Below are positions 1 through 64,000 of a stretch of DNA of 64,000 bases, piece by piece. Position numbers and translations under genes: made by a program. The stretch is from positions 1 through 64,000 of the IMG/VR virus record IMGVR_UViG_3300043786_000977. One strand, given 5' to 3'. How positions within the stretch are numbered: the first letter of the stretch is position 1; each line of letters begins with the position of its first letter. The notes below the pieces were generated by a model. That model had not been told where the DNA came from, searched no databases, and saw only the letters and a list, made by a program, of their open reading frames with translations.

Positions 1-1687
1 CGAAAAGCGCGGCGGACCTAAGGCAGTAAGTACGTTCCTGAATACGTTAACCAGGAATCCCAAGTACGCCAACGCCGCCCTTACATTTTACCCATCAGTC
101 GAGTCCCTGTACGTGCATCAGTTCGCGCCGGAACTGATGTCGAAGCGTGCCGCGCAGATCCGTGTGACGACGCAGGTTACGGACTATGTCGACGGGGAAG
201 CTAAGAAGCGTTTAGTGCGCGATGGTTTTACGATCGTGGATACACGTCCCGAGGCCAGTAAGAGTGAAGCCTACGACATCGACTATGAGCGTCGTTTCAG
301 TAATCCGGATGCATCAGGTACCTATCAGGTATTGCTCAAGGACGGCCGGACAACCAAGGCCTGGATCTTTATGCCGTCGAACGCGGCCAAGAACGGCGCT
401 GCGGTAGTCGTGGAACAAGACAAGCTGATGTACCGTCTGGCTGAGCCGGGCGCTGTATACGTCCGTGACACGGCTACGGGCGATACGGCTGATGCGTATT
501 CCAAGGCTGTCTCGATCGACGATATGGAAATGAATACGGAATACGTCTTGATCGACGACAAGGGCCACTCGACTGGTCCGGTTGAAGTACGTGCGATTAT
601 TGCGGAAGACGGGAAACGCACTAAGTTACGTGTCAACTGGCATGGTACCTACGATATTGTGAGACGGCCGACCTACGGCCATGATTTCGAGACGTTGCAC
701 AGTCGCGGTTTATCGTGTGCACCTTGTTGTGGTTCCTGTGATGCAGACTACATCGAATTGGCTGACCACAAGGGTTCGATTTCTAAGTCGGGTACCGACA
801 CGCTTATCCTTCCGTCGAACTGGAAGGCTCTAAAGCTGTACGACAAGAACAAGGGTGAAAAGGTGGATTCGTACGAGTCAGAGCGTATACTGCGTGATGC
901 GTTCCAGTTAGGGACACTCGTAGATGTAACCGAGGCGATGACAAAGAACTCGTTCCACAAGTTGACAGTAGCCTCAGACGACCAGGGTCTAGAGTACTAT
1001 TTCCGTGTTAACGACAACTTTGCGACACGGCCGATGGGTTATAAGCAGGCGTACGTGAACCTGGTGACCCGCTTCGGGTTGAGTGTACCGGATGCAGAGA
1101 CTATGCTGACTGAGGCAGCCTCACAGTTCAAGTGTCGGCGTCTCGTCAAGGTCGCACAGATGCCAGGAGGTCAGATGGTAGGCGTGGATATGCCACAACC
1201 CAACGATCCGTCCGCGCAGATGGATCCGAATACGGGTATGCCGATGTACCAGATGCCTTACGAGCAACAGATGACAGGTAGCATGACAGGTATGCCGCCT
1301 ACACCCGACGGGAATCAATTTGGAATCAATATCGGTGGTGAAGCCGAAATGGATTCGGGTGCTCAGAATCTTGCAGCACAGGCGGGTCAACTCGGCCAGA
1401 AACATATCTTCGATCATGCCTCTATCGGCGGTTTGTCAAAGGTGTATGACACTGGTGCCGTGCTTGATTCTTATGTACCTGAGTTGATGCAATCACTTGA
1501 TCGCCTGGGTCGTATCCTCTTCCTGTATTACTGGAAGAACGAGGATTTCGCTGAGCGTTACGGGACTAACGATATCGCTGAAATGGAAGACCTGATTCGC
1601 AGTGTCTTTAAGAGTTTCGGTGAACTGGTACTCCAGTTGCGTAAGAAGGCTATCGACAAGGATGATGCCAATACAGTTGAGATGTGA
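1..1687 (+). CDS. Head-module protein of unknown function, 5'-truncated; carries K-x-A motifs
   Basis: Frame 2 is open from base 2 (EKRGGPKAVSTF...) into the 113..1687 ORF, so the start is outside the window. SKRAA and VKVAQ motifs, a Met/Pro/Gln-rich linker after VKVAQ, and a helical C-terminus. Confidence 0.75.
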   Translation, partial: EKRGGPKAVSTFLNTLTRNPKYANAALTFYPSVESLYVHQFAPELMSKRAAQIRVTTQVTDYVDGEAKKRLVRDGFTIVDTRPEASKSEAYDIDYERRFSNPDASGTYQVLLKDGRTTKAWIFMPSNAAKNGAAVVVEQDKLMYRLAEPGAVYVRDTATGDTADAYSKAVSIDDMEMNTEYVLIDDKGHSTGPVEVRAIIAEDGKRTKLRVNWHGTYDIVRRPTYGHDFETLHSRGLSCAPCCGSCDADYIELADHKGSISKSGTDTLILPSNWKALKLYDKNKGEKVDSYESERILRDAFQLGTLVDVTEAMTKNSFHKLTVASDDQGLEYYFRVNDNFATRPMGYKQAYVNLVTRFGLSVPDAETMLTEAASQFKCRRLVKVAQMPGGQMVGVDMPQPNDPSAQMDPNTGMPMYQMPYEQQMTGSMTGMPPTPDGNQFGINIGGEAEMDSGAQNLAAQAGQLGQKHIFDHASIGGLSKVYDTGAVLDSYVPELMQSLDRLGRILFLYYWKNEDFAERYGTNDIAEMEDLIRSVFKSFGELVLQLRKKAIDKDDANTVEM

Positions 1688-1694
1688 GGGTAAT

Positions 1695-2360
1695 ATGACA
1701 ACATTTGAAGTATATATTTACGGCATGGTTAAGGCGTGCGAAGCACGTGGTGTAGACCCGGTCGAGGTCATAAAGACTGCTGCGCCTTTCAGTACGCCAG
1801 AATGGGAAGCGAAGCAACGGGATGCGGATGCACTTACCCGCGGTTGGAATAACCTAGGGCGCGGTATTTCGACTGCGTGGAATAGTGCGTCATGGCGTGG
1901 TGCCGGGCATGCCCGGGAATGGCAAGACAAAGTACAAAAGAGGGATACGATAGGGGCGGGAAATGACCAGATAGCAGTTGCTATGCGCGACAGAGAGTTC
2001 AGGGAGAACAGGGCTGCACAATTGCGCCAGCTTGCGGAATTGAAAAAGGAACCCAGCACGAATTCGTCATCTACCAGTGGATCTCGTATACCGGGTGGTG
2101 ACATATTCTATGATCCACAATACGGACGTGCTTCGGGTCGGTACGAGTATGCACCGACCCGTCCGTATATGACGCCCATGACTAATCTCGATGGCACTCC
2201 GCGGCCACCACCAGTACAGCGTCCGCCCGTGTCGCCCCTGCCGCCAGCGCAGCCCCCAGCACCAGCGGCACCTACGCCGCCAGCACCAGTGGCACCTACG
2301 CCGCCAGCACCAGCGGCACCTACGCCGCCAACACAGCTGCCTAAACCTGTGGTGCGCTAA
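1695..2360 (+). CDS. Putative internal virion protein with N-terminal leader (YGMVKAC...IKTAA) and Pro-rich tail
   Basis: ATG at 1695 follows a GAGGG RBS just after the upstream stop. The track start at 1602 overlaps the previous gene. Confidence 0.7.
   Translation: MTTFEVYIYGMVKACEARGVDPVEVIKTAAPFSTPEWEAKQRDADALTRGWNNLGRGISTAWNSASWRGAGHAREWQDKVQKRDTIGAGNDQIAVAMRDREFRENRAAQLRQLAELKKEPSTNSSSTSGSRIPGGDIFYDPQYGRASGRYEYAPTRPYMTPMTNLDGTPRPPPVQRPPVSPLPPAQPPAPAAPTPPAPVAPTPPAPAAPTPPTQLPKPVVR
2256..2327 (+). repeat. 3 x 24-bp tandem repeat encoding PAPAAPTP
   Basis: ccagcaccagyggcacctacgccg repeated three times. Confidence 0.9.
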
Positions 2361-2363
2361 TTT

Positions 2364-3341
2364 ATGCAAATTGGTAACACAATCATTACGACACCTGAGG
2401 ATCATCCTACACAGTTTGATCCTGCGTGGCGTAGTGCCGTGGCTGCGGCCTTAGCTGATAACCCAACAGCCGTTATCTCGGCCGATTATATGCAGTATAA
2501 GAGGGATGAGTGGATCAAGGAACATAAGGCGTACCTGATAGCGACGCGCACCCCGAATAGGGTGTTGTCCAAAGATCAGAAGGCGTTACGTCTGGCATCT
2601 CGGTTCTACCAAGGCAATCGGTCGAGTGATGTAAAGTTTAAACTCGAACCTCTTCTACTTACTGCGGTACCAGTCCCTATCATTTCACTGGATATCGGTG
2701 GTGGTCAGGTAGATCCCCAGGTGTTTGAGGCTTATGAGCGGTTATATTTCAACATACGATTGGACGACGGAAGTCTGCATCCTTCATTTCATATCAGGGA
2801 GTATTTTGCAATGCCACAAGGACAACCGAACCCGGAAACCCCAGATGAAGTTTTATGGCGTGTAATCGCAGCCCACATGGGTTATGATGTACTTGTTTCA
2901 ACATGGTTGTGGACAAAAGCGCACGGATTGAGTAAGTTATCTCCCAACGTATTGATGCAGTCGCTATGGACAGCGGCACAGGCGACACAATTTTTGGAGA
3001 TATTCGGAAAACGGGTTAGCCACTTCAACCTGGCAGCGTCTATGAAGTCATGGACCGATCAGGAACGAATGTTACGTGAAGCGGGTACTGTAGGTGTGGA
3101 GCAGAATGGTCAATCACAACTTTTGTTGAAATTCTTGAATCTATGCGCTCCGGAGATATTGCAGGTGGCACGCGATGTTGACGCGAATAAAGTTAGGACT
3201 ACCGAGATACAGAGCCGGCTTCTGTCTCAGCGTAACGTGACGAGTCAGTCAGTAGTTGACCACGGAGCAGATATCGGAATCGAGGGTCTCACGAAGTTGA
3301 TAGAAGGACAATTCAAATCAGGTAAGCAAATGGAGCAATAA
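2364..3341 (+). CDS. Hypothetical protein (head module)
   Basis: 325-aa ORF packed 2-3 bp from both neighbours. Confidence 0.75.
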   Translation: MQIGNTIITTPEDHPTQFDPAWRSAVAAALADNPTAVISADYMQYKRDEWIKEHKAYLIATRTPNRVLSKDQKALRLASRFYQGNRSSDVKFKLEPLLLTAVPVPIISLDIGGGQVDPQVFEAYERLYFNIRLDDGSLHPSFHIREYFAMPQGQPNPETPDEVLWRVIAAHMGYDVLVSTWLWTKAHGLSKLSPNVLMQSLWTAAQATQFLEIFGKRVSHFNLAASMKSWTDQERMLREAGTVGVEQNGQSQLLLKFLNLCAPEILQVARDVDANKVRTTEIQSRLLSQRNVTSQSVVDHGADIGIEGLTKLIEGQFKSGKQMEQ

Positions 3342-3343
3342 CC

Positions 3344-4825
3344 ATGACGACAAACGGACCATTTAAGGATAGACTGATGACGGCGCTGCACTCGGCAGTG
3401 GGCTACTTCAATCAGGACAACGACCCCAATGCTGCAGTGGTGAAGGCAGCCCACGATGCAGATTTTAACGTGGATCAGACAACGCGTCTGGTCGAAATGT
3501 TTAATACGGCACGTACCTTGTATCACTACAAGAACGCGTCAGACAGAACAGCGACCTTCACCCTGGCTGCTGCAGACGAGGTACTACCTATGTTGTTCGC
3601 GGTACCAGTAACTGTTGCAGAGAAGGCCGCGGCAGCGGATTATAGCACATACGAGCAGCGGGAACAGAGTTATCACGAAGCCGATTATATGGCTAAGGCG
3701 GCTGCGAGCATAAACGCACCGGTTGATGCGTCACTGTCTATGCAGGCTGTGGCTGATCAGGCTATGCGTGCGTTGCGTAATCTGCGACAGACGGCCAAGA
3801 TCGCTGAGGATGAGGCACGTATCGCCGGGCATAATGCGGCGCGTACGTTCCAGAAACTCGCTTCATTATTCGCTTACGGTGCAGATCGCCGCGTACTTGA
3901 AGATCGTTATGCACGACTTGTCGTAGGACACAAGGACGGCGAGTGGCAACCTGTGATTGTTAAACTTGGTGAATTCGTGCCCGCCCATAATAAAGCACCT
4001 GAAGCAATGTTCACCAAGTATGCACGGGTGTATGTCATTGACGATCGCGATCTGCACCCACACTTGGAACTTATGAAAGAGGCCCGGGACTGGATGCAGG
4101 CCGAAGCAGAGATGTTGGCTGCGTCCAGCCAGTTTACCAAGGAAGCCGATGACTTCGAACGTGAGTATCTCGTCGAACTATCCAGTTTTTTTCCACTCCC
4201 GGCCGCGCCCGGTCTCGCTTCGTTCATACGGCCTGAACTGATTAAAGCAGCCTTCGTACCGAACCCAGGCGGTGGACAGCAAGGCGGTGGACAGCAAGGC
4301 GGTGGACAGCAAGGCGGTGGAAAGCCAGGCGGTGGTCAGAAAGATAAGCCGGATAAGCCAGAAAGTGATAAACCCAATCGTTGGTTCACGACTGAACCCT
4401 ACGGCCTTGATGCTGTTCCGTCAGCGTTGTCTGACGGCATGAAACTGTCCCCTGGATCAATCAATGTCGAAGTGGAACGTGCATTCACGGAACCGATAGC
4501 ACGTAATAACCAGGCACTGAGCGAACGGTTAAAGAATGTCCAGCGATCCATTATGCTTCAGGACCTAATGGTGAACGATCCAGTATTATCTGAGGAAGCT
4601 CCCGAGGCTGTGGCGCAAGCGTATAGCGCGATGTTGCAGTTGGCCCCGGAGATGGCAGGTAACAAAGAAGTTGCGCGTGCCGTGTTGCGCCAGATGGTAC
4701 ACTCAGTTGCGGTCAGCCCGTACGATGCTGATATCTGGACGAAGCTGGAAGGCAATATCCGTAACCTACGCGGTAAGGGTGCGCCTATACCGCAACAACA
4801 GTCCGCTGGTGGAGGTAAACGATGA
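3344..4825 (+). CDS. K-x-A-rich putative prohead core/internal protein
   Basis: 493 aa, Ala-rich helical, about 11 K-x-A motifs, GGGQQ low-complexity linker after IKAAF. Confidence 0.7.
   Translation: MTTNGPFKDRLMTALHSAVGYFNQDNDPNAAVVKAAHDADFNVDQTTRLVEMFNTARTLYHYKNASDRTATFTLAAADEVLPMLFAVPVTVAEKAAAADYSTYEQREQSYHEADYMAKAAASINAPVDASLSMQAVADQAMRALRNLRQTAKIAEDEARIAGHNAARTFQKLASLFAYGADRRVLEDRYARLVVGHKDGEWQPVIVKLGEFVPAHNKAPEAMFTKYARVYVIDDRDLHPHLELMKEARDWMQAEAEMLAASSQFTKEADDFEREYLVELSSFFPLPAAPGLASFIRPELIKAAFVPNPGGGQQGGGQQGGGQQGGGKPGGGQKDKPDKPESDKPNRWFTTEPYGLDAVPSALSDGMKLSPGSINVEVERAFTEPIARNNQALSERLKNVQRSIMLQDLMVNDPVLSEEAPEAVAQAYSAMLQLAPEMAGNKEVARAVLRQMVHSVAVSPYDADIWTKLEGNIRNLRGKGAPIPQQQSAGGGKR
4268..4339 (+). 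repeat. 15-bp tandem repeat encoding GGGQQ
   Basis: ggcggtggacagcaa x3 plus two degenerate copies. Confidence 0.9.
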
Positions 4826-5178
4826 ACATACGTGTTTTTAAGAAACTGGACAACGGTGTTTACCAGATATCCGTGCATACGATGGATTGGAGTGAGGCTG
4901 ATAAAGCATTGATGGTAAAATACGGAGAACCCACGATAGACCTGGGCGGTTCATTCGTAGGTGAGACTCCGTATCTGGAATACATACTATCCACCAAACT
5001 CGTGCTTATCATGTCTGAATCCCCGTTTACGCAGCGTTTCGATTCCCGCGATGAAATCGATGCAGATGACCGGGCGACGTTGTGGAAGACCACCATAGTC
5101 GAACGTATCACATCTGAGTTGTTGAACTTACGGGCGAATGCTGATACATTTACAGGTGAAGAGGTAACGACCGTATGA
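4822..5178 (+). CDS. Hypothetical protein
   Basis: 118 aa, GGAGG RBS, ATGA overlaps at both ends. Confidence 0.75.
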   Translation: MNIRVFKKLDNGVYQISVHTMDWSEADKALMVKYGEPTIDLGGSFVGETPYLEYILSTKLVLIMSESPFTQRFDSRDEIDADDRATLWKTTIVERITSELLNLRANADTFTGEEVTTV

Positions 5179-5834
5179 TTAAACAAGCAGACATGAATCA
5201 ACTTCTTGCCGGCCTTAAAGATAAGGCATCACGTGGCGGTGCAGATATCAGTAAGTGGTATGCACGCTTGGATCCTGCAATGAAAGCTACGATCCAGCGC
5301 GGGCTTATCGGCGCTGCAGGTGGCGCGGCACTCACAGGCGGTATCGCGGCGGCTACACCACGCGACCCTGAGGATAAGGGCGGGGTAGTGGGACCGGCCC
5401 TGCTTGGTGCGTTGCTGGGCGGCGCTGGTGGTGCCCTGCTCCCGTATGGCGCGAAGATGCTTTCCGGCGGCGCTGGTGCGGGGGACACAAACAAACGGCC
5501 TATGGGTGCACGTGCGTTTGAGACCGTTACTGCGCCACTGGCTTGGCACCCGCTTATGTTCGGAGGCGGTATATATGGTGCCGCTAAGGCACGGCCTATC
5601 ATTTCCGAAGCAATGAAAGCCACGAAAGCATACAGGGCACAAGGTGGTAGTGGGCTGCGTGGTGCAAAAGAAGTCTTGTTCAACGGGTCCCATCCATTCT
5701 GGGCTAAGAAGCAGGTGATGGATGCCGCAGGTAAGGGCTGGTTAAAAGGTTCGCCGCGTGGCCGCTTGGCCATGCTCCCGTTGCTGGCCGGCCTGGGTTA
5801 CGCGGGCGATAAGTATTTGAAGGGGGAATGGTAA
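5175..5834 (+). CDS. Glycine-zipper membrane-type protein starting MIKQA
   Basis: Several GxxxG-rich hydrophobic segments (GLIGAAGGAALTGGIA; ALLGALLGGAGGALL), basic composition. Confidence 0.7.
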   Translation: MIKQADMNQLLAGLKDKASRGGADISKWYARLDPAMKATIQRGLIGAAGGAALTGGIAAATPRDPEDKGGVVGPALLGALLGGAGGALLPYGAKMLSGGAGAGDTNKRPMGARAFETVTAPLAWHPLMFGGGIYGAAKARPIISEAMKATKAYRAQGGSGLRGAKEVLFNGSHPFWAKKQVMDAAGKGWLKGSPRGRLAMLPLLAGLGYAGDKYLKGEW

Positions 5835-7249
5835 TGAGTGGCATGCTTAAACTCATCTACTCGTCAGCATTCGACAGCGGTGTTGACGTAGCAATGCGGA
5901 TCATCGAAGATCCTGCAGCACTGACTAAATCTGCTGGTACCGTATTCGGTCTCGACTACGATAAGCTACGTCCGGACGATCAGCATGTCGGTATCCACGT
6001 GACTGCATTAGGTGCGTTTGAGCGTTACGGTGCGAATCGTAATGGCGACTCATTCCCGAAGTTAGCGTGTGTCAGGTACCACGACACGTTCGTTAAACAC
6101 GGTGCGCTGTTCCGACATCATCGAAACAAGGATCGTGAAAAGAACCTGGGTTCGATTAAAGCGTCGGCTTGGAATCCAGTAATGGATCGTATCGAGTTAT
6201 TCGTTCATGCTAATAAGGAGCGGGCTGCAGATGAACTGACCCGGTTGGAGAAGGAAGGCGAGATACCTTTTTCCATGGCATGCAAAGTCGCGTTCGATCG
6301 TTGCAACCGCTGTAACACAGTACGTAAGAATGGCAGCGATCCACGCCAGTGTGATCACGTCAAGTACGAGTTGGGCAAGATGGCCGACGACGGTACTGTT
6401 ACGTGTACACATAACGATGAACCGGATTTCTTCGACATCAGTTTCGTAGGGCGGCCGGCCGATCGTATTGCGTGGCATCTTAAAGTTGCGGCAGGCGAAC
6501 TGATTGACTCGATAAAATTGGCTGATGCAGAAGGACTGTGGATACCTGATTATATCGCAATCGAGTCTTCAGCAGGGCAGGTTAAGTTAGCGCATTTGAA
6601 GCGCCTGGTCGCAGCACAGCAGATGTACTACGGATGGTTTACAAAACAGGCAGCAATACAAACACCAAAGGACCGCTATTTCTACGAGTTGAGGAAAGCG
6701 GCAGGAGTATCGTTAAGCGATGAAGTATTGACGAAGTTGCGTGAATACGAGCCTGCGGTTACGTTTAATGCTCTCGCACGGGCGGGTGTAATTTTGGACG
6801 TACCGTCATTCTTCAAGTATGCAATGGGTGATACGTATAGCGAAATCGCGTCATTAATCGATACGATAGCAGCGACAGTCCCTGTAGTTCTTGATACGGC
6901 GGTGAAGCAAGGTGACTGTCAGAGATTGTGTAACGACTGCACGTTTGATGTAGCAGCAGATAGGTCTACACAGATACCGAATGGCTTACTTACTAAATTG
7001 GCTGGGGCATCTTTGGTTGGTCCTTGTCGGGATGAACGGATTATCTCCGTTACCCTGGATGGAAATATACCAAAGTTTGCTGTTGACAAAGAACAACGAA
7101 TGGGGTTTAATATACCTGAAATAGTGGTGTTGGCGGAAAAGTATGCCGCCTACAAGTTATCAGCCCTAACGGCTGTGCTTGGATTCCACAAAGATACTGA
7201 TGTAGATTCACTGATAGCTATAACGGCTACACAGAATCTAGTGAGATAG
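5834..7249 (+). CDS. Prohead (capsid maturation) protease with Cys/His zinc-binding insert and K-x-A-rich C-terminal extension
   Basis: NRNGDSF, FRHH...LGSI, FSMACKV.FDRCNRC...CDH and FFDISFV..PAD motifs match HK97/assemblin-fold phage proteases. Lies upstream of scaffold and capsid. TAATG overlap gives start 5834. Confidence 0.7.
   Translation: MSGMLKLIYSSAFDSGVDVAMRIIEDPAALTKSAGTVFGLDYDKLRPDDQHVGIHVTALGAFERYGANRNGDSFPKLACVRYHDTFVKHGALFRHHRNKDREKNLGSIKASAWNPVMDRIELFVHANKERAADELTRLEKEGEIPFSMACKVAFDRCNRCNTVRKNGSDPRQCDHVKYELGKMADDGTVTCTHNDEPDFFDISFVGRPADRIAWHLKVAAGELIDSIKLADAEGLWIPDYIAIESSAGQVKLAHLKRLVAAQQMYYGWFTKQAAIQTPKDRYFYELRKAAGVSLSDEVLTKLREYEPAVTFNALARAGVILDVPSFFKYAMGDTYSEIASLIDTIAATVPVVLDTAVKQGDCQRLCNDCTFDVAADRSTQIPNGLLTKLAGASLVGPCRDERIISVTLDGNIPKFAVDKEQRMGFNIPEIVVLAEKYAAYKLSALTAVLGFHKDTDVDSLIAITATQNLVR
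7083..7111 (+). promoter_or_regulatory. Sigma-70-type promoter inside the 3' end of the protease gene, facing scaffold/capsid genes
   Basis: TTGACA-N17-TTTAAT. Confidence 0.6.
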
Positions 7250-7266
7250 TAACAGGAGCGACGATT

Positions 7267-8502
7267 ATGGCAAATCCAACATTGAAACAGATCCTCGATG
7301 ATACACGTCGGCTGGTAGCGTCGAAGCAGGCTAGCGCGACGAAGGCAGGAGAGATTGCAGGACAGGCGCCGAGTTCAATGCCTGGTTCAGAACATGACAG
7401 TGCGGTACCGGCTGAACACAAGAAGCCAGATGCCGAGACCCGCGACGGTACCATGGTACCCGCGTCTGGTTTAACGACAGCAGGAGCTGGTGATGACAGT
7501 ACGATAACACGCGGTCACGCCCTGGAATCTGACGAGGCGGCAGAGACACCCGTGAAGAAGCCAGCGATTACGGCGGACGCTAACGCAAAGACAGCAGAAG
7601 GTTCGGCGACATTAGCCAACGAAATTCTGTCGCTCGTGCGTTCAGTGCAGAAGACTGCAGCAGCCCCCAAGGTTGTCGAAACCCCCAAGGTTGTCGAAAC
7701 CCCCAAGGTAGCCGCAGCCCCCAAGGTCGTAGCCAAGCAGGTTACAGCGCCTGAGGTCACTGCAACACCGAAGGTCGCGGCAGACGACTTGAACATGGAA
7801 CTGACGACTGACGTTATGGCCAAGATCGCTGCAATCATCCTATCGACGGAAGAGGGTGCACGCGTGACCGAGAAGATCTTGCAAGAACAGGCCGGCGCCG
7901 AGATGGCCCGTGAGACACTTGGTTTCTTGGCAAAGCAGTCGGAACTTGCTGAGAAGCAGGCTGCGTTTGAACAGGGTCAGGCGGACGCCCAGGCAGCGAT
8001 CGATCGGGCGTTGTATGCAGCAGGATTACGTGCGGGACAACAGAAGCAAGCTTTCCGTAAGTTGGGTCAGGCTGCGGCCGACGCCAGCATGGGTGAGCTC
8101 ATGGGTGGCGCAGGCGGCGATGCAGGTGGCGATCCGATGGCGGGCGATCCTGCGGCCGGTGCAGCCGAGGGCGATCCTATGGCCGGCGGAGAAGGTGGAG
8201 AAGGCGGCGAGATCACGATGGAAGACATTGTGGCAGCCCTCGAGTCCATGGTCCAGGATGGTTCGTTAAAGCCTGAAGATGCACAGCAATTGCTGACCGA
8301 ACTCACGAACGGTGCAGGCGGAGACCCGGCGGCCGGTGCAGACCCGATGGCCGGTGCTGCGGGTGCGGAAGGTGCAGACCCGATGGCCGGTGCTGCGGGT
8401 GCGGAAGGTGCAGACCCGATGGCAGGCGCGGAGGGCGCTCCGGCCAATAAGGCAGCGGCCATGCTCGATGTAATTCGCCAGCTGCAGAAATCAAAGGCTT
8501 AA
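7267..8502 (+). CDS. Putative scaffolding/core protein
   Basis: Acidic, Ala/Gly-rich, low complexity, about 9 K-x-A motifs, between protease and capsid genes, AGGAG RBS. Confidence 0.6.
   Translation: MANPTLKQILDDTRRLVASKQASATKAGEIAGQAPSSMPGSEHDSAVPAEHKKPDAETRDGTMVPASGLTTAGAGDDSTITRGHALESDEAAETPVKKPAITADANAKTAEGSATLANEILSLVRSVQKTAAAPKVVETPKVVETPKVAAAPKVVAKQVTAPEVTATPKVAADDLNMELTTDVMAKIAAIILSTEEGARVTEKILQEQAGAEMARETLGFLAKQSELAEKQAAFEQGQADAQAAIDRALYAAGLRAGQQKQAFRKLGQAAADASMGELMGGAGGDAGGDPMAGDPAAGAAEGDPMAGGEGGEGGEITMEDIVAALESMVQDGSLKPEDAQQLLTELTNGAGGDPAAGADPMAGAAGAEGADPMAGAAGAEGADPMAGAEGAPANKAAAMLDVIRQLQKSKA
7666..7737 (+). repeat. 18-bp tandem repeat encoding PKVVET/PKVAAA
   Basis: Four cccaaggt-initiated 18-bp units. 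Confidence 0.8.
8335..8423 (+). repeat. 36-bp tandem repeat encoding GADPMAGAAGAE
   Basis: Two exact copies plus a partial third. Confidence 0.9.
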
Positions 8503-8545
8503 GGCCTGCGGTTCCTGTGGTGGCCCATGTAGTAGGAGGACCGCT

Positions 8546-8902
8546 ATGGATACAGTAACACAAGAATTGTTGGTCAAGACGGCGGCGTACATCGAACGTA
8601 CGCAGCCCTTGCTTGATTCACAAAACGAACAGCGAACAGCATTCACGAAACGAGCAACACAGGCAGCCGGTGTGCTAGCACACCGCGGTATCATTGATAC
8701 GCGCCGTGTCAACGAATTCGTTGACAAGGTAGCAGCAGATCCGACAGCTGTCTGGGAGTTCGTCGAGAAACTGGCAGCAGTAGTGCCAGCGGACACGTGG
8801 GGCGAAGCGGTGCGTCAAAAGGTCGCATCGAGTGGTAAAGTGGATCCATTCGAACGGATATTTTTCGGCATCGGTGCCGAGAGATCCGGAATGGTAGATT
8901 AA
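8546..8902 (+). CDS. Small K-x-A-rich head/core protein
   Basis: 118 aa; 5 of 6 lysines are in K-x-A; AGGAGG RBS. Confidence 0.75.
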   Translation: MDTVTQELLVKTAAYIERTQPLLDSQNEQRTAFTKRATQAAGVLAHRGIIDTRRVNEFVDKVAADPTAVWEFVEKLAAVVPADTWGEAVRQKVASSGKVDPFERIFFGIGAERSGMVD

Positions 8903-8915
8903 CAGGAGAAAGACT

Positions 8916-9458
8916 ATGGCATGGTTTAGTCCAATAAAGGGTGGGTATCCGGGATTGCAACAGATCGATAAGACTCTAGCAGTAGGGTCTGAAGAGACTG
9001 GCATTGTTCGCGGATCGTTGGTGTATGTGGATGGTAGCGGCACGGCGCCCGTGTTTAAGTTAGCGGGTGCAGCGCAGGCTACAGATCCTTCGGCCTATAT
9101 CTATTTCACGCTCGTCGGTCAGGATGATTTCCAGGCTGGCGCGGCGGGAACGATTGGGCAGGGTCCTGCAGGTGGGTCGGCGCGTATTACGGCATTGGCC
9201 GTCGGTCAGCCCATGGAGTTCCAGACAGATCAGTTCGATGCAGAGGGTGACTATGCAGTTGGCACGCTGTTGACAGTCGGCGCCGACGGCAAGTTGACAC
9301 CACAGACTACCGGACAGAACGTTGTAGCGCAGGTTACAGCCGTTCCGTTTGAACGCTGGGTGAATGATGCGGTAGCCGTGGCCGGCCGCCGTACTGGTGC
9401 GTTGCTTGAGGTTATCAACGCCAGTACAATGTGGATTCCGACATTGACCGTGTCGTAA
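8916..9458 (+). CDS. Putative capsid decoration/cement protein
   Basis: 180 aa, beta-rich, with a YAVGTLLTVGADGKL motif typical of decoration proteins; directly upstream of the capsid gene. Confidence 0.55.
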   Translation: MAWFSPIKGGYPGLQQIDKTLAVGSEETGIVRGSLVYVDGSGTAPVFKLAGAAQATDPSAYIYFTLVGQDDFQAGAAGTIGQGPAGGSARITALAVGQPMEFQTDQFDAEGDYAVGTLLTVGADGKLTPQTTGQNVVAQVTAVPFERWVNDAVAVAGRRTGALLEVINASTMWIPTLTVS

Positions 9459-9499
9459 TAGAACGAAATAGGAAATAATCTTTAAGGGAGAATGGACAT

Positions 9500-10456
9500 A
9501 TGGATACGACACAAAACATCCCGACCCCGGTAATGAATGCAAAGATCTTGGAAGCCTTGGATCGTGACAACGTGAAGATGGCCCAGGACGCTTCTACGGA
9601 TTACACCCGTACAGGCATTCGTGAAGAGTCATTCGCGTTTAAGATTCAGCCGCCCGAGAAGGCTACTGATGACATGCTCGATCGCGCTCTCGATGAACGC
9701 TTGCAGATCATCTGGGAGTTGGAACCCGATAGCCCTGGGGCTAAGTGGGTACCGTTGCAGACAGTGCCAGACGGTGAATACATCACCGGTTCGCGGTACA
9801 TCATTCCGTTTGCACGCGTATTGACCCCGAAGTTCGTGAAGGACATCGACGAACTTCGCACCACTCGTCAGGACATTCGCAAGATTCTGACCGACAACTC
9901 CATCAAGGACGCGTTGGGCGAAATCGATAGCAAGTGGATCTCGACGGTTAACTCGATCGTGTTCGACGCGCCTGCAGCGGGCGAAGCGAACAACGAGACA
10001 GGCAAGGTTCAGTGGGTTGACTTTGCGGACGGCATCACACGCGATACCTTCGCCGAAGCCAAGAAGCTATTGCCCCGTGGTAATGCACAGGGTAAGTTCC
10101 GTCTACGCAACTACATCGCGCTGATGAACGATGTATCTGCACAGGACCTGTTGAAGCGTCCTGCAACGGATGTCGGTGACGAGATCGCCGGCGACACGTG
10201 GAAGAACGGTCTGACGACTGATACAATCATGGGCGTGAAGTGCGTCTTCACGATCAAGAGCGATTTGGTCCCGGACAACTACGTGTACTTCTTCGCGGCC
10301 CCAGAGTTCCTGGGCAAGTGTTTCTACCTGACAGACTGGACAATGTACATGAAGAAGGAAGCGTACTTCATCGAGATGTTCAGCTACTGGCTGGGTGGTT
10401 TCGCCTTCGGTAACATCGCCGGTATGGCGTTGGCGCGGTTCAATCAGAACAGCTAA
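9500..10456 (+). CDS. Major capsid protein (HK97-fold, inferred)
   Basis: 318 aa, last in protease-scaffold-decoration order, strong C-ending codon bias, followed by a terminator; VKMAQ near the N-terminus. Confidence 0.7.
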   Translation: MDTTQNIPTPVMNAKILEALDRDNVKMAQDASTDYTRTGIREESFAFKIQPPEKATDDMLDRALDERLQIIWELEPDSPGAKWVPLQTVPDGEYITGSRYIIPFARVLTPKFVKDIDELRTTRQDIRKILTDNSIKDALGEIDSKWISTVNSIVFDAPAAGEANNETGKVQWVDFADGITRDTFAEAKKLLPRGNAQGKFRLRNYIALMNDVSAQDLLKRPATDVGDEIAGDTWKNGLTTDTIMGVKCVFTIKSDLVPDNYVYFFAAPEFLGKCFYLTDWTMYMKKEAYFIEMFSYWLGGFAFGNIAGMALARFNQNS

Positions 10457-10476
10457 CCGAGGTCTGCACACGAAAC

Positions 10477-10514
10477 GGGTGGCCATGGCCAGTAGGGTCT
10501 GGCCACCCTTTTTT
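10477..10514 (+). terminator. Rho-independent terminator after the capsid gene
   Basis: gggtggcca...tggccaccc stem followed by T6. Confidence 0.85.
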
Positions 10515-10533
10515 ATTATCGACGGGAGTGAAT

Positions 10534-10965
10534 ATGAACATGGAACTCAGAGTTTCAGAACACTGGTTGAATGGATTTAACAAGGCCGCAGAGGCCATGG
10601 GTTTGACACCTGAGCAGGTACCCAGCCTATTTAGGCTGGCACAACGACTTGAAACCAGGGCCGCAGATCCTGAGACCTTCGATAAGGGTGCTGAGGCTGT
10701 GCTAAAGATGGAGAAGGTCGCGATCAATATCAAGTCACTGTTACTTTTGGGACTCGGTGGTGGCGCGGCACTGGGTGGGAGTTCGTTGATGGGTTCGTTC
10801 GGCAGATCGATGGAAGATAAGGAGTTCGCTAAACGTATGCGCCAGGCGCGTGAAATCTATTCACGTAACAAGACCCACCAGCTTTCACTAGCTTCGTTGC
10901 CGGGTATGGGAGGCGGACAGCAAGGTGGTTACGGCATGGGCGGTTACGGTCAGTATCCGTACTGA
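10534..10965 (+). CDS. Putative internal virion protein: K-x-A leader plus one glycine-rich hydrophobic segment
   Basis: WLNGFNKAA...EKVA leader then LLLLGLGGGAALGG. Start is uncertain among 10528, 10534 and 10540. Confidence 0.65.
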   Translation: MNMELRVSEHWLNGFNKAAEAMGLTPEQVPSLFRLAQRLETRAADPETFDKGAEAVLKMEKVAINIKSLLLLGLGGGAALGGSSLMGSFGRSMEDKEFAKRMRQAREIYSRNKTHQLSLASLPGMGGGQQGGYGMGGYGQYPY

Positions 10966-10978
10966 GAGGTAGCATACT

Positions 10979-11413
10979 ATGGCAGCCGCTGTTGGTAATG
11001 ATAAATTCCTGACTGATCTCGATGTCCGTATCTGGTTACGCGACAACGATCCGAATGCCAATTTGCTTTTAGCAGATTACGAATTCTCACCCGAAGAAAT
11101 ACGCACAGCGATGACGCTGGCGGCTGACTACTGGAACGAACAACCACCCAACATCGGGTGTTATGACTATACGCATTTTCCATGGCGATCGAATCTGTTA
11201 AAGGGTACTTCAGCTAACCTGCTGTTCATCGCAGCACACCGTTTCCGGCGCAACGCACTCAAGTATAATGCTGGCGGTCTGTCTGTAGGCGATCAGGATA
11301 AGCATAAAGAGTACGATGAAGCAGGAGCGCGTTTATGGGAAGAATTCAAGGTCTGGGTGGCACAGATGAAACGTGCCATTAATATTGAACGTGGTTTTGC
11401 GGTGATATCGTGA
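10979..11413 (+). CDS. Putative head-tail adaptor/neck protein
   Basis: 144 aa, helical, positioned between capsid and tail genes, GAGG RBS. Confidence 0.45.
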   Translation: MAAAVGNDKFLTDLDVRIWLRDNDPNANLLLADYEFSPEEIRTAMTLAADYWNEQPPNIGCYDYTHFPWRSNLLKGTSANLLFIAAHRFRRNALKYNAGGLSVGDQDKHKEYDEAGARLWEEFKVWVAQMKRAINIERGFAVIS

Positions 11414-12183
11414 CGGTACCTTTCACACATGTAATGATCACGCCCAGCTATGCTTCAGGCTTTGCGTATAACTGGGAATTGAGTGGCGGTTTTGTAGATC
11501 CGGTGCCGTGGGAGTTTGTTGTTCAGCAGGCGCCGGCACCTACAGGCCCGTGGACAAGCATATCGCCCAGCACGCGTATGTACCGGTGGGCAGAGCCAGT
11601 ATCACGGCAGATCAATAAGGATGCAGTCCTATATTTCCGTATACAGTTGGTCACACCCAAGGGTACTTACGTATCGAATACCGTGATGCCTTACGGAGAC
11701 TTGAAGAAGCGTGAGTATCTTATAGCCCAGGATATAATGAGGCAGGAGATACTGCACGCACGCACGTTGGCTGGTACCCCGGGACAGATTTGGTTGGTGA
11801 GTACGTTTGGGCCGAGATGCACAGTGTGCGTCGATCCTATAACAGGAGGGGTCCGTGATGCGAATTGCAAGCTATGTTTCGGCACAGGGCGTTTACCAGC
11901 ATATCATGGACCTTACGAGACGTGGTGGACATTTAGTAATCCAACGAAAACAACACAGATGTCCCCAGACGGGTCAGGTACTTTAGAACCGCGGACGTTC
12001 ACTGTGCGCATGATCGGTACACCCATTATGAAGAAGAATGATTTGGTAGTCGACAGCGGTACCGGTAAACGCTATTATGTAGACAACGTTCAAGTTGTTG
12101 CAGAAATCAGGCGTATACCGATCGTGCAGATGTTGACTGTACACGAAGCACCGCTGTCTGATGTAGCCTACAAGGTCGTGTAA
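11410..12183 (+). CDS. Putative head-closure/neck protein with CxxC...CxxC.GTG zinc finger
   Basis: RCTVC...NCKLCFGTG and C-terminal NDLVVD...RYYV beta motif; synteny. Confidence 0.45.
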   Translation: MTVPFTHVMITPSYASGFAYNWELSGGFVDPVPWEFVVQQAPAPTGPWTSISPSTRMYRWAEPVSRQINKDAVLYFRIQLVTPKGTYVSNTVMPYGDLKKREYLIAQDIMRQEILHARTLAGTPGQIWLVSTFGPRCTVCVDPITGGVRDANCKLCFGTGRLPAYHGPYETWWTFSNPTKTTQMSPDGSGTLEPRTFTVRMIGTPIMKKNDLVVDSGTGKRYYVDNVQVVAEIRRIPIVQMLTVHEAPLSDVAYKVV

Positions 12184-12869
12184 TGAGTAATCTTCCAAAT
12201 GACATTCCGGCAAAGGAGTTAATGGATGACCACGCGTATTCCGGTCATGAACTCCTGCGTCATACACGCAAAACACCGACAGTGTTATACGGTATTTTTG
12301 TCGAGCTCGCTCGTCAGTTTTATATGAAAACGGAGAATCATATACTCGGTACGCCGCTTAAATTGTGGTCCCCGGATCCGAAGGAAACTGAGATCTGGAT
12401 TGATACCGAGTATCAATGGGAAGACGAACACCCTGAAAAGCGTCCCGCAATATACGTACAATTATCACCTATCGTTTATGCATCGTTTACGGGGCGCAAG
12501 GATGGACTGACAGGCATGAATACGCGTGACGGTCAATATCACTTTAGCCGCGGAGGCACAGGCACCGTGTCCTTTGTGCATTTGGGCGGCACTGCGAGTG
12601 AAGCGTGTGCGTTGGCTGATTCTACGCTGGACTACTTCGACGCATTTGGTATGGTGATACGTGATGATTTTTGTTTTCTCTCGTTCGAGGTTAAACAAAG
12701 GATACCCAGACGGCTTAGGCCGCAGGAAGCGAAAGAACGTTACGACAGCGTCGTGGCGTGCGAATTTACTTTCCAAGACAAGTGGTCTTTGAAGGTGGAG
12801 TCGAGAAAGATGAAGGCACTATTATTTAGTGCTGGACAACGACTCCTGGATACGACTATAGTACAGTAA
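12183..12869 (+). CDS. Putative tail completion/terminator protein
   Basis: KRPAIYV motif; directly upstream of the sheath gene. Confidence 0.45.
   Translation: MSNLPNDIPAKELMDDHAYSGHELLRHTRKTPTVLYGIFVELARQFYMKTENHILGTPLKLWSPDPKETEIWIDTEYQWEDEHPEKRPAIYVQLSPIVYASFTGRKDGLTGMNTRDGQYHFSRGGTGTVSFVHLGGTASEACALADSTLDYFDAFGMVIRDDFCFLSFEVKQRIPRRLRPQEAKERYDSVVACEFTFQDKWSLKVESRKMKALLFSAGQRLLDTTIVQ
12833..12862 (+). promoter_or_regulatory. Candidate sigma-70-type promoter for sheath/tube
   Basis: TGGACA-N18-TATAGT ending 48 bp before the sheath ATG. Confidence 0.4.
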
Positions 12870-12909
12870 TGATTGGGCCAGAAACCCAGGATAAAAGAAG
12901 GAGCAGAAT

Positions 12910-15900
12910 ATGTCATATACCCTACCGCAAGTGCAGGTGTTTCAGATCTTCCGGCAGTTGCCACAGAACGTAGTCAAGAATTTGAATGCGTTCGTCTTCG
13001 GACCGCATTATCAGTTATTCCGCTACGCTGTAGCAGCTGAGAAAGAACTGATCAGCCTCGGCGCGTACGCTAAGGATGCAGATGTAACCTATCCATGGCC
13101 CAATCAACCTACAAACAGTGTTGTGGACCTTGGCTATGTGAAGCTGTATGCCGAGAACGTATGGGCCGAGTATTTGGCGATCACGGCGGGCAATGAAGCC
13201 CAGATCGTCAGTGAAGAGGAACGCAATAAGGTTCGCGTTGACGATCTTGTTTTGAAGGAAGCAAATGGGTATACCCGTTCCGCGGGCATCCTGCGTGACG
13301 TGGCTGTAGGCGATCGTGTACGTTATTCGTATACCGATCTATACGACGTCGTGCATACAGGTACCACGAAGATTGTGGGACTCGAAGCAGACATGATAGC
13401 CGCGGTCGTCGGCGATGCAGCTGCAAAGGCCTCTAACCAGGCGGACGTGACTGGCACAGCCGATCTCGATTCCGGCGCAACCGCACCTGTAACAACGCCG
13501 GCTGGTGTCATGACACTGAGTGCGGTCTACGCATTGGCAGGTATCGGATCCGATGATCAGTTCCCTGGGTTACTATCTGCGGGTGTGGTTGAAGATACAA
13601 TCACGATCACGATTACCACCGGTGGTGCCAAGGGTACAGCGCGTGCAACCGTGGCCTACGCCTCTGGTATGTACACACGCGAAAACGCGTTGATCGAAAC
13701 TGCGGGGAGCCAGGAAGGCCAGATCTACCTCGGTAACAACGTGTACCTGGAATTCGAAGCGGATTCCGGCGAAGACACCGACTTTGTGGAAGACACCGAG
13801 TTTACAGTCGAATTGGCAGCTGTCTTCACGAAGCCTGATGCCGCGACATTCGGCGTTCCGAGTGCAGATTATACAGGGACAAGCAAGACAACGTACGTGC
13901 TCGAAGTCGTCCGCGGTGGTTTGTTCGATCGCACTGTTACAGTGTCGAAGGGTCTGACCAATGTCGCCGATAAGGTGCTGAAGGTCGGTCCCGGCGATTC
14001 TACTACACCTGACTGGACCACATGGCTGGGTGGTGACTATGATGACGAGTATATCCTACGCTGCACAGGCGCAGGTAGCGTAACCGTTGCCAAGTTCACA
14101 CTGGTATCGCAACGCGGGGATAACGAGAGCACCGTGATGTTCAGTGCTGCTGACACGGATGTAACCGTCGGTAATCGGGGTCTTGTGGCTCAGTTGCCCG
14201 CAGGCACCTACAGCGTAGGCGACTACTGGGTTATCCGTGTCAACGCGTCTCGTCCGCAGATCAAGATCACTGACACGGCAGGAATCGACGCTACGCAGTT
14301 TAAGACTGTGGCTGATGCCACGTTGATGGACATCGGCGCTTACGGTGTGGAATTCACACCGGCAGCCAATTCTAACGCGGAAGGTGGCGTAGATGCCCAG
14401 GGCGGTTTGCGTCGTGGCGATGTATACTACATCACCTGCACACCGGCCGTGGTTGACGCTGTTAAGACGATGGTGTTCGCTGACTCGCTGGCATCTGGAA
14501 TCCCTGCGGGTGTGGATATTGCACTATGGTTGTACATGGTAAAGAACGGCGTCGAAGTTACCGGGAAGCGTACGCAGGTTGCACCTGATTACAACTGGCA
14601 AGGTGACGTCGACGACGGTATTACCGTCTATCAGGATCTCCAGGTCCAGGATGATTCGTGGGCAACAGAAGAGGGTGAGCATCTGTGGTTGGACGTATAC
14701 AGCGCTACGTTGTATGTCGAGTACCGTGCGTTGTTGAACAGCTACACAGACACAATCCATGTGATGACTGATGTCAGTGATGTGGCAACCACATTGGGTA
14801 CCGTGCATCCGGATAACCCGTTGGCGCAAGGCGTGTATAACGCGTTGCTGAACAGCGGTGACCGGGCCGTATACTACATGGGTGTCGTATCTGTGGATGC
14901 TGCGGGTTGGAGCAGAGCCTTGGATAAGGCGACGCTGTCGGAAGACGTCTATGTGTTCGTACCACTAACCCAGGATGCAGCCATGCTTGACCTGGTTAAG
15001 GCACACATCGATACGCTGTCGACGGAGACTGAGAAGCACTGGCGTATCGGCTTCTTCGGCGCGACAACACCTACAGAGGATCCAATTTACACCAAGGTAT
15101 CCAACCCGGCAGGGGAAGACTTCTTGGCTCAGATCGCGTTGGACTCTGAGACCGCCGAATACACGCTGTTGACATTCGTCGACGCAGACGGTGATCCTTC
15201 GACCTATACGGAAGCGTTGGACGACCTGAAGGCCGGCGACAAGGTTCGTATTAACTTCGCTACTGATGCATGGGGCGATGCCACATACGCAGAATTCGAA
15301 GTGGCTACGGTACTCACCAACACGTCGTTGCGGTTGGAAGCAGGACCGGCGAGCGCGATCGATATGCCTACGAAGGTAGAAGTTATTCACCCGTACACGT
15401 TGGCTGAAATGGCCGACGCAGTGGCGGCACAGTCGAACGGGTACTTCAGTCGTCGTATCTATAACGTCTTCCCGTCACAGTTGGGTTCGAACGGTGTGGT
15501 AATGACAGGTGAATTCGGTGCAGCCGCTGTTGCTGGTCTAGCCAGCTCGGTGCCTCCGCAGCAGCCTATCACTAACATCGAAGTCAATGGTTTCGATGAC
15601 CTACCGTTGGTTTACCAGACGTACAATCGCACACAGTTGAACAAGATGGCGGAATACGGTACCATGATCCTCATGCAGGACACTGCAGGTGGGCGGATAT
15701 ACGTACGTCACCAGGTCTCAACCCAGGCGAAGGACGGTAATCTGAATACGACTGAGTTGAGCATCACGAAGAACCTCGACTCGATCTCGTACTTCTTCGC
15801 AGCTATGTTCGCGCCTTATATTGGCCGGTACAATATCACGCCGGAACTGATTGAGGTTCTACGGACACAGTTGGTGGCCGGTCTGAATTACCTAGGCTCG

Positions 15901-16059
15901 TTGACGAGCGTCGGTAATCTGGGGCCGCAACTCAATCTCACGCAGACCGAAATTGTTGAGATGCGCCAGCACCCGTTGCTGGAGGATCATGTGGTAGCTA
16001 CGGTAAACCTTGGAATGCCGAAGCCGTTCAACGTGTTCCAGTTGAAGTTAGTGGTGTAA
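12910..16059 (+). CDS. Contractile tail sheath protein (large, with inserted beta domains)
   Basis: 1049 aa; N-terminal YTLPQVQV; C-terminal ELSITKNLDSIS...YIGRYNIT...PKPFNVFQLKLVV sheath-type motifs. Confidence 0.8.
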   Translation: MSYTLPQVQVFQIFRQLPQNVVKNLNAFVFGPHYQLFRYAVAAEKELISLGAYAKDADVTYPWPNQPTNSVVDLGYVKLYAENVWAEYLAITAGNEAQIVSEEERNKVRVDDLVLKEANGYTRSAGILRDVAVGDRVRYSYTDLYDVVHTGTTKIVGLEADMIAAVVGDAAAKASNQADVTGTADLDSGATAPVTTPAGVMTLSAVYALAGIGSDDQFPGLLSAGVVEDTITITITTGGAKGTARATVAYASGMYTRENALIETAGSQEGQIYLGNNVYLEFEADSGEDTDFVEDTEFTVELAAVFTKPDAATFGVPSADYTGTSKTTYVLEVVRGGLFDRTVTVSKGLTNVADKVLKVGPGDSTTPDWTTWLGGDYDDEYILRCTGAGSVTVAKFTLVSQRGDNESTVMFSAADTDVTVGNRGLVAQLPAGTYSVGDYWVIRVNASRPQIKITDTAGIDATQFKTVADATLMDIGAYGVEFTPAANSNAEGGVDAQGGLRRGDVYYITCTPAVVDAVKTMVFADSLASGIPAGVDIALWLYMVKNGVEVTGKRTQVAPDYNWQGDVDDGITVYQDLQVQDDSWATEEGEHLWLDVYSATLYVEYRALLNSYTDTIHVMTDVSDVATTLGTVHPDNPLAQGVYNALLNSGDRAVYYMGVVSVDAAGWSRALDKATLSEDVYVFVPLTQDAAMLDLVKAHIDTLSTETEKHWRIGFFGATTPTEDPIYTKVSNPAGEDFLAQIALDSETAEYTLLTFVDADGDPSTYTEALDDLKAGDKVRINFATDAWGDATYAEFEVATVLTNTSLRLEAGPASAIDMPTKVEVIHPYTLAEMADAVAAQSNGYFSRRIYNVFPSQLGSNGVVMTGEFGAAAVAGLASSVPPQQPITNIEVNGFDDLPLVYQTYNRTQLNKMAEYGTMILMQDTAGGRIYVRHQVSTQAKDGNLNTTELSITKNLDSISYFFAAMFAPYIGRYNITPELIEVLRTQLVAGLNYLGSLTSVGNLGPQLNLTQTEIVEMRQHPLLEDHVVATVNLGMPKPFNVFQLKLVV

Positions 16060-16066
16060 CAAATAC

Positions 16067-16092
16067 GCGGGTGGTGTATAACCACCACCCGC
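16067..16092 (+). other. Perfect 10-bp GC-rich hairpin between sheath and tube genes
   Basis: gcgggtggtg-tataac-caccacccgc with no U-tract. Confidence 0.7.
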
Positions 16093-16110
16093 TTCACAAA
16101 GGAGAATACT

Positions 16111-16626
16111 ATGGCAGGCACAGATATTTTTGGATACCTTCGGAGTCCTAAACCAGAAGGTGTGTTTTCGAGCGAAGACTCGATGTTAGTCATCGGTTCG
16201 GTGAACGCGACGTCTAAGGCGTACCTCGTCCAGCAATGGAATGTAGAATACCAACAGCAAGTACAGGAGCTATTCGAGATCGGGTCAAACCGACTCTTCT
16301 GGCAGAAGGGTCGTCCAGTCGGTCAGGGTACGATCCAGCGCGTACTGGGTGGTGCGAGCGCGGATTCAGGGACAGCAGATGGTCTATTCCCTGTGGACGC
16401 CTACGATCTGTGTAAGGGTGGCGCTACAATGACGATTAAGGCTGTAGGCGGTCACTGCCGTGATGCCGTGGCTGGCGGTATTAAGCTGAATAGTGGCGTA
16501 CGCATCGAGATGGACGGCGTAGTTATTACGTCGATCGGTTTCTCAATGTCGGTACAGGACGTGAAGCTCATGGAGAATTACAACTGGCGTTTTGGTCACT
16601 TGAAACTGGCCTCAGAGACGGCATAA
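16111..16626 (+). CDS. Tail tube protein
   Basis: 171 aa directly after the sheath; QQVQELFEIGS motif; AAGGAG RBS. Confidence 0.7.
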   Translation: MAGTDIFGYLRSPKPEGVFSSEDSMLVIGSVNATSKAYLVQQWNVEYQQQVQELFEIGSNRLFWQKGRPVGQGTIQRVLGGASADSGTADGLFPVDAYDLCKGGATMTIKAVGGHCRDAVAGGIKLNSGVRIEMDGVVITSIGFSMSVQDVKLMENYNWRFGHLKLASETA

Positions 16627-16688
16627 GTATAGTCCAGCAATAATCTGATCGGCGCTGGGACGAAATACGAAATATTCTCCCACCACTT

Positions 16689-16747
16689 ACCCAGCCCGGA
16701 TGATACGCGGTGACACGCATCTATCGTCTGGGTTGGGTTTATTTTTA
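16689..16747 (+). terminator. Long-stem terminator after the tube gene
   Basis: acccagcccggatgata / tatcgtctgggttgggt 17-bp stem with G-U pairs, then ttattttt. Confidence 0.75.
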
Positions 16748-16760
16748 GGAGTAACGACGA

Positions 16761-19247
16761 ATGTTCAGGATATCGGCAGGTTTGGGTAAAGTATTCGGCC
16801 GCGGATCCGGTCGTTCCAAAGCAATCGCGCAGACAGGTAACACGGGCCAGGACGGCATGGTAGAAGCCTTCCACGGCAGCGAACCCACTTTTGTGATCGG
16901 CACTGTCAGTCGTTCAGGGCCTGAGTGGTACGATCTGACTGTTGTCTGTGGTACCCGGGGTGAGGTCGGCTGTATTCAACTCGCTCCGATCGTCAACAAC
17001 CTATACGGCGCGTCAGTGGGTACATTACCGCCTGAGGGCAGCCGTGTACTCGTCTACATGCCGAATCCACGTCAGCGTTACGGCATTGTGGTCGGCGTCA
17101 TTCCTAACGCTAGCTCGACGCCACAAACCGATGCGACGCGTACGAAGACTGATAAAGTCTTCATGAATTTCTGGGAACTTGAATCCAACGGCAGTGTAGG
17201 CAGTGAACTGGCCTACCATAAACCGATCAGTGATAAGACGTTCATCGCGAAGCGTAACTCGAACGCGTCGCGGGCACCCGATGTGTTACCAGGGATGTAC
17301 GTGATTCAGAACGAACAGCAAGTTGGATTCGCAGTAACGCCACTTGCCGTGACCATGAAGGCCACGAACAGGGCACAGATACGTGTAGGGCTGGTCGACG
17401 ATCAGGTGCGCATTGTATGCGGTCTGATGCAGTATTACAACTCGTTGGGCGTCCTGATGGCGTTCAACGACGGTGGGTATAACACGGAAGAGCGTGGGAT
17501 CACGAGTTATCAAGGCGAGCGTGCCGGCTGCACCGACATCGGGACTGACATCTTTGCCGACGACACGAATACGTCGGTGAAGGATGGGAGCCTGCATACG
17601 CGGTATAAGAACAGCAAAGCGCGGATCATTCCGAAGAAACGGCTCCAGTCGTTTATGGGTTTCCTCGGGGATATGTTCAATTTCTTTATCGCCAAACCGG
17701 ATCCTACATTCAATCCCGAGACGGAAGCGGATGACAATAAGGATCAAGGATTACTGCAGATACATACCGACGCATCCGGCCGTGCGCTCGTCCGGTCTGC
17801 AAACGGTATCTTGTTCCAGCGTTGGGATCGTATACCTATTCCCAAACGGAAACATCAACCATACGATCCGGAAGGGGACAAGGTCGAGGCAGAAGGGCCG
17901 CCGCCACCTAAGACGCCCTTTAACTGGAACACCACCCACAAGTATGCCCGTAACCTGGAACACCGTGACGGCAACGCCTGGCGGTACCTACAGGCTTATT
18001 GGCACCTACACAACCGAGCACAGTCAACGGGGAAGAAGGACTTCTATCTGCCCGAAGAACAAGATCTGAAGGTACCAGACGAACAATACGACGGCCCCGG
18101 CAAGGGTACGGAGAAGTATGCCGAGTACGATAAGCGGCAGGCGTGTATAGCGATCGAGGAGGACGGCAGCATCATACTGCGTGACGCCTGGGGTTCGGAG
18201 ATCCTCATGCGTGGCGGTAACATCATTATCAGCGCCCATGCCCAGGCGGAAGTGCGCTCAGGTAAGAACACTGTGATCCTGGGTGGGCACGACTTGGTGT
18301 TGAAGGGCCGGCAGAGCATAGACATGACAGCCACAGAGAAAGACGTGCGCATCAAGGCGGACGGTAACCTGCACATGTTGGCCGAGGCCCGGAATGGTGG
18401 CGGTGGTGTACTGATCGAAAGCAATTCAGACGGGGATGGCGGAACCTGGGATAAGAAGGGCGAGCAGTCTCGGGGTAAAGGTATTGTGTTGAAGGCGAAG
18501 AACTCCCGGGTCTTTGCACAGGGGCGTAAGGTACATCTATCAGGGGAACGTAGTGTCATGGTTGAGACCTTCGGTGAAGACAGTGGGAAAAATGAAGGTC
18601 GTATCGAACTCAGTTCCACACGCATCAACGCCAACTCCGAGAAACAGACGATTTTAACAAGCGGTGACGAGGCAATGTTCATGCTTACGAAGTCATCTGC
18701 GTACGTCTGCGGCCGTGCAGCTTACTTGATTGCGGGTAAGAGCGCCGGCATCATTAAGAATTCCAAGTTTGCGGTGCCGTTGATGTGGGCGCCGATAGGG
18801 AGTGACCCCTATACCAATATACAACCGTCGATAGAACAAATCCACGACTACCTACAAGCTATAACGTGGTTGGCGCCTTATCAACCGACTGATCGTAAGG
18901 ATGTACGTTTCACCTATCGCACTTCGGCCGAGTATGGTACTGTAAAACCTAGTGAGATATCAGGGGCGACGAAGTTTTATGTGTACGAGGGCTTCTGGTC
19001 TTATATGGCGCGTGCTGGTGACCCGCTAGCGCCTGTGAAACCGGAACCGTGGCCTGAGTATGAGATTGACGGGACGAAGCCTTGGCCGGGCGTAGAAGCC
19101 TGGTCTGGATCGTTCGTGACACTGGACAACGAGGTCAATGTAGAGGCAGCTACAGGGATAGCGAATAAGCGGAGTGGTCTCAAGGACCATGGTGGTACCT
19201 TGACTCCGCATGAGTTCTCCGAATACGCAGTAATACCACACAGTTAA
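16761..19247 (+). CDS. Putative baseplate central spike/hub protein (gp5/VgrG-like)
   Basis: N-terminal LPPEGSRVLV OB-fold-like motif; C-terminal beta-helix-like repeats (DGSIILRDAWGSEILMRGGNIII). Confidence 0.5.
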   Translation: MFRISAGLGKVFGRGSGRSKAIAQTGNTGQDGMVEAFHGSEPTFVIGTVSRSGPEWYDLTVVCGTRGEVGCIQLAPIVNNLYGASVGTLPPEGSRVLVYMPNPRQRYGIVVGVIPNASSTPQTDATRTKTDKVFMNFWELESNGSVGSELAYHKPISDKTFIAKRNSNASRAPDVLPGMYVIQNEQQVGFAVTPLAVTMKATNRAQIRVGLVDDQVRIVCGLMQYYNSLGVLMAFNDGGYNTEERGITSYQGERAGCTDIGTDIFADDTNTSVKDGSLHTRYKNSKARIIPKKRLQSFMGFLGDMFNFFIAKPDPTFNPETEADDNKDQGLLQIHTDASGRALVRSANGILFQRWDRIPIPKRKHQPYDPEGDKVEAEGPPPPKTPFNWNTTHKYARNLEHRDGNAWRYLQAYWHLHNRAQSTGKKDFYLPEEQDLKVPDEQYDGPGKGTEKYAEYDKRQACIAIEEDGSIILRDAWGSEILMRGGNIIISAHAQAEVRSGKNTVILGGHDLVLKGRQSIDMTATEKDVRIKADGNLHMLAEARNGGGGVLIESNSDGDGGTWDKKGEQSRGKGIVLKAKNSRVFAQGRKVHLSGERSVMVETFGEDSGKNEGRIELSSTRINANSEKQTILTSGDEAMFMLTKSSAYVCGRAAYLIAGKSAGIIKNSKFAVPLMWAPIGSDPYTNIQPSIEQIHDYLQAITWLAPYQPTDRKDVRFTYRTSAEYGTVKPSEISGATKFYVYEGFWSYMARAGDPLAPVKPEPWPEYEIDGTKPWPGVEAWSGSFVTLDNEVNVEAATGIANKRSGLKDHGGTLTPHEFSEYAVIPHS

Positions 19248-19258
19248 CGAGGTATAAA

Positions 19259-20038
19259 ATGGAATCACCAATCGAACACAAGTTGAAGGATAGACTACGT
19301 GAAGCGCAGGACAGCGGTAAGCTGTCATTACGCAGCAGTGATCTGGGTAGCGCGAAAGCGACTACATCAGACGCGGGCGCGCCATTGGGTCCGGTAACGA
19401 CCGCGGTACCGCCCCAGGCCAACAACGATCCGTTGATCAATAGAGCAATCCAGTCCGGTGGTCAGGCGTTGACCGAGGCAAACGCCGTCGTGGATGGCGT
19501 CATCAAGGATTCGAATCCTAGTGACATCGCGACCACGATGCTAGGCGACGATATGCAGGTAACAATAACCGACGAGGACCGTAACACCTTTCTCGATGCA
19601 CTCGTCTCCGGTGAACGCTATATCCGCAGGTTCAGTCTCTTTGACGGGCGCGTGAAGGGTAAACTGCGCTGCCGGTCTACGGAAGAGAGCGAGGCGATTG
19701 CGTCCTGGTTTAATCACGGTTTGCGTGAAGCCAAATGGAAGTCACCGCTGGAGTATGCGATCGCACTGCGTAACGGGTTACTCGCTTCACAGGTGCTTGA
19801 GTTGAATGGTGTACGTTACCCTACGTTGGCAACGCCACTTTATCGGACACCAGATCCTGCTGCGCCTGATAAGTATATCGACCCAGGTTGGTTGGCTACG
19901 GCTGCAGTGTGGTCACAGAAACCAGAGCCCGTAGTTGCCGCGATATACGAAGAGTTACGGCGCTTCGAACGTAAATACTGGACGATGGTCTCTAACGCAA
20001 CTGATCAAAATTTCTGGCATCCCGCAGAATCTACTTAA
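19259..20038 (+). CDS. Tail assembly chaperone (gpG-like)
   Basis: Lies two ORFs before the tape measure gene; slippery heptamer near its 3' end. Confidence 0.6.
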   Translation: MESPIEHKLKDRLREAQDSGKLSLRSSDLGSAKATTSDAGAPLGPVTTAVPPQANNDPLINRAIQSGGQALTEANAVVDGVIKDSNPSDIATTMLGDDMQVTITDEDRNTFLDALVSGERYIRRFSLFDGRVKGKLRCRSTEESEAIASWFNHGLREAKWKSPLEYAIALRNGLLASQVLELNGVRYPTLATPLYRTPDPAAPDKYIDPGWLATAAVWSQKPEPVVAAIYEELRRFERKYWTMVSNATDQNFWHPAEST

Positions 20039-20436
20039 CGGTAGCGACTCGTCTGCGGGGTGGGTACCCGATCGACAATAACGAATATCCGCATACGGTC
20101 TTAACGGAAGCGTTGCGGATGGATGTTCTGGAGTCTGAGCATCTGTTGCAGGCCCGGTTAGCCAATACCGTGGCCATGGCCGCATTGCATGCCAGCCCGG
20201 AGGCTGATGTAAGAAAGGGTGCAGAAATAGTCGGGAGGTTGTATACTACAGCGTTGGATTCAATTCCGTATATTCAGACAGGGAGCAGTGAAGGTCAGAC
20301 GCAGGGTACCAATGATCGGGAAGCTGCTATCAATAGATATAAGGAATTGCGCGATACGTTGGAGCAGGAGCGCCAGAAGATAGATCAGGACATGCGGAGT
20401 AAGTCGCAGAAGAAACCAGGTAAATTAGACGTGTGA
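20005..20436 (+). CDS. Frameshift extension of the tail chaperone (gpT-like part of gpGT)
   Basis: The -1 frame is open from 20005 to 20436 (KFLASRRIYLTVATRLRGGYP...) and has no convincing own RBS/start. Confidence 0.65.
   Translation, partial: SKFLASRRIYLTVATRLRGGYPIDNNEYPHTVLTEALRMDVLESEHLLQARLANTVAMAALHASPEADVRKGAEIVGRLYTTALDSIPYIQTGSSEGQTQGTNDREAAINRYKELRDTLEQERQKIDQDMRSKSQKKPGKLDV
20008..20062 (+). promoter_or_regulatory. Programmed -1 ribosomal frameshift signal
   Basis: A_AAT_TTC (X_XXY_YYZ) in the chaperone frame at 20008-20014, followed by hairpin catcccgcaga...tctgcggggtg (20018-20062). Confidence 0.7.
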
Positions 20437-20452
20437 TTGGTGGAAATAAGCA

Positions 20453-23400
20453 ATGAATGAGGGATCTAACAATCAACTAGTGGGGGCCTTAGCACAACTG
20501 CTGGGCGTTGCTGCACCCATATCGGTTATGCCGCGTCTTGGTAATACGATGCATACGGCCGTAACACAACCAGCGGGCCTGCCCGAACAAATACGCGCCA
20601 TGGCAGGTCCGCTGCTGGCCTCCCAGGTACTGGGGATGCGTAACCCGACTACACTCATGCGCGTTGCCCCGGGGCAGGGCGTCGGTGAAGCTTATTACGC
20701 ACATGAGTCGACTACAAAAGCGTGGCAGATGGTACAGAATGAAGCCATGTACAATATGTCCAGGGGATTCGGGAAAGAGTTCAGCCGTACTGCCGAACGC
20801 ATGGGTATTCCGCAGATGCTCGGTATCGATCCTCGAGCGTTCCATGATACTATCAACAAAGGAACATCAACATCAGCAGGTGCCATGCTTGCCTCACAGA
20901 TGATGTCCCTTCCCGGGGTTAATGCACTTATGGGCGGTAATCCGATGGCCGCTTACCAGCAGGTCTTTGCTAAACGGTCGGCGTTCGCCGATCAGTGGGG
21001 TTCTATGGCAAACCCAGCTGACAAAGGTCGCCAGGAGTATGCCCGTCAGATATCGACGGATATAACGAACTCGTTGGAAATGGCGATTCGTGGAACGCCC
21101 GGCGGTGGGTTTGGCTTAAGTCAGAACTTCGGGTTCACCCGTGGAATGCGCGACGAAGACATGGCAGCGGTCATGGTGCGTATGAGTGAGGGCGGTGCCT
21201 TTGGTGATACTGGTTTACGCATGCGGATAGCCCAGGAAGCAGATATGCAGGAAGCCATTGACAATGGGGTGAGTCCTGAGGACGCAGTAGCACGCCACGG
21301 TCCCCGTTACATGCAGGAACAGGAACGTATAACCCAACATGTCGGCACGGCTAATAAAGTATTTGAGACACTGGGTGATATTATGGGTTCGCGTGATATG
21401 GCGCAACTCATGCAGACGATGGACGACCTTACGGGTAGCCAGTGGGAGTCAATGGATCCCCAAACGCTCAGCAAACTGAATGCCAACTTGCGTGATATGC
21501 AGGCAACGGCCCAGGTACTAAACGTAAGCAACACAGAGATGCTCGGGGCGGTACAGTCCATGCAACGGACGATGCAAGGTGCCACAGGGGTCACCGCCAA
21601 CCAGATTGCCATGGGTATGACTGGTGGTGGGTATGGGGATGCAGCCGCAGCGATCAATATGACACAACACGCGTATGCGGTTGCACAGGCGAATGGCGTG
21701 CGCAGTGCGGCTGGGATTGACCGCGTTGCCACGCAGCAGGCCGGGTTAATGGCGATTGGGCTAGACTCAAGCGCGGGCAAATCGGCGCGACTTGTTGAGT
21801 ATCTGAATCAGCAAGGTATGATTGATCCCGAACTGTATAAGCAGGCTGTCGGTGCGCTATCTACAGGGACGCAAGGACAACGCAACGGTATGGTCAATGC
21901 AGTGTTGGAACGTGCTTTCGGTAGTGTTGCCGAAGGTAGAAAGATGATCGACGATCCATACTTTATGCAGATGATGCGTGAGAACACGAGTTCCGAGTCT
22001 GCACAGAGAGCTATGACAACGATTCGTGACGGACAAGCGACTGAATGGGGTCAGCGTGTGCTTACACAACAATGGCGTGGTCTGGGTCGTTATGTTACAG
22101 GTATGCAGAAACAGGCCGGAATGTCTCACGCAGTAGACCCGCAAATTGTTGCCAAAGAATCGTACGAGATAACGAAAGGTTTCCTAGCGCGGCAATCTAT
22201 GGAGGATGTGCCCGACTCAGCAAGACGGTTGGCACAAAAGGTGTATGATGACGCCATTGCCTCCGATAAGACACCACAACAGGCTTACGCAGCAATGCGT
22301 AGTTACATTAAAAGTGACCCCGGTCTGAGTCGGTATGCCCAAGATATTGCAAACGAAGTAAGCATGGCGACCACGGCGCTCGGCGTGACCAATATGAATA
22401 ATCAGTTAACACCTGGTAAGCAATTGGTGACTACGTTGAGCCAACTGAGTAACTGGGACTTCGAGAAACGGCTGACGGATAGTCAGAAACAAGAACTTGG
22501 AGCGATTCGTAAACTAGGCCGGACGGATCCGAACGCGGCAGCACCACAACTAGAGGCTTTCCTAGAACGATCAGAAATTAAGAGTAAGTTAGATACTGAT
22601 GAACAGGACCAGATCAAGGCGCAACGTGACAAGGTCAAACTTGATACCGATAAGACCGTGGCTTTTGCAGGTGCAAAACATGCAGCAATAACACGTATCA
22701 CAGCCGGGTTAGACACGGGTATGAATATCTCTGACATTCAGACTGCAAATACACGCTACGGTGCAGCGCTTGATACTTACATGCAGGATATAAAGGAGAA
22801 TAACAAGGCTCAGGGTGAAGCTAAGTTCAAAGCTACATTAGGCAGTGTCGCAGGTATGTTCGATCCCGCAGAGTTACAGACCGCAGTACAGATGGCAGCT
22901 AGCGGTAATTTAGCGCAACTAGAGGAAGCACGGAAGCGTCAGAGTGTGATCGAAGCGCATGATATGATCAGTGTTGCGGCCGCGGCTAAGGATCGTAATC
23001 TACAAATCGACTTAACGAGGGGCGTCGGTGACAAGGACCGTGCTCAGCTGGCTCCGGAGCGTCTACGCGCACAGACCTACAGTGTGGGACTGTGGAATCA
23101 AAGGATGGCTGATAACCCTGCTTTACAGAATTTACGGAAAACTTTTTCGCAGACAGCCGTAGACTTTGCACAAGGCAAGACGGGCCTTGCTGGTCTGTTT
23201 GGTGTTAGAGAAGGTGCCCCGTTGGTGCAGGATGAGGCGGTAAACAAGGAGCTCGCCGCATACCGTAAGCAGATGGGCCTGGATGAGTTCGAGCAAGGTA
23301 TAGAGGCGGCGCAGAAGAAGACTGGGGCGGCCATTGCCGCGTTTGATGCACTAAAAATGACGGATACTGCTAATGTTGCAATAACTGAGCGTATGCAGCG

Positions 23401-24136
23401 GGACTTCGACGCAGCAGCACAACAAGGTAAACTTAAGACACAGGCGGATTTCGATCAGTTCCTCGCACATGATGCATATAAAGGGGTCAGTGACGAGGCC
23501 AAGAACGCACTCGGCGGGGTGTGGCAAGGGTACAGCGACGAGGGCAAGTTACACGACGAGTACGCGAAACGTATGTCCGATGTCGTGGATACCAAGAATT
23601 TTAAGGCATTCGAGAAACGCCTTACGGCAACCCGCACACGGGAAGCGAGGCAGGCCGCCCGTGAAGTCCAAGATGTCATGACCAATGCCACGGATGCCGG
23701 ACTCGAAGGTTTGTTCGATATTAAGAAAGGTGAACTCAGTAGTAGCCAGCAGAGAGTGTTGGATAAAGCATTACCTGCTTTCGCACCCAAATCATCCGGT
23801 GTGTACAATAGCAAAGAACTCCTGGAGGCAGCCGTACAAGAGTTTACGGATCCGGTGACCGGTAAACCCATGACGCGTGAAGAGGTGGCGGATAAGTACC
23901 GTAAAGGTAAGATGTCCAAGGAGCAATTTGAGGCTTACGGACGTGTAAACGATGTACTAGAATCTGTAGATCGGAAGCGGCGTGACACACGTGAAGCCGC
24001 GGTTGACAAGATGGCCGGTCGTGAACCCGGGCAGGGTAGAGGTGGTCGCGGTGACAGTATTAAAGGTACCCTGCAACTCGTAGATAAGAAGGGTCAACCT
24101 CTCGGTAACGTGAATATGGATGCTGAATATGAATAG
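20453..24136 (+). CDS. Tape measure protein (inferred)
   Basis: 1227 aa, Ala/Gln/Met-rich helical, directly after the chaperone pair. Confidence 0.7.
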   Translation: MNEGSNNQLVGALAQLLGVAAPISVMPRLGNTMHTAVTQPAGLPEQIRAMAGPLLASQVLGMRNPTTLMRVAPGQGVGEAYYAHESTTKAWQMVQNEAMYNMSRGFGKEFSRTAERMGIPQMLGIDPRAFHDTINKGTSTSAGAMLASQMMSLPGVNALMGGNPMAAYQQVFAKRSAFADQWGSMANPADKGRQEYARQISTDITNSLEMAIRGTPGGGFGLSQNFGFTRGMRDEDMAAVMVRMSEGGAFGDTGLRMRIAQEADMQEAIDNGVSPEDAVARHGPRYMQEQERITQHVGTANKVFETLGDIMGSRDMAQLMQTMDDLTGSQWESMDPQTLSKLNANLRDMQATAQVLNVSNTEMLGAVQSMQRTMQGATGVTANQIAMGMTGGGYGDAAAAINMTQHAYAVAQANGVRSAAGIDRVATQQAGLMAIGLDSSAGKSARLVEYLNQQGMIDPELYKQAVGALSTGTQGQRNGMVNAVLERAFGSVAEGRKMIDDPYFMQMMRENTSSESAQRAMTTIRDGQATEWGQRVLTQQWRGLGRYVTGMQKQAGMSHAVDPQIVAKESYEITKGFLARQSMEDVPDSARRLAQKVYDDAIASDKTPQQAYAAMRSYIKSDPGLSRYAQDIANEVSMATTALGVTNMNNQLTPGKQLVTTLSQLSNWDFEKRLTDSQKQELGAIRKLGRTDPNAAAPQLEAFLERSEIKSKLDTDEQDQIKAQRDKVKLDTDKTVAFAGAKHAAITRITAGLDTGMNISDIQTANTRYGAALDTYMQDIKENNKAQGEAKFKATLGSVAGMFDPAELQTAVQMAASGNLAQLEEARKRQSVIEAHDMISVAAAAKDRNLQIDLTRGVGDKDRAQLAPERLRAQTYSVGLWNQRMADNPALQNLRKTFSQTAVDFAQGKTGLAGLFGVREGAPLVQDEAVNKELAAYRKQMGLDEFEQGIEAAQKKTGAAIAAFDALKMTDTANVAITERMQRDFDAAAQQGKLKTQADFDQFLAHDAYKGVSDEAKNALGGVWQGYSDEGKLHDEYAKRMSDVVDTKNFKAFEKRLTATRTREARQAAREVQDVMTNATDAGLEGLFDIKKGELSSSQQRVLDKALPAFAPKSSGVYNSKELLEAAVQEFTDPVTGKPMTREEVADKYRKGKMSKEQFEAYGRVNDVLESVDRKRRDTREAAVDKMAGREPGQGRGGRGDSIKGTLQLVDKKGQPLGNVNMDAEYE

Positions 24137-24145
24137 GAGCCAGTT

Positions 24146-24688
24146 ATGTTAGTGTTTGGTACAGGAACCACATCCCGCGGCTGTCATCGTGAATGGATGC
24201 AGGGCTACGTCATTGGGCGTGGTGCGTTCCTTTCGTTACCTGACGGTCAGATATACCCAACGGTTGCTGGCAGCGGGAGCGGGAGTGGCAGCAGCGGCGT
24301 GGGTCCGTGGGCAGTTGACACGGGCTCAGAGTTCTTCATCACCGGCGTAACGTTCGCACAGAAGGAAAAGTACCATATCGTGCAGTGTTTCAACGATCGC
24401 AACTATACCTATGCATTTGGGCATGATCCGCTAGCCAGTTTGGTTGAAGTACAGTTTACTGTATTCCTGGTTAACGGTGATAATGATTTCGGTTCTGCGG
24501 TTCAAACACTTGTGGCAGCCTATAAGGCGAATCGACTGAGTGCAAGGCCAGAGTACGCTACTCTAACACTTGGCAAACTGTGCGTGCAAGGTTTCGTCGT
24601 AGGTATGCAAACGGGTACCATGGACCCACACTTCCAGACACAGTCATACACCGTATTTTTACTACTTGTCGAGGCCCAAGATGGTTAA
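24146..24688 (+). CDS. Putative tail-tube initiator/baseplate protein
   Basis: 180 aa after the tape measure gene; tube-like beta pattern; AGGAG RBS. Confidence 0.4.
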   Translation: MLVFGTGTTSRGCHREWMQGYVIGRGAFLSLPDGQIYPTVAGSGSGSGSSGVGPWAVDTGSEFFITGVTFAQKEKYHIVQCFNDRNYTYAFGHDPLASLVEVQFTVFLVNGDNDFGSAVQTLVAAYKANRLSARPEYATLTLGKLCVQGFVVGMQTGTMDPHFQTQSYTVFLLLVEAQDG

Positions 24689-25187
24689 TCACATTCGCAC
24701 ACTACTTCTAAATCGCCGAGCTAATGCTGTCACGTCTACGATATTCATTCCGCCTACGTTTCGCCAGATCGTGATACCGAGTCAGTTTGTAGCGTTGGAA
24801 TCAATACTGTATCCAGGCGGTTTGACCGTGACAGAACGTGGCGCCGTGACAGATAACTATGTAACCCTTTTGCATATGGGTGAACTGGAGCCGTACACAT
24901 GTCGCTTCGATGCGCGGGTCACTTATCGTGATACGCCTGATGGGACTTTGATGACATTATGCCGTACAACGGTACCTGATCGTGTAACGATCACGTCGGC
25001 ATTGGCACGACTCAACAGATTACCTCTGGTGACGGGTGCAACACTATTCGCGTGGCCGGAGTATGAACAGGATATGTTGGATTTTGCATCGATATGGAAC
25101 CGCTCGACGGAGGGCGCCTTGCGTCTCGGGGCATTACTGTTGAGTTTCGCATACCAATTAGAACGAGTACGGCGAGGTAACACCTAA
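24681..25187 (+). CDS. Hypothetical protein (baseplate module)
   Basis: ATG at 24681 after GAGG; TAATG coupling to the next gene. Confidence 0.65.
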   Translation: MVNHIRTLLLNRRANAVTSTIFIPPTFRQIVIPSQFVALESILYPGGLTVTERGAVTDNYVTLLHMGELEPYTCRFDARVTYRDTPDGTLMTLCRTTVPDRVTITSALARLNRLPLVTGATLFAWPEYEQDMLDFASIWNRSTEGALRLGALLLSFAYQLERVRRGNT

Positions 25188-27004
25188 TGCCTATACCATC
25201 CACACCGGCTGCAGTACTACGCGACACATATGTGTGTCGTGATATTACACTATCCCTTACCAGAACTGGTGATGGTTGGATGCCACCAGTTGCGTCCGTG
25301 ACTATTGAGTTGACGGAGCAGGCGATCCCGCGTGCATTTCTTACCGTGGATCCGTCACACACTGAGCTGGTTAGCGGTGTCACACCGGCTGGCCTAGGTA
25401 CAATGTATAATTTAAAACAGGATCACGACCGTGCGCAGCAATTTGCATCGGATCCGACTGCGCGGGCTATTGTATCTATTAGTCTGACTAACACTGCCGG
25501 TGGCTTGGAACAAAAAGTAAAACTAGAGGATTGGTTAGTCGTAGCTGTTGGAATTACGGGACTGGCTGCAACAGGTCAGTTTGCGCTGGAAGTCGAACTG
25601 CAACATCCGGTTGGTTTGTTAGATCGTTCGACAGCGGCGTTGGGTAATCAACATGCGGAACCCAAATGGGAACACGCCAACTACGGTAACATTGTTACTG
25701 GATTATCAGAGGCATTAAGTGCCCACGCTAAAGAAGATCGCGTAGGCCCTGTTAACAAGGATACGGCGTGCATCGACGCCGATGGTTCGGTCACTGAAGC
25801 GTACGAAAGAGTCCAGACGAATTTAGAGGCCCAAGCAAAGCTAATACCAGAGTATCTGGAGTGGGTCGACAGTTGGCCTGCGAATGATCCTGGTTATTCA
25901 AAGTGGCCTTTTGAAGACACCTGTTATAAGAATGAATCAGATCTTAAGGACTGTGTGAAATATGCGCTGACTGCTTATTCCCAATCCCTAGAACGGATGA
26001 GCATATGGAACATATTCGCTGGTGCTGTACTCCCTGATTATCAGTTGACTATCATGCCGACATATTGGAAGAAACAACTGCAAGTAACGCCCTATACGCC
26101 CTGGGGTAAGCCGGCGATCGTCATATATGACGACGAGATATCTGATATCAGTTTCCCCGGTGTGGATGCAGCCCCTATAGGCGGTGTTCGTATGAGCTAT
26201 ACCGGGGATCAGGAGTCACCTGATTTAACGTTCTATCGGAAAGACCCAGAATGGGAAAACGCGCAGATATCGACAGAGGTTGTGTATATACCGCCTAGAG
26301 GACGTAAGTGTGAAGAAGCTCTTGGTCGAATACTCCCGGAACGGGCGCCGTCATGGTTCATCACTGCGATGTATTGTGCTGCGGGGAAAACAGGTGACGT
26401 CGAGGGCGCCCACGATACAACAGCACTACAGTCATCCGAGACGAGTGAGGAAGGTGAGAGTCCGAATTCGGGGGCATTACCTCCATTGACTGAGCAACAA
26501 GCAACGGCACTCTACGGAATCTGTAAACAGTATTTCTTGGCCAAGGCGAAGGCGCAAGTAGAGGCTAGTTTCGCTACTCCGTTACTTATCAAGGCCGAAG
26601 GTAGTGCATGGCTTGATAGTGTCAGCACCAGTGGTGGCGGTGGCTGGACTTTACCAGGTTGTGTTGTACGAGTAAAAACGCGTGCGAAGGCCACAAGTAA
26701 CGGGCAGACACCTGAAGTTGTTGTTTTCGATATGTACGTAATGAAGGTGACTCACACGTTGAGCGTGGGTGGACGAACAGCGCGTACAGAGTGGTCAGGG
26801 GGCTATTGTCGTCCGGAGAATGCATTCGATGGGCGCGCTGTTAACGGTACCTGGAATCCGATGTACGATCCGAACCCCACAGGCGCAGATGCTATCGTAG
26901 GTGACGGAGGTTGCGTGCTTGCTGGTGGCGGTGGCGGTGGTGGCGGTCAACAAGGGGGTACCCAACCCCCACAAGGCGGAGCTGTAATACCGATCCTTAT
27001 TTAA
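25187..27004 (+). CDS. Putative baseplate hub protein
   Basis: 605 aa; C-terminal PGCVVRV...MYVMKVTHTL pattern resembles gp27/gpD-type hub proteins; synteny. Confidence 0.4.
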   Translation: MPIPSTPAAVLRDTYVCRDITLSLTRTGDGWMPPVASVTIELTEQAIPRAFLTVDPSHTELVSGVTPAGLGTMYNLKQDHDRAQQFASDPTARAIVSISLTNTAGGLEQKVKLEDWLVVAVGITGLAATGQFALEVELQHPVGLLDRSTAALGNQHAEPKWEHANYGNIVTGLSEALSAHAKEDRVGPVNKDTACIDADGSVTEAYERVQTNLEAQAKLIPEYLEWVDSWPANDPGYSKWPFEDTCYKNESDLKDCVKYALTAYSQSLERMSIWNIFAGAVLPDYQLTIMPTYWKKQLQVTPYTPWGKPAIVIYDDEISDISFPGVDAAPIGGVRMSYTGDQESPDLTFYRKDPEWENAQISTEVVYIPPRGRKCEEALGRILPERAPSWFITAMYCAAGKTGDVEGAHDTTALQSSETSEEGESPNSGALPPLTEQQATALYGICKQYFLAKAKAQVEASFATPLLIKAEGSAWLDSVSTSGGGGWTLPGCVVRVKTRAKATSNGQTPEVVVFDMYVMKVTHTLSVGGRTARTEWSGGYCRPENAFDGRAVNGTWNPMYDPNPTGADAIVGDGGCVLAGGGGGGGGQQGGTQPPQGGAVIPILI

Positions 27005-27022
27005 TTGACGATAGGAGCATTT

Positions 27023-27724
27023 ATGCTTGAATATGACACATGGCAACAATCTCAGACACCTCAAAACCTTGCGCCGCTCATGCAAGCCTTGGATCCCGTG
27101 ATCAACGCTGAGATCCAGCGTTTCACCGGCCCGAAACCACTGCTGCGTGGGCGAGCGCGGGCCTTAGCAGTCAAGGCAATACGCTCGTACGATCCGACAG
27201 CCGGTGCACAATTGAAATCCTGGGTCGTTACCCAACTGCAACCCCTGTCACGTTATACACAGCAACTCAAACCCGTGCACGCGCCTGAGGTAGCCATTCG
27301 TCAGGCAGCTGAGGTGAATAGACAGAGACAGGAACTCAGCGAGGAACTGGGTTACGATCCGAGCTCTGAAGAGTTGGCAGATCAAACAGGATTGTCAGTC
27401 AAACGGATCAATTACGTTCAGAAGATCGTGCGGCCGACGATCGCAGAGGGTAGTATGTCTGAGACGGCCGAAGAGGACAACACGTCCACAGCGCCGGGTG
27501 TGTCTCAGCTGCATAAACTCTCGGTTGTGGAAGAAGCTGTCTTTGATTCGTTAAGTCCACGTGACCAGATGATCTTCGAGTGGAAAACAGGTAAACACGG
27601 TAAAGTGCAGTTAAGCAATCAGGAGATCGCGAAACGCCTGGGCGTAACGCCGGCACTCATAAGCCAACGCAGTCAGCAGATCGCATTACAGATTCAAGCG
27701 TTACATGAGAGAGGGATACTATAA
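27023..27724 (+). CDS. Phage-encoded sigma-70-family RNA polymerase sigma factor (regions 2-4)
   Basis: KAIRSYDPTAGAQLKSWV (region 2), ELSEELGYDPSSEELADQTG (region 3), LSPRDQMIF...SNQEIAKRLGVTPALISQ (region 4 HTH); ATG after AGGAG. Confidence 0.85.
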   Translation: MLEYDTWQQSQTPQNLAPLMQALDPVINAEIQRFTGPKPLLRGRARALAVKAIRSYDPTAGAQLKSWVVTQLQPLSRYTQQLKPVHAPEVAIRQAAEVNRQRQELSEELGYDPSSEELADQTGLSVKRINYVQKIVRPTIAEGSMSETAEEDNTSTAPGVSQLHKLSVVEEAVFDSLSPRDQMIFEWKTGKHGKVQLSNQEIAKRLGVTPALISQRSQQIALQIQALHERGIL

Positions 27725-28107
27725 TGGCCTTCAACAAAGCAATAGGTTGGTTCAAGGCTTATCGACAGAATCGACGTAAGGCATTACGGAACCTGGCCGT
27801 GATGCAATGGTCTACAGCAAATGTCGCGACGTACACCGAGTTGATGCAGGATACCTTCGGTAGTGATACCGAGAATACCGACTGGGACACACGGAAGACC
27901 GGAAACCAATCACACGCCAGCGTACAGAAGGCACGGCTCAAGATTGCATTCCTGGCCGGATGCCGGCATGATCTGCGTAATCAGTTTGCGGTAGCCCGAC
28001 TCCATGAACCTAAGACAATTATCGACTTTGATCGCCACGCGTTTAGTGATACAATCGCTTGCGATTATCGGTTGGCAATGTTAGAACAGGGTGTCGACGA
28101 CACGTAG
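27724..28107 (+). CDS. Hypothetical protein
   Basis: 127 aa, TAATG coupled. Confidence 0.65.
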   Translation: MAFNKAIGWFKAYRQNRRKALRNLAVMQWSTANVATYTELMQDTFGSDTENTDWDTRKTGNQSHASVQKARLKIAFLAGCRHDLRNQFAVARLHEPKTIIDFDRHAFSDTIACDYRLAMLEQGVDDT

Positions 28108-28117
28108 GAGTATTATC

Positions 28118-28612
28118 ATGGGTTTCGTACCAGCTACTGTTGATTATGCATCGCGTCAGGTAGACGTTGAATTGCTGCAGACGATACCGCAGCCCGTCGC
28201 TGAACAACAGGTGTACCTAGGTACTGTAGGGCGCACACCCAAAATTGTGACAGGGATCGAAAAGGTTGTTCAACGGTACGCGTCGCTCTTACTGACGACA
28301 CAAGGCGACGTACGGTTTGACGCCCAAGCTGGTGGTACGATGATTCGGGCGGTCACACAAGGTCTGGTTTCCGATGCAGGTTATCTTACACACCTGTTCA
28401 ATGTAGTTAGTCTGAATACGGTACGCCTGATGCGGCGTGATGACAATGATGAGCGTTTCGGAATACCACCGAATGATGAACGGATCGTAGATGCGTGGTT
28501 AACTAACGTGACTGTTGACTATGATACACTGACCGCGAATTTGACCGTGTTAATCTCAACAGTCGCGGGCGACGCATTCACGTATATCATCCCAGTAAGT
28601 ACAGCGAGGTAA
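28118..28612 (+). CDS. Baseplate wedge protein, gp25/gpW-like
   Basis: VTGIEKVVQR...LLTTQGD..F..GG motif; precedes a J-like gene; ATG 28118 after AGGAG. Confidence 0.6.
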   Translation: MGFVPATVDYASRQVDVELLQTIPQPVAEQQVYLGTVGRTPKIVTGIEKVVQRYASLLLTTQGDVRFDAQAGGTMIRAVTQGLVSDAGYLTHLFNVVSLNTVRLMRRDDNDERFGIPPNDERIVDAWLTNVTVDYDTLTANLTVLISTVAGDAFTYIIPVSTAR

Positions 28613-28614
28613 GT

Positions 28615-30222
28615 ATGGCAGACCAATTGACTTTAGCAGACGTGACCCAAGAACAGTTCGATGTCGCAGAACGGATTGTTATCGATCTATTGCGGTCAGC
28701 CTATCCTACGTTGGATCAACGGCGCGGTACAGTAATCCGTGATACCCTCGTGCGGCCCGATGCATCGCTGACGGCACTGAGCCAGGAACGTGTTGAACGC
28801 CTACGTCGGTTGATTTCGTTGTCAACGATGGCTGAGGACGGTACTGCATCTGTTGAGGATGTAAATAAAATACTGGTTAACTTCAATATGCAAAGACAGA
28901 CGGGGACAGCAAGTACCGGTGTAATCAGAGTGAAGGTAAACGCTGCACGTACTTATACCATTCCTGTCGGTTTCACGTTCGCTGCCCTGACTGGCCTGCG
29001 TTATCGTACCCAGGTATTGACTGTAGTCAAACTGGATGCTACGGAGTCGTTGGGTGAAATACCGTTATTCACTGGTACAGATAACAGTTACTACTTCTTA
29101 TTGCCCGTGACAGCGGACGGTGTTGGTTCAGTGTTCAATATCCCGCAGGGTACCGCCATGGAGCCACGGACTCAGCTTTATGGGTTTGTGTCGGCGGTTG
29201 CATATACCAATTTCTCGGACGGGCACGACGCCGAATCAATAGCGTCAGCGATCTCACGTATTCCGGCAGCGATTTCGCACCGCGGTCTAACCAACAGGAC
29301 TGCGATTGAAGCACAATTACTCGATCGCTTCAACGGTACTGCTATCGTGCTGGAGGCCGTAAGCGTCCTCGGGTATGGCGACGCGGGGCAGTTGCGGGAT
29401 AAGCATAATGTATTTGGTGTTGCTGTAGGTGGTCGTGTCGACGTCTATCCACGCACGTTCGGTCTACCTGTGGTCCGTGTGCTGGAGAAAACCGGAACGC
29501 GTAGTGCGCAAGGTATTTATACGTTCGACATCGACGTGGCGGAAGCACCCGGGTACTACGCTATACGTACGATAACTGATAAAGACAGTGTGGCATTGAG
29601 TTCGTATGCGTACACGGAGAGCAGAGGTGCAAGTGGGTTGGATCAGACCTGGCATGATATTGATGCCGCTGATCCCGTGATTGAGACTGCGTATACTGTT
29701 TTTCAGACGTCAACGATTACACTAACAGAAGTACCAGATAACGCAGCAACACACGTATTTAAGGTGGAACTATACTGTGCCCCGGGCTTGACGGAGCTTC
29801 AGGCCTACATGGACGATCCTGCCGTGCGTAATATCACCGCAGACCTATTGGTGCGTAGTCCGCTAATCTGCTTGGTTACGTGTACCGCGGCACTGTACTA
29901 CGACCTACACACGCCGCTGGATTTAGCTGACCTTCAGCGTAAGATTGCAGCATATATCAATAGTCGCAGCTTCGTTTCACGGCTCACGCGTTCAGAGATC
30001 GTGTCAGTACTACTGGCGAATGGAGTAAAGCGCGTGGACCTGGATAGCGCGGGACTGCGGCTTGAAGGTCGTATTCGTGACGCCTCTGGTGTGTGGCATA
30101 CATTGACTGGGGATAGTCTGGATCTCACCAGTATCCAGGATGCCGATGTATTGCTCGTACCTGAGACGTGTGTCTTCGCAGCTGAGATACAGAACATACA
30201 CTTGGTAGGGGTGGCTGAATAA
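28615..30222 (+). CDS. Baseplate J-like (gp6-like) wedge protein
   Basis: GTVIRDTLVRP, ASTGVIRV, TIPVGFTF, GSVFNIPQG, FSDGHDAES and GGRVDVY motifs. Confidence 0.8.
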   Translation: MADQLTLADVTQEQFDVAERIVIDLLRSAYPTLDQRRGTVIRDTLVRPDASLTALSQERVERLRRLISLSTMAEDGTASVEDVNKILVNFNMQRQTGTASTGVIRVKVNAARTYTIPVGFTFAALTGLRYRTQVLTVVKLDATESLGEIPLFTGTDNSYYFLLPVTADGVGSVFNIPQGTAMEPRTQLYGFVSAVAYTNFSDGHDAESIASAISRIPAAISHRGLTNRTAIEAQLLDRFNGTAIVLEAVSVLGYGDAGQLRDKHNVFGVAVGGRVDVYPRTFGLPVVRVLEKTGTRSAQGIYTFDIDVAEAPGYYAIRTITDKDSVALSSYAYTESRGASGLDQTWHDIDAADPVIETAYTVFQTSTITLTEVPDNAATHVFKVELYCAPGLTELQAYMDDPAVRNITADLLVRSPLICLVTCTAALYYDLHTPLDLADLQRKIAAYINSRSFVSRLTRSEIVSVLLANGVKRVDLDSAGLRLEGRIRDASGVWHTLTGDSLDLTSIQDADVLLVPETCVFAAEIQNIHLVGVAE

Positions 30223-31913
30223 TGCAACCAACTATTCCGGTCCGTAATTTCGTGTCGGATGGCGACACACTGTTTCAATGGATGGGTTCATTGTGGACTA
30301 CGCTCTACAGTGATCCAACATTCCTGCGTCGGCTCCAGCATGGGCGTGCGCTCGGTGCTGCACAGACGTATCTGGATTTAATGGAGGTCGCAGGCCTGTT
30401 GGACCGAAAAGCAGCACCTGTATTTCACCGTGAACGCTGGTATCCGTTAGTGATCCGAAAGTCACAGCAGGGGCAGGGCGATGCTGCGGCACTGACACTG
30501 AACATGGAACCCACACCTGTTTTAGGCCCACAAACTGATCCTGCGTTTCCGCCACGTACCGTATTCCAACTTGGCAGTAATGCAGCTTTTTCGCAGCTCG
30601 TGACATACCCATTAACCGTAACGCCGGCCCGTGTCGTGACGTGTTTAGTTGATAACCTGGTCGCACCGAACGTGCTGTTGATTAAGGACAGAGATTTCGT
30701 GATTCAAAACGGTACGGTCGTACTCTATAAGAAGAACGATCCTTTCGGTGAGGATTCTTCATTCCCGCTAACGGTCGTAACAACAGATACAACCACGGAT
30801 CAAGAGACCGTTTTATGGGCCTGTGACGTATTATTCGATCGTGATTACGTATACGATCACATCGGTTATGTGTTCGGTGTACGGATGAGTTCATCTGATT
30901 ATTTCAAGACACTACTCAACAGCATTTGGGATCTCACAACGTCTGGTGCGTCGCCCCGGTTATTCGCGGCAGCCATGGGCGCGCTCTGTAATGTACCTAC
31001 GGTCTTGACGGCTACGGAGACAGTCGAGACGCTTACGACGGATACCAACGGTGATCAGCTGGTTATCACAGATAAACAGGTTTACCGTATACCGGCCGAC
31101 GCGATACTGCGTACAGGGGTCGTGCCCGGCGCCGTCCTCGAGTACGGGGATTATCTCGATCAGGCTATAAAGATCTATCCAGCTATTTGTGATCCACGTC
31201 CGACGAAGTTGGCAGGTATCATCGAGTACGCGACTGATATACGGCACGATGTTCCGGTTGTCACATTACCCCCGGCCTTCTTTAAGACACCCCTGGCATA
31301 TGGCCTCAGCTTCTCCTGGGAGGCGGTACCGATCTATTGTTCAGGCTCGGATGCCAACGGTAATCCAAAGTTGTGGTTCCCGATCGAAGGTCTTGCAGCG
31401 GATGTCACTGCGTTCTGGGCAGACGTATGGACACGTTGTGAAACACAGGGCGTTTCACTTGAAGCTTGTTTTGATGGGTACTTAGATGATAGAGTACCTT
31501 ATCAGGAAATGGAAGGTACCTGGGGGCATATAGAGCCACTGGCTTTTATGTTGAAGAATCTGATTGGCGCGAATACAGTTATTGTGACACTGGATGTGAC
31601 GCAGTTGCGCACAGGAGCAAGGAAGCAACTAGTCCCGTTATTTGTGGATCTATTACAGGGTACATTACCGGCGTATGTACACCTGTGCTTTGTCGAACGA
31701 CGAACAACACCGGTGGAGCCGTATGAGGCGGGCGATAACGTGCGTGATGGTGTGACCTACACAGGTGCAACCTCAAGTGCGATCAGTGCCAAATACGTGA
31801 GCTTAAGTAGGGCGAGTTTAGGGCAGGTAGGCGGTCCGCATCCCGCACGTTTGACATACAAGGATCGGCCGCCAAGGATACGATGGATTCCAATTTGTAA
31901 GGATCAACTATGA
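30222..31913 (+). CDS. Baseplate wedge protein (gpI/gp7-like, inferred)
   Basis: Follows the J-like gene; LPAYVH C-terminal motif typical of gpI-type proteins. Confidence 0.45.
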   Translation: MQPTIPVRNFVSDGDTLFQWMGSLWTTLYSDPTFLRRLQHGRALGAAQTYLDLMEVAGLLDRKAAPVFHRERWYPLVIRKSQQGQGDAAALTLNMEPTPVLGPQTDPAFPPRTVFQLGSNAAFSQLVTYPLTVTPARVVTCLVDNLVAPNVLLIKDRDFVIQNGTVVLYKKNDPFGEDSSFPLTVVTTDTTTDQETVLWACDVLFDRDYVYDHIGYVFGVRMSSSDYFKTLLNSIWDLTTSGASPRLFAAAMGALCNVPTVLTATETVETLTTDTNGDQLVITDKQVYRIPADAILRTGVVPGAVLEYGDYLDQAIKIYPAICDPRPTKLAGIIEYATDIRHDVPVVTLPPAFFKTPLAYGLSFSWEAVPIYCSGSDANGNPKLWFPIEGLAADVTAFWADVWTRCETQGVSLEACFDGYLDDRVPYQEMEGTWGHIEPLAFMLKNLIGANTVIVTLDVTQLRTGARKQLVPLFVDLLQGTLPAYVHLCFVERRTTPVEPYEAGDNVRDGVTYTGATSSAISAKYVSLSRASLGQVGGPHPARLTYKDRPPRIRWIPICKDQL

Positions 31914-32518
31914 AAAAGATCAAGGACGCACAGAAAGGTATGCGCGGGTTCGTTCGCGGATACTGGTTCAATCCGGTAACGAACGAAATTAGGCATCGTT
32001 TCGAGCATCGAAACCAGTTGTCCTATGCGTGTTCTGACGCGCTGGCACAACTGATGGGTGGGAACGGGGCTTATGCACCTAGGTACATGGGGTTTATCTA
32101 CGGTGAACTAGAGACACCAACAATCGTGGCGCCAACGTCACGCAGTCAGACATGGACTGGTTTGAGTGAGGAATTGGCGGATCCCGGCGTAGTCGGGAAC
32201 ATCCAGATATCACCGATCACGTTGACACCTACCATAACGGTCGACGGGACCGCAGGGTATAGCGGGAACAGTGTGACATATAGCGCGCACACGCGCAGCG
32301 GCGGTTCTGGGAGTTATGGGTTCCCGTTAGTAAGTCCCTATGCCGACGCACTTGCAACGGGTGACTACCTCTACCACGCGATGCTAATCACACGGCTGAC
32401 TACTAGCGGGCTCGTGTATATCCCCATCGCTCGAGTCACACTGGCTGAGGATGATGCCTTCTTGGCAAAGCCAGACGGTTTCGAACTGGCCCTGGATTGG
32501 CAAATATCGTTCTTCTAA
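31910..32518 (+). CDS. Hypothetical baseplate/fibre-attachment protein
   Basis: 202 aa; HRNQL...YMGF...LDWQISF pattern seen in fibre-attachment genes; synteny. Confidence 0.4.
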   Translation: MKKIKDAQKGMRGFVRGYWFNPVTNEIRHRFEHRNQLSYACSDALAQLMGGNGAYAPRYMGFIYGELETPTIVAPTSRSQTWTGLSEELADPGVVGNIQISPITLTPTITVDGTAGYSGNSVTYSAHTRSGGSGSYGFPLVSPYADALATGDYLYHAMLITRLTTSGLVYIPIARVTLAEDDAFLAKPDGFELALDWQISFF

Positions 32519-32530
32519 GTGGAGGTCAAC

Positions 32531-35500
32531 ATGTCACTATGGGTTGCAGTTCATGGGTTACGAGACGGCGTCGATGTTTCGGCAGATACGTTCAATACGC
32601 CGATCTTCGAACTTGCCGAGCGTACGAACTATCTCTATAACCGCTTACAGGACCTGGCTGGACTATCGACTTTCGAGTCAGTACGTCTGTACAACGTCCC
32701 GCTAACCACAACGGGAGCACTAGCTCCCGAGATCAAGGACGTGGTATGTCTCGACAACGAGACCGGGTTGTACGTTAAAGCACAGGCGTCGATGAGTTTG
32801 CTGGACGAGTTCGTCGCCGCCGATTCAGCCTTTGCAATTGGTATCTTGATCAGTAAGACGGGAACAACAGGTACAGTGTTGATTCAAGGGCGCTTGCCGT
32901 TAACCACCAGTGGTGTTGCCTGGACATTGACAGATCTACTGGAGACCGACGAGGTCTTCCGGAATGGGCAGTATTATCTGTCGTCAATCGAACCTGGTAA
33001 ACTGACCTCTACACCGTCCGGACCTCTGATCTATCTCGGTTCCTTCATGCGTAGCGCGACGGACGCCACTAAGGGCGATTATGCCGTACTGAATCCACAG
33101 CATCGCGATACCGGTGAAAGCCACGTGCACCGTAGTTTCAAGTTGTACTCTCAGCCGGCTGGACGTCAATATGTCACGGGTACCACACCTGAGGATAAAC
33201 ATTATGTTATCGGGTTCCGTACCGCGGCCGTAGAAGCTGGGGCCGTGGATCCAGAAGACCGTATACCGCGCCTCGTTTGTGGTGGACGCTGGACGGGTAC
33301 TGCACCCGTCAATTATACGTTCTGGCTGTCCAACGACGGCCTATTGAGTACACCTTCGGAACTCTCGACCGCACCGACCGGTTTCAATGACGCGTATTTG
33401 CACTGGCAGTCGAGCGATCTGACAGAGGGTACCGGCGGACGCGGTGCGACGCGCATATGGTCATTTGAGTCCCCTGTCTCGATTGGTTCTTACGGTACCA
33501 CTGTAAGCCTGGAAAATCCGACGGGCGTCGTACCGCTTGAGGGCGATCAGTGGGATATACTATACGCCGTCGTCACGGACACTCCAGACAAACGTACATG
33601 GACCGTAGAGGTACCGACAGAAACTGTTGGTTGGCGCCCACGTCTGTGGCGTCAATACTTTGCTGATCATCCGGCTGTAGACGGCAAGTTCTCTATGATC
33701 CTTATGGGCGGACCCCACGTGCAGGCCGATAAACGCCTGGCAGATACGATCACAGTCGTGTGTGCAGAAATACACGCGTTTGACATGCTTTATCCTGCTG
33801 TGTGGGATACTACTGTCATTGGTGCGTACACGTTCGAGTACGTTGACGCAGGCGACACTGTAACAGACGGCAATATCGCAGTGCTACGCGCCGGCGACAT
33901 ATACGATCCGACGGGTACGTACGACAACCTGTTAACGGCTATTCGTGCCCTGGATGACAGCACGATAACGCCAGTTATCGACGTGACCGAAGCTACGTTC
34001 CTTGTAGGCACGCCGACATCGACCACCGTGACCCATCGTGGCGTTGTTGCATCAGCATTAACGGCGGGTGAAGGTACGGTGACTGTAGGCGCCGGTGACG
34101 CAGCCTTCCTGGTCTACGACCAGTACAATCACAACCTTGTTGCGAATTACGGTACCCTCTACTGGAACAATGCAGAGTTGTGGCAGTTCGCGGCATTGAC
34201 CAACGGACTGCAGATATTACTCGTGCCTTATGACAGTGACGGTACGGCAAGTACCAGTGCCACTGTTGAGGTCGGTGACTACTGGGCGTGCGACTTGGCT
34301 GATACGGCGCCCGGCGCCAACTTCGTCTATACAGTCGAGATGCATCAATCGTTGGTTGCCTACTACCCACCAATTCCGGCGAAGGTGGCGGCACTGGTAC
34401 TCAACGGTGTCGAGCTGGACAGTGCTGAATTCTTCGGGGACGCTGCAGTCTATAACCTGGCACCTGATTCGATTCACTGGTATTCTGATGCGTATAACAC
34501 GGTACCGTGGGCTACCGATTGGACCAGTATATCTGAACCGGGATCTGAACAACTGCAGCCACGCATGCTCCTGCATTTCGTGCGCGGTACCATCGGCAAT
34601 AGTGGTTACGTGACATCGTTACGCGCCGCACCTGATGCACCGATTCGTGTGCTACAGTGTGGTACTAACGAACCAGGCACAGTCGGCGATCTGATGTTGG
34701 ACCTTGACCTGGAACTGAGTACTCAGGACGCTAATGTCGTTGGTTACCAGGTGGTGAAGGCTACTGACGGCAGTAAACTGCGTCGTGGTCCCGTGGTCGA
34801 GCGTATCCGTGTCGGTGCTGGTTTGACGATGACCCAGTCGGGTAATGCGCCCGCCGGGCAGGGTATTGTGACACTCGGACTGTCGGCAGACGGCAGCGGT
34901 TTCGCCGGTGACTTTGAGGAAGTCGCGCTGGAGAATGCCAAGCAGGAATTGATTGGCATGTTCCCATATATACGGTTGCTCGGTTGGGAAACAGGCGGTA
35001 ACAATACACCTACTGGTTTCACTGCGAAGTTCCGTGTCCCGCATACACTTGATGAAACGGCCACGTACCGTGTTATCATATTTGCAACAATGTTCGGGGA
35101 AGAGGATGTGACGCTCGTAGCAGACATGCAGCTACCGCGTGCAGGATTACAGTTCACGTATTCAGTATTACCTGATGTGTTCGCACTTGCAGGGTCTGAT
35201 GTGAGTGATCCCCGTGGTACAGCATACGGCAACCTACAGGAAAATCTGATCGAACCTGATAACCCGCGAATGGCGGCAGTGGCTATGGGCGACCTAACCA
35301 TGGACCCCGTTTACAAATCATACGATCCTATGCTTCTGCATAACAACCCGTTACTGGCTTCTGTTCCGCGCCGCATGCTCAACGTCTTCGGAAACCCATT
35401 CCCGTCACCCGACGATCTGGAGTTGGATCCGGTTACAACAAGTATGCTCGGCGTGCGCGCAGGTAGTTTAGTTGCTATTCGTATCAGTCGTGCTGATCTC

Positions 35501-35578
35501 CTGGATCCGACTGACGAGTATACGGGCGCGCTCGGGTTCATCAGTTTGAGGTGGTCGTTAATCCGGGTCGAGGAATGA
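32531..35578 (+). CDS. Large tail fibre/baseplate protein
   Basis: N-terminal NTPIFELAERTNYL fibre motif and YYLSSIEPGKLT domain; ATG 32531 after GGAGG. Confidence 0.55.
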   Translation: MSLWVAVHGLRDGVDVSADTFNTPIFELAERTNYLYNRLQDLAGLSTFESVRLYNVPLTTTGALAPEIKDVVCLDNETGLYVKAQASMSLLDEFVAADSAFAIGILISKTGTTGTVLIQGRLPLTTSGVAWTLTDLLETDEVFRNGQYYLSSIEPGKLTSTPSGPLIYLGSFMRSATDATKGDYAVLNPQHRDTGESHVHRSFKLYSQPAGRQYVTGTTPEDKHYVIGFRTAAVEAGAVDPEDRIPRLVCGGRWTGTAPVNYTFWLSNDGLLSTPSELSTAPTGFNDAYLHWQSSDLTEGTGGRGATRIWSFESPVSIGSYGTTVSLENPTGVVPLEGDQWDILYAVVTDTPDKRTWTVEVPTETVGWRPRLWRQYFADHPAVDGKFSMILMGGPHVQADKRLADTITVVCAEIHAFDMLYPAVWDTTVIGAYTFEYVDAGDTVTDGNIAVLRAGDIYDPTGTYDNLLTAIRALDDSTITPVIDVTEATFLVGTPTSTTVTHRGVVASALTAGEGTVTVGAGDAAFLVYDQYNHNLVANYGTLYWNNAELWQFAALTNGLQILLVPYDSDGTASTSATVEVGDYWACDLADTAPGANFVYTVEMHQSLVAYYPPIPAKVAALVLNGVELDSAEFFGDAAVYNLAPDSIHWYSDAYNTVPWATDWTSISEPGSEQLQPRMLLHFVRGTIGNSGYVTSLRAAPDAPIRVLQCGTNEPGTVGDLMLDLDLELSTQDANVVGYQVVKATDGSKLRRGPVVERIRVGAGLTMTQSGNAPAGQGIVTLGLSADGSGFAGDFEEVALENAKQELIGMFPYIRLLGWETGGNNTPTGFTAKFRVPHTLDETATYRVIIFATMFGEEDVTLVADMQLPRAGLQFTYSVLPDVFALAGSDVSDPRGTAYGNLQENLIEPDNPRMAAVAMGDLTMDPVYKSYDPMLLHNNPLLASVPRRMLNVFGNPFPSPDDLELDPVTTSMLGVRAGSLVAIRISRADLLDPTDEYTGALGFISLRWSLIRVEE

Positions 35579-35593
35579 TACCAAAGGGGTTAA

Positions 35594-36508
35594 ATGCCAG
35601 CTATTTTACAACAAGAATGGTTGAATCAGAACGCAGGTCGTGCATATCCTTTTCAGGAGAACGCGACCCGCTACCCGCATGATGTTAACGGGCGCCAGTT
35701 GACATCGCTGGCATTGCCTAACTATGTCATCGTCGATATGATCTTTACGATGCCAGGACCGAGTGACCTACGGATGTACCTGGCACAGTTTGCACGGGCC
35801 GGTAATCTTTTGACCTGTGTCTTCCGTGAGACGGGTACAAACGCCATCGTAACCACGGTAACGTTTGATGCTAATACGCATGTACCAGGTACGGGGTATA
35901 GTCTGGCAGGTACCGCGGATTGGTTTGATGCCCGTGGCTGGTTGACGATCGGTGATCTACGGAAGTTAGCTGCTGACATACCCGAGGGGCTGTATAACTA
36001 CGAACCTGAGCAGACCCTGTTGGAAACGCGGGTTGTACGGCCGGCATTACGGGGTATCCGTAGTCTACGCGTAGTTAATCAGGATAACACGTCTGACTAT
36101 TTGTACGGCCACGTTAAGCTACTGGCAGGGGATAACGTGCGGCTCCAGTACGATCGAGAGCTAAACGGCGTATGGATTAATGCAGAGCCCAATGCGGGGT
36201 ACCGGGAAACATGTGACTGTGAATCACCAGCACAAACGAACCTGGTAAATACGGTCAACGGTATACCCGCCGAACACTTAACCATTGTCGGCGACGGAGA
36301 ATGTGTTGAAGTACGTACTGAAGGTGATAAGATCATCATTTCGGACAAATGCTCGGAACCGTGTTGCGGGTGTCCTGAACTGGAGTTCCTCACTGAGTCC
36401 GTGAAGGTGTTAGATGCAAGCCTGTCGCGGTTGGAATACTATTCGGAACAATTGGCCGAACGCATCTCAACGTTTGTAACTAACTTCGTGTTAACGGTGT
36501 CACGCTAA
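35594..36508 (+). CDS. Tail-associated paralogue 1 (EWLNQNAGRAYPF family)
   Basis: Shared N-terminal motif; CSEPCCGCPEL followed by a coiled coil. Confidence 0.6.
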   Translation: MPAILQQEWLNQNAGRAYPFQENATRYPHDVNGRQLTSLALPNYVIVDMIFTMPGPSDLRMYLAQFARAGNLLTCVFRETGTNAIVTTVTFDANTHVPGTGYSLAGTADWFDARGWLTIGDLRKLAADIPEGLYNYEPEQTLLETRVVRPALRGIRSLRVVNQDNTSDYLYGHVKLLAGDNVRLQYDRELNGVWINAEPNAGYRETCDCESPAQTNLVNTVNGIPAEHLTIVGDGECVEVRTEGDKIIISDKCSEPCCGCPELEFLTESVKVLDASLSRLEYYSEQLAERISTFVTNFVLTVSR

Positions 36509-37821
36509 TGGCAATCCAGGTTGAATATCTTAATTCAAACACAGCGATCGCCTTCCCATTCTGTGAGAACGCGACCGGTTTGAAGCGGTCTGTCGATGAT
36601 CTGTTCGCGATGCCTTTGGATGTTTTCGTTGACGCAGCCTTTGAAGTACCACATGACTTTGCAGCGACCAAGCGCCTCTATCTGATGGGCTGCTATTACG
36701 TGGACGCTGATACGCTCCTGGCATCGATTGGAGATGGCACATCGGCTGTCGTCGATGTGACGATTGTCGCTGCCGGCGTTTTTACTGCTGCGACAGCCGT
36801 GGATAATGGTGTAACGGCACGGTTGGTTGTCGACTCTGTTGCCTTGCGTACGTACTTGGCAGCCATGGAATCACCAATCGCTTACGGGACATCCCTGCCC
36901 TTCGAGCCTGGTACGCAGGCTGTTATTAATCCGCAGGTACTGTCGTTCGCGCTGTATAACAACGGCCCGCTACAACCACCAGAAGAAGGTACGTTGTCTG
37001 GTGATGTGCGCATCTTGAGTGGGTATAATGTCGGGGTCAATATCGACGTTATTGAAGACGATACAGTACCGATCGATATCAATGCACTCCCGGGTCTAGG
37101 TCTAGGTACCTTACCCTGCACAGAAGCTGATCCTCCGTTTACAAACGTACCGCCGGGCATGGTACCCAATAAAGGCAATATTCGGTTTGTGCCTGGAGAA
37201 GAGGGTTGTTACGTCGTGGTCGTTAACCCGACGAGCAATCTGATTCAGATTCAAGGACGGTGTCAGGCGTGCTGTACGTGTGAAGACATGACTGATATGC
37301 TCGGCGTTCTTAATGTGATCGGAACACGTATCCTGGCCGTGCAAACGTTACTGAACAGTGGGCGCGCTACTTATGAAGATGGGGTCACACGGTTCAACAA
37401 GTTTATCTCTACAGACTATACCACAGTGACAATGAAGGCAAATGGGATGCGTGGTTCAGATTGGGATACCGGGGATACCAATCGCGGTTCGCCTAATTGG
37501 GCGCGTGTTGTAATGAGTGTCAACAACCGCCGACCGAACCCTGCCGAGATTACATCGTGGAAGATGACGTTCTATAACCCAGCTGATGTTACTTATGAAG
37601 ACGTCTCGTGGTCGTACGCGGGTACAGGCGGCAAGACAGCGATGGGCGGTGCACTCCCCATACTCGCCGTTGATCGGAGTCTGGCAGTCACGTTACTGGT
37701 AAGTGTGACATTTCAACAGTGGCGGCAGAATCCACGGTGGTCTGCCCTGATTGAGGTCGAGGCGACCGACACGGTGACAGGTGTCAAAGACGTCATGACA
37801 CAGACGTTGGAGTTTTCATGA
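36508..37821 (+). CDS. Tail-associated paralogue 2 (EYLNSNTAIAFPF)
   Basis: Shared motif; CQACCTCED followed by a coiled coil and a beta domain. Confidence 0.6.
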   Translation: MAIQVEYLNSNTAIAFPFCENATGLKRSVDDLFAMPLDVFVDAAFEVPHDFAATKRLYLMGCYYVDADTLLASIGDGTSAVVDVTIVAAGVFTAATAVDNGVTARLVVDSVALRTYLAAMESPIAYGTSLPFEPGTQAVINPQVLSFALYNNGPLQPPEEGTLSGDVRILSGYNVGVNIDVIEDDTVPIDINALPGLGLGTLPCTEADPPFTNVPPGMVPNKGNIRFVPGEEGCYVVVVNPTSNLIQIQGRCQACCTCEDMTDMLGVLNVIGTRILAVQTLLNSGRATYEDGVTRFNKFISTDYTTVTMKANGMRGSDWDTGDTNRGSPNWARVVMSVNNRRPNPAEITSWKMTFYNPADVTYEDVSWSYAGTGGKTAMGGALPILAVDRSLAVTLLVSVTFQQWRQNPRWSALIEVEATDTVTGVKDVMTQTLEFS

Positions 37822-38513
37822 GCGCAAGTTATATCGAGTGGTGTAACGAGAATGAGGGACGTGGTTATCCAATCGCGGAAGCGGCCTCCCGTGTGGACGA
37901 TAACGGTACCCAGTTGCCGAGTGATATCTTGGCTGACCTGGGGTTGCTGTTACCATCAAACTACACGGGGTTGCGGCTTAGTTCATTGTATATCTCGTCC
38001 ACGCTCATATCGTTATCGATCAGTGCTGACGTCGGTGGTTTACTGACAGCAACATTCGCTAAGGCGTCCGTAGTACCCTATACTGCGTATGCGTTGACGC
38101 CGTACCCTGGCGTGGACGATGTTAGTGGTTGGGTGGTGTTCGGTAATTACAAACACCACGGTTCGGTGCCATTGTATGTGCGTTTCACTACCGCGGTACA
38201 GAGTGGTTTAGAGTTACGTACGGTCCGTGTTATACCGCCGCCCGGCGTGAAGCGTTTCCAGCGTGTTAATAATGATCCTAGCATCTACGCTACCGGGATT
38301 GTAGACTTCTTGCCCGGATCACAGTTTGTTGTCGAGGTAGATCCCGACAATCCGCAGAACATCATTGTACGCTTGCACGGGGACGTAAAGTCGCGGTATA
38401 TTGAACCTTGTACACGGCCGGCGGCAGCCGGGACATGTGCGGTACCGCCCTTGAGACGTATAAACGGGGTACCCCCAGATGCAGACGGGGTCATTACATT
38501 GAGGTTCGAATAA
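37818..38513 (+). CDS. Tail-associated paralogue 3 (EWCNENEGRGYPI)
   Basis: Shared motif; C-terminal INGVPPDADGVITL. Confidence 0.6.
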   Translation: MSASYIEWCNENEGRGYPIAEAASRVDDNGTQLPSDILADLGLLLPSNYTGLRLSSLYISSTLISLSISADVGGLLTATFAKASVVPYTAYALTPYPGVDDVSGWVVFGNYKHHGSVPLYVRFTTAVQSGLELRTVRVIPPPGVKRFQRVNNDPSIYATGIVDFLPGSQFVVEVDPDNPQNIIVRLHGDVKSRYIEPCTRPAAAGTCAVPPLRRINGVPPDADGVITLRFE

Positions 38514-39553
38514 TGCCAGTGGTACTATTAACCGAGTATGAGAACCAGAATCAGCGTCGCCATTACCCATTCGTCGATAACGCAACGATGAAGGATGATG
38601 ACGGGATGGCGCTACCCGCTGACTTCTTGGTTGATGCACACCTCTATCCACTGGATCCTATCGGGGGCGTCTACATTGCCAAGATTGAAGGCGGGACGAC
38701 GATTCAGTTTGCAGATACAGCGACGCGTAAGGTCTTTGGTGAGGCTGTCTACACCCCAGGCGCGCCTACTGCAGAGGTTGTGGAGACAGGGCTGTACGGA
38801 CGACAGGTAGGCTTGCTCGTCTTCGGTCCGGGGGTTGCTGATATCATTCGGGGACGTGGACAACGTACCTTTCGACCCGAAGCAACAACACTGACACCGA
38901 CGGCATATACTCCGATCAAACAGGTCGGCGTTCGTGGCGTACGGTTAGCTGACGGTACTCTGATAACAGGTGATATCAGTTTCGAGGGTCGGGACGGTGT
39001 GTTGATAACCAGTCGTATCGACGACGGCAAACATATGCTGCGTTTCGATGTGTTAGGGGTACCGCCGAATATGGAAGATTGCGGTGAAGATCCATTGATC
39101 TGTACCGTTGTCGTTGAACGGGTCCCCGGTAGTTGTTTCGTAACGAGCAAGTATGACGACTACACACTGGCCCTGACAGCAAATGGGTTGACCCTGGATG
39201 ATATCTGTGCAGCAGGCAAGGCACGCCGGCGCCCTAGTGACACGGATCCGTGCGCCGAGCCTGGACCCCCGCCGGTACCTACGCCACCAGGCGACGCAGC
39301 AACACAGCGGTTTGAGATTTGTGATATGCGGGTGGGTACGTTCATGATCGTAACGCCGTCAACGATCGGGAACCGTAATCCGATCTTTGTGAGTCCGTTG
39401 GAGGTTGCGACGATGCCTAATCGCCTGACACTACCCCCGATTACGACCGTAGACGACGCGACGGCCGCGGCTGAACGGTTCCGTTCACCAGAAGTAATGT
39501 CAGGCGGTCTGATTATTGGATTCCAAGGTATTGGAAAGGGCCAATTACCATGA
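38513..39553 (+). CDS. Tail-associated paralogue 4 (EYENQNQRRHYPF)
   Basis: Start at the TAATG overlap (38513) places the motif at the N-terminus, as in its neighbours. Confidence 0.6.
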   Translation: MPVVLLTEYENQNQRRHYPFVDNATMKDDDGMALPADFLVDAHLYPLDPIGGVYIAKIEGGTTIQFADTATRKVFGEAVYTPGAPTAEVVETGLYGRQVGLLVFGPGVADIIRGRGQRTFRPEATTLTPTAYTPIKQVGVRGVRLADGTLITGDISFEGRDGVLITSRIDDGKHMLRFDVLGVPPNMEDCGEDPLICTVVVERVPGSCFVTSKYDDYTLALTANGLTLDDICAAGKARRRPSDTDPCAEPGPPPVPTPPGDAATQRFEICDMRVGTFMIVTPSTIGNRNPIFVSPLEVATMPNRLTLPPITTVDDATAAAERFRSPEVMSGGLIIGFQGIGKGQLP

Positions 39554-40302
39554 TGACACGTACGCCAGAGTGGTTAAACGCAAACCGATACCGCCGGTAC
39601 CCATTCCGTGACGACACGAACTTGACCTGTACCGGGAGCCGGGCGTTGTCGAACGATGTGCTCCTAGATTGTCGCCTGGTCAGTTGTACGCGTGCACAGG
39701 CTGCGTTGTCGTTATTGGATGTTGAAGTTACGACCGGTCAGGCCTCTTTACTGTTTGCTTTCGGTTATGACAATTGCCTGTTCTGTGTGACTGTACCCGC
39801 CGCAGCTAGTTACCCGTATACGGTAACAGGTAGTTCGCTCGGACTGCAGTATACCCTTATCTTCGGCGAGGGCTGTAAGACGTTACTGGCATGGCCTGTG
39901 GGTATGTACAACCTGATAGAGTCGCCAGTCTTGCAGCCGGCCCTTACCGTGGTCCAGGACCGCCATCGTGTCGATACCGTGCGTGCCACGGGTGAAGGAC
40001 AAACAACGTTGTCCGGGCTTGTGTACATCGAACCGGGATATAACTGCGAACCAGTGGTCATGCCCAACAAGATCCGGTTATCGGCTGGTTTAGGTTACGG
40101 TGCAGGTCGTTATTGTAATTCACTCAGCGATGCTGTAAGATCTTGTGCTGAAGCCATCCTTTGGGTAAACGGACAGAACGCAGATGAAGCCGGTAACTTG
40201 CCCCTTGTCGGTGGCCCTGGTGTTGAGGTTGAAAGCCAACCTGATCAGAATCGAGTCGTGATACGTGGTAATACGTTACTAGAACAGACGAAGTGTGGAT
40301 AA
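39550..40302 (+). CDS. Tail-associated paralogue 5 (EWLNANRYRRYPF)
   Basis: Shared motif; C-terminal VNGQNADEAGNLPL. Confidence 0.6.
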   Translation: MMTRTPEWLNANRYRRYPFRDDTNLTCTGSRALSNDVLLDCRLVSCTRAQAALSLLDVEVTTGQASLLFAFGYDNCLFCVTVPAAASYPYTVTGSSLGLQYTLIFGEGCKTLLAWPVGMYNLIESPVLQPALTVVQDRHRVDTVRATGEGQTTLSGLVYIEPGYNCEPVVMPNKIRLSAGLGYGAGRYCNSLSDAVRSCAEAILWVNGQNADEAGNLPLVGGPGVEVESQPDQNRVVIRGNTLLEQTKCG

Positions 40303-42898
40303 TATGCGTGATCCTTTTCAAATGTCAGGTGATTGCCCGGTACTGGTCGTCGATCTCGGTATCCTGGAGAATCTGCCGATTTGCAGTATTCCTGGGTTCA
40401 CGAGTCCAACACACGCGATTCGGTTACCCGAACTAAACCCACCAGATATTGCAGCGCCGGATATCTGTTTCTGTATTAGTGTGGACGTACAAACCTCGAA
40501 GAACTATTTGGTTAATTCCTTCAGTGGACGCTGGTCACGTAAGACTGATGACTGTTGCGACGCGCAGTACAACCTGTCACTCAATCTAGATGTACCCTGT
40601 ATGCCGTTGAGCGTAGCAGCATCCCAAGCTGTCAAGATCACAACTGACACAGTGCCATATTTGAACGTCACACTCGGCAAGACTGCCACTGCCCCGGAGT
40701 GCGCCCTGAGTTTGTTCGTTTCGCTCGACATCCCTTGCATGCCCTTGAGTGTCAGGGTTTCCCATACAGTTGCGTTGAAAGATACCGCCGTACCACATCT
40801 TAAGGTTGACTTTGGCAAGACGGGTACTGCTTCTGTATGTGCTTTAAGCCTGTTCGTCTCTCTTGACATTCCGTGTATGCCCCTGAGTGTCAGGGTTTCC
40901 CATACAGTTGCGTTGAAAGACACCACCGTACCACATCTGCGGGTAGACTTCGGTAAGACCGCAACTGCCTCTGAGTGTGCTTTAAGCTTGTTTGTCTCGT
41001 TGGATATACCTTGCATGCCCTTGAGCGTCAGGGTATCGAAGACTGTCGCACTGACAGACGACATAGAACCACACCTCCGGGTGGACTTCGGGAAAACAGG
41101 CACTGCGTCGGAATGTGCGTTGAGTTTGTTTGTCTCGTTGGATATACCTTGCATGCCCTTGAGCGTTAGGGTCTCGAAGACCGTTGCGTTAACAGATGAC
41201 GCGGCGCCACATCTTAAGGTTGACTTCGGCAAGACTGGAACAGCTTCTGAATGTGCTCTGAGTTTGTTTGTCTCGCTCGACATTCCGTGTATGCCTTTAA
41301 GCGTCAAGGTCTCACATAATGTGGCGTTGACAGACGACGTAGAACCACATCTGCGGGTAGACTTCGGCAAGACTGGTACTGCCTCGGAGTGCGCGCTGAG
41401 TTTGTTTATTTCCCTAGACATCCCTTGTATGCCTTTAAGCGTCAGGGTATCGCACACCGTCGCATTGAAAGATACCGACGAGCCGCACCTACGTGTAGAC
41501 TTCGGTAAGACCGCAACTGCCTCAGAGTGTGCGCTGAGTTTGTTTATCTCCCTAGACATCCCCTGCATGCCTCTGAGCGTCAAGGTCTCACATAATGTGG
41601 CGTTGACAGACGACGTAGAACCGCATCTTCGGATTGACTTCGGGAAAACCGGAACAGCCTCTGAATGTGCGCTTAGTCTGTTCGTCTCGCTCGACATTCC
41701 GTGTATGCCCCTGAGCGTCCGGGTCTCGAAGACCGTCGTACTGACGGATGCCGTCGAACCGCACCTCCGGGTAGACTTCGGGAAGACCGGAACAGCTTCC
41801 GAATGTGCTCTCAGCCTGTTCGTCTCTCTCGACATTCCGTGTATGCCTTTAAGTGTCAGGGTCTCCCACACTATAGGGTTAACAGACGACGCAGAACCGC
41901 ACCTCCGGGTAGACTTCGGGAAGACCGGAACAGCTTCCGAATGTGCTCTCAGCCTGTTCGTCTCTCTCGACATTCCGTGTATGCCGCTGAGTGTCAGGGT
42001 ATCGAAGACTGTCACGTTGACCAATGACACCGAACCGCATCTGCAGGTAGACTTCGGGAAAACAGGTACTGCCTCGGAGTGCACGTTGAGCCTGTTCATT
42101 TCCCTAGACATACCCTGTATGCCCTTGAGTGTTACCGTATCACACACTGTTGCGTTGACCAATGACACTGAACCGCACCTACGGGTGGACTTCGGTAAAA
42201 CAGGTACTGCCTCGGAGTGTAAGTTGAGTCTGTTCGTCTCGCTCGACATCCCTTGCATGCCGTTGAGTATTACAGCAGATCAGGCCGTACAGATTACGAA
42301 CAGTGTAGCACCGTATTTGAACGTCGCACTCGGTAAGACTGGAACTGCTTCTGACTGCACGTTGAGTTTGTTCGTCTCGCTTGATATACCCTGTATGCCG
42401 TTCAGCATCGGTCCCGCGTGGGATCAGACAGATGTCCCGTTCGGTAGCAACGGCCTATTCAACATTAACCTCCAATTGGTTAAGACCAATAAGCAACTGC
42501 GCATATCTGGTACCCTGGGTATTACCGAGGACGACTGTTGCACGCCAACCCCATGGGCGCCCTCAATCATCGGCAGTACCCTTACTATTGCCAACCCTAT
42601 CTACCTCCGTTCGCCGAAATATTTTGTCCCTGCAGATCTTACCTATAGTTTGGTGGTGAGTGATGGTGCTGGCGATTACTACTGTGGCGTCAAGATCAAT
42701 GTCATTAACGGCACTATCGATCCCACGCTTCTCATATCCAAGACGCTTTCTGACGTCGTCTACACTAGTCTCGCTGCGGCTCACGCTGACGCCGACTACA
42801 TGCGACTGCTCGTCTGTGTCGTTACTTACGATGCAGTAAACTTTACAATTAAACTACGCTGCATCAACAGCGTACCGGAGTTGGGTAACTACGCTTAA
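40295..42898 (+). CDS. Cys-containing repeat protein, putative fibre shaft
   Basis: 867 aa with 13 tandem 46-aa units; start at 40295 (GTG) or 40304 (ATG). Confidence 0.7.
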   Translation: MDNMRDPFQMSGDCPVLVVDLGILENLPICSIPGFTSPTHAIRLPELNPPDIAAPDICFCISVDVQTSKNYLVNSFSGRWSRKTDDCCDAQYNLSLNLDVPCMPLSVAASQAVKITTDTVPYLNVTLGKTATAPECALSLFVSLDIPCMPLSVRVSHTVALKDTAVPHLKVDFGKTGTASVCALSLFVSLDIPCMPLSVRVSHTVALKDTTVPHLRVDFGKTATASECALSLFVSLDIPCMPLSVRVSKTVALTDDIEPHLRVDFGKTGTASECALSLFVSLDIPCMPLSVRVSKTVALTDDAAPHLKVDFGKTGTASECALSLFVSLDIPCMPLSVKVSHNVALTDDVEPHLRVDFGKTGTASECALSLFISLDIPCMPLSVRVSHTVALKDTDEPHLRVDFGKTATASECALSLFISLDIPCMPLSVKVSHNVALTDDVEPHLRIDFGKTGTASECALSLFVSLDIPCMPLSVRVSKTVVLTDAVEPHLRVDFGKTGTASECALSLFVSLDIPCMPLSVRVSHTIGLTDDAEPHLRVDFGKTGTASECALSLFVSLDIPCMPLSVRVSKTVTLTNDTEPHLQVDFGKTGTASECTLSLFISLDIPCMPLSVTVSHTVALTNDTEPHLRVDFGKTGTASECKLSLFVSLDIPCMPLSITADQAVQITNSVAPYLNVALGKTGTASDCTLSLFVSLDIPCMPFSIGPAWDQTDVPFGSNGLFNINLQLVKTNKQLRISGTLGITEDDCCTPTPWAPSIIGSTLTIANPIYLRSPKYFVPADLTYSLVVSDGAGDYYCGVKINVINGTIDPTLLISKTLSDVVYTSLAAAHADADYMRLLVCVVTYDAVNFTIKLRCINSVPELGNYA
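40586..42400 (+). repeat. 13 full plus 1 partial tandem 138-bp coding repeats
   Basis: Unit LDIPCMPLSVRVSxTVALxDxxEPHLRVDFGKTGTASECALSLFVS; variation is mostly synonymous. Confidence 0.95.
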
Positions 42899-42910
42899 CA
42901 AGGGGATATT

Positions 42911-44818
42911 ATGACTGTTCGACAATATGCCGCAAGTGTGGTGATCAGTGCGGGTATCGCAATAACTGGCGTTATGTGGTATCAGAACCGTATGCCTTAT
43001 ATAGCTGGTGAGGATATTGCGGCACTAACTGCTGATGCCTATACTGTGCGTAGTGTTGTGATAAGCCCTGCTATTCGACAAGGTTATATGAGAGATGCAT
43101 GGACATACGGGAATGAAGATTATTGGTATCCCGGTGCTCCCGGTACTTGGGACTGGGTTTACAAACAGGTAGGCGAGACAACTATTACTGTGTTCAGAGC
43201 GTCATCTGATATTCAGAATTTATGTGCATTGGTGCAAGATTGTTTCATAGACGCAGATGCACCGGGCGCCCTTTTGGGAGGGACTTATCAGCGTTATTAT
43301 CTAGACCCCCGTTGCCTAAGCGGGGCGGCTGACGAATTGACAATGAAAATAACCCCACAATGGTCTAACACCCCAACATATACGTTATACATACCCGCCG
43401 GGAATTATAAGACAAACATAGTATTTTCAGGGACTATAACCAACATTGATGCTGATGGCGTAACACTATTAGATAGGATGACTACAGGGACTAATAAGTT
43501 TGGTGCACCGTCCGTTTATCTTTTTAGCGCCGCAGTAAATACGCCAATAAGCAGACTAGGCAGTATTTACAGGACGCCTCCACCCGTTTGGCCAGATATG
43601 ACGAGGTTTGATGGAAGGCAGAACTACACCGCATTTACAAACCGCCTGAATGGTTGCGCATCGTGGTGGACGTATGCAGGTATCTCACCTATATCCTATA
43701 TGCTGGAGCCACTCGAAGTATTGCGAGTTACTGATTGTAATCCTGTAAATCTGTCCTACGCATATATTGACTGGCGCAGTTACGAACTAGGGAAGAGTCC
43801 AGATAAAACGTTTACAGACCCCGGGGTTGGTGTCAGTGTGCGTCCAACTGCGTTTATAACGACAAACGGACTCAATGTTATCAGAAAAGTTCTGACGAAT
43901 ATGGTTAGAACTGTTGAATTCTCGCCAGTGTGTGTTGGCACAAATATAACATTCACGCATACAGCAACATACGGTGTAGAGTCTACCAATGGGTTTAGTA
44001 ATTCAGACCCAATCAACTACATTCCATTGGTGACTAATACACTTACTGCAAGCACAAATGCGTTGACTACCACGCTAACTGGGTATCAATTTTATTCTGC
44101 GGAGGAACGGTTATACAATCGACTTTACAAATATCCGTGGGCACCGACAAATTATGTGAGTTCTGCAGATTCGTCTGTGATCTGGACGCATTATAGTTTC
44201 TCACCTACTAATATCCCAATCTCGATGTATACGAACGGATTTGTTAAACGTGTTAGATTTTATGTTACCTGTGACTCGACTACTCCGATGCTCTGGTATC
44301 CACGGCTTAGTGTGTATTCCGACGCTGAAGTTACTTTAACTGGATTAACAGCGTATACCCGTGCAAGGCTGAACGAATACGAGTCCTATACTAATGACTA
44401 TCCGATAGTTGTAAATAATATGTTGGCTGATATAATGCCTGTTGGTGTCCCTAGTGACAATTACCGTTCTTGGGTATGGGTTACAGCTTTGAGTAATAGG
44501 GGGAAAAGTTTTGACAACTTCGCAACCAACCAGATATGGAACCTAATTGGTGATACGACTAACACACTGACAACCCCTGTATTTACGTTTACTAATGGGA
44601 AGTCCCAACTAGGTGATGTATCATTCAGAACGCCTACACAAATGGTAGAGGCGACAGGCCCAGAGATTGATCTTAAGTATCTAAAGGCTTATTGGCTATA
44701 CCACAAAATGCAAATAATGAAGACTATGATGGTAGTTGACTGGAATATCCCATTAATGAGCAATGGGGGCACGAATGTGTATACCCCTGCGTGGGCTACA
44801 ACCAACTCGGTGCCCTGA
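42911..44818 (+). CDS. T-N-rich, aromatic-rich protein with N-terminal hydrophobic segment (putative exported or receptor-binding protein)
   Basis: 635 aa; AASVVISAGIAITGVMWY at the N-terminus; about 19 TN dipeptides; visibly more AT-rich than flanking genes. Confidence 0.6.
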   Translation: MTVRQYAASVVISAGIAITGVMWYQNRMPYIAGEDIAALTADAYTVRSVVISPAIRQGYMRDAWTYGNEDYWYPGAPGTWDWVYKQVGETTITVFRASSDIQNLCALVQDCFIDADAPGALLGGTYQRYYLDPRCLSGAADELTMKITPQWSNTPTYTLYIPAGNYKTNIVFSGTITNIDADGVTLLDRMTTGTNKFGAPSVYLFSAAVNTPISRLGSIYRTPPPVWPDMTRFDGRQNYTAFTNRLNGCASWWTYAGISPISYMLEPLEVLRVTDCNPVNLSYAYIDWRSYELGKSPDKTFTDPGVGVSVRPTAFITTNGLNVIRKVLTNMVRTVEFSPVCVGTNITFTHTATYGVESTNGFSNSDPINYIPLVTNTLTASTNALTTTLTGYQFYSAEERLYNRLYKYPWAPTNYVSSADSSVIWTHYSFSPTNIPISMYTNGFVKRVRFYVTCDSTTPMLWYPRLSVYSDAEVTLTGLTAYTRARLNEYESYTNDYPIVVNNMLADIMPVGVPSDNYRSWVWVTALSNRGKSFDNFATNQIWNLIGDTTNTLTTPVFTFTNGKSQLGDVSFRTPTQMVEATGPEIDLKYLKAYWLYHKMQIMKTMMVVDWNIPLMSNGGTNVYTPAWATTNSVP

Positions 44819-44824
44819 ATGCGG

Positions 44825-44852
44825 TTGCAAGATCCAGAGAATCATGTATAAT
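44825..44852 (+). promoter_or_regulatory. Candidate sigma-70-type promoter
   Basis: TTGCAA-N16-TATAAT in the intergenic gap. Confidence 0.5.
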
Positions 44853-44875
44853 TAGAGTCGTAACTAGGAGACTTG

Positions 44876-45274
44876 ATGAGTGCAACACTGACAGTTGAGT
44901 ATCATAAATCATCAGAACAAAAGTCGTTGTTCGGCTTTGCTCTGCGTGTTGTCGTTACCAATGCAGTCGATATGCCTGCAGAGGTCTTCATCTTCCAACG
45001 TGGTGCCACGCCGGCACCCGCTATTGGTGAAACCGTGCGCGACGGGTTCGTTGCCATCGCCGATCCTGTTGATCTGGAGGAGTTACCTGTGGGCGCCCCG
45101 GACCTGGCGAATGAGATTCCCTACTATCGGCTAGCGGAAGTCACACTGGCATTCCGCAGTATGCTCGATCTGGAAGACACGCGACAGTTGATCGCTAACG
45201 ATCTACAGATGCTTGTGCATTCGCTACAGGCAATGGATACATTTGAACTGACTGATACTGTAACGTACGAATGA
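44876..45274 (+). CDS. Hypothetical protein
   Basis: AGGAG RBS, 132 aa. Confidence 0.7.
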   Translation: MSATLTVEYHKSSEQKSLFGFALRVVVTNAVDMPAEVFIFQRGATPAPAIGETVRDGFVAIADPVDLEELPVGAPDLANEIPYYRLAEVTLAFRSMLDLEDTRQLIANDLQMLVHSLQAMDTFELTDTVTYE

Positions 45275-45281
45275 GGTACCC

Positions 45282-45617
45282 ATGTCGACTGAAGTTACTG
45301 CCGTGAGACCTACGATATTGAGTCAGAGCCACGTGAGTCGTGCGATAAGCGATTCACGCTTCTACGAACTGCTGCCTGAGTTTCGCAGTCTACAGGTCAA
45401 ACTCCAGACTATGAAGGTCAATCTGTCAGCATCAGGTGGTTGCGGTGGTTGCCGTCAAAGACGGGCAGTCTCCAATCTATTCAACGATTTCCTAACAATC
45501 GCGTTTGCATTGAGCGATGACGGGAAGGCGCGGCTCAAGACGTACCTTGGAGCGCAGCAGCTAATGGTCAATCGTACGGATCCCGTAACACGACAAGTAC
45601 AACTACGTACTCTGTAG
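45282..45617 (+). CDS. Hypothetical protein with CxxC (GCGGC)
   Basis: GAGG RBS, 111 aa. Confidence 0.7.
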   Translation: MSTEVTAVRPTILSQSHVSRAISDSRFYELLPEFRSLQVKLQTMKVNLSASGGCGGCRQRRAVSNLFNDFLTIAFALSDDGKARLKTYLGAQQLMVNRTDPVTRQVQLRTL

Positions 45618-45625
45618 GAGGTTTC

Positions 45626-46618
45626 ATGAATACAAGTGATCGCATACCACTGATCCCGCCCACGCGGGTTAAGATTGCCGTCTCGATTCTGTCCGAGACA
45701 CAAGACTATAATCACCGTCTAATGAACATTCCGGCGATGTGGCGTAGTACACGCGGCGCTGGCGTCAAGGTCGCTATTCTGGATACAGGTCTGCCTAAGC
45801 ATGTCGATCTGTTACCCTCCGGTGGTAAGAGTTTTATTGAAGGGTATCTGCTCGATACAAACGGGCATAGTACACACTGCGGTGGTATTATCGCAGCAAC
45901 CGCCAATAACAATATGGGTGTGATGGGCATTGCACCGGACGTTGAAGACTGGTACGGGGCAGTCCTGGATGGTGATGGTCAAGGTAGTATTGATTCCATT
46001 ATCAACGGCATTCGGTGGGCTGTAGACGTTGTTGGCGCCGACATCATCAGTATGAGTCTAGGTATACCGGCCAATGCACGCTACGAACGAGCACTGGAAG
46101 CAGTGTGCCAGTATGCTGTGAACCAGGGCGTCGCAATATTTGCCGCGGCTGGCAACGAGTACGGTGCTGTGGGTCAGCCCGCGCAATACGATTGCGTATA
46201 CGCGGTTGCCGCAATCGATAAGAACTTCACACCAGCAGATTTCTCGAATCGGGGACAGTCAGTCGACTTTGCGGCCGGCGGTGTAGACGTCTTTTCGACC
46301 TACCTTAACGATACGTACGCCAAGTTGAGTGGTACGTCTATGGCTACTCCTGCACTCGTGGGTGTCGCAGCACTCATTCTCAGCGACGCCAGGCAGGGCG
46401 CACAGCCCCGTAAACTGACACCGGCTGAGTTGGGCGCCAAACTACGGAAGATAGCATTTGACGTCGGGCCTGCTGGCGTAGACGATGCGACAGGTATCGG
46501 AATTCCTGTCTTCCAGTCGTCAGGTACCGAACCCGTCGTACCACCTGTGGTAGTCCCGGGCTATCCGACTCACCGGCCCTGGTGGCAATACCTGTGGCCT
46601 GGTTATTGGTGTCTCTGA
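45626..46618 (+). CDS. Subtilisin-family (S8) serine protease
   Basis: Catalytic motifs VAILDTG, NGHSTHCGG and SGTSMATP; oxyanion AAAGN; AGGAGG RBS. Confidence 0.92.
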   Translation: MNTSDRIPLIPPTRVKIAVSILSETQDYNHRLMNIPAMWRSTRGAGVKVAILDTGLPKHVDLLPSGGKSFIEGYLLDTNGHSTHCGGIIAATANNNMGVMGIAPDVEDWYGAVLDGDGQGSIDSIINGIRWAVDVVGADIISMSLGIPANARYERALEAVCQYAVNQGVAIFAAAGNEYGAVGQPAQYDCVYAVAAIDKNFTPADFSNRGQSVDFAAGGVDVFSTYLNDTYAKLSGTSMATPALVGVAALILSDARQGAQPRKLTPAELGAKLRKIAFDVGPAGVDDATGIGIPVFQSSGTEPVVPPVVVPGYPTHRPWWQYLWPGYWCL

Positions 46619-46626
46619 GAAGGTAC

Positions 46627-46655
46627 TTGACACAAGTGCGACATTATGTCACAGT
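46627..46655 (+). promoter_or_regulatory. Candidate promoter with overlapping palindromic operator
   Basis: TTGACA-N17-CACAGT with extended TG; inverted repeat tgcgacat-t-atgtcaca at 46637-46653. Confidence 0.4.
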
Positions 46656-46660
46656 ACATA

Positions 46661-46765
46661 ACCAGATGAAAGCCGCGAAGGATCTTCCGGCCGAGTCTGG
46701 TCTTGCCCGAGGCCTGATACTCCTTCTTGCGAGGGGTGGTAGTAACCCTGCCACCCCTTCTTAAT
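46661..46765 (+). ncRNA. Candidate small structured RNA (about 100 nt)
   Basis: Long hairpin accaga..gccg..gaag/cttc..cggc..tctggt at the expected start site, ending in a terminator-like hairpin. Confidence 0.3.
46731..46765 (+). terminator. Terminator-like hairpin
   Basis: gaggggtggtag-taacc-ctgccaccccttc then ttaatt. Confidence 0.6.
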
Positions 46766-46839
46766 TCCCTGGGTGTTTGTGTTATAACATAATAGTTGAT
46801 CAGGGTATTTAGTATCTAAACGTAACAGGGAGGAATCAA

Positions 46840-47205
46840 ATGGGTATCGGCAGTGTGTTCCGCGGGTTGTCGAAATTCTTCAACGCACAGCATCGGCGCG
46901 CAGTGACTGGGCCGGAGGCACGGTATCTGCCCGCATCCGAGCCTCAACCGGCGCTGCCCGCGCATCTGGTGTCGCAGGTCGCACCAGAAGATGGTGCGCC
47001 GCCGCTCGCCGCGCAACAGGAGGCTGCGACGCCTGTCAAGAAGCGGCACTCGGGCCGGCGGAGCGCGAAGGGCGTACAGACCCTCCGCGGCTGGTTCAGC
47101 CCGTTCGACGTGTTCATTGCACACAAGATGGGCATGCGTAAGGACGCCATCCGTGCTCTCTGGGGAGAGCAGGCTGCCGGGTGGGCAACGAGTGGTGGAC
47201 GATAA
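46840..47205 (+). CDS. Small basic hypothetical protein, GC-rich gene
   Basis: GGGAGG RBS, 121 aa, flanked by non-coding structured regions. Confidence 0.6.
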   Translation: MGIGSVFRGLSKFFNAQHRRAVTGPEARYLPASEPQPALPAHLVSQVAPEDGAPPLAAQQEAATPVKKRHSGRRSAKGVQTLRGWFSPFDVFIAHKMGMRKDAIRALWGEQAAGWATSGGR

Positions 47206-47298
47206 CGACGTGTATCTGGCTCACGCGTTAACCGATAAGCTGTGGACACGATCTGCAACGACTTACCGGGGGCTGGGGGCTGCTCCGCTGCATGAGTA

Positions 47299-47390
47299 CC
47301 CGAAATAAAATCGGGGCTGTGCACTCGACAGCAAGCGCTGACCTCTTCGGGGGTTAGTGCGGGAGAATCCCCGCGTGGGAATTCTCTTTA
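47299..47390 (+). other. Cluster of four consecutive hairpins, including a cUUCGg tetraloop stem
   Basis: cccga/tcggg; gctgt/acagc; gcgctgacctc-ttcg-ggggttagtgc; gagaatccc/gggaattctc followed by ttt. Confidence 0.55.
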
Positions 47391-47394
47391 GCTA

Positions 47395-47424
47395 TTGCAG
47401 TCGTATGGCACGATAAGCTATACT
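47395..47424 (+). promoter_or_regulatory. Candidate sigma-70-type promoter
   Basis: TTGCAG-N18-TATACT ending 24 bp before ATG 47448. Confidence 0.5.
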
Positions 47425-47447
47425 AGGTTTGAAAGTGGAGGTGTGTT

Positions 47448-47888
47448 ATGTTTTTACCCATAAGACCGATAGGCGTGAACACGCCGAATCCGGAGGATCG
47501 CATGCCGATATGGCAGGTGATCAATGGTGATGATTGGTCGCTTAACACACGGGTCTATATTCCACCTGCACTAACCACACCCGCAACGCCAGACAACAGT
47601 CGTGTGATCTTTGTCTTGGCCCAGGATCGTTTTAGCAAGACACCTATCTGGACCGCCCGTTGGTTGGACGGTATTCTTGAAGCAGACAAAATCAATCATC
47701 CCGGTTTGATCAGCGTACGTATCCCAGATGATATTACGAGTACACTGCGGCGTGGTGCGTACGCCTTTTCGCTGACTGTGGCAGACAGTTTCGGACGGCA
47801 CACGGTGACAGTGTTGACTGGCGCCATTCAAGTGGAATACGAGCCCACGTCACCTTTGCATAACATCCCGTATAGGAGAGATTCATGA
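47448..47888 (+). CDS. Hypothetical beta-rich (Ig-like?) protein
   Basis: GGAGG RBS; GDDW...GLISVRIP..T..L..GAY.F pattern. Confidence 0.6.
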   Translation: MFLPIRPIGVNTPNPEDRMPIWQVINGDDWSLNTRVYIPPALTTPATPDNSRVIFVLAQDRFSKTPIWTARWLDGILEADKINHPGLISVRIPDDITSTLRRGAYAFSLTVADSFGRHTVTVLTGAIQVEYEPTSPLHNIPYRRDS

Positions 47889-48883
47889 GTGATAAGGTAG
47901 CCCAGGAAATTGAACAAAAAAGGAAGGCGCCACCACGCCATAAACCGCGGGATGTAGCCTATCCTGATTATAACAAGTCACTCGTCACTCAACGGCATCG
48001 ATCACCGTTACGCGCTGGTGGGGAGCGTGCTGCTCAGACCGGTTTAACAGGGGCGGTACTCGGTGCACTCATCGCTCGCATTATGAGCAACAAGCCTCAG
48101 AATGTGGTTGGCGGTGCATTGGCTGGTGGTGCGTTGGGTGCAGTCCCGGGATTCGTTTCAGGTGCACGGGAAGCGAACAGTGAGAACAGTCGACTCCTCT
48201 TCCTACGTCGGCGCATGGGGATCAACGAACCAGGTGAACTGGATGCCCTGTTACAACATCCCGAGCTCATGCCATCGTTGAGTCAGAAGAAGGCCGCTGC
48301 ACCCAGCGCTATTTTGCAGGCTTTACAGAAGTTGCATCCGGTCAATAAAGGGTTGTTAACAGCAGGTGCTGCTGGTTTAGGCTGGGTCGGCGGTACGGAG
48401 GGTACATCGCGACTGGTGGGTTATCACGATGACCCGAGTGCACGGCATGTAGGCGGTTATGTCAATGCCGCGCAGGCGGCAGGGATCGTCGCGGCTATCT
48501 TGAGTAAGAAACCGCAGGCCCTTCATTTTCTAAAGAAACCAGGAACCTTAGCAGGTATGGCAAGTATGGAAGTAATTCCTGCAGGACTACGTTCCATGAA
48601 CCGTATGTCAGATGCTTCAGCAGCACAAGCAACGGGTCAGGTTTCACCGTCGATCTCTCGTGTCTTGAATACGTCTACTGCCCGGGGCGCAGGAATCGGC
48701 GCCGGTGCTGCAGGGTTGGCTGCCATTGTCTCTGGACTCTCAAGGTCCAAGCGTGACAAAGAGATCCAAGAGGGCCACGGCCGCGCTGGAATGGTCACCA
48801 GTGACTTCCTTAAATACTTGTTGCCTGCCATGATCGGTGGCGGTGTCGTCGGTTCTTTAACTGGGAAAAAGCCTTCTGCATAA
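47885..48883 (+). CDS. Glycine-zipper membrane-type protein with K-x-A motifs
   Basis: MSDKVAQ start, internal QKKAAA, about six GxxxG hydrophobic segments. Confidence 0.65.
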   Translation: MSDKVAQEIEQKRKAPPRHKPRDVAYPDYNKSLVTQRHRSPLRAGGERAAQTGLTGAVLGALIARIMSNKPQNVVGGALAGGALGAVPGFVSGAREANSENSRLLFLRRRMGINEPGELDALLQHPELMPSLSQKKAAAPSAILQALQKLHPVNKGLLTAGAAGLGWVGGTEGTSRLVGYHDDPSARHVGGYVNAAQAAGIVAAILSKKPQALHFLKKPGTLAGMASMEVIPAGLRSMNRMSDASAAQATGQVSPSISRVLNTSTARGAGIGAGAAGLAAIVSGLSRSKRDKEIQEGHGRAGMVTSDFLKYLLPAMIGGGVVGSLTGKKPSA

Positions 48884-49419
48884 TGAAAGAACTCATCATA
48901 CCGCAGCCAGCAAACGGTCGTTTCGGGTTTCCTGAATGGGGTTCACACATCCCCGTTATCACGAAAGTCCTGGACCGTCTCCAACCCAAGACCATTCTGG
49001 AATTGGGTAGTGGTGATCATTCTACAATCGTGTTTCATAGTTACGTGACCGGTGTCCCCGGCCGTTCATTGGTGACTCTGGATAATGATCTGACGTGGAT
49101 TGAGGGATTAGCGTGGCAACGGAACGCACAGCATGAAATACGTTATGTACCTGACTGGGATCCAAAGCATCACGATGGTTACTATGATCTGATCTTCATT
49201 GACCAGGCCCCCGAAGAAACACGTTGGCAGATATCGTTAGAGTGGGCGGCAACGCACTGTACCGTGGCAATGGTACATGACGAAAACTACGTAGATCGTT
49301 ACGGTCACCTTTATCCACTTTTCGCTTCCCGTGTCAACTATGGTGCCTACAAGTTCCATACCGGTGTCTTTGGGCGCGAAATCGATGTGACCGAATGGTG
49401 GCCTGACGGGGGCATCTGA
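48883..49419 (+). CDS. Class I SAM-dependent methyltransferase-like protein
   Basis: ILELGSG motif I, YDLIFID and VHD motifs. Confidence 0.7.
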   Translation: MKELIIPQPANGRFGFPEWGSHIPVITKVLDRLQPKTILELGSGDHSTIVFHSYVTGVPGRSLVTLDNDLTWIEGLAWQRNAQHEIRYVPDWDPKHHDGYYDLIFIDQAPEETRWQISLEWAATHCTVAMVHDENYVDRYGHLYPLFASRVNYGAYKFHTGVFGREIDVTEWWPDGGI

Positions 49420-50522
49420 TGAATCCGACACCGGATTATCTTGTCGTCGGCGCCGGTCCCTCCGGTTGTGTTATTGCGGAACGGCTGGCCGGCCGCGGCT
49501 GTTCTGTATGTCTGGTTGATAAACGAGACCATATCGGGGGTAACTGTCACGATGCGTATGACGATGCAGGCATCTTGGTGCACAGGTACGGGCCACACTA
49601 CTTCCGTACAAACGATGATGCGTTGCTGCAGTACCTATCTCAATTCACCGGTTGGTTACCTGCACAGTATATCGTGCAGAGCAAAGTAGGTGAGATATAC
49701 TATCCGCTGCCGATCAACCTGACGACATTGGAGATGTTCTTCAACCGAACGTTTGACGAGACGTCTGCCCGTGAATTCATTAAGTCCCGTTGTGAACCCA
49801 TAGCACAACCGACGAATGCGGAAGAGTACGTGCTGGCCAACATGGGCCGGGAACTCTATGAGACATTCTACCGGCCGTACACATTGAAACAATGGGGTTG
49901 TTCACCGCGGGAAATTGATGTCGCCGTATGTGGGCGGGTACCTATACGGTTCAACCGTGATTGCCGTTACGTGACACACAGGCATCAGTGTATGCCGGCC
50001 GACGGATACACGGCTCTGTTTACCCGTATGGTGACAGCGCGTGGTATCGTGGTACATTTGAACACGGATTACACGGCCATCAAAGAGTACTGCAAACCGA
50101 AGATTGCAACCGTGTATACCGGGCCTGTAGACACATATTTCGGTCACTGTTACGGTGCGTTACCGTGGCGTTCATTACGTTTCGAACCGCGGTATTATGC
50201 CACGGTTTTTAAGCAACCCTGTGTCCAGGTCAACTATCCGGATGAACAACCCTTTACACGTTCCGTCGAGATCAAACATGTCACGGGACAGGTACATCCC
50301 GCGACGACTGTGATATACGAGTACCCGGTAGCGACGGGTGAGCCTTACTATCCGGTACCCTCACAGGCATCGCGTGAACAGTATGCCCGGTATCAGGAAC
50401 TAGCAGAGCGTGAGACTGCACTACACCGTGTTCATTTTATCGGTCGCCTGGCCCAGTATACCTATATTGACATGGACCAGGCGATACTGGCTGCACTTAA
50501 AGCAGCGGACACGCTCATTTAA
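49419..50522 (+). CDS. glf: UDP-galactopyranose mutase
   Basis: VVGAGPSG FAD motif, RDHIGGNCHD, HRYGPHYFRT, YTLKQWG, LPWRSLRF, EPYYPV and GRLAQYTYIDMDQ. Confidence 0.93.
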   Translation: MNPTPDYLVVGAGPSGCVIAERLAGRGCSVCLVDKRDHIGGNCHDAYDDAGILVHRYGPHYFRTNDDALLQYLSQFTGWLPAQYIVQSKVGEIYYPLPINLTTLEMFFNRTFDETSAREFIKSRCEPIAQPTNAEEYVLANMGRELYETFYRPYTLKQWGCSPREIDVAVCGRVPIRFNRDCRYVTHRHQCMPADGYTALFTRMVTARGIVVHLNTDYTAIKEYCKPKIATVYTGPVDTYFGHCYGALPWRSLRFEPRYYATVFKQPCVQVNYPDEQPFTRSVEIKHVTGQVHPATTVIYEYPVATGEPYYPVPSQASREQYARYQELAERETALHRVHFIGRLAQYTYIDMDQAILAALKAADTLI

Positions 50523-52029
50523 GCCAGCTGTTCGCCAGCGAGTTACCGAGGTCCAGTACCACTTTGCCTGTGGCCTGGGCCAGCCGCACAGCAAGGCCTT
50601 TACCTGGCGCCCCTCCACTGAGAAGCACAAGGCCCGCGTGGTGCTGCTCTACGACGTCTGTGATGCGCTTGTGATCACGCCAGCCAGTCATTACCACGCC
50701 TGTAATGTCAGGGTGCTTATAACGCTTTTGCAGACTCGTGGCTAACCGTTCAGCGTCACCGTGTAGAATGAGCACACCACCCTGGTTGAGCACAGGACCC
50801 ACACGTCCTGTCGCCTGCCACAGTTCAGGGTAAAACTGATCAATGAAACGATCACGTTCAGGGAAGTACGGGTGTACCAGGAAATCGGCCCAGAAGATAC
50901 CCGAGATTGTGCAGGCCAGGAAGTCCGCATGGTTGCCGGCCCAGAGCAGATCACTACCCAACGCCTTCAAATCACAATCAACCAATCCGATACGTTTCAA
51001 GTAGGCCGGGTCTTTAAGGAAATGCTTAGGTGCTTCCTCACCGCGACTGTAGGCAATAATCGCCCGTTCACCGTCCGACATACGTACCACCGATGTCGGT
51101 ACTTTGTGTTTAAGGCGGTGTACGATCATGGCGGCTAATGCGTCGGATGAAAGTATCTTGTTGCAGAAGGCTTCGGTTTCGGCTGACAAGACGATTTTAC
51201 TGAAGTCCGGTCCTTGAACCTGTGGTATTTGTGCCCGTGGTTTTTGTACCTGCTGCTTTATTACGGTTGCTTTTGCCACAACGGGTACTGCGGGTAGACT
51301 CGGGATCGTCCACTTAGGCCACGCCTTCAACTTCTTATCTGACTCTCTGATATAATTCGCACGTCGGTGTAACGGATCCTTTATCCATTCTTTGGGATTT
51401 GGCAGTATCCATTTGTTAGCGCCACGCAAACGGATTAACGGGGTATGTGTGCGTTGCGCCCATACCGCGATATCTTCGTCGTCGCCTGAATGGATTGGCC
51501 CAGTACAAACGTCACGGGTTAAACCGAGCGCCTGTGGGTACGAGGCCATTACACCCGCACCGAGAATGTGTACACCGATATCGCGACTGATAGCATGATC
51601 GTAACCGTACAGGACGCGATTATCTTTCGCCAAGTTACGTGCGGGCATCGGTGCACCATTGCGTATACGATAAACACCACCATGTAGACCTACGATCGCT
51701 TTACGCTGGTAACGGTCAACGGCCTCGACAAGGTATTTAGCGTAGTCTGGTGGGTAGAGTATATCATCATCAACGGATAGATAATAACCGGCTTCGGCGC
51801 CTAACCAATGGAACTTACCGTGACTACCGACATCGGGCGCCGTGCACTCGGGGCCGGCCAGGATCACATCAAGTTTGGCGTCGTTTGGTAGCTCAGGCGG
51901 TCGTTCCGAATACCCGTTCAGATATAAACGCAGTACGTCGCATTGGGGTAGTAGGTCAGCAACTGCACGCAACATACCTGCTTTACGAGGCGGAAACGAC
52001 GCCATGGCAACAATGATTGGATCACTCAT
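50515..52029 (-). CDS. Two-domain glycosyltransferase: GT-A (GT2-like) plus GT-D-fold-like domain
   Basis: ASFPPR...YLSVDDDILYPPDY (DxD) in the N-half; SVVRMSDGE and GKVVLDLG in the C-half. Confidence 0.75.
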   Translation of the reverse strand: MSDPIIVAMASFPPRKAGMLRAVADLLPQCDVLRLYLNGYSERPPELPNDAKLDVILAGPECTAPDVGSHGKFHWLGAEAGYYLSVDDDILYPPDYAKYLVEAVDRYQRKAIVGLHGGVYRIRNGAPMPARNLAKDNRVLYGYDHAISRDIGVHILGAGVMASYPQALGLTRDVCTGPIHSGDDEDIAVWAQRTHTPLIRLRGANKWILPNPKEWIKDPLHRRANYIRESDKKLKAWPKWTIPSLPAVPVVAKATVIKQQVQKPRAQIPQVQGPDFSKIVLSAETEAFCNKILSSDALAAMIVHRLKHKVPTSVVRMSDGERAIIAYSRGEEAPKHFLKDPAYLKRIGLVDCDLKALGSDLLWAGNHADFLACTISGIFWADFLVHPYFPERDRFIDQFYPELWQATGRVGPVLNQGGVLILHGDAERLATSLQKRYKHPDITGVVMTGWRDHKRITDVVEQHHAGLVLLSGGAPGKGLAVRLAQATGKVVLDLGNSLANSWLK

Positions 52030-52059
52030 TCACTCACTCCATTCGTAGTATAAAGATTT

Positions 52060-54846
52060 CTACGCTATATTGCGTAACGGTATTATCCTGTCAGCTGCCA
52101 CAACCCGCGGAAGCCAGAGCAGTTTCCGTTCGATCTGTGTATTCCATGTTTCCTTACGGATGATCCAGCAACGGTTCTTATCGACTTCGAGTTCTTCAGG
52201 ACCGTCAACGAGCAAGTTACGCTCCTTCAGTTCCTGCGTCAAGCCTTTGACGTCAAATGATAACTGCGCCGTCAGTTCCTTGTTCATACGATTTACGACT
52301 GCATGACTGATGATGACGTAATCATCCAATACGAAGATGTGTTGGTTACGAGCCGTGAAGCTGGTGGCAGTCGGCATCGCATTGTAGACGGTACAGATGA
52401 TAGGTGACTTGAATGACGCAAAGATGATTCGGTGCAGACTATCGAAGAACGAGTTAACGCCTGCGCCCATGTTATAGTAACTGTGTTTCATGATCTGCTG
52501 CATCATAGGCTGTGTGTCTAGTCCGAGCATAGTACAGATTGCACTGTAGGTACTCCAGGCCGGGTGCTGGCCGGTAGCATATACGTCAGTCGTTTTTGCG
52601 TGCACGATATACTCAAGTACGAAGGACGCAAACGACTCACGCAACTCAGCCAACGCTGCGGGATCGATGACACTCGTGGGTTCTGGTTTATCCGACACTG
52701 GTAATATGTAGGTCGTCCTCAGATCGCCGCCGTACATACCCGCCGTACTGCCGTCGGTTAGGGCGACCAGACTTATGGGACTGTTGAGGATCACTTGTTG
52801 CATACGGTCGCCACGCAGCGGAGGCAGGCAACCAATGAGGGGTAACGTACCTAGTTGTTCGTAAGCCTCAAGACTCTTGATTGGATTGGCAGGATCGATA
52901 ACGGGGATGAAATCATTGTCCGAGAAGAAGGCGCTGAGTTGACGGAATAACGGTTGCCATATACCAGCTTCCGACTCTACATAGAAAAGGTGACGTGGGC
53001 GTTGGTTATGTCCATGCTTCGCGTGGTGTAGTTCCTGTGTCATTTGGTGTACGACGTGCAGCAAACCACTGGTGAATGCTGCCACGTACATATTGTCACA
53101 ACTCTGCAACAGGTAGCGGTAGGGCTCCACCGCGCTTATTACGCTTTGCCCGGGGATTCCAGAGTATACTTGTGTTGCTGCAGCCGGCAACGTATGGATC
53201 TGTTTTTGTGGTGCAATGACAAGTTGATCCGTTCTGATGACAAAATTCGGTAAGTGTAGATCGTGGGCCTGGTCACAGCCCAGTCGTTGAACCTCACGAT
53301 GGAGTTCGCACTTTTCACCCAATTTACATAGGATGTCACGCCAGTCGTAACCCGGGTGCTCGTAGAACGCAATATACGGGGCTTGATTGCGTTCGCCGAA
53401 TGCACGGATGACGTGACGTTGTAATTCCTTTGCCTTGCCCCATATCGGTTCTGGTATACGTACGACTAACGGTAATGTGGCAGTATCTGTAGGTGTCACC
53501 GTGACGATGAGTTCTTCCTCACCTGTGTATGTACGGATTTTATGGTTAACAGTGATGCCGACGTTGCACAAGACTGATTCGTTACCTCGACGATCGAGTG
53601 CTTTGAGTGCCGTAGTCGTGCGATAGAGTCCGCATCCGTTTCCGAGGATCAGGCGATTTGTGGATTCGGCAACAGCTGTTTGTAGAATCTCTAGCCCTTC
53701 TTTCGAGATCTTCAGACGTTGTGCTGCGCTTATTAGTTCTAGACGTACATTGTCAGGTAACGTAACGGAGTAGAATGCCTTGTATACCTCTTCGGTACCG
53801 TTATGACTTAAAAGGCGATCCATTGTTCGGAGTGTCCACGTGTCTAATGCGAGTGTGCCATCCGCACTACTCAGACGATGCCTAAGCTGTTCCGCTGTAA
53901 TCTGTGTAGCGTCGTGGGCCTCCCACACCTTGATCCGTGGTTGTAGGGCGGCGCCACTTACGTAATGCTGGACGGCTAGTGTTTGCAGTGCGTTGAACAG
54001 CGTGAGAGGCTGTGCCTGCGTAGCTAGTAGAAAAAGAATGTCCAATGAGGCGAAACGTTCAGGCAGCGGGAACCCGGCTAGCGCGATGATGGGTGGTCGC
54101 TTACTGGATTCGGCCGTGTAGGTCCCATATAGTAAACTGGCTGCATGTGGATCGAATGTCGCGATCACGGAACGTGGCATATCATCGAACCGCTCCATGT
54201 AGACACCGATATCGTCCCGCGTAATCGTTATCGTTGTAGTCGTCAGTGGTGATGCTGCATCTTCCACGCGAATATGGGTGACCTCGCCGTTGTACGTGAA
54301 TGGGTAGATGATATGATTCGTGCGTTGGTACTTGGTCTTGTTAAATTCCTGGAACGGTCGTGGAATCTCGTCACCCCGAACGAGCAAGCCGATCTCGGGC
54401 GGTAGGACTCGTAGGTTATTCTGCGACAGGCCGGCACGCAGTTGTAACTTATTGGGTGTTTGGCGACAGGCTTGTTGGCATTGGCTTACGTACGCCTGGA
54501 TACGACTTTGTGTGGTGCGCCCTTCCGTATAGGCGGCAGCCTCGCTATCCAATAAGGGTTCTGTCAACAGGTGAGCGTAGGTGCCGCCTGGACGGAATTG
54601 GGCTACGGCTTCTGTAATCGTGAGGCGTTTTACCGCACTGAGTAGACTGACTGCGTCACCATAGAAGCGACAGGCAGGGTCCGCACACTCGAAGAACGTA
54701 TTACCCGTATACGGATTGGCATGAACACGCAAGGTGTCGGCCGCACTAGCGTGCAGGGGACAGCTATACTTGGCGTTGACATTATCCCCCGGATGGGGTA
54801 ATGTACATCCTAAAGCAGATAAGAAGTTGTGGTTATGCAGTTGCAT
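52060..54846 (-). CDS. Primase-like protein with N-terminal CHC2-type zinc finger, apparently degenerate
   Basis: CPLH...FECADPACRFYGDAVSLL...LTITEAV zinc-binding domain; no clear TOPRIM acidic motifs or Walker A. Confidence 0.5.
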   Translation of the reverse strand: MQLHNHNFLSALGCTLPHPGDNVNAKYSCPLHASAADTLRVHANPYTGNTFFECADPACRFYGDAVSLLSAVKRLTITEAVAQFRPGGTYAHLLTEPLLDSEAAAYTEGRTTQSRIQAYVSQCQQACRQTPNKLQLRAGLSQNNLRVLPPEIGLLVRGDEIPRPFQEFNKTKYQRTNHIIYPFTYNGEVTHIRVEDAASPLTTTTITITRDDIGVYMERFDDMPRSVIATFDPHAASLLYGTYTAESSKRPPIIALAGFPLPERFASLDILFLLATQAQPLTLFNALQTLAVQHYVSGAALQPRIKVWEAHDATQITAEQLRHRLSSADGTLALDTWTLRTMDRLLSHNGTEEVYKAFYSVTLPDNVRLELISAAQRLKISKEGLEILQTAVAESTNRLILGNGCGLYRTTTALKALDRRGNESVLCNVGITVNHKIRTYTGEEELIVTVTPTDTATLPLVVRIPEPIWGKAKELQRHVIRAFGERNQAPYIAFYEHPGYDWRDILCKLGEKCELHREVQRLGCDQAHDLHLPNFVIRTDQLVIAPQKQIHTLPAAATQVYSGIPGQSVISAVEPYRYLLQSCDNMYVAAFTSGLLHVVHQMTQELHHAKHGHNQRPRHLFYVESEAGIWQPLFRQLSAFFSDNDFIPVIDPANPIKSLEAYEQLGTLPLIGCLPPLRGDRMQQVILNSPISLVALTDGSTAGMYGGDLRTTYILPVSDKPEPTSVIDPAALAELRESFASFVLEYIVHAKTTDVYATGQHPAWSTYSAICTMLGLDTQPMMQQIMKHSYYNMGAGVNSFFDSLHRIIFASFKSPIICTVYNAMPTATSFTARNQHIFVLDDYVIISHAVVNRMNKELTAQLSFDVKGLTQELKERNLLVDGPEELEVDKNRCWIIRKETWNTQIERKLLWLPRVVAADRIIPLRNIA

Positions 54847-54869
54847 TTCAGTTCGATATGCTCCATACT
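54841..54869 (+). promoter_or_regulatory. Candidate sigma-70-type promoter in the divergent gap
   Basis: TTGCAT-N17-CATACT. Confidence 0.45.
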
Positions 54870-54904
54870 ACACATGTTGGAGTCTGAAAGTAAAGGAGAT
54901 TTCT

Positions 54905-55957
54905 ATGGATATAATTCATGACCTTAGTCACCGCACCTGGTACCACATCGGCACGCAGCACGCGGCGTTGATTCCGTCCTATGTCTTGGATGCCACACTG
55001 CCTGAGAAAACGGCGGCAGACGCGCTTCCAGACCGAGCGTACGCTGACGATGTCAGACGCTTGTTCCCGATCGTAACACCGGTTGATACTTGGTTGTCTG
55101 CAGCTTATTTTGCTAAACATGCTGAAGAAGTATACACATCTGCGCTGCGAAGTCACGTAGAATCGCGTATCAAGGAAGCTGCGGCTGTTTTCGGTATTGC
55201 TGATGATGTGGCAACAATCATGACCGCTATACGGCAAGTACCCGAGGTGAAACAGGCTTCGGATAGTGGCTACGGTTGGGTGAATGGTACAGAGCGTAAG
55301 TACCCCATGTTCGACGCCAAGGGGGTCCATAAGGCTGCTGAGTACTTCATGGAGAATCGGTATCAATACCCGCCGGCGATGCGTAAGACAATTGCAGCAG
55401 CCATCATGCGTAAGGCCGGTGAATACAAGGTCGATGTACCCACGTCTATTCGTAAGGAAGCAGGACACGGGATGCCGCGGCGTGACACGTTGATGGCGGA
55501 ACTGCTGGCTCGTGCCCAGATGACTAAGGACGCCGAGATCAGCGCGGCCATTGCCAATCTCAATGAAATAATCCCCAACGTGGACATGGCTGAATTGGGT
55601 GGGGTGCTGGATAAGTTCGCGGAAATCGTCGATGCTTTAGATAACGCAGAGAACCTGCGTTGCGGTTACGGTAAACGACTCCTGGCACCGGCCGAATTCA
55701 TTTATGACCTAGATCCCAAGGAGGCTCAAGCCCTAGCTGAAGATTCTGTGGAATTGAATCATTGGGTCTTTAGCATCACCAAGCTTGCAGCACTATCCCC
55801 GGACATATACAGTGGTGTACTCGGGGACGATTTTGCAATACGGATTAAAGCCGCGGACGGCAAGATCGATAAGACAAAACTGGCCGACGAGCTATTTTCT
55901 CTGCCGCGTCCGGATCGTGCAGCGTTGGAATCGCATTTAAAAACCGTGTTTTCGTGA
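54905..55957 (+). CDS. K-x-A-rich helical protein, putative head core protein
   Basis: ATG 54905 after AAGGAG; 12 of 21 lysines are in K-x-A. Confidence 0.7.
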   Translation: MDIIHDLSHRTWYHIGTQHAALIPSYVLDATLPEKTAADALPDRAYADDVRRLFPIVTPVDTWLSAAYFAKHAEEVYTSALRSHVESRIKEAAAVFGIADDVATIMTAIRQVPEVKQASDSGYGWVNGTERKYPMFDAKGVHKAAEYFMENRYQYPPAMRKTIAAAIMRKAGEYKVDVPTSIRKEAGHGMPRRDTLMAELLARAQMTKDAEISAAIANLNEIIPNVDMAELGGVLDKFAEIVDALDNAENLRCGYGKRLLAPAEFIYDLDPKEAQALAEDSVELNHWVFSITKLAALSPDIYSGVLGDDFAIRIKAADGKIDKTKLADELFSLPRPDRAALESHLKTVFS

Positions 55958-56013
55958 GGCGTCAACGATAGCGATACATTCAGCCGAATATTGTCGAACA
56001 CAGTGGGAGGATC

Positions 56014-56670
56014 GTGGTGAATCTAAGTTATCCCCGCCAACAAGCACTACAGTCCCCTGAGACACTAGCCACAGTCATTCACACGATCTTGCGTGAACAG
56101 TACGGTGAAGAGGTGTATGACTGGGACCCGGTAACAGTCTACCTGGAGACACAGGCAGATTTCCGTGCAGATATGTGTTCGGAGGCGATCGATCGCTGGT
56201 GTGCCATTCAGGTGGTTATGACCAGCGACGCGTTCTTCAAGCGTTTAGATGCCTTCCTGGGTATCTGTAACACAATAGCGGATGGTCAGCCCTTCTTCGG
56301 TACATTCGACCCTGTAACAGTGGAGGAGGCTGCCTGGACGATCGCAGAGGTCGCGTTCAATCGGGAACTGCTCCCATTCTCATATGCTATCAAGCAGTAT
56401 CTGCGGACGATACTGAAACAAGAGGGTTACACAGAATCGACATACCCTGCAATCTTTGCAGAGGTCTTTGATAAACAACCTGACGGCGACACCGTGCGCG
56501 CCGGTCTGGCTGCTGTAAACAATAATACAAACCTCGATACGTACCTGGACGACCAGATAGCCGACATGGTCTCCCAGTTCAACCGTATACCCGATTTGAA
56601 GGGTATGGATGACATCATCCTTCGACGGGGCTTAGAAGAAGCACTACAGTCGGCAGGAGAGAAGAAATGA
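56014..56670 (+). CDS. Hypothetical acidic protein
   Basis: GGGAGG RBS, GTG start (56014 or 56017). Confidence 0.7.
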   Translation: MVNLSYPRQQALQSPETLATVIHTILREQYGEEVYDWDPVTVYLETQADFRADMCSEAIDRWCAIQVVMTSDAFFKRLDAFLGICNTIADGQPFFGTFDPVTVEEAAWTIAEVAFNRELLPFSYAIKQYLRTILKQEGYTESTYPAIFAEVFDKQPDGDTVRAGLAAVNNNTNLDTYLDDQIADMVSQFNRIPDLKGMDDIILRRGLEEALQSAGEKK

Positions 56671-56972
56671 GATCAGCATTACTAACAGTGGAGTTCTGGG
56701 TGACGATGGTAACGAACGTCGTCGGTTTAGTTGTCCTGTTCGGTGGACTATCCGCGGATAAAGCAGATTCGCTGAAGTCGACCCTGACAGTGATCATAGG
56801 TGCCGTACTACCGCTGGTCGCGTCGACAGTATACGCCAAGTCGCGTAGTGATCTGAAACGCACAATTGCAGATGCAACACTTTATCGTCTAACGCCTACG
56901 GATGCAGACGGTAAGGTACGCACTGCTTCAGTGGACGACGCGACAGCTGTTTTAAAACGTCTGGGCATCTAA
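56667..56972 (+). CDS. Holin-like small membrane protein
   Basis: 101 aa, two hydrophobic helices, TVEFW N-terminal motif, charged C-terminal tail. Confidence 0.45.
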   Translation: MRSALLTVEFWVTMVTNVVGLVVLFGGLSADKADSLKSTLTVIIGAVLPLVASTVYAKSRSDLKRTIADATLYRLTPTDADGKVRTASVDDATAVLKRLGI

Positions 56973-58708
56973 TGACCAACGTACGTCCAGAAAAACCGAC
57001 AGGCCCCGGTAATCGGGGTCTGTCGACTACCGTTACCCGTGAGCTCGGAACCAAGACCGGTGCTTATGCAGGGCTTGTCAAGATCGCACAAGGAGTGTTA
57101 GGCGCTGTCCGAAGCGGGGTGCTTTCGCCTTTGTCTAAAGCCAGAAGTATTACGAGTGTAGGTAACGCGGTCACCCAAGGTCTGCCCAGTTCTACTTCAA
57201 ATAGTCTGCCAGGACGCGCCATCGAGACTGCGGATACGGTACTAGGCACTACTGCAAGTGGTGTCGGTTTGACCGGTTACGGTGCTGAGTTGACGGGTGC
57301 TGCACTTCGGGGAATACCTCTTGCCGCTAACACGGTGGCGACTACAAAAGGCATAGCGGGAGCCGCGGGTCGTGTTGCCGTACCCTTGGCGCTCGCAGGG
57401 CATGCGATTGATACAGCCCGCTTAATTAACGATCCACGGGGAGTGACTGATGCGGCTGCCGCCAATATTCAGGATTACGGTGACAGCTTCGGCAGTGCGA
57501 TGAAAGCAGTTGGGCATAATACGCTGCAAGCAGTAGGCTCATCTATTCCAACAATCGCAGCTACAGTTCGTGGTGTAGGCGAATTAGGTTCACAACTCGT
57601 GGAAAACAGACGCCTCGCTGCTCGAGATCGACAGCTTGCACCGCGGTATCGTATACTTCAATTACAACAACAGCAACGGCAACGGTTAAAACAACTGCAG
57701 CCACCACAACAGGCCGGGACGTTCGTACAGAAGACTAGTATGTTCTCAGGCCTCGTCAAGATCGCCCAGCAGAACTTTGCTCCAGGTATCGTCGACAAGG
57801 CAGTCTACGGCGATGTGTTGGGTACCCTGAAACCCGGCGACATCACTGACTTCGTATTGCAACACCACAGTACAGTACGTAACCCCAAGTATCCACATTA
57901 CGACATGCGTCTAGGTACCAAGGATACGAATCTTTTCAGTTGGGCCATACCCAAGGCAGAATTGCCGCGTCCAGGCACATCCAAGATGCCGATCCCGCAG
58001 ACTCAATTGCATACGTACCAGTACGGTAGCTTCGAAGGTAAGATCCCACACGGATATGGCGCCGGCGTAGTAAGAATGGCCGACAAGGGTAAGGCAGTCA
58101 TCACCCGTGTCACGCCAAACACGCTCCATTTTACCCTGGGGCATACCAAGGTACCTACACGTTACGTGCTTGTCCATATCGGTGGACGGGACGGTAAGAT
58201 GTGGCAGTTAATCGCGAAACCCGAACCAGGTAAGGTACCGGGCGCGGACGAGGAACCCATCTACGCACGGATAAACGCCGTCGACCAGGACGATGCGATC
58301 CAACAGGCAACCCAGGTCCAGGCGAAAATTGACAAGGCTGCGTCGCTTATTCCGTTGCGCTTCATCAACAAGAAGGGCGGGGTGAAAGCATCAGCGGCTG
58401 TTGAGATTGCAGATACCGCTGAACTGCGTCGCATTGGTTTATCCAAACGTGCATCGCTACCTGCCAATCACGGTATGTTCTTCGATAAGGTCGGTGCCTT
58501 CTGGATGAAGGATGTTCACTTTCCTTTAGACTTGGTATTTGTCGATCGACATGGTACGGTACTCGAGAAGCACGCGATGCCAGTAGACAAGGGCGGACGT
58601 AAGTTATATAGACCATCTAGCGCTGACGTTGCGCATGCGATTGAACTCCCGCACGGTTGGTGTGACCGTTATGGGATAACGACGGGTGACATTGTAAAGG
58701 CGGGTTAA
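56972..58708 (+). CDS. Multidomain protein: Gly/Ala hydrophobic domain, LigD-type DNA 3'-phosphoesterase domain and DUF192 domain
   Basis: FVLQHH..HYDMRL..LFSWAIPK..H...Y..FEG.IP.GYGAGVV...DKG (LigD PE); VEIADT...GL..R..LP...GMFF...FWMKDVHFPLDLVF...IELP.G (DUF192). Confidence 0.85.
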   Translation: MTNVRPEKPTGPGNRGLSTTVTRELGTKTGAYAGLVKIAQGVLGAVRSGVLSPLSKARSITSVGNAVTQGLPSSTSNSLPGRAIETADTVLGTTASGVGLTGYGAELTGAALRGIPLAANTVATTKGIAGAAGRVAVPLALAGHAIDTARLINDPRGVTDAAAANIQDYGDSFGSAMKAVGHNTLQAVGSSIPTIAATVRGVGELGSQLVENRRLAARDRQLAPRYRILQLQQQQRQRLKQLQPPQQAGTFVQKTSMFSGLVKIAQQNFAPGIVDKAVYGDVLGTLKPGDITDFVLQHHSTVRNPKYPHYDMRLGTKDTNLFSWAIPKAELPRPGTSKMPIPQTQLHTYQYGSFEGKIPHGYGAGVVRMADKGKAVITRVTPNTLHFTLGHTKVPTRYVLVHIGGRDGKMWQLIAKPEPGKVPGADEEPIYARINAVDQDDAIQQATQVQAKIDKAASLIPLRFINKKGGVKASAAVEIADTAELRRIGLSKRASLPANHGMFFDKVGAFWMKDVHFPLDLVFVDRHGTVLEKHAMPVDKGGRKLYRPSSADVAHAIELPHGWCDRYGITTGDIVKAG

Positions 58709-58773
58709 TAACGTTGCTATTAACGTTATAACTGATTGTGTATACACACCGCCATTTTAAGGTGGAGGATACG

Positions 58774-61700
58774 ATGCGATTTTTAGGTATAGTACTTGTA
58801 GCATTACTTGGTTTGATCCCGGTATCTCACGGGCAGAACGCTACGCTTGCTCAACTCGGTGCCCGTGGTGTAACCGAGGTTGGCGGGTCCAGCATATACG
58901 CCCATTATATGCTACGTCTCGGACCTGACGGGCGTATCACAATGGCCGTGTTACCTGCTGGTCTCGGCGTACCTGTTCCTGGGTCACAGATCGCTTATCT
59001 CGATCCTGTCACCGGTGTCGATGATCCGTTGCGTGTAGGCGGACCGACAACGCCTTACAAGACGTTAAATTACGCTACGACCACGTACCCGAGTAACGCC
59101 GTGTCCGGAGTCATTTACGTTTTGGCACCAGGTACATATGCATCTACCCTGATTGATACGACAACTACTACGGGTAGACGCACGCTTACGTTGTTAGGTT
59201 ATGAGACCCGACGTACGTATATACCAGAGGTGAAGTACTACGGAAGCAGCGGCGGTGACGTGACCGTCACGTTACACGGTGTGCATGTTGGTAAACTCTG
59301 GCAAGCCAACAACAAAGCGATGACGGTATACCTGACCGGGAATGCCCGGATTGATTCGTTGGAAATGAACGGTGCCAAGCCCTGTACTGTGTATCGTGAA
59401 TCCGGGACTGTCATTGGATCATTCACAGGGTCATTGATGTACACGAACCAATGGCTCGACACAGCGACGCAGATGGGGTATACGCCGACCAATACGGCGC
59501 ACTGGTATGGTAGTGAGCCTCTGACGATTGCAGACGCGTTACACGCGCTGGCCGGCCGGTGCCCTGTTCCGTACGGGACGGTACCTGGCGATATGTTGAC
59601 CTGGGATGGATCCAACTGGGTACGTGTTGCGAACGGTACTACAAACGATTTCCTCATCGGAGGCACCATGCCGTCATTCCAACCGCGTTATATCTGGCCT
59701 GGCACTTCGGCTGGCGCTGTACCTTATTGGGATATCGGGACAACCAACTGGTTATCAGTCACGGGTACCACGAATAGCCAACATGTCCTGTTCGGTGGTG
59801 TGACACCGGCTTTCGGTAGGTTACAGGCGACACATATGGATTACATCAACGGTACGACAACCACGGTACATGCTGTACTTGGTGATTATGCAGTACGCCT
59901 TAATAACCTGGAACTTGTCAGTAACCTGGTCGTATGGGCCGCGAACAGCTGGAGCAATAGTGCTGCCCGCGGCATTACAAATAATCAGGTTGCATTATGG
60001 GATTGGGCCGCGAACAGCTGGAGCAATAGTCCCGCATTCGGAATCACGAGCAACAACATCACGTTATGGACAACCGCGGCAACAAATTGGGTCGGTAGTG
60101 CTGCTTTTGGTATCACGTTAGAGGATACGGGTCGCTGGAACACGTACATGACCAACAGTATACCGATACGTTACTTACGCCGTGAGGGCGCTCTGTTAGG
60201 TCAAACCATAGTCTTCGACGGTACCAACTGGGTTTCTGCCGTCGCGGATTGGTGGATCACGAACGGTCCGGAACGTATGGTAACAGTCGAGGGGTATACC
60301 AACACAGTTGACAAAGCCTTCTTGACTGATGGAACACGACCGATGACAGCTCGAATTCCAATCTTCGTGGATGATGGCGTTGCTGCCATCTCAATCGGGG
60401 CGTGGCAAGGTACAAGTTACGTTTACAACGTATTCGGTGAACTCTATTTGCGAGATAACACAAGGCCCGGTTATAGAATTACCACAGCTAAAGAGTTGGA
60501 CGATTATGCGCGAACCAATTACGTGACAGACATCGTGGTCGCTTCCACCAACCCAATCCCTAACTGGATTATATCTTCCACCAACCCAATCCCTAACTGG
60601 ATTATATCTTCCACCAACCCAATCCCTAGCTGGATCATGTCCGCTACCAACCCCATCCCCTCGTGGATAGCCTCTGCGACCAGCCCCATTCCTAGTTGGA
60701 TCACAGCCTCCACCTCAGGTCTCGTGAGAGCGACCATTACAAATGGTCTTGCTTCCACCAATTACGTGATTGCGTCAACTAACCCTATTCCCTTATGGAT
60801 AACTTCTGCTACAAACCCGATCCCTAGCTGGATAACTTCTGCAACAAACCCCATTCCTAGCTGGATCATATCCGCCACAAACCCTATCCCTAGCTGGATA
60901 ACTGCTTCGACATCAGGTCTTGTTAGAGCAACAATCACGAACGGGCTGGCTTCAACCAATTACGTGATTGCTGCAACCAACCCTATCCCTGGCTGGATAA
61001 CTTCTGCAACCAACCCTATCCCTGGCTGGATAACTTCTGCGACCAACCCTATCCCTAGCTGGATAACCTCTGCAACTTCGGGTCTCGTAAGAGCAACAAT
61101 CACGAACGGGCTGGCTTCCACCAATTACGTGATCGCTGCAACCAATGGACTTGTAACGAAGACTATTACTAACGGCCTTGCTTCGATCTCGTATGTGAAC
61201 GGTGTTACAAGTGGCATACCTGCAATGATAACTGCTGCTACTAACAGTCTTGTAACAAAGGCTATCACGAATGGTTTGGCCTCTATCGACTACGTGACTG
61301 GAGCAATCTCCGGTATCCCTATTTATGCAACAGGGAACAATATCTATGTGGACAATCAGAGAACAGATCCATTCACACCAGACGGCACAATCATGCGTCC
61401 GTATGCAACAGTGTCCGCAGCTATGGCCGTAATCGGCAGTTCACAACCGGCAGACTGGGAGAATGTCACGCTCCGTTTCTACGCCGTGAAGGTGATGCCT
61501 GGAACATACGTCGAAGATGTGACGGTCCCGTGGAAGCCTTTCGTTTCAATAGACCTGTCATCTGCGGTCATTGTGGGTAACATTACTCGTTCAATTCCCG
61601 ACGGCGACTTTTCTACCAGGGTCTCGACTCTGGTTATCAAGGGTGATTCGTTACGTCCCGCATATCTGGACGGACAGCATACGGTGATTGGTATTGCTGG

Positions 61701-62895
61701 TAAGGTCATATTTGAAGCGGCTTCGTCGAGTCTTGGAATGTCTCCTTTCCACGAACTACATGTAATTGATGCCGGTATATCGGGAGGAGTTGAGTACAAG
61801 GGAACCAGCAATACAAACTCTGGTCAATCTGGACACATCTTCTTGCGTGATTCACAAGTGGGTACGATCCAATCCATAGAAGGTTGGGCTGGCGTTACTC
61901 TGTTCTCATACGGCTGGGGTGGTGGTCATACAGGCGGTGGATACGCAGGTAGTGGCATAGGTTCACTGATCGGTAGCGTTCTGCCTTATAATCTTCAATC
62001 GACGATGATCAGCGGCGGCATGAACCTCACAGACGCTTATCCCGGAACCAGTCCAGAGATGTTGTGGCACAACGTCAGATTTGAAACTAATTTCATATAT
62101 GTCGTTACCAATGTTACTTATGGAGTTAAACTCGATACAGCCTCTTACAATTCTTGGCTAGAAGCATCGTTGCCGTCTGAGCGTGGAGTTTGGACCACCG
62201 ACGGTAAGATGGTGCTGACTGATTACGGTTCAGGGTCGTTTGGTAATGCCACGAATATGTTCCGTGGTGTCGGCACAACGGGAGCAGTGACCAGCGTATC
62301 TGCGGACACCAACAAGTACCTGAGGGGTGATGGTAACTGGATAGCAGTTCCGATGGGTCCTGCTGGAACTAACGGAGTTAATGGAACTAACGGCTCTAAC
62401 GGTGTGGCCTTCGTGACTATTTCCAATGTGGTAACACTCGCCTCCGGCTCTTCTGCTTATGTGAGCAACGTGGTGGTCGGAACCACGAACCGCCTGACGT
62501 TCGGCATCCCTGCCGGTAGGGATGGTGTAATTACTAACAGCGGGTACATGGCCATCACCAACTGGCCGACCGCTGCTGGCATCACCAACATCATCACCTT
62601 GGTTCCCGGGTACACCATCTATAACTTAACCGTTACAAATCAACCAACGGTGATTAATTTTGCTTTTTCTAATTCACCAATAGCGAGTCAGGCAGTCAAC
62701 TTCGAGTTGGTCTTGAAGCAGACAACCACCAACACGTATATCTATTTACCAGGAACGAATCGGGTGTATTACTTCTCGACCCCCACCACCAACGCAACGG
62801 TAGCAAACCAAAGGCATTACTCAAGCTGGCGTGTGTGGATGGAAGGCTCAACCACAAATATCTTCTGCAACCAATGGCTGACGAGGAACCCATGA
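58774..62895 (+). CDS. Large T-N-rich fibre/adhesin-like protein with Sec-type signal peptide
   Basis: ATG 58774 after GGAGG; MRFLGIVLVALLGLIPVSHG|Q; GDMLTWDGSNW and KYLRGDGNW fibre motifs; two GxxxxPYxT beta-helix-entry motifs; short collagen-like GxN run. Confidence 0.75.
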   Translation: MRFLGIVLVALLGLIPVSHGQNATLAQLGARGVTEVGGSSIYAHYMLRLGPDGRITMAVLPAGLGVPVPGSQIAYLDPVTGVDDPLRVGGPTTPYKTLNYATTTYPSNAVSGVIYVLAPGTYASTLIDTTTTTGRRTLTLLGYETRRTYIPEVKYYGSSGGDVTVTLHGVHVGKLWQANNKAMTVYLTGNARIDSLEMNGAKPCTVYRESGTVIGSFTGSLMYTNQWLDTATQMGYTPTNTAHWYGSEPLTIADALHALAGRCPVPYGTVPGDMLTWDGSNWVRVANGTTNDFLIGGTMPSFQPRYIWPGTSAGAVPYWDIGTTNWLSVTGTTNSQHVLFGGVTPAFGRLQATHMDYINGTTTTVHAVLGDYAVRLNNLELVSNLVVWAANSWSNSAARGITNNQVALWDWAANSWSNSPAFGITSNNITLWTTAATNWVGSAAFGITLEDTGRWNTYMTNSIPIRYLRREGALLGQTIVFDGTNWVSAVADWWITNGPERMVTVEGYTNTVDKAFLTDGTRPMTARIPIFVDDGVAAISIGAWQGTSYVYNVFGELYLRDNTRPGYRITTAKELDDYARTNYVTDIVVASTNPIPNWIISSTNPIPNWIISSTNPIPSWIMSATNPIPSWIASATSPIPSWITASTSGLVRATITNGLASTNYVIASTNPIPLWITSATNPIPSWITSATNPIPSWIISATNPIPSWITASTSGLVRATITNGLASTNYVIAATNPIPGWITSATNPIPGWITSATNPIPSWITSATSGLVRATITNGLASTNYVIAATNGLVTKTITNGLASISYVNGVTSGIPAMITAATNSLVTKAITNGLASIDYVTGAISGIPIYATGNNIYVDNQRTDPFTPDGTIMRPYATVSAAMAVIGSSQPADWENVTLRFYAVKVMPGTYVEDVTVPWKPFVSIDLSSAVIVGNITRSIPDGDFSTRVSTLVIKGDSLRPAYLDGQHTVIGIAGKVIFEAASSSLGMSPFHELHVIDAGISGGVEYKGTSNTNSGQSGHIFLRDSQVGTIQSIEGWAGVTLFSYGWGGGHTGGGYAGSGIGSLIGSVLPYNLQSTMISGGMNLTDAYPGTSPEMLWHNVRFETNFIYVVTNVTYGVKLDTASYNSWLEASLPSERGVWTTDGKMVLTDYGSGSFGNATNMFRGVGTTGAVTSVSADTNKYLRGDGNWIAVPMGPAGTNGVNGTNGSNGVAFVTISNVVTLASGSSAYVSNVVVGTTNRLTFGIPAGRDGVITNSGYMAITNWPTAAGITNIITLVPGYTIYNLTVTNQPTVINFAFSNSPIASQAVNFELVLKQTTTNTYIYLPGTNRVYYFSTPTTNATVANQRHYSSWRVWMEGSTTNIFCNQWLTRNP
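60541..61143 (+). repeat. 33-bp coding repeats (S/A-TNPIPSWITS) punctuated by three GLVRATITNGLASTNYV units
   Basis: About 12 copies of the 11-aa unit in three blocks. Confidence 0.9.
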
Positions 62896-64000
62896 TAAAG
62901 AAATTCATAGCTCTGGCTTGTTTAACTGCATCTTCGGTGATGGCTGGTTTGCCGTTTAGTCTCGATCCGTTTGGACGGTTGGGCACTTCGGCTTATGTCG
63001 GTGCTACTGGTGGAAGTATCTCGTATAGTTATACAAATGGCACTTACTACAAGATTCACACTTTCACAAGCTCTGGAACTCTGACAGTTACTTCGGGCGG
63101 AACTGTTGATGCTTTGGTCGTGGCCGGCGGTGGAGGTAGTGGGGAAAACGGTGGAGGTGGAGGTGGTGCTGGAGGTTTGGTCTATACTACTACAAATGTC
63201 GTGATGCAGAACTACACCGTAACTGTTGGAGCAGGAGGATTGGTAAACCAGAATGGTAATCAATCTGCATTTGCTTCAATTGCTGCTATTGGCGGTGGTA
63301 GGGGTGGTGGTTTGAATGGTTATGGTGTTAGTGGCGGATCAGGCGGTGGTGGCGGTTCAGCTTACCAGAACACAAATAATTTTATTGGAGGATCAGGATC
63401 GCAAGGAAGCAGTGGCGGAAATGGCAGAATGGGACAATCATCTGCGTCTCAAATCGCAGGTGGAGGCGGAGGAGGTTTCAACAGCGCTGGACTAACACCA
63501 ACAACTGCTCAAGGTGGAAGAGGAGGAGATGGGACAAACTATGTTATAAGTGGTGCCAATGTTTATTATGCGGGTGGTGGTGGTGGTGGTTCTGGCACTG
63601 CAGTTGGAACTGCGGGAGTGGGCGGAGGAGGAACTGGCGGAGGAGGACTGACTAAACCAACTGCAGGCGTGAATGGTACAGGTGGTGGAGCCGGAGGTGG
63701 TGGTAATCCATGGGTAGCTGGAACCAACGGCGGCTCCGGCATAGTCATCGTAAGGTATCCACTTTCAACTCCATCGTATGTGTTCCCATCCGAAATCTCA
63801 GGACTAACTCTATGGCTAGACTCGGCGGATGCAACGACATTAACCACTTCTGGAATTAATGTGACTGAGTGGCGTGACAAATCGGCTACGGCGGCTATCT
63901 TCTCACCCGTAGCGCCTTATTACCCGACCAAGGACGCAAACTTGATCAACAACATAAGTCCGATACTTTTTTACACGGACAATGCGCACCAGATAAAATT
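62892..64000 (+). CDS. Signal-peptide-bearing glycine-rich fibre-domain protein followed by a LamG/ConA-like domain start; 3'-truncated and absent from the ORF track
   Basis: ATGA overlap; MIKKFIALACLTASSVMA|G; IHTFTSSGT..LVVAGGGG..GGSGIVIVRY glycine-rich domain; LWLDSAD...VTEWRDKS; open to the window end. Confidence 0.8.
   Translation, partial: MIKKFIALACLTASSVMAGLPFSLDPFGRLGTSAYVGATGGSISYSYTNGTYYKIHTFTSSGTLTVTSGGTVDALVVAGGGGSGENGGGGGGAGGLVYTTTNVVMQNYTVTVGAGGLVNQNGNQSAFASIAAIGGGRGGGLNGYGVSGGSGGGGGSAYQNTNNFIGGSGSQGSSGGNGRMGQSSASQIAGGGGGGFNSAGLTPTTAQGGRGGDGTNYVISGANVYYAGGGGGGSGTAVGTAGVGGGGTGGGGLTKPTAGVNGTGGGAGGGGNPWVAGTNGGSGIVIVRYPLSTPSYVFPSEISGLTLWLDSADATTLTTSGINVTEWRDKSATAAIFSPVAPYYPTKDANLINNISPILFYTDNAHQIK

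What the first reader, a model, noticed from the sequence alone, without database searches (positions are those of the whole stretch)
1..10965. K-x-A motif saturates head-module proteins: candidate prohead-protease cleavage code
Seen (hand counts): K-x-A covers 5 of 6 lysines in 8546..8902, 13 of about 30 in the protease, about 11 in 3344..4825 and about 9 in the scaffold. One copy lies near the capsid N-terminus (VKMAQ). The 1049-aa sheath has only about 3. Motifs often sit at borders between folded and low-complexity segments (VKVAQ|MPGG, IKAAF|VPNPGGG). Known: large myophage prohead proteases cut short motifs ending in Glu (T4 gp21; phiKZ/SPN3US S/A/G-x-E), and their substrates are enriched in that motif. 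Inference: this phage's protease cleaves after K-x-A, a specificity I do not know to be described, so the motif would mark core, scaffold and cargo proteins genome-wide.
Basis: partly seen in the sequence, partly recalled or inferred. Interest (0 to 1): 0.85.

Follow-up and report, generated by a model that had tools for sequence, protein, structure and literature searches.

The report
Lys-x-Ala motif marks phage head-core proteins
A short Lys-x-Ala motif is packed into the head-assembly proteins of this uncultured large phage and its relatives, and it most likely marks where the phage's own head protease cuts, at a site type not found described for phages.

Summary
Of 1600 gapped dipeptides, K-x-A is the most enriched in window 1..10965 (53 against 25 expected, z 6.2). 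It is also first in the head modules of all 16 relatives examined, down to 30% capsid identity.

Enrichment is confined to the same syntenic proteins: ORF1, 3344..4825, the protease, the scaffold-like protein, two small proteins, and a distal gene at 54905..55957. Capsid, decoration, sheath and about 40 other ORFs show none.

The full motif is hydrophobic-x-K-x-A-[S/A/E]. It is selected at protein level, and K and A are conserved more than other K and A residues. Near-universal copies flank the protease catalytic domain, and one sits at capsid residues 26-28.

The protease model's only meaningful PDB match is T4 gp21. The same scan on T4 recovers its known I/L-x-E cleavage motif.

The best reading is a prohead-protease recognition code with Lys at P3 and Ala at P1. 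Cleavage itself and the cut position remain unproven. I rate it a new variant of a known kind. It is directly testable in the cultured relative Salmonella phage Arash.

The parts
2..1687 (+). ORF1, the C-terminal 561 aa of a roughly 790-aa conserved head-module protein that runs off the window start. It is a predicted substrate. It is not shown to be the portal.
   Evidence: The window fragment has 5 K-x-A against 3.0 expected. Full-length relatives have 9-16 against about 4. In them the sites cluster in two roughly 150-column zones and are almost absent elsewhere. It is a weak homologue of Arash gp218, an abundant virion protein. No Pfam, PHROG or PDB match.
3344..4825 (+). 493-aa head-core protein with a Gly/Gln-rich linker. 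Predicted substrate.
   Evidence: 11 K-x-A against 3.7 expected, p 2e-4. Homologues are enriched in most relatives shown, including Arash gp220 (10 against 3.0). Three sites are universal: A36 13/13, A96 13/13, A120 12/13.
5828..7249 (+). Prohead protease. An N-terminal T4 gp21-like catalytic domain (about aa 40-215) is joined by a disordered linker to a C-terminal helical domain.
   Evidence: AF2 model has pLDDT 78. The only meaningful Foldseek PDB hit is T4 gp21 5JBL, probability 0.99, TM 0.51. Homologous to Arash gp222 and phage G gp19, which both match phrog_18299 'head maturation protease'. 13 K-x-A against 3.4 expected.
6119..6121 (+). His98, putative catalytic histidine.
   Evidence: Invariant in 12 relatives. 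Matches T4 gp21 His85 by spacing from the shared N-R-N motif (manual comparison with the sequence). hhalign was not significant.
6272..6274 (+). Ser149 in I-P-F-S-M-A-C, putative nucleophile.
   Evidence: Invariant. Resembles T4 gp21 I-P-G-V-S140. In 47 of the best 150 family representatives, inteins interrupt the protein at A151|C152 or before C159.
5927..5935 (+). K34-S-A36, a conserved motif copy upstream of the catalytic domain. Candidate autoprocessing site.
   Evidence: K34 is invariant and A36 is present in 11/12. Kept in 58/58 closer homologues. 101 of 103 family representatives have K-x-A within aa 16-60.
6482..6490 (+). K219-V-A221 in the low-confidence interdomain linker. Candidate autoprocessing site that would release the catalytic domain.
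   Evidence: K219 is invariant and A221 is present in 11/12. The linker 209-237 has pLDDT below 50. 87 of 88 representatives have K-x-[A/S] within 25 aa after the P-A-D-R motif. Phage G gp19 has the equivalent E-K-V-A-S.
7267..8502 (+). Scaffold-like Ala-rich, low-complexity protein between the protease and the capsid gene.
   Evidence: 10 K-x-A against 5.5 expected, p 0.03. Homologues or positional equivalents score 9-20 against 3.8-11 in relatives, and Arash gp223 scores 8 against 3.0. The scaffold role is inferred from position and composition only.
8546..8902 (+). 118-aa small core protein. Predicted to be cut into peptides of about 13-26 aa.
   Evidence: 5 of 6 Lys are in K-x-A, against 0.8 expected, p about 1e-4. 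Homologues score 5-6 against about 1.
9500..10456 (+). Major capsid protein (HK97 fold). Not enriched overall.
   Evidence: Homologous to Arash gp226, annotated as major capsid protein. The profile hits PDB 6WKK, phage G gp27, at E 1e-3. The Atlas gives capsid clusters at 0.98. 3 K-x-A against 1.9 expected.
9575..9583 (+). K26-M-A28, the only clade-wide conserved K-x-A in the capsid protein. Candidate propeptide cut.
   Evidence: Present in 13/13 relatives, one shifted by a column. Phage G has A-L-A at the equivalent place.
10528..10965 (+). 145-aa small protein after the capsid gene. Weakly enriched.
   Evidence: 3 against 0.8 expected, p 0.03. Positional equivalents in L012 and L015 score 4 against 0.7-0.8, p 0.004 or lower.
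54905..55957 (+). 350-aa K-x-A-rich protein outside the head module. The start is revised to the ATG after an AAGGAG site. Predicted packaged or core protein.
   Evidence: 12 of 21 Lys are in the motif, against 3.2 expected, p about 5e-5. All 85 homologues (27-82% identity) are enriched: 1059 against 264 expected, minimum 2.7-fold. Several homologues are recorded with longest contigs of the same lengths as those of protease homologues.

Best explanation
K-x-A is the core of the recognition motif of this clade's own prohead protease. The fuller motif is [F/L/M]-x-K-x-A followed by S, A or E.

The protease is the product of 5828..7249. It has a T4 gp21-like (assemblin-fold) serine protease domain, with putative His98 and Ser149, fused to a helical C-terminal domain.

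Proposed mechanism:
1. The protease co-assembles inside the prohead with the scaffold-like protein, the small core proteins, 3344..4825, ORF1 and the distal 54905..55957 product.
2. After shell assembly it cuts at the motif, most likely after the Ala (Lys at P3, Ala at P1, Ser/Ala/Glu at P1').
3. It frees its own catalytic domain at the two conserved flanking sites.
4. It chops core and scaffold proteins into short peptides.
5. It probably removes the first 28 residues of the capsid protein.

Shown here: the motif's enrichment, its restriction to one syntenic protein set, its extended logo, purifying selection on K and A, site turnover with constant density, the protease fold, and a positive control on T4.

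Inferred: that the motif is cleaved, which bond is cut, and what happens to the fragments.
For: 1. K.A is the top-ranked of 1600 gapped dipeptides in the window head region. It is also top in each of 16 relatives' head modules, z 5.3-9.2.

2. The same scan on T4 gp20-gp24 returns I.E first. On the T4 core proteins it returns I.E then L.E, which is the known gp21 cleavage motif. A prohead-protease code therefore leaves exactly this signature.

3. Enrichment is limited to the same syntenic proteins in all relatives. It never appears in capsid, decoration, sheath or neighbouring genes.

4. In the complete Arash genome there is no global excess. The three best of 202 ORFs flank the protease, and five proteins (3% of residues) hold 30 of 61 strict motifs.

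5. The logo from 587 sites, and independently from 1419 sites, is P5 F/L/M, P4 E/V/T/I, P3 K, P2 Q/T/V/L, P1 A, P1' S/E/A with Pro depleted, P2' D/A.

6. K-x-A is the core of the motif. [FLMI].K.A is 7.3-fold enriched and K.A[SAE] 5.9-fold. [FLMI].K without the Ala is 0.92-fold. R.A, K.S, K.G and K.T are not enriched.

7. In 58 closer protease homologues, motif Lys is 84% conserved against 56% for other Lys (p 0.004). Motif Ala is 80% against 52% (p 0.003). The middle residue is average.

8. Sites turn over while density is kept. There are 179 sites in 63 alignment columns among 12 proteases. All 103 intein-free family representatives are enriched at least 2.05-fold.

9. Near-universal sites bracket the catalytic domain, and one lies at capsid residues 26-28.

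10. The protease fold matches T4 gp21. Arash gp222 and phage G gp19 match phrog_18299, 'head maturation protease'.

11. Ser at P1' matches the reported preference of SPN3US gp245 (PMC10052503). It also matches the A|S sites of herpesvirus assemblin (my own knowledge).

12. The signal is not a DNA motif, not a shared paralogous domain, and not Lys/Ala-rich composition: K-A is 1.05-fold and A.K 0.82-fold.
Against: - There is no proteomic or biochemical evidence of any cut.
- The Arash virion proteome lists the K-x-A-rich gp220, gp222, gp223, gp225 and gp242 with 80-100% stated coverage (PMC10585845). That argues against complete degradation and expulsion. However, the preparation was a sucrose-gradient fraction yielding 116 proteins, and the coverage figures look unreliable (100% from 2 peptides for gp11).
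- Many sites lie in predicted helices or strands, including inside the catalytic domain: K78, and K153 just after Ser149.
- The capsid N-terminal region is homologous to that of phage G gp27. That protein lacks the Lys, and its PDB chain is nearly full length. Conservation of K26/A28 could therefore be structural.
- The window protease matches no Pfam or PHROG protease model directly. The profile comparison with T4 gp21 is not significant.
Confidence: 0.72

Rival explanations
1. The same protease and the same motif, but the cut falls after the Lys: hydrophobic-x-K | x-A. Lys would be at P1 and the hydrophobic residue at P3. This mirrors the T4 gp21 grammar (L/I-x-E|) with the charge reversed.
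For: - The protease fold is closest to T4 gp21, which uses a hydrophobic P3 and a charged P1.
- F/L/M two residues before the Lys is strongly enriched.
- At the two conserved protease sites, Lys is more strictly conserved than Ala. K34 and K219 are invariant, while A36 and A221 are each replaced by T or S in one relative.
Against: - Hydrophobic-x-K without the downstream Ala is not enriched at all (0.92-fold), whereas K-x-A without the hydrophobic residue still is (1.86-fold).
- This register would place strong requirements at P2' (Ala) and P3' (Ser/Ala/Glu). That is unusual for this protease class.
- Ser immediately after the Ala fits a P1' preference, as in SPN3US gp245.
Confidence: 0.14
2. 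K-x-A is a non-proteolytic short linear motif. It could be a binding or targeting element that recruits proteins into the prohead core, or a recognition site for a lysine modification or crosslink.
For: - The motif-rich proteins are detected in Arash particle preparations, apparently with high coverage.
- Many copies sit in predicted helices.
- No cleavage has been demonstrated.
Against: - Ten to twenty copies per protein, with rapid positional turnover, is unlike a docking motif.
- Informative positions alternate (P5, P3, P1). That fits an extended strand bound by a protease, not helical periodicity.
- Pro is excluded at the following position.
- Conserved copies bracket the protease domain.
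- The T4 control shows that a cleavage code gives this pattern.
- No candidate lysine-modifying enzyme was noticed in the head module. Most of its ORFs match no family.
Confidence: 0.1
3. The signal is a chance, compositional or annotation artefact of Ala- and Lys-rich helical proteins.
For: The enriched proteins are Ala-rich and largely helical. The scaffold-like protein alone is only marginally significant (p 0.03).
Against: - The signal survives whole-protein and 20-residue block shuffles.
- K-A, K..A and A.K are not comparably enriched.
- 5175..5834 is rich in K and A yet has only 1 K-x-A against 3.2 expected.
- The result replicates in 16 relatives, 103 protease representatives and 85 homologues of 54905..55957.
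- The pattern is in frame only.
Confidence: 0.02

Closest known systems
Bacteriophage T4 gp21 prohead protease and its L/I-x-E cleavage code (gp22, gp67, gp68, IPs, gp23, gp24)
   Same: - The fold is the best structural match (5JBL).
- The gene sits just upstream of the scaffold and capsid genes.
- Motif-level matches: N-R-N, His, I-P-x-S.
- The X-x-Y grammar of the motif is shared.
- The motif is over-represented in core proteins and in the protease itself. [LI].E scores 16 against 5.8 in gp22 and 7 against 2.6 in gp21.
- Autoprocessing and degradation of the core are known for T4 (established knowledge).
   Different: - The motif here is K-x-A, not L/I-x-E, and [LI].E is not enriched.
- There is no significant sequence match to gp21 or to Pfam models.
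- The protein is 473 aa with a large extra helical C-terminal domain.
- There is an additional hydrophobic preference at P5.
phiKZ gp175 / SPN3US gp245 giant-phage prohead proteases (S/A/G-x-E)
   Same: - A large myovirus setting, with an RNA polymerase detected in particles of the relative Arash.
- The same X-x-Y grammar.
- A Ser preference at P1' (PMC10052503).
- Many head proteins carry multiple motif copies, and the protease cuts itself.
   Different: - [SAG].E is not enriched here (1.08-1.11-fold).
- P1 would be Ala rather than Glu, and P3 Lys rather than a small residue.
- Homology to gp175 or gp245 was not tested directly.
Herpesvirus assemblin (MEROPS S21), cleaving (V/L/I)-x-A|S
   Same: - Same fold superfamily as T4 gp21 (established knowledge).
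- Ala at P1 and Ser at P1'. K.AS is 9-fold enriched here.
   Different: - P3 is Lys with a hydrophobic residue at P5. [VLI].A is not enriched (0.87-1.0-fold).
- Assemblin cuts only a few sites, whereas here there are dozens per prohead core.
- No sequence relationship was detected.
Salmonella phage Arash (OQ632216) gp222, and Bacillus phage G gp19
   Same: - Homologous proteases (tblastn E 3e-31 and 2e-8). Both match phrog_18299 'head maturation protease'.
- Arash shows the same code very cleanly.
- Phage G shows it more weakly (K.A rank 5; gp19 8 against 2.5; gp21 7 against 2.8) and keeps the flanking sites.
   Different: - Neither phage has published cleavage-site data. The Arash paper does not mention a protease or cleavage, and phage G gp19 is only annotated.
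- The phage G capsid protein has no K-x-A at all.

Membership tests
T4 gp21-type prohead protease (MEROPS S77 / Pfam Peptidase_S77) | Significant sequence match to the family model or to gp21. | tested here: not met
   No Pfam hit for the window protein or any of 12 relatives, even at E up to 10. hhalign against T4 gp21 gives probability 0.13%.
T4 gp21-type prohead protease (MEROPS S77 / Pfam Peptidase_S77) | Assemblin-like fold of the catalytic domain. | tested here: met
   The AF2 model (pLDDT 78) has 5JBL chains A and B as its only meaningful Foldseek PDB hits: probability 0.98-0.99, TM 0.48-0.51 on the target, E 0.02-0.03.
T4 gp21-type prohead protease (MEROPS S77 / Pfam Peptidase_S77) | Conserved catalytic His and Ser at equivalent positions. 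| tested here: inconclusive
   His98 and Ser149 are invariant. They match T4 His85 and Ser140 by spacing and local motifs (N-R-N; I-P-x-S) in a manual comparison. There is no structural superposition or significant alignment. The T4 residue numbers are recalled from the literature.
T4 gp21-type prohead protease (MEROPS S77 / Pfam Peptidase_S77) | Gene located in the head module directly upstream of the scaffold and major capsid genes. | tested here: met
   The order is protease, scaffold-like protein, small core protein, decoration-like protein, capsid. It is conserved in 16 relatives.
T4 gp21-type prohead protease (MEROPS S77 / Pfam Peptidase_S77) | Cleavage after Glu in L/I-x-E. | tested here: not met
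   [LI].E is enriched only 1.07-1.26-fold in the predicted substrates, against 2.8-3.0-fold for K.A. This is an in-silico proxy only.
T4 gp21-type prohead protease (MEROPS S77 / Pfam Peptidase_S77) | Demonstrated proteolysis of prohead core and capsid proteins. | not testable with these tools
   Requires mass spectrometry or co-expression.
PHROG 18299 'head maturation protease' | Match to the family profile. | tested here: inconclusive
   The window protein has no hit at E 0.01 or below. Its homologues Arash gp222 (E 2e-6) and phage G gp19 (E 3e-19) do match. The link is transitive through tblastn.
phiKZ gp175 / SPN3US gp245 proteases | Substrates enriched in S/A/G-x-E. | tested here: not met
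   [SAG].E is 1.08-fold (window) and 1.11-fold (pooled).
Herpesvirus assemblin (S21) | Cleavage consensus (V/L/I)-x-A|S. | tested here: inconclusive
   A followed by S is part of the motif: K.AS is 9.1-fold enriched, and AS without the Lys is 0.63-fold. [VLI].A is not enriched. No sequence membership was detected.
HK97-fold major capsid protein (for 9500..10456) | Homology to a capsid protein of known structure. | tested here: met
   The profile hits PDB 6WKK, phage G gp27, at E 1e-3. It is 30% identical to the annotated Arash capsid protein. Atlas capsid clusters score 0.98. My own structure prediction could not be run.

The most novel reading that the evidence does not exclude
A very large, almost entirely uncultured clade of roughly 180-210 kb myoviruses uses a prohead protease with a Lys(P3)/Ala(P1) specificity, unlike any characterised phage protease. 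The protease family has about 2,100-4,000 clusters at 50% identity, all found so far unnamed. The specificity sits between the T4/phiKZ X-x-Glu grammar and the herpesvirus x-Ala|Ser site. Because substrates carry the motif at 3-4 times expectation, the internal-head and packaged proteome (for example 54905..55957 and Arash gp242) could be read from sequence alone across the clade.
Probability: 0.55. Interest if true: 0.68.

Novelty: new variant of a known kind. Interest (0 to 1): 0.6.

Why it matters
Prohead-protease specificities are known experimentally for only a handful of phages. Where they are known, they have been the key to identifying scaffold, core and ejected proteins.

Here a specificity is inferred purely from sequence for a family that public databases call 'hypothetical protein'. 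The family comprises thousands of lineages.

If confirmed, the finding would do four things:
- Add a new P3/P1 combination to the assemblin-fold protease family.
- Give a sequence-only rule for predicting prohead-core and packaged proteins in a large uncultured phage group.
- Supply cleavage-site hypotheses for a cultured Salmonella phage (Arash), for three Vibrio phages with homologous protease and capsid genes, and possibly for phage G.
- Show that an unbiased gapped-dipeptide scan of head modules can discover protease codes in metagenomic phages. The scan recovers the T4 code as a control.

Tried and rejected
- **Family searches.** Pfam and PHROGs on ten head and related proteins gave nothing useful. 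Pfam on all 12 protease relatives at E up to 10 gave no peptidase family.
- **T4 comparison.** hhalign of the protease profile against T4 gp21 was not significant. The profile search of PDB sequences gave only noise.
- **ORF1 as portal: not supported.** It has no Pfam, PHROG or PDB-profile hit. Arash's annotated portal, gp204, is a different gene with no homologue in the window.
- **DNA-level motif: rejected**.
- **Shared paralogous domain among substrates: rejected.** Only low-complexity matches were found.
- **Lys/Ala-rich (histone-H1-like) composition: rejected.** K-A and A.K are not enriched.
- **Hydrophobic-x-K as the true core: rejected.** It is 0.92-fold without the Ala.
- **Homology between 54905..55957 and Arash gp242: none**.
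- **IMG/VR pattern search with 54905..55957:** found only the source contig. The Atlas gave only viral hypothetical clusters.
- **Arash paper and supplements:** no cleavage or peptide-level data and no deposited raw files are mentioned.
- **Literature searches for a Lys/Ala prohead-protease motif:** nothing found. The phage G cryo-EM paper is not in the searchable library.
- **Tools unavailable.** The first structure job was rejected because it included an Arash row, and was resent without it.
- **An error of mine.** One call used a wrong frame for 54905. It was corrected.

Full report
**Context**

The window is the first 64 kb of IMG/VR contig IMGVR_UViG_3300043786_000977, which is 208,908 bp long. 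It has 50-54% G+C and almost all genes are on the + strand.

The head genes match almost no Pfam or PHROG family. The cultured relatives are:
- Salmonella phage Arash: protease N-terminal half 39% identical, capsid 30%.
- Vibrio phages D69, D148 and D181.
- Bacillus phage G gp19, more distantly.

The sheath assignment holds (phrog_279, E 6e-13). The capsid assignment holds too: Arash annotation, a profile hit to PDB 6WKK (phage G gp27), and Atlas capsid clusters.

ORF1 at the window start is not shown to be a portal. Arash's annotated portal is a different gene that has no homologue in the window.

**The observation**

| Gene | K-x-A observed | Expected | p |
|---|---|---|---|
| 3344..4825 | 11 | 3.7 | 2e-4 |
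| 5828..7249 (protease) | 13 | 3.4 | about 5e-5 |
| 8546..8902 | 5 | 0.8 | about 1e-4 |
| 7267..8502 (scaffold-like) | 10 | 5.5 | 0.03 |
| 10528..10965 | 3 | 0.8 | 0.03 |

These values come from composition-preserving shuffles. None of about 40 other ORFs in the window is enriched, with one exception.

That exception is 54734..55957. Its real start is the ATG at 54905, after an AAGGAG site. It has 12 of 21 Lys in the motif, p about 5e-5.

An unbiased scan of all 1600 residue pairs at gaps 0-3 puts K.A first in the head region: 53 against 25 expected. It scores z 6.2 with whole-protein shuffles and z 6.0 with 20-residue block shuffles.

The codon pattern occurs 54 times in frame and once out of frame, and uses all synonymous codons. 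The substrates share no paralogous domain. K-A, K..A and A.K are not comparably enriched. The gene 5175..5834 is rich in K and A yet has 1 site against 3.2 expected.

**Relatives**

Fifteen IMG/VR loci with a syntenic head module were fetched. Their proteases are 30-47% identical to the window's and their capsids 29-71%.

In each of these, and in Arash, K.A is the first-ranked of the 1600 pairs, z 5.3-9.2. The same syntenic proteins carry the excess everywhere:
- ORF1 homologues
- 3344..4825 homologues
- the protease
- the scaffold-position protein
- the small protein after it
- in some clades, the small protein after the capsid gene

Capsid, decoration, neck, sheath and flanking genes never carry it.

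In full-length ORF1 homologues the sites fall in two zones of about 150 alignment columns. They are nearly absent from the rest of the protein.

**Genome-wide test in Arash**

In the complete Arash genome (202 ORFs of 80 aa or more), total K-x-A equals expectation: 252 observed against 252.6 expected.
- The three most enriched ORFs are gp220, gp225 and gp223, all next to the protease gp222.
- Next come gp242 and gp222 itself.
- Five proteins, 3% of residues, hold 30 of 61 strict motifs.
- The capsid protein has exactly one strict motif, at residue 27.

**The motif**

Logos from 587 sites (window plus relatives) and from 1419 sites (103 protease-family representatives) agree:
- P5: F/L/M
- P4: E/V/T/I
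- P3: K
- P2: Q/T/V/L, with G and D depleted
- P1: A
- P1': S/E/A, with P, I and L depleted
- P2': D/A

Conditional enrichments show that K-x-A is the core:
- [FLMI].K.A is 7.3-fold enriched.
- K.A[SAE] is 5.9-fold.
- K-x-A without the hydrophobic residue is still 1.86-fold.
- [FLMI].K without the Ala is 0.92-fold.
- R.A, K.S, K.G and K.T are not enriched.

K.AS is 9.1-fold enriched, while AS not preceded by K-x is depleted to 0.63-fold. The informative positions alternate (P5, P3, P1), as expected for a strand bound in extended conformation.

**Selection**

In 58 closer protease homologues (50-95% identity):
- Motif Lys is 84% conserved against 56% for other Lys (p 0.004).
- Motif Ala is 80% conserved against 52% (p 0.003).
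- The middle residue is average.
- Every homologue has 11-22 copies.

Across 12 more distant proteases, 179 sites occupy 63 alignment columns. Most sites therefore turn over while density is kept.

A few sites are near-universal:
- Protease K34-x-A36 and K219-x-A221. They bracket the conserved catalytic domain, and the second lies in a linker with pLDDT below 50.
- Three sites in the 3344..4825 family.
- Capsid K26-x-A28, present in 13/13.

**The protease**

The AF2 model has pLDDT 78. Its only meaningful PDB match is T4 gp21 (5JBL, probability 0.99, TM 0.51).

Manual comparison with the T4 sequence aligns N70-R-N with N51-R-N, His98 with His85, and I-P-F-Ser149 with I-P-G-V-Ser140. The profile alignment, however, is not significant.

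Arash gp222 and phage G gp19 match phrog_18299, 'head maturation protease'. A recent phage G paper lists gp19 among the head maturation proteases (PMC12484599).

The family is very large:
- 3995 clusters at 50% identity with E 1e-3 or lower, and 2134 with E 1e-30 or lower.
- All named members are 'hypothetical protein' with no precomputed Pfam domain.
- All 103 intein-free representatives are enriched in K-x-A at least 2.05-fold, in total 1423 against 383 expected.

**Positive control**

The identical scan on T4 gp20-gp24 ranks I.E first. On the T4 core proteins it ranks I.E then L.E. That is the experimentally known gp21 code.

The known motifs of T4, phiKZ/SPN3US and herpesviruses are not enriched in the present substrates.

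**Interpretation**

The simplest account is that K-x-A is the recognition motif of this clade's gp21-like prohead protease. By analogy with T4 and phiKZ/SPN3US (PMC10052503, PMC5694885), it would be used for autoprocessing, for destruction of scaffold and core proteins, and probably for trimming the capsid N-terminus.

The cut is most likely after the Ala. The Ala is as indispensable as the Lys, and the next residue is preferentially Ser. Ser is also the P1' preference of SPN3US gp245 and of herpesvirus assemblin (my own knowledge). A cut after the Lys, mirroring T4's hydrophobic-x-charged grammar, is not excluded.

**A distal predicted substrate**

The product of 54905..55957 meets this.
- All 85 of its homologues (27-82% identity) are enriched: 1059 against 264 expected, minimum 2.7-fold.
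- Several homologues are recorded with longest contigs of the same lengths as those of protease homologues.

In Arash, gp242 also fits. It is a virion protein detected with 21 peptides. It is not detectably homologous to 54905..55957.

**Caveats**

- No cleavage has been observed.
- The Arash proteome reports the motif-rich proteins in particles with high stated coverage. This argues against complete removal. However, the preparation yielded 116 proteins, the coverage values are questionable, and no peptide-level data are available.
- Many sites lie in predicted regular secondary structure.
- The capsid N-terminus is homologous to that of phage G gp27. That protein has A-L-A at the equivalent position, no K-x-A anywhere, and a near-full-length PDB chain.
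- Phage G shows only a weaker K.A signal: rank 5 in the head module, with gp19 and gp21 enriched.

**Verdict**

The interpretation passes all the sequence-based tests available but still needs one proteomic or biochemical experiment.

I rate it a new variant of a known kind of system: an assemblin-fold prohead protease with a cleavage code. The inferred specificity is not found described in the literature I could search.

Noticed in passing
Protease family (homologues of window 5828..7249, e.g. P0001, P0002, P0046). The window copy is intein-free.: 47 of the best 150 family representatives are about 850-1300 aa long because inteins interrupt the protease. Pfam finds Hint_2, Intein_splicing and LAGLIDADG_3 domains. 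The inteins sit either between A151 and C152 of the F-S-M-A-C motif or just before C159, that is, inside the putative active site.
   Followed up: partly
window 40295..42898 (+), with antisense ORF 40504..42258: An 867-aa protein with 14 tandem 46-aa repeats, each with two Cys (consensus around ...S-L-D-I-P-C-M-P-L-S-V...). It explains the odd I-P, C-M and M-P dipeptide excess outside the head module. The 584-aa antisense ORF is probably a by-product of the repeats.
   Followed up: partly
window 58738..62895 (+) and 42911..44818 (+): A 1385-aa protein with a signal-peptide-like N-terminus and many G-T-T-N-type repeats: T-N occurs 49 times against 12.7 expected. The 635-aa neighbour also has a T-N excess. 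These are possibly fibre or surface proteins.
   Followed up: no
window 49419..50522 (+), 50515..52029 (-), 56972..58708 (+): Three genes with family matches: UDP-galactopyranose mutase (GLF, E 1e-63), a protein with a GT-D-like glycosyltransferase domain, and a protein combining a LigD 3'-phosphoesterase domain with DUF192.
   Followed up: no
window 5175..5834 (+): A Gly-zipper-like protein inside the head module. It is rich in Lys (18) and Ala (39) yet has only one K-x-A against 3.2 expected. That single copy is M-I-K-Q-A-D at the extreme N-terminus.
   Followed up: no
window 54734..55957 (+): The mechanical ORF start (GTG at 54734) overlaps the minus-strand gene 52060..54846. The likely true start is ATG 54905, after AAGGAG. 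Many homologues carry a precomputed DUF6582 (PF20223) hit.
   Followed up: yes
L024 (Bacillus phage G 5137-29616): Phage G protease gp19 and gp21 are K-x-A enriched (8 against 2.5; 7 against 2.8). gp19 keeps K-x-A copies on both sides of its catalytic domain. The capsid protein gp27 has none. The code may reach this 497-kb phage in part.
   Followed up: partly
L020-L023 (Salmonella phage Arash): The published virion proteome lists RNA polymerase subunits as the most abundant proteins and 116 'structural' proteins in total. The stated coverages (for example 100% from 2 peptides) look unreliable, so the list probably includes contaminants.
   Followed up: no
window 1..64000: No tRNA genes are present in the window (ARAGORN), whereas the relative Arash is reported to encode 21 tRNAs (PMC10585845).
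   Followed up: no

What the first reader, a model, noticed from the sequence alone, without database searches (positions are those of the whole stretch)
5175..5834. Family of K-x-A-tagged glycine-zipper membrane-type proteins
Seen: 5175..5834, 10534..10965, 47885..48883 and the N-half of 56972..58708 combine an early K-x-A with GxxxG hydrophobic helices, and two lie inside the head operon. Inference: they are packaged, processed and ejected to form a membrane conduit or protective compartment at infection, or they anchor prohead assembly on the inner membrane.
Basis: inference. Interest (0 to 1): 0.6.

Follow-up and report, generated by a model that had tools for sequence, protein, structure and literature searches.

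The report
Protease-tagged glycine-zipper phage head proteins
A 209-kb jumbo phage encodes several small glycine-rich, weakly hydrophobic proteins in and around its head genes that carry the same short K-x-A tag as its capsid and scaffold proteins, most likely the cutting site of its T4-like head protease, so they are probably packaged head proteins, but their membrane role is still a guess.

Summary
The window is the first 64 kb of a 208,908-bp jumbo myovirus. Its nearest cultured relative is Salmonella phage Arash.

- **The ORFs.** All four are real, but they are not one sequence family.
- **Main family.** 5175-5834 belongs to a large undescribed family, with 182 representatives at E<=1e-3. 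It has a two-helix glycine-zipper hairpin and a conserved C-terminal helix. A protein of this build is encoded directly upstream of the protease gene in 20 of 21 related loci by script, and 21 of 21 after one call was corrected by eye.
- **The protease.** I show that the neighbouring gene 5828-7249 has the T4 gp21 prohead-protease fold (Z 11.3).
- **K-x-A is not chance.**
  - It is about twice as common as expected in the head module.
  - Its context is [L/F/M]-[E/V/I]-K-x-A-[S/A/E].
  - In the capsid protein it sits between a variable leader and the conserved body.
  - In the 5175 family it is 3-fold enriched in the first 30 residues and 3.7-fold depleted afterwards.
  - This fits a maturation-protease site and a protein that survives inside the head.
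- **The other three ORFs.** 47885-48883 shows the same signature in its own family. 10534-10965 is a weaker case. The N-half of 56972-58708 is neither hydrophobic nor conserved.
- **Untested.** Membrane insertion, ejection and presence in virions are untested. Hydrophobicity is marginal.

The parts
5175..5834 (+). P0001, 219 aa. It is the founding member here of an undescribed head-module family. It has an N-terminal M-x-K-Q-A-D, a glycine-zipper helical hairpin and a C-terminal helix ending D-K-Y-L-K-G-E-W.
   Evidence: Translation. Homologues. The profile search found 182 representatives at E<=1e-3 and 93 at E<=1e-10. N- and C-termini of 70 members are. No Pfam or PHROG family matches. GAAGAGG lies 10 nt upstream of the ATG at 5175, which overlaps the upstream stop as ATGA.
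5181..5189 (+). Codons of K3-Q4-A5, the only K-x-A in P0001.
   Evidence: One search finds 1 K-x-A, and one search gives 3.2 expected. Across the family, the first 30 residues hold 62 against about 19 expected, and the rest holds 36 against about 132 expected.
5301..5453 (+). Glycine-zipper hairpin. Helix 1 is residues 43-62, the acidic loop is R-D-P-E-D-K-G-G, and helix 2 is residues 69-93.
   Evidence: KD 1.34 and 1.81. These are the most conserved columns of the family: G46 is invariant, and G50, G78, A79, G82 and G92 are nearly so. Net charge is +4 before the hairpin, -1 in the loop and +2 after it.
5766..5831 (+). C-terminal hydrophobic helix with its terminal motif.
   Evidence: G208 and G217 are invariant, D212 is nearly invariant, and the D-[KR]-Y-[LI]-[KR]-G ending recurs in most members.
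5828..7249 (+). Prohead maturation protease, 473 aa. The N-terminal domain has the T4 gp21 / herpesvirus assemblin fold. The protein is itself rich in K-x-A.
   Evidence: The AlphaFold2 model of residues 1-250 has pLDDT 71. Foldseek's top hit is 5jbl. VIA-align gives Z 11.3, rmsd 3.0 over 139 residues to T4 gp21, and Z 7.0-8.6 to the best herpesvirus proteases. The Atlas feature search gives Peptidase_S78/S77 as the nearest named families. It matches Arash gp222 at 39% identity, E 2e-37. K-x-A count is 13 against 3.5 expected.
3344..4825 (+). K-x-A-rich head-core protein, 493 aa, related to Arash gp220.
   Evidence: K-x-A count is 11 against 3.6 expected. The sites are conserved in L002 and L005. 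BLASTP to gp220 gives E 1.8e-6.
4822..5178 (+). 118-aa protein, translationally coupled to P0001. It has no K-x-A.
7267..8502 (+). Scaffold-like protein, 411 aa, low-complexity, Ala/Pro/Gly-rich and rich in K-x-A.
   Evidence: K-x-A count is 10 against 5.6 expected, and K-x-A-[ASQ] is 7 against 1.7. Alignment. The role is inferred from its position and composition.
8546..8902 (+). 118-aa head protein with five conserved K-x-A sites.
   Evidence: 5 against 0.8 expected. All five are conserved in L002 and L005.
9500..10456 (+). Major capsid protein, 318 aa. K-M-A-Q lies at residues 26-29, at the leader/body boundary.
   Evidence: The Atlas feature search scores 0.98 to phage major capsid clusters. 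It matches the annotated Arash major capsid protein at 30% identity, E 4e-32. The N-termini of 14 relatives are.
10528..10965 (+). P0002, 145 aa from the GTG start (143 aa from 10534). It has a conserved N-terminal G-F-x-K-A-A...G-L-x-x-E-Q module, an E-K-x-A just before one glycine-zipper segment, and a Gly/Tyr tail.
   Evidence: There is a weak profile match to Arash gp221, E 0.012. The same build is seen in the Vibrio phage D69 gene upstream of its protease.
47885..48883 (+). P0003, 332 aa, a multi-glycine-zipper protein with N-terminal K-V-A-Q. It belongs to a separate family.
   Evidence: 37 homologues were found. Pfam Gly-zipper hits are sub-threshold. The neighbourhood is conserved. K-x-A in the first 30 residues is 15 against 4-5 expected, and in the rest 27 against 44-47.
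54734..55957 (+). K-x-A-rich 407-aa protein with a faint DUF6582 match, conserved near P0003 and P0004.
   Evidence: 12 against 3.7 expected..
56972..58708 (+). P0004, 578 aa. A variable, non-hydrophobic N-half is followed by a LigD 3'-phosphoesterase and a DUF192 domain. G-L-V-K-I-A-Q occurs at residues 37 and 263.
   Evidence: Pfam. In alignment A3, conservation begins exactly at the second motif. The start is TAATG-coupled to the upstream gene.
12910..16059 (+). Tail sheath. It is context, marking the end of the head module.
   Evidence: phrog_279, E 5.8e-13. A baseplate wedge subunit lies at 28615-30222.

Best explanation
5175-5834 encodes an internal head (prohead-core) protein of a jumbo myovirus that also encodes a multisubunit RNA polymerase next to its head genes.

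It is made together with the portal-proximal core proteins, the gp21-fold protease, the scaffold and the capsid protein. It is co-assembled into the prohead. It carries a single K-x-A site a few residues from its N-terminus. That site is the recognition or cleavage motif of the prohead protease.

The scaffold-like proteins carry 10-20 such sites and are degraded. This protein has evolved to avoid the motif everywhere else, so the mature body stays in the head. That body consists of the glycine-zipper hairpin, a linker and the C-terminal helix.

The weakly hydrophobic, Gly-faced helices are suited to self-association. I infer that after ejection they insert into the host inner membrane.

47885-48883 and, less clearly, 10534-10965 are independent proteins built on the same plan. 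So are about eight further ORFs at 69 kb and at 187-199 kb of the genome. 56972-58708 shares only the K-x-A tag. It is a probable packaged nucleic-acid end-repair enzyme, not a membrane-type protein.

**Shown here:** the gene order, the protease fold, the motif statistics and the family conservation.

**Inferred:** cleavage at K-x-A, packaging, ejection and membrane insertion.

The confidence given is for the whole chain. The first half, a head protein exposed to the protease with K-x-A as its processing or targeting motif, I put at about 0.6. The second half, ejection and membrane insertion, I put at about 0.3.
For: 1. **Position.** A Gly-zipper hairpin protein lies directly upstream of the protease gene in 20 of 21 related loci by script, and 21 of 21 after reading L014 by eye. 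Only 4 of 231 other ORFs have such a segment.
2. **Protease.** The N-domain of 5828-7249 matches T4 gp21 with Z 11.3, rmsd 3.0 over 139 residues, with herpesvirus assemblins next.
3. **Motif enrichment.** The head module holds 54 K-x-A against 27 expected. The tail region and the rest of the genome are at expectation: 55 against 56, and 195 against 199. Arash shows the same enrichment in gp220, gp222, gp223 and gp225.
4. **Motif context.** Over 614 sites the context is [L/F/M]-[E/V/I]-K-x-A-[S/A/E]-[A/D]. In those proteins, chosen for their high K-x-A count, R-x-A, K-A, K-xx-A and A-x-K are not enriched.
5. **Capsid protein.** In 14 relatives a variable leader of 24-36 residues precedes K-x-A, and a highly conserved sequence follows it.
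6. **P0001 family.** K-x-A is 3.2-fold enriched in the first 30 residues (62 against 19) and 3.7-fold depleted in the rest (36 against 132). R-x-A (168 against 143) and A-x-K (136 against 131) are not depleted. N-terminal variants carry S or G in place of A.
7. **P0004.** The motif sits at the point where conservation begins, and relatives carry different N-terminal domains.
8. **Precedent.** The T4 gene order is 20-67-68-21-22-23, with core proteins between the portal and protease genes (established knowledge). SPN3US ejection proteins lose N-terminal propeptides to a prohead protease at A-x-E (PMC10052503).
9. **Arash.** RNA polymerase subunits dominate the Arash virion preparation, and the Gly-zipper proteins gp221 and gp224 were detected (PMC10585845).
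Against: - There is no proteomic or N-terminal sequence evidence for this phage or for any member of the family.
- Arash gp221 and gp224 are analogues, not detectable homologues, of P0001. That preparation contained 116 proteins, and the reported 100% coverage for both does not suggest loss of an N-terminus.
- A cut after residue 5 removes almost nothing, so the motif could be a binding or targeting element rather than a cleavage site.
- Part of the K-x-A depletion reflects segregation of Lys from the Ala/Gly-rich segments. K-xx-A is also 1.7-fold depleted.
- Hydrophobicity is marginal for a transmembrane helix.
- The AlphaFold2 model was uninformative.
- The scissile bond is unknown. It could lie after Ala, as in herpesvirus proteases, or after Lys, matching the T4 pattern of hydrophobic-x-E.
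Confidence: 0.45

Rival explanations
1. The protein is an inner-membrane-anchored head-assembly factor. The hairpin sits in the host inner membrane during late infection. There it nucleates or tethers the portal/core initiation complex, as gp40 and YidC do for the T4 portal. The protein is left behind and is not a virion component.
For: The position next to the portal-proximal, core and protease genes is conserved. The charge distribution around the hairpin fits an N-in/C-in membrane hairpin: +4, -1, +2. The gene is translationally coupled to neighbouring head genes.
Against: Strong depletion of K-x-A in the body with retention of one N-terminal site is more easily explained by long co-residence with the active protease inside the prohead. 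It does not exclude a tether that touches the protease. Hydrophobicity is marginal for co-translational insertion. No signal for membrane targeting was found.
Confidence: 0.2
2. The protein is a soluble structural or core protein. The Gly/Ala-rich helices are helix-packing modules inside the prohead core or on the inner capsid surface, with no membrane role at any stage.
For: The median best KD window is only 1.54, and 45 of 70 members stay below 1.6. Glycine content is about 15%. The P0001 family does not match the Pfam glycine-zipper membrane families: 1 of 70 members has a weak hit.
Against: Two uncharged segments of 20-25 residues, separated by a short acidic Pro-containing loop, are the most conserved part of a family whose remainder drifts freely. 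About ten such proteins in one genome would be an unusual way to build a soluble core.
Confidence: 0.2
3. It is coincidence of composition. The four ORFs are unrelated Gly/Ala-rich proteins, and the early K-x-A is the chance occurrence of a common tripeptide.
For: There is no pairwise similarity. 27 of 305 ORFs have K-x-A in the first 20 residues. The N-half of 56972-58708 is neither hydrophobic nor conserved.
Against: The family-wide statistics and positional conservation argue against it. So does the defined motif context.
Confidence: 0.05

Closest known systems
Internal head and ejection proteins of phiKZ-like giant phages (SPN3US gp53/gp54 and others), processed by the prohead protease gp245
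   Same: Both are large myoviruses with a multisubunit RNA polymerase. SPN3US packages its polymerase, and in Arash the polymerase subunits dominate the virion preparation. Both have a T4 gp21-type protease, a short three-residue cleavage motif, N-terminal propeptides on proteins that stay in the head, and multiple motifs in proteins that are degraded (PMC10052503).
   Different: The motif is K-x-A rather than A-x-E. There is no sequence similarity. The proteins here are small, with glycine-zipper hydrophobic helices. In P0001 the piece before the motif is only a few residues long. Processing here is inferred, not measured.
T4 prohead core genes 67 and 68 and the internal proteins IPI-III
   Same: They lie between the portal gene and protease gene 21 (order 20-67-68-21-22-23). 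The internal proteins carry a short N-terminal capsid-targeting sequence that gp21 removes. This is established T4 knowledge.
   Different: T4 uses L/I-x-E. Neither gp67/gp68 nor the internal proteins are known for hydrophobic Gly-zipper helices. No homology was detected by the PHROGs scan.
Ejection proteins of podoviruses (T7 gp14/15/16, P22 gp7/16/20) and the phiX174 H pilot protein
   Same: They are packaged proteins that leave the capsid and build a trans-envelope conduit, and some have membrane-inserting helices.
   Different: This phage has a contractile tail. There is no sequence or fold evidence of relatedness, and no evidence of ejection.
Pfam glycine-zipper membrane domains (PF05433 Rick_17kDa_Anti / Gly-zipper 2TM, PF13441 YMGG)
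   Same: They share a two-helix hairpin of GxxxG-type repeats of about 45 residues. P0003 scores just under threshold.
   Different: P0001 and 69 of 70 family members do not match. The Pfam families are mostly bacterial outer-membrane lipoproteins, not phage head proteins.
Herpesvirus assemblin cleavage sites
   Same: The protease fold is the same. From my own knowledge, not re-checked here, the herpesvirus sites have Ala at P1 and Ser at P1' in a (V/L)-x-A/S consensus. This resembles K-x-A-[S/A].
   Different: It is a resemblance only, and the scissile bond here is not known.

Membership tests
Pfam Glycine zipper 2TM domain (PF05433) / Gly-zipper_YMGG (PF13441) | Score at or above the curated gathering threshold. 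| tested here: not met
   P0001 has no hit. P0003 scores 20.6 against 24.2 and 18.7 against 28.9. Only 1 of 70 P0001-family members has a weak hit.
Substrates of a T4 gp21-type prohead protease (propeptide-bearing head proteins) | The phage encodes a gp21/assemblin-fold protease in the head module. | tested here: met
   Z 11.3, rmsd 3.0 over 139 residues to 5jbl, and the gene is adjacent to P0001.
Substrates of a T4 gp21-type prohead protease (propeptide-bearing head proteins) | The protein carries the protease's consensus motif near the N-terminus, and the mature part avoids it. | tested here: inconclusive
   The pattern is present and statistically strong. The motif itself is inferred from sequence, not defined experimentally.
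Substrates of a T4 gp21-type prohead protease (propeptide-bearing head proteins) | The mature N-terminus is observed in virions. | not testable with these tools
   It needs semi-specific LC-MS/MS or Edman data. The Arash table gives coverage only.
Phage ejection / pilot proteins | The protein is present in the virion and is transferred to the host envelope at infection. | not testable with these tools
   The only data are that analogous Arash proteins were detected in an impure virion preparation.
Holins | A small protein with strongly hydrophobic transmembrane domains, encoded in a lysis cassette next to an endolysin. | tested here: not met
   P0001 and P0002 lie in the head module. P0003 is 332 aa with a maximum KD of 1.56. 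No PHROG or Pfam lysis family was found next to any of them.
One paralogous family comprising the four ORFs | Detectable sequence similarity between the members. | tested here: not met
   BLASTP finds nothing significant. hhalign of the P0001 family against the P0003 family gives E 0.0047 on the 43-column hairpin only.

The most novel reading that the evidence does not exclude
This phage clade packages a whole set of about ten protease-tagged glycine-zipper proteins per genome, together with its virion RNA polymerase. It ejects them to build an oligomeric channel, or a membrane-associated early-infection compartment, in the host inner membrane. K-x-A would then be both the capsid-targeting signal and the maturation signal. 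This would be a new class of membrane-active ejection proteins in contractile-tailed phages.
Probability: 0.15. Interest if true: 0.8.

Novelty: new variant of a known kind. Interest (0 to 1): 0.55.

Why it matters
- **A testable rule.** If K-x-A is the cleavage motif of this gp21-fold protease, it becomes a simple sequence rule. The rule predicts which proteins of an almost unannotated jumbo-phage clade are head-internal. That clade includes Arash, Vibrio phages D69, D148 and D181, and many metagenomic genomes of 120-212 kb. Nearly all of the head-module genes scanned have no Pfam or PHROG match, so the rule would also show which proteins are degraded and which persist.
- **An open question.** The Gly-zipper proteins would be candidates for how large myoviruses that carry a virion RNA polymerase get proteins and DNA across the inner membrane.
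- **A laboratory model.** Arash is cultured and could be used to test this.

Tried and rejected
- **PHROGs and Pfam on the four proteins and their neighbours.** Almost nothing was found.
- **megablast of the window against phage records.** No match.
- **tblastn of P0001 and P0003 against phage records.** No match.
- **The search for related loci with P0001 alone.** Nothing.
- **The genome search on metagenome loci.** These records are not held.
- **AlphaFold2 of P0001 with the 6-row alignment.** pLDDT was 41, all-helical and unusable, so no fold search was run on it.
- **phmmer of the protease against PDB sequences.** Only chance azurin hits.
- **hhalign of the P0001 family against Arash gp221 and gp224.** No relation.
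- **Complex prediction, protease domain with P0001 residues 1-42.** No verdict: 0.40 against a control of 0.26. This is not evidence either way.
- **Literature searches.** Searches for glycine-zipper phage head or ejection proteins found nothing relevant.
- **Bacillus phage G.** It has a related protease, gp19. It does not share the capsid K-x-A or a Gly-zipper gene upstream.
- **Holin reading for P0003.** Considered and rejected on size, weak hydrophobicity and context.
- **Alternative genetic code.** Not needed.
- Not used.

Full report
**What the window is**

The window is bases 1-64000 of a 208,908-bp virus record with direct terminal repeats. Genes are almost all on the + strand. The module boundaries are as follows.
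- 9500-10456 is the major capsid protein. The Atlas feature search scores 0.98 to capsid clusters. It is 30% identical, E 4e-32, to the annotated capsid protein of Salmonella phage Arash.
- 12910-16059 is a tail sheath, phrog_279, E 5.8e-13.
- 28615-30222 is a baseplate wedge subunit.
- The genome encodes a multisubunit RNA polymerase just upstream of the head genes, across the record ends.

So this is a jumbo myovirus. Nearly all of its head-module genes have no Pfam or PHROG match.

**The observation**

All four ORFs exist.
- 5175-5834 (P0001) has two uncharged Gly/Ala-rich segments, residues 43-62 and 69-93. They are joined by an acidic Pro-containing loop.
- 10534-10965 (P0002) has one such segment.
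- 47885-48883 (P0003) has five, plus sub-threshold Pfam glycine-zipper hits.
- The N-half of 56972-58708 (P0004) has no segment above KD 1.43. It is not conserved in relatives.

The four are not similar to each other. An early K-x-A by itself is common: 27 of 305 ORFs have one in the first 20 residues.

**P0001 is a real, large, undescribed family with a fixed place in the head module**

The word search found four relatives besides the record's own gene call. A profile search of 1.84 billion representatives found 182 at E<=1e-3 and 93 at E<=1e-10, most matching end to end.

Gene order around it is conserved in metagenome contigs.

Using the neighbouring 473-aa protein as bait, I fetched 22 related IMG/VR loci from genomes of 46-212 kb, most above 120 kb. 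The ORF directly upstream of the bait carries Gly-zipper segments in 20 of 21 loci by script. The 21st, L014, also does once the right frame is read. Only 4 of 231 other ORFs have such a segment.

Lengths vary from 240 to 549 aa, but the plan is constant:
- a hydrophilic N-terminus;
- a two-helix Gly-zipper hairpin with a short charged loop;
- a free-drifting linker;
- a C-terminal Gly-rich helix.

**The neighbour is the prohead protease**

A model of residues 1-250 of 5828-7249, built from a 16-row alignment, has pLDDT 71. It matches T4 gp21 best: Foldseek's top hit is 5jbl, and VIA-align gives Z 11.3, rmsd 3.0 over 139 of 164 residues. Herpesvirus assemblins follow at Z 7.0-8.6. The Atlas feature search had pointed to Peptidase_S78/S77.

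The order is therefore: core proteins, P0001, protease, scaffold-like protein, small proteins, capsid protein. This parallels the T4 order 20-67-68-21-22-23 (established knowledge).

**K-x-A is a real motif of this head module**

Counts against per-protein shuffles:

| Region or protein | K-x-A observed | Expected |
|---|---|---|
| Head module, whole | 54 | 27 |
| Tail region | 55 | 56 |
| Rest of genome | 195 | 199 |
| 3344-4825 | 11 | 3.6 |
| 5828-7249 (protease) | 13 | 3.5 |
| 7267-8502 | 10 | 5.6 |
| 8546-8902 | 5 | 0.8 |
| 54734-55957 | 12 | 3.7 |

- The sites are conserved in relatives.
- The same enrichment holds in every related locus and in Arash gp220, gp222, gp223 and gp225.
- Over 614 sites the context is [L/F/M]-[E/V/I]-K-x-A-[S/A/E]-[A/D]. 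In these proteins, chosen for their high K-x-A count, R-x-A, K-A, K-xx-A and A-x-K are not enriched.
- In the capsid proteins of 14 relatives, a variable leader of 24-36 residues ends in K-x-A, and a highly conserved sequence follows.
- In P0004 and two relatives with different N-terminal domains, G-L-[VL]-K-[IV]-A marks the exact start of conservation. A second copy lies near the N-terminus.

These are the hallmarks of a maturation-protease site. Comparable cases are L/I-x-E in T4 and A-x-E in SPN3US (PMC10052503). Whether the cut follows Ala or Lys cannot be told from sequence.

**The tag on the Gly-zipper proteins**

In 70 P0001-family members, no two of them in the same 50%-identity cluster, 55 have K-x-A in the first 30 residues, at offsets 2-25. 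It is usually the only one in the protein. Some members have S or G in place of A.

Counts in this family:

| Pattern | Region | Observed | Expected |
|---|---|---|---|
| K-x-A | first 30 residues | 62 | about 19 |
| K-x-A | rest | 36 | about 132 |
| R-x-A | rest | 168 | 143 |
| A-x-K | rest | 136 | 131 |
| K-x-G | rest | 56 | 142 |
| K-xx-A | rest | 76 | 131 |

K-xx-A is also partly depleted, so segregation of Lys from the Ala/Gly segments contributes to the effect.

Most of the 17 aligned members of the P0003 family carry h-K-x-A-Q/E near a variable-length N-terminus. Their internal depletion is milder: 27 against 44-47.

P0002 keeps K-A-A inside a conserved G-F-x-K-A-A...G-L module, and an E-K-x-A just before its hydrophobic segment. 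The genes upstream of the protease in Arash (gp221) and in Vibrio phage D69 have this same build.

Outside the window the genome has about eight more Gly-zipper ORFs, at 69 kb and at 187-199 kb, several with an early K-x-A.

**Interpretation**

The best reading is that these are head-internal proteins exposed to the protease. Scaffold-like proteins, loaded with sites, are destroyed. The Gly-zipper proteins keep one N-terminal site and avoid the rest, so they persist.

The membrane function remains an inference from the Gly-zipper hairpin and its charge pattern of +4, -1, +2. Arguments against it:
- Hydrophobicity is marginal. The median best KD window is 1.54, and only 25 of 70 members reach 1.6.
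- There is no Pfam membership.
- The monomer model was unusable.

The only proteomic hint is that Arash gp221 and gp224 were detected, with 355 and 222 spectra, in a preparation in which RNA polymerase subunits were the most abundant proteins. That preparation listed 116 proteins, including ribonucleotide reductases (PMC10585845). gp221 and gp224 are analogues, not homologues, of P0001. A complex prediction of protease with the P0001 N-terminus gave no verdict.

**Verdict**

It holds for three of the four ORFs, and there is no common family.
- The K-x-A idea is better than chance and is probably the most useful result.
- 'Packaged and processed' is plausible. 'Ejected membrane conduit' and 'membrane anchor' remain open alternatives.
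- I found nothing like this described in the literature.
- I file it as a new variant of the known theme of protease-processed internal head proteins.

Noticed in passing
window 56972-58708: P0004 fuses a LigD 3'-phosphoesterase domain and a DUF192 domain behind a variable N-part. Relatives add an ATP-dependent DNA ligase and a 2'-5' RNA ligase (LigT) domain. The K-x-A motifs at the domain boundary suggest a packaged nucleic-acid end-repair enzyme.
   Followed up: partly
window 45626-46618; L010 4482-6755: There is a subtilisin-type S8 protease (Pfam E 9.6e-43) after the tail and baseplate genes. The relative at L010 has one in the same block upstream of its P0003 homologue, where the gene also carries an intein. 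It would be a second phage protease, of unknown role.
   Followed up: no
window 49419-52029: A UDP-galactopyranose mutase (Glf, E 1e-63) lies on the + strand. It faces a GT-D-fold glycosyltransferase on the - strand. These are phage-encoded galactofuranose/glycan enzymes next to P0003, and the GT-D gene is conserved in a relative (L009).
   Followed up: no
G000 69113-69580 and 187256-199100 (outside the window): About eight more Gly-rich hydrophobic ORFs lie here, for example 187256-187858, 193040-193471, 194961-196481, 196482-196955 and 197287-198216. Several have an early K-x-A or the G-F-x-K-x-A-E-x-G module. The 187-199 kb group lies just upstream of the RNA polymerase gene.
   Followed up: partly
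G000 199093-204492 and 205875-207722: These are multisubunit RNA polymerase genes directly upstream of the head module: a long frame with a beta-like Rpb2_6 domain, and a beta' C-terminal Rpb1_5 protein. In relative L005 the large subunit carries a LAGLIDADG insertion.
   Followed up: partly
window 56667-56972: This 101-aa protein has two classical, strongly hydrophobic transmembrane helices (KD 1.9-2.1). Its stop overlaps the P0004 start. Unlike the Gly-zipper proteins, it is a bona fide membrane protein.
   Followed up: no
window 5175 versus 5193, and 56972 versus 57119: The record's own gene calls start P0001 at Met7 and P0004 at a GTG 49 codons downstream. Homologue conservation, start/stop overlap with the upstream gene and, for P0001, an upstream SD-like sequence favour the longer forms, which contain the K-x-A motifs.
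   Followed up: yes
window 2-1687 (C-terminal part of an 826-aa gene that spans the record ends): This is a homologue of Arash gp218, an abundant 'structural protein' with 1149 spectra. It sits at the head of the module and could be the portal, although Arash annotates gp204 as the portal.
   Followed up: no
window 8916-9458: This 180-aa protein lies just before the capsid gene (phrog_4147, E 1.5e-4). It occupies the position of the capsid decoration protein gp26 of Bacillus phage G. It has few or no K-x-A across relatives.
   Followed up: no

What the first reader, a model, noticed from the sequence alone, without database searches (positions are those of the whole stretch)
35594..40302. Five tandem paralogues with an E-[WY]-x-N-x-N-x-x-R-x-Y-P-F N-terminal motif and Cys clusters
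Seen: five consecutive, overlapping-coupled genes start EWLNQNAGRAYPF, EYLNSNTAIAFPF, EWCNENEGRGYPI, EYENQNQRRHYPF and EWLNANRYRRYPF. They share an (LP)xx(I/F/V)(L/V)xD segment and a later G-x-V-x-(L/I)-x-x-G-x-N segment. Two carry CxxCCxC followed by a coiled coil. Inference: a hetero-oligomeric fibre-branching or baseplate periphery complex built by serial duplication, with metal- or disulfide-stapled joints. I do not recognise the family.
Basis: partly seen in the sequence, partly recalled or inferred. Interest (0 to 1): 0.6.

Follow-up and report, generated by a model that had tools for sequence, protein, structure and literature searches.

The report
Five-paralogue phage baseplate-side gene array
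Five neighbouring genes of an uncultivated 209-kb tailed phage are ancient copies of one protein that no database names; they sit where outer baseplate or tail-fibre adaptor parts are encoded, but how they assemble is not yet known.

Summary
Five back-to-back + strand genes (35594-40302) join at TAATG or ATGA overlaps. Each opens, 5-8 codons in, with E-[WY]-x-N-x-N-x4-[YF]-P-[FI]; the motif occurs five times in six frames and never in shuffles. They are true paralogues over about 225 residues (g1 vs g3 profiles: 99.8 %, E 3e-28).

The window belongs to a 208,908-bp virus record with terminal repeats. IMG/VR holds 153 related loci. Of 80 fetched, 55 have five copies and 22 have four, mostly in the same order. 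Each position forms its own branch on a tree (g5 less cleanly), so the duplications predate this phage group.

A PCCxC cysteine cluster before a helix occurs in 55/55 first and 54/55 second genes, and never in genes 3-5.

Pfam, PHROGs, NCBIfam, PDB sequences, PDB folds, BFVD and the ESM Atlas give no family. The only fold signal is a weak C2-like beta-sandwich (Z 4.3-4.9). A profile search finds 5,483 unnamed metagenomic clusters, and 50,697 isolate phage records give no match.

The array lies just after a conserved baseplate module and before variable genes. I read the five as non-redundant outer-baseplate or fibre-adaptor subunits. Hetero-oligomer formation and cysteine stapling remain inference; the one complex prediction gave no answer.

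The parts
35594..36508 (+). g1, 304 aa. The most conserved paralogue: N-terminal arm, C2-like beta-sandwich, beta-hairpin region, cysteine cluster and a C-terminal 42-residue helix.
   Evidence: ORF. AlphaFold2 mean pLDDT 82, above 90 for residues about 20-150, helix 261-302. 119 relatives, all unnamed. Seven conserved cysteines, six invariant and C207 near-invariant.
36508..37821 (+). g2, 437 aa. The same core, a CxxCCxC cluster, a helical stretch and a further C-terminal region of about 140 aa.
   Evidence: C234, C252, C255, C256 and C258 are invariant in 12 orthologues.
37818..38513 (+). g3, 231 aa. The minimal core only; it ends just after the h-N-G-x-x-x-D-x-x-G strand.
   Evidence: AlphaFold2 mean pLDDT 82.
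38513..39553 (+). g4, 346 aa (ATG at 38513). Core plus a proline-rich linker and a C-terminal extension of about 100 aa.
39550..40302 (+). g5, 250 aa. Core only, with ten cysteines.
35615..35653 (+). N-terminal motif of g1 (EWLNQNAGRAYPF). The equivalent motifs lie at 36523-36561 (g2), 37836-37874 (g3), 38534-38572 (g4) and 39568-39606 (g5).
   Evidence: Regex scan: five hits in six frames, none in 50 shuffles. N, N, R, Y and P are the most conserved positions across 324 family members of all five classes. The arm is modelled with low confidence in the monomers.
36350..36373 (+). g1 cysteine cluster, C253-x3-C257-C258-x-C260, immediately before the helix.
   Evidence: Invariant in 68 g1 homologues. 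CCxC is present in 55 of 55 position-1 proteins.
36374..36499 (+). g1 C-terminal amphipathic helix (residues 261-302) with a 3-4 hydrophobic spacing; a candidate coiled coil.
   Evidence: AlphaFold2 helix 261-302. Hydrophobic pattern. The only fold matches to this part are coiled coils, Z about 5.9.
37261..37281 (+). g2 cysteine cluster, C252-x2-C255-C256-x-C258.
   Evidence: CCxC is present in 54 of 55 position-2 proteins and in none of 165 proteins at positions 3-5.
28615..35578 (+). Context: the conserved upstream module, made of a Baseplate_J-like wedge protein (28615-30222) and proteins of 563, 202 and 1019 aa.
   Evidence: Pfam Baseplate_J E 3.5e-8 and phrog_6 baseplate wedge subunit E 2.4e-21. 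tblastn finds these proteins upstream of g1 in 68, 70, 13 and 73 of 80 related loci.
40295..44818 (+). Context: variable downstream genes, an 867-aa protein made of 46-residue tandem repeats and a 635-aa protein.
   Evidence: Tandem repeat of 138 bp, 11.6 copies. Homologues found in only 6 and 0 of 80 related loci.

Best explanation
The five genes encode five non-redundant paralogous virion proteins. I place them in the outer baseplate or fibre-adaptor layer of a large uncultivated myovirus.

All five share a core of about 225 residues:
- a flexible N-terminal arm carrying the near-invariant N-x-N-x-x-R-x-Y-P motif;
- a C2-like beta-sandwich;
- a thinner beta-hairpin region containing G-x-V-x-L-x-x-G-x-N, a conserved cysteine and an (I/V)-N-G-x-x-x-D-x-x-G strand.

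Proposed mechanism (inferred, not shown):
1. The arm and sandwich dock each paralogue at its own position on the conserved wedge proteins encoded just upstream. The conserved N-terminal tail of the adenovirus fibre docks on penton base in a comparable way.
2. The C-terminal ends point outward. There they carry nothing (g3 and g5 here), a short extension (g4), or a cysteine-knotted helix (g1 and g2) that oligomerises as a coiled coil stapled by disulfides or a metal.
3. In relatives the same positions carry long variable extensions, so the core acts as a fixed socket for changeable distal parts.
4. Tight translational coupling delivers the five together.

Shown here: paralogy, ancient duplication, strict co-retention and order, the module boundary position, and the restriction of the cysteine cluster to g1 and g2.

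Inferred: presence in the virion, contacts between the five, oligomeric state, and the chemistry of the cysteines.
For: Paralogy over the whole core. There are only five copies in the genome.

The stop and start codons overlap at all four junctions.

The array is widely conserved. IMG/VR holds 153 related loci. Of the 80 fetched, 55 have five detectable copies and 22 have four. The order g1-g2-g3-g4-g5 is the commonest pattern.

The duplications are old. On the tree g1, g2, g3 and g4 are each one clan, with support 90/86, 98/90, 100/99 and 100/99. Orthologues are 26-46 % identical, against about 20-27 % between paralogues.

Genomic setting:
- a myovirus tail module with a sheath-like protein and Baseplate_J;
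- upstream genes conserved in 68-73 of 80 loci (the 202-aa protein in 13);
- downstream genes conserved in 0-6 of 80 loci.

Lengths differ by position. g1 is constant at about 297-325 aa. The position-3 protein ranges from 219 to 1228 aa and the position-4 protein from 252 to 882 aa. Conserved N-termini with variable C-termini are the usual layout of baseplate-anchored fibres.

CCxC followed by a helix occurs in 55/55 g1 and 54/55 g2 proteins and in 0/165 others.

Both AlphaFold2 models show the same domain order.
Against: There is no direct evidence that the proteins are in the virion.

No solved baseplate or fibre protein matches by sequence or by fold.

Only residues about 30-128 of the core, and the g1 C-terminal helix, were effectively tested against known folds.

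The prediction of g1 with g2 scored 0.05-0.07, against a mark of 0.32. The tool counts that as no answer.

In one relative an IS605-type OrfB gene sits between g1 and g2, so translational coupling is not obligatory.

On the core-domain tree g1 and g2 lie on opposite sides of a branch with 99/90 support. The shared cysteine-helix module therefore need not mean that they are a pair.
Confidence: 0.55

Rival explanations
1. There are five independent homotrimeric fibres or spikes. Each uses the same N-terminal anchor module to bind equivalent sites on the baseplate. The paralogues do not contact one another; they differ only in what they display.
For: The core is conserved while C-terminal extensions vary in positions 2-4 across the clade. 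g1 ends in a coiled-coil-like helix. The (I/V)-N-G-x-x-x-D-x-x-G strand recalls, from my own memory and not tested here, repeats of trimeric tail fibres.
Against: Independent receptor-binding fibres are usually gained, lost and swapped. Here four or five copies in the same order persist down to about 26 % identity. In this phage g3 and g5 are bare cores with nothing to display. The cysteine cluster is confined to exactly two neighbouring paralogues.
Confidence: 0.3
2. They are proteins that act during assembly or infection but are not part of the virion. Examples would be tail-fibre assembly scaffolds or chaperones, or cysteine-cluster metalloproteins (Fe-S or Zn) with a catalytic or redox role.
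For: No structural protein family matches. g1 has seven conserved cysteines, six of them invariant. Near-invariant polar residues (N, N, R, Y, D) could line a ligand site.
Against: The genes are embedded in the tail and baseplate gene block and coupled to it. The models show an elongated multi-domain beta architecture with an unstructured arm and a terminal helix, not a compact enzyme. Five paralogues of 231-437 aa would be unusual for chaperones. The cysteine cluster is absent from three of the five.
Confidence: 0.1
3. The resemblance is a chance short motif or an artefact of ORF calling.
For: None was found.
Against: The profile-profile comparison gives E 3.3e-28 over 210 columns. The motif occurs five times in the window and never in 50 shuffles. 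Orthologues of each gene occur in dozens of independent contigs.
Confidence: 0.01

Closest known systems
Branched receptor-binding complex of Ackermannviridae phages (CBA120 TSP1-4), built on T4 gp10-like XD domains (PMC8825819, PMC11414711)
   Same: Both have several neighbouring genes for tail-distal proteins whose N-terminal parts are related to each other. In CBA120 those parts serve to anchor and join the proteins at the baseplate while the C-terminal parts vary. The genomic place, at the baseplate edge, is also the same.
   Different: No sequence or fold match to T4 gp10, T4 gp9 or TSP4-N was found. Here the shared part is one module of about 225 residues present in all five, not XD jellyrolls. 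Three of the five proteins carry little or nothing beyond that module. A cysteine cluster with a helix replaces catalytic tailspike bodies. Whether they bind each other is not shown.
T4 baseplate periphery genes 9-12; gp10, gp11 and gp12 are thought to share ancestry (my own knowledge of Leiman et al. 2006, not checked here)
   Same: Both are tandem genes for outer-baseplate proteins that arose by duplication. All are needed together, and they link the wedge to the fibres.
   Different: The folds differ as far as they could be tested. There are five paralogues rather than three. The conserved N-terminal peptide motif and the cysteine-cluster helix have no T4 counterpart that I know of.
Adenovirus fibre N-terminal tail (FNPVYPY) docking on penton base (PMC8156859)
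   Same: Both have a short, strongly conserved, extended N-terminal peptide rich in N, P and Y ahead of the folded part. In adenovirus it docks the fibre on the capsid. This is an analogy for how the arm might work here.
   Different: The proteins are unrelated and the viruses differ. The resemblance is one of principle only. Docking is not shown here.
Cysteine knots or rings at the ends of extracellular coiled coils and triple helices: collagen III, laminin, fibrinogen, COMP (my own knowledge)
   Same: Both have a tight cluster of cysteines, including an adjacent CC pair, placed directly at the start of a heptad-repeat helix. In many relatives g2 also has another cysteine about 45-50 residues later, at the helix end.
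   Different: These are unrelated proteins. Phage assembly takes place in the reducing cytoplasm, so metal binding is equally possible. Neither was tested.
C2 domains
   Same: The beta-sandwich of both models aligns best with C2 domains: Z 4.3-4.9, rmsd 2.3-3.4 A over about 80 residues.
   Different: The scores lie below the level at which a shared fold is reliable. No Pfam C2 match was found. Nothing suggests calcium or lipid binding.

Membership tests
T4 gp10-like / XD-domain fibre-branching adaptors (T4 gp10, gp9; CBA120 TSP2 and TSP4; G7C gp66) | Sequence-profile similarity to gp10 or XD domains | tested here: not met
   Profiles of g1 (A2) and of the whole superfamily core (A5) find no phage protein among 177,635 PDB sequences at E up to 10. 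Pfam, PHROGs and NCBIfam give nothing.
T4 gp10-like / XD-domain fibre-branching adaptors (T4 gp10, gp9; CBA120 TSP2 and TSP4; G7C gp66) | XD beta-jellyroll fold | tested here: inconclusive
   No gp10, gp9 or TSP4-N chain appears among the listed matches of either model. However, only residues about 30-128 were effectively compared. The hairpin region at 150-255 could not be folded and searched on its own.
T4 gp10-like / XD-domain fibre-branching adaptors (T4 gp10, gp9; CBA120 TSP2 and TSP4; G7C gp66) | Trimer that binds other fibre trimers | not tested
Baseplate-anchored tail fibres or spikes in general | Gene sits at the distal end of the baseplate gene block | tested here: met
   Sheath-like and Baseplate_J genes lie upstream. 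The array falls at the boundary between conserved and variable genes.
Baseplate-anchored tail fibres or spikes in general | Conserved N-terminal anchor with a variable C-terminal part | tested here: met
   The core is found in every class. Position-3 proteins range from 219 to 1228 aa and position-4 proteins from 252 to 882 aa, while g1 stays at 297-325 aa. g3 and g5 of this window have no distal part.
Baseplate-anchored tail fibres or spikes in general | Presence in the virion | not testable with these tools
   No cultivated relative exists. tblastn of g1, g3 and g5 against 50,697 isolate phage records gives no match.
C2 domain | Eight-stranded beta-sandwich of C2 topology | tested here: inconclusive
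   The best matches of both models are C2 domains, but at Z 4.3-4.9. By the tool's own guidance that is below a reliable level.
C2 domain | Match to the Pfam C2 models | tested here: not met
   No Pfam hit for any of the five or for 68 g1 homologues.
Cysteine-stapled coiled coils (collagen III, laminin, COMP type) | Cysteine cluster directly flanking a heptad-repeat helix | tested here: met
   C253, C257, C258 and C260 come just before helix 261-302 in g1. The same layout is seen in g2 and across the clade.
Cysteine-stapled coiled coils (collagen III, laminin, COMP type) | Inter-chain disulfides (or a bound metal) in the assembled oligomer | not testable with these tools
   This needs protein chemistry or a solved structure.

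The most novel reading that the evidence does not exclude
The five paralogues assemble with each other into one pseudo-symmetric adaptor complex per baseplate wedge. Their identical N-terminal arms interlock, and g1 and g2 are joined by a coiled coil locked by a disulfide or metal cysteine knot. This would be a baseplate-periphery architecture with no solved counterpart, used by a very large group of uncultivated phages of about 190-226 kb.
Probability: 0.25. Interest if true: 0.7.

Novelty: new variant of a known kind. Interest (0 to 1): 0.45.

Why it matters
The family is large: 5,483 clusters at 50 % identity match the core profile. It is absent from Pfam, PHROGs, NCBIfam, the PDB and all 50,697 isolate phage genomes searched. 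That leaves a sizeable blind spot in the annotation of environmental phages of about 200 kb.

It marks the boundary between the conserved baseplate and the variable host-range genes. A profile for it would therefore help locate receptor-binding genes in such genomes.

If the five do form a mixed, cysteine-stapled adaptor, it would add a new solution to a general problem: how complex tails attach and diversify their fibres.

Tried and rejected
- Complex prediction of full-length g1 with g2, using my own alignments, scored ipSAE 0.05 and 0.07 against a mark of 0.32. The verdict was 'no answer', so it counts neither for nor against binding.
- Pfam, PHROGs and NCBIfam scans of the five proteins, and of all 68 g1 homologues, gave nothing consistent.
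- PDB profile searches with A2 and A5 gave only chance-level rows.
- Foldseek against PDB and BFVD, VIA-align wide and second-look searches, and the ESM Atlas shape search gave no significant match. The g1 wide search was swamped by its long helix.
- The ESM Atlas feature search gave no usable hit.
- tblastn of g1, g3 and g5, and megablast of the region, against isolate phages found no match.
- The nearest isolates by sheath similarity are Salmonella phage Arash and Vibrio phages D69, D181 and D148, at 28-30 % identity over the C-terminal 43 % of the sheath. Arash has no match to the family profile.
- Host inference from prokaryote genomes failed. The six hits are contigs binned into MAGs labelled with several unrelated bacterial groups, most likely mis-binned phage DNA.
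- The promoter and terminator scan was at the shuffle level.
- Not done for lack of fold jobs: folding the hairpin region (g1 150-255) or the C-terminal parts of g2 and g4 alone, and homotrimer predictions.
- The sequencing-run and read-laying tools were not used.


Full report
**1. What is in the sequence**

The window is bases 1-64000 of a 208,908-bp virus record with direct terminal repeats, rated complete. Nearly all long ORFs are on the + strand. Recognisable genes are few:
- a 1049-aa protein whose C-terminal part matches tail sheath (phrog_279, E 5.8e-13);
- a sigma-70-like factor at 27005-27724;
- a Baseplate_J / baseplate wedge protein at 28615-30222 (Pfam E 3.5e-8; phrog_6 E 2.4e-21).

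After Baseplate_J come proteins of 563, 202 and 1019 aa, and then the five genes of the finding:

| Gene | Coordinates | Length |
|---|---|---|
| g1 | 35594-36508 | 304 aa |
| g2 | 36508-37821 | 437 aa |
| g3 | 37818-38513 | 231 aa |
| g4 | 38513-39553 | 346 aa |
| g5 | 39550-40302 | 250 aa |

For g4 the ATG at 38513 is the sensible start, because it overlaps the g3 stop. The ORF lister's upstream TTG at 38408 is probably not used. The four internal junctions read TAATG, ATGA, TAATG and ATGA.

**2. Checking the observation**

The N-terminal motif, written E[WY]xNxNx4[YF]P[FI], occurs exactly five times in all six frames of the window. Each hit lies 5-8 codons after one of the five starts, and 50 shuffles gave none. 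The LPxxhhxD segment is in all five, with an invariant Asp.

Two details need correcting. GxVx(L/I)xxGxN is complete in g1, g2 and g5 only. The cysteine cluster is CxxCCxC in g2 but CxxxCCxC in g1.

The similarity is not limited to the motif:
- phmmer g1-g3: E 6e-15 over 220 residues.
- phmmer g1-g2: E 4e-11 to 9e-11 over about 270 residues.
- Other pairs: about 1e-4 to 1e-9, except g2-g5, which was not significant (E 0.18). All E-values are for a tiny five-protein database.
- Family profiles of g1 (68 sequences) and g3 (39 sequences): hhalign probability 99.8 %, E 3.3e-28 over 210 columns, which is nearly all of g3.

A profile of the five finds only these five genes in the whole genome.

**3. 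Relatives and age of the duplication**

A word-based search with g1 found 119 proteins, none with an informative name, on metagenomic contigs of up to 211 kb. g3 found 38 and g2 found 6 including itself.

IMG/VR holds 153 loci that encode a g1 relative. I fetched 80 of them. The longest contigs, likely near-complete genomes, are about 190-226 kb. A profile of the five window proteins finds five copies in 55 loci and four in 22. Best-hit classification gives the order g1-g2-g3-g4-g5 as the commonest pattern; most other patterns are the same array with one copy too diverged to classify.

Orthologues are 26-46 % identical to the window's proteins, against about 20-27 % between paralogues.

I built a maximum-likelihood tree of 68 core domains:

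| Class | Result | Support |
|---|---|---|
| g1 | one clan | 90/86 |
| g2 | one clan | 98/90 |
| g3 | one clan | 100/99 |
| g4 | one clan | 100/99 |
| g5 | two pieces next to g2; one origin not excluded | - |

A branch with 99/90 support separates (g2+g5) from (g1+g3+g4). The five-fold duplication therefore predates the radiation of this phage group, and every copy has been kept since.

**4. Anatomy**

Across 324 members of all classes, the most conserved positions (g1 numbering) are:
- N11, N13, R16, Y18 and P19 in the arm;
- D48;
- G115 and G120;
- G172, V174, G179 and N181;
- C207;
- (I/V)221-N222-G223, with a Gly about six residues later.

AlphaFold2 models of g1 and g3, each from its own family alignment, both have mean pLDDT 82. 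Both show:
- a poorly defined N-terminal arm (pLDDT below 50 for the first roughly 11 residues);
- a confident beta-sandwich (pLDDT above 90 for roughly residues 20-150 in g1 and 20-130 in g3);
- a less confident run of beta-hairpins.

g1 ends in a 42-residue helix (261-302) with a regular 3-4 hydrophobic spacing. Within the g1 family, C209, C237, C253, C257, C258 and C260 are invariant and C207 is nearly so. g2 keeps C234, C252, C255, C256 and C258.

Across the 55 loci with five copies, CCxC occurs in 55/55 first and 54/55 second proteins. It occurs in none of the 165 proteins at positions 3-5. In many distant relatives g2 has a further cysteine about 45-50 residues after the cluster, at the end of the helical stretch.

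Lengths behave differently by position. g1 is constant at 297-325 aa. Position 3 ranges from 219 to 1228 aa and position 4 from 252 to 882 aa. The core is therefore a fixed N-terminal unit, and the C-termini are free to vary.

**5. Comparison with what is known**

No hit was found in Pfam, PHROGs or NCBIfam for the five proteins or for all 68 g1 homologues. PDB profile searches with the g1 family and with the superfamily core gave nothing.

Fold searches gave no significant match. These covered Foldseek against PDB and BFVD, VIA-align against 48,161 PDB representatives and as a second look, and the ESM Atlas.

The only recurring signal is that the sandwich of both models aligns best to C2 domains. 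The values are Z 4.3-4.9 and rmsd 2.3-3.4 A over about 80 residues, at g1 42-128 and g3 34-116. These ranges correspond to each other in the profile alignment. This supports 'same fold in both paralogues' but is too weak to claim a C2 relationship. Only the sandwich and the g1 helix were effectively tested; the hairpin region was not.

An exhaustive profile search of 1.84 billion cluster representatives found 5,483 proteins at E up to 1e-3, of which 4,018 are at 1e-10 and 991 at 1e-30. The ten whose clusters I looked up are unnamed or 'hypothetical'.

No isolate phage among 50,697 records matches g1, g3 or g5 by tblastn. The nearest isolates by sheath are Salmonella phage Arash and three Vibrio phages, at 28-30 % identity over the C-terminal 43 % of the sheath. 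Arash lacks the family.

**6. Genomic setting**

tblastn of the window's neighbouring proteins against the 80 loci gave the following:

| Gene | Side of array | Found in (of 80 loci) |
|---|---|---|
| sigma factor | upstream | 59 |
| Baseplate_J protein | upstream | 68 |
| 563-aa protein | upstream | 70 |
| 202-aa protein | upstream | 13 |
| 1019-aa protein | upstream | 73 |
| 867-aa repeat protein | downstream | 6 |
| 635-aa protein | downstream | 0 |

The array therefore sits at the edge between the conserved baseplate block and a variable block. In tailed phages such a variable block usually holds host-recognition genes.

**7. How it most likely works**

I commit to this reading. The five are non-redundant virion proteins of the outer baseplate or fibre-adaptor layer.
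- The arm and sandwich dock each one at its own site on the conserved wedge proteins.
- The C-terminal ends point outward.
- g1 and g2 oligomerise through a helix whose start is stapled by the cysteine cluster, either as disulfides after release or through a bound metal.
- In relatives the same sockets carry long distal extensions.

Shown: paralogy, age, co-retention, order, coupling, the module boundary, and the restriction of the cysteine-helix module to g1 and g2.

Inferred: virion location, contacts, oligomeric state and cysteine chemistry.

My confidence:

| Claim | Confidence |
|---|---|
| Structural baseplate-periphery role | about 0.55 |
| Contacts among the five | lower, about 0.4 |
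| Cysteine cluster is a staple | about 0.5 |

The main rival, at 0.3, is five independent homotrimeric fibres that share one anchor module. The strict retention of all copies argues against it, as does the fact that g3 and g5 here are bare cores. A non-virion role (0.1) and chance (0.01) are unlikely.

**8. Closest known systems**

In working principle the nearest are two systems:
- the branched tailspike complex of Ackermannviridae, built on T4 gp10-like XD domains (PMC8825819, PMC11414711);
- the T4 gene 9-12 group.

Membership in the gp10/XD family is not supported. The sequence test was not met and the fold test was inconclusive.

The conserved N-terminal peptide recalls the FNPVYPY tail by which adenovirus fibres dock on penton base (PMC8156859). 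A cysteine cluster at the start of a helix recalls the cysteine knots of collagen III, laminin or COMP; this is my own knowledge and an analogy only.

**9. Verdict**

The feature is real, well conserved and unnamed. It is a new variant of a known kind of thing, namely duplicated outer-baseplate or fibre-adaptor proteins. Interest is moderate (0.45). It would rise if a mixed, cysteine-stapled complex were demonstrated.

The read-mapping tools were not used.

Noticed in passing
window 40295-42898 (+): The 867-aa protein just downstream consists largely of 11.6 tandem copies of a 138-bp (46-residue) unit, each with two cysteines (motif ...ECALSLFVSLDIPCMPLSV...). The 584-aa antisense ORF at 40504-42258 is probably a by-product of the repeat. 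Homologues occur in only 6 of 80 related loci.
   Followed up: partly
window 27005-27724 (+): A sigma-70-like factor gene (Sigma70_r3 E 5.6e-9; phrog_351) lies inside the tail and baseplate gene block. It is conserved at that place in 59 of 80 related loci.
   Followed up: partly
L007 11096-12148 (same contig as L008; IMGVR_UViG_3300031707_000001): In a relative with 46 % identity, an IS605-type OrfB / Cas12f-like (TnpB) gene is inserted between g1 and g2, breaking the translational coupling. In the same locus a NUMOD3-containing ORF sits between the 204-aa and 997-aa genes.
   Followed up: no
L023, L041, L078 (between about 10.9 kb and 17 kb of each locus): In some relatives about 6 kb separates g1 from the next detectable paralogue. 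This may be an insertion, or a very large or very diverged g2.
   Followed up: no
window 12910-16059 (+): The sheath-like protein is unusually long at 1049 aa. Only its C-terminal 450 residues or so resemble any isolate phage protein: Salmonella phage Arash and Vibrio phages D69, D181 and D148, at 28-30 % identity.
   Followed up: partly
L089-L094: Relatives of g1 occur on contigs binned into MAGs labelled Phycisphaerales, Synechococcaceae, Methylococcales, Aquaspirillum and Gemmatimonadota, plus one unclassified bacterium. These are probably phage contigs mis-binned into the MAGs, so they give no host assignment.
   Followed up: no
window 1-12900 and 16111-20038: Nine of ten larger proteins from these stretches (the head and neck side and the tail genes just after the sheath) have no PHROG match at E 1e-3. 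This underlines how far the phage is from described ones.
   Followed up: no
window 40295-40306: The start of the 867-aa gene is ambiguous. It is either GTG at 40295, overlapping g5 by 8 bases, or ATG at 40304, one base after the g5 stop.
   Followed up: no
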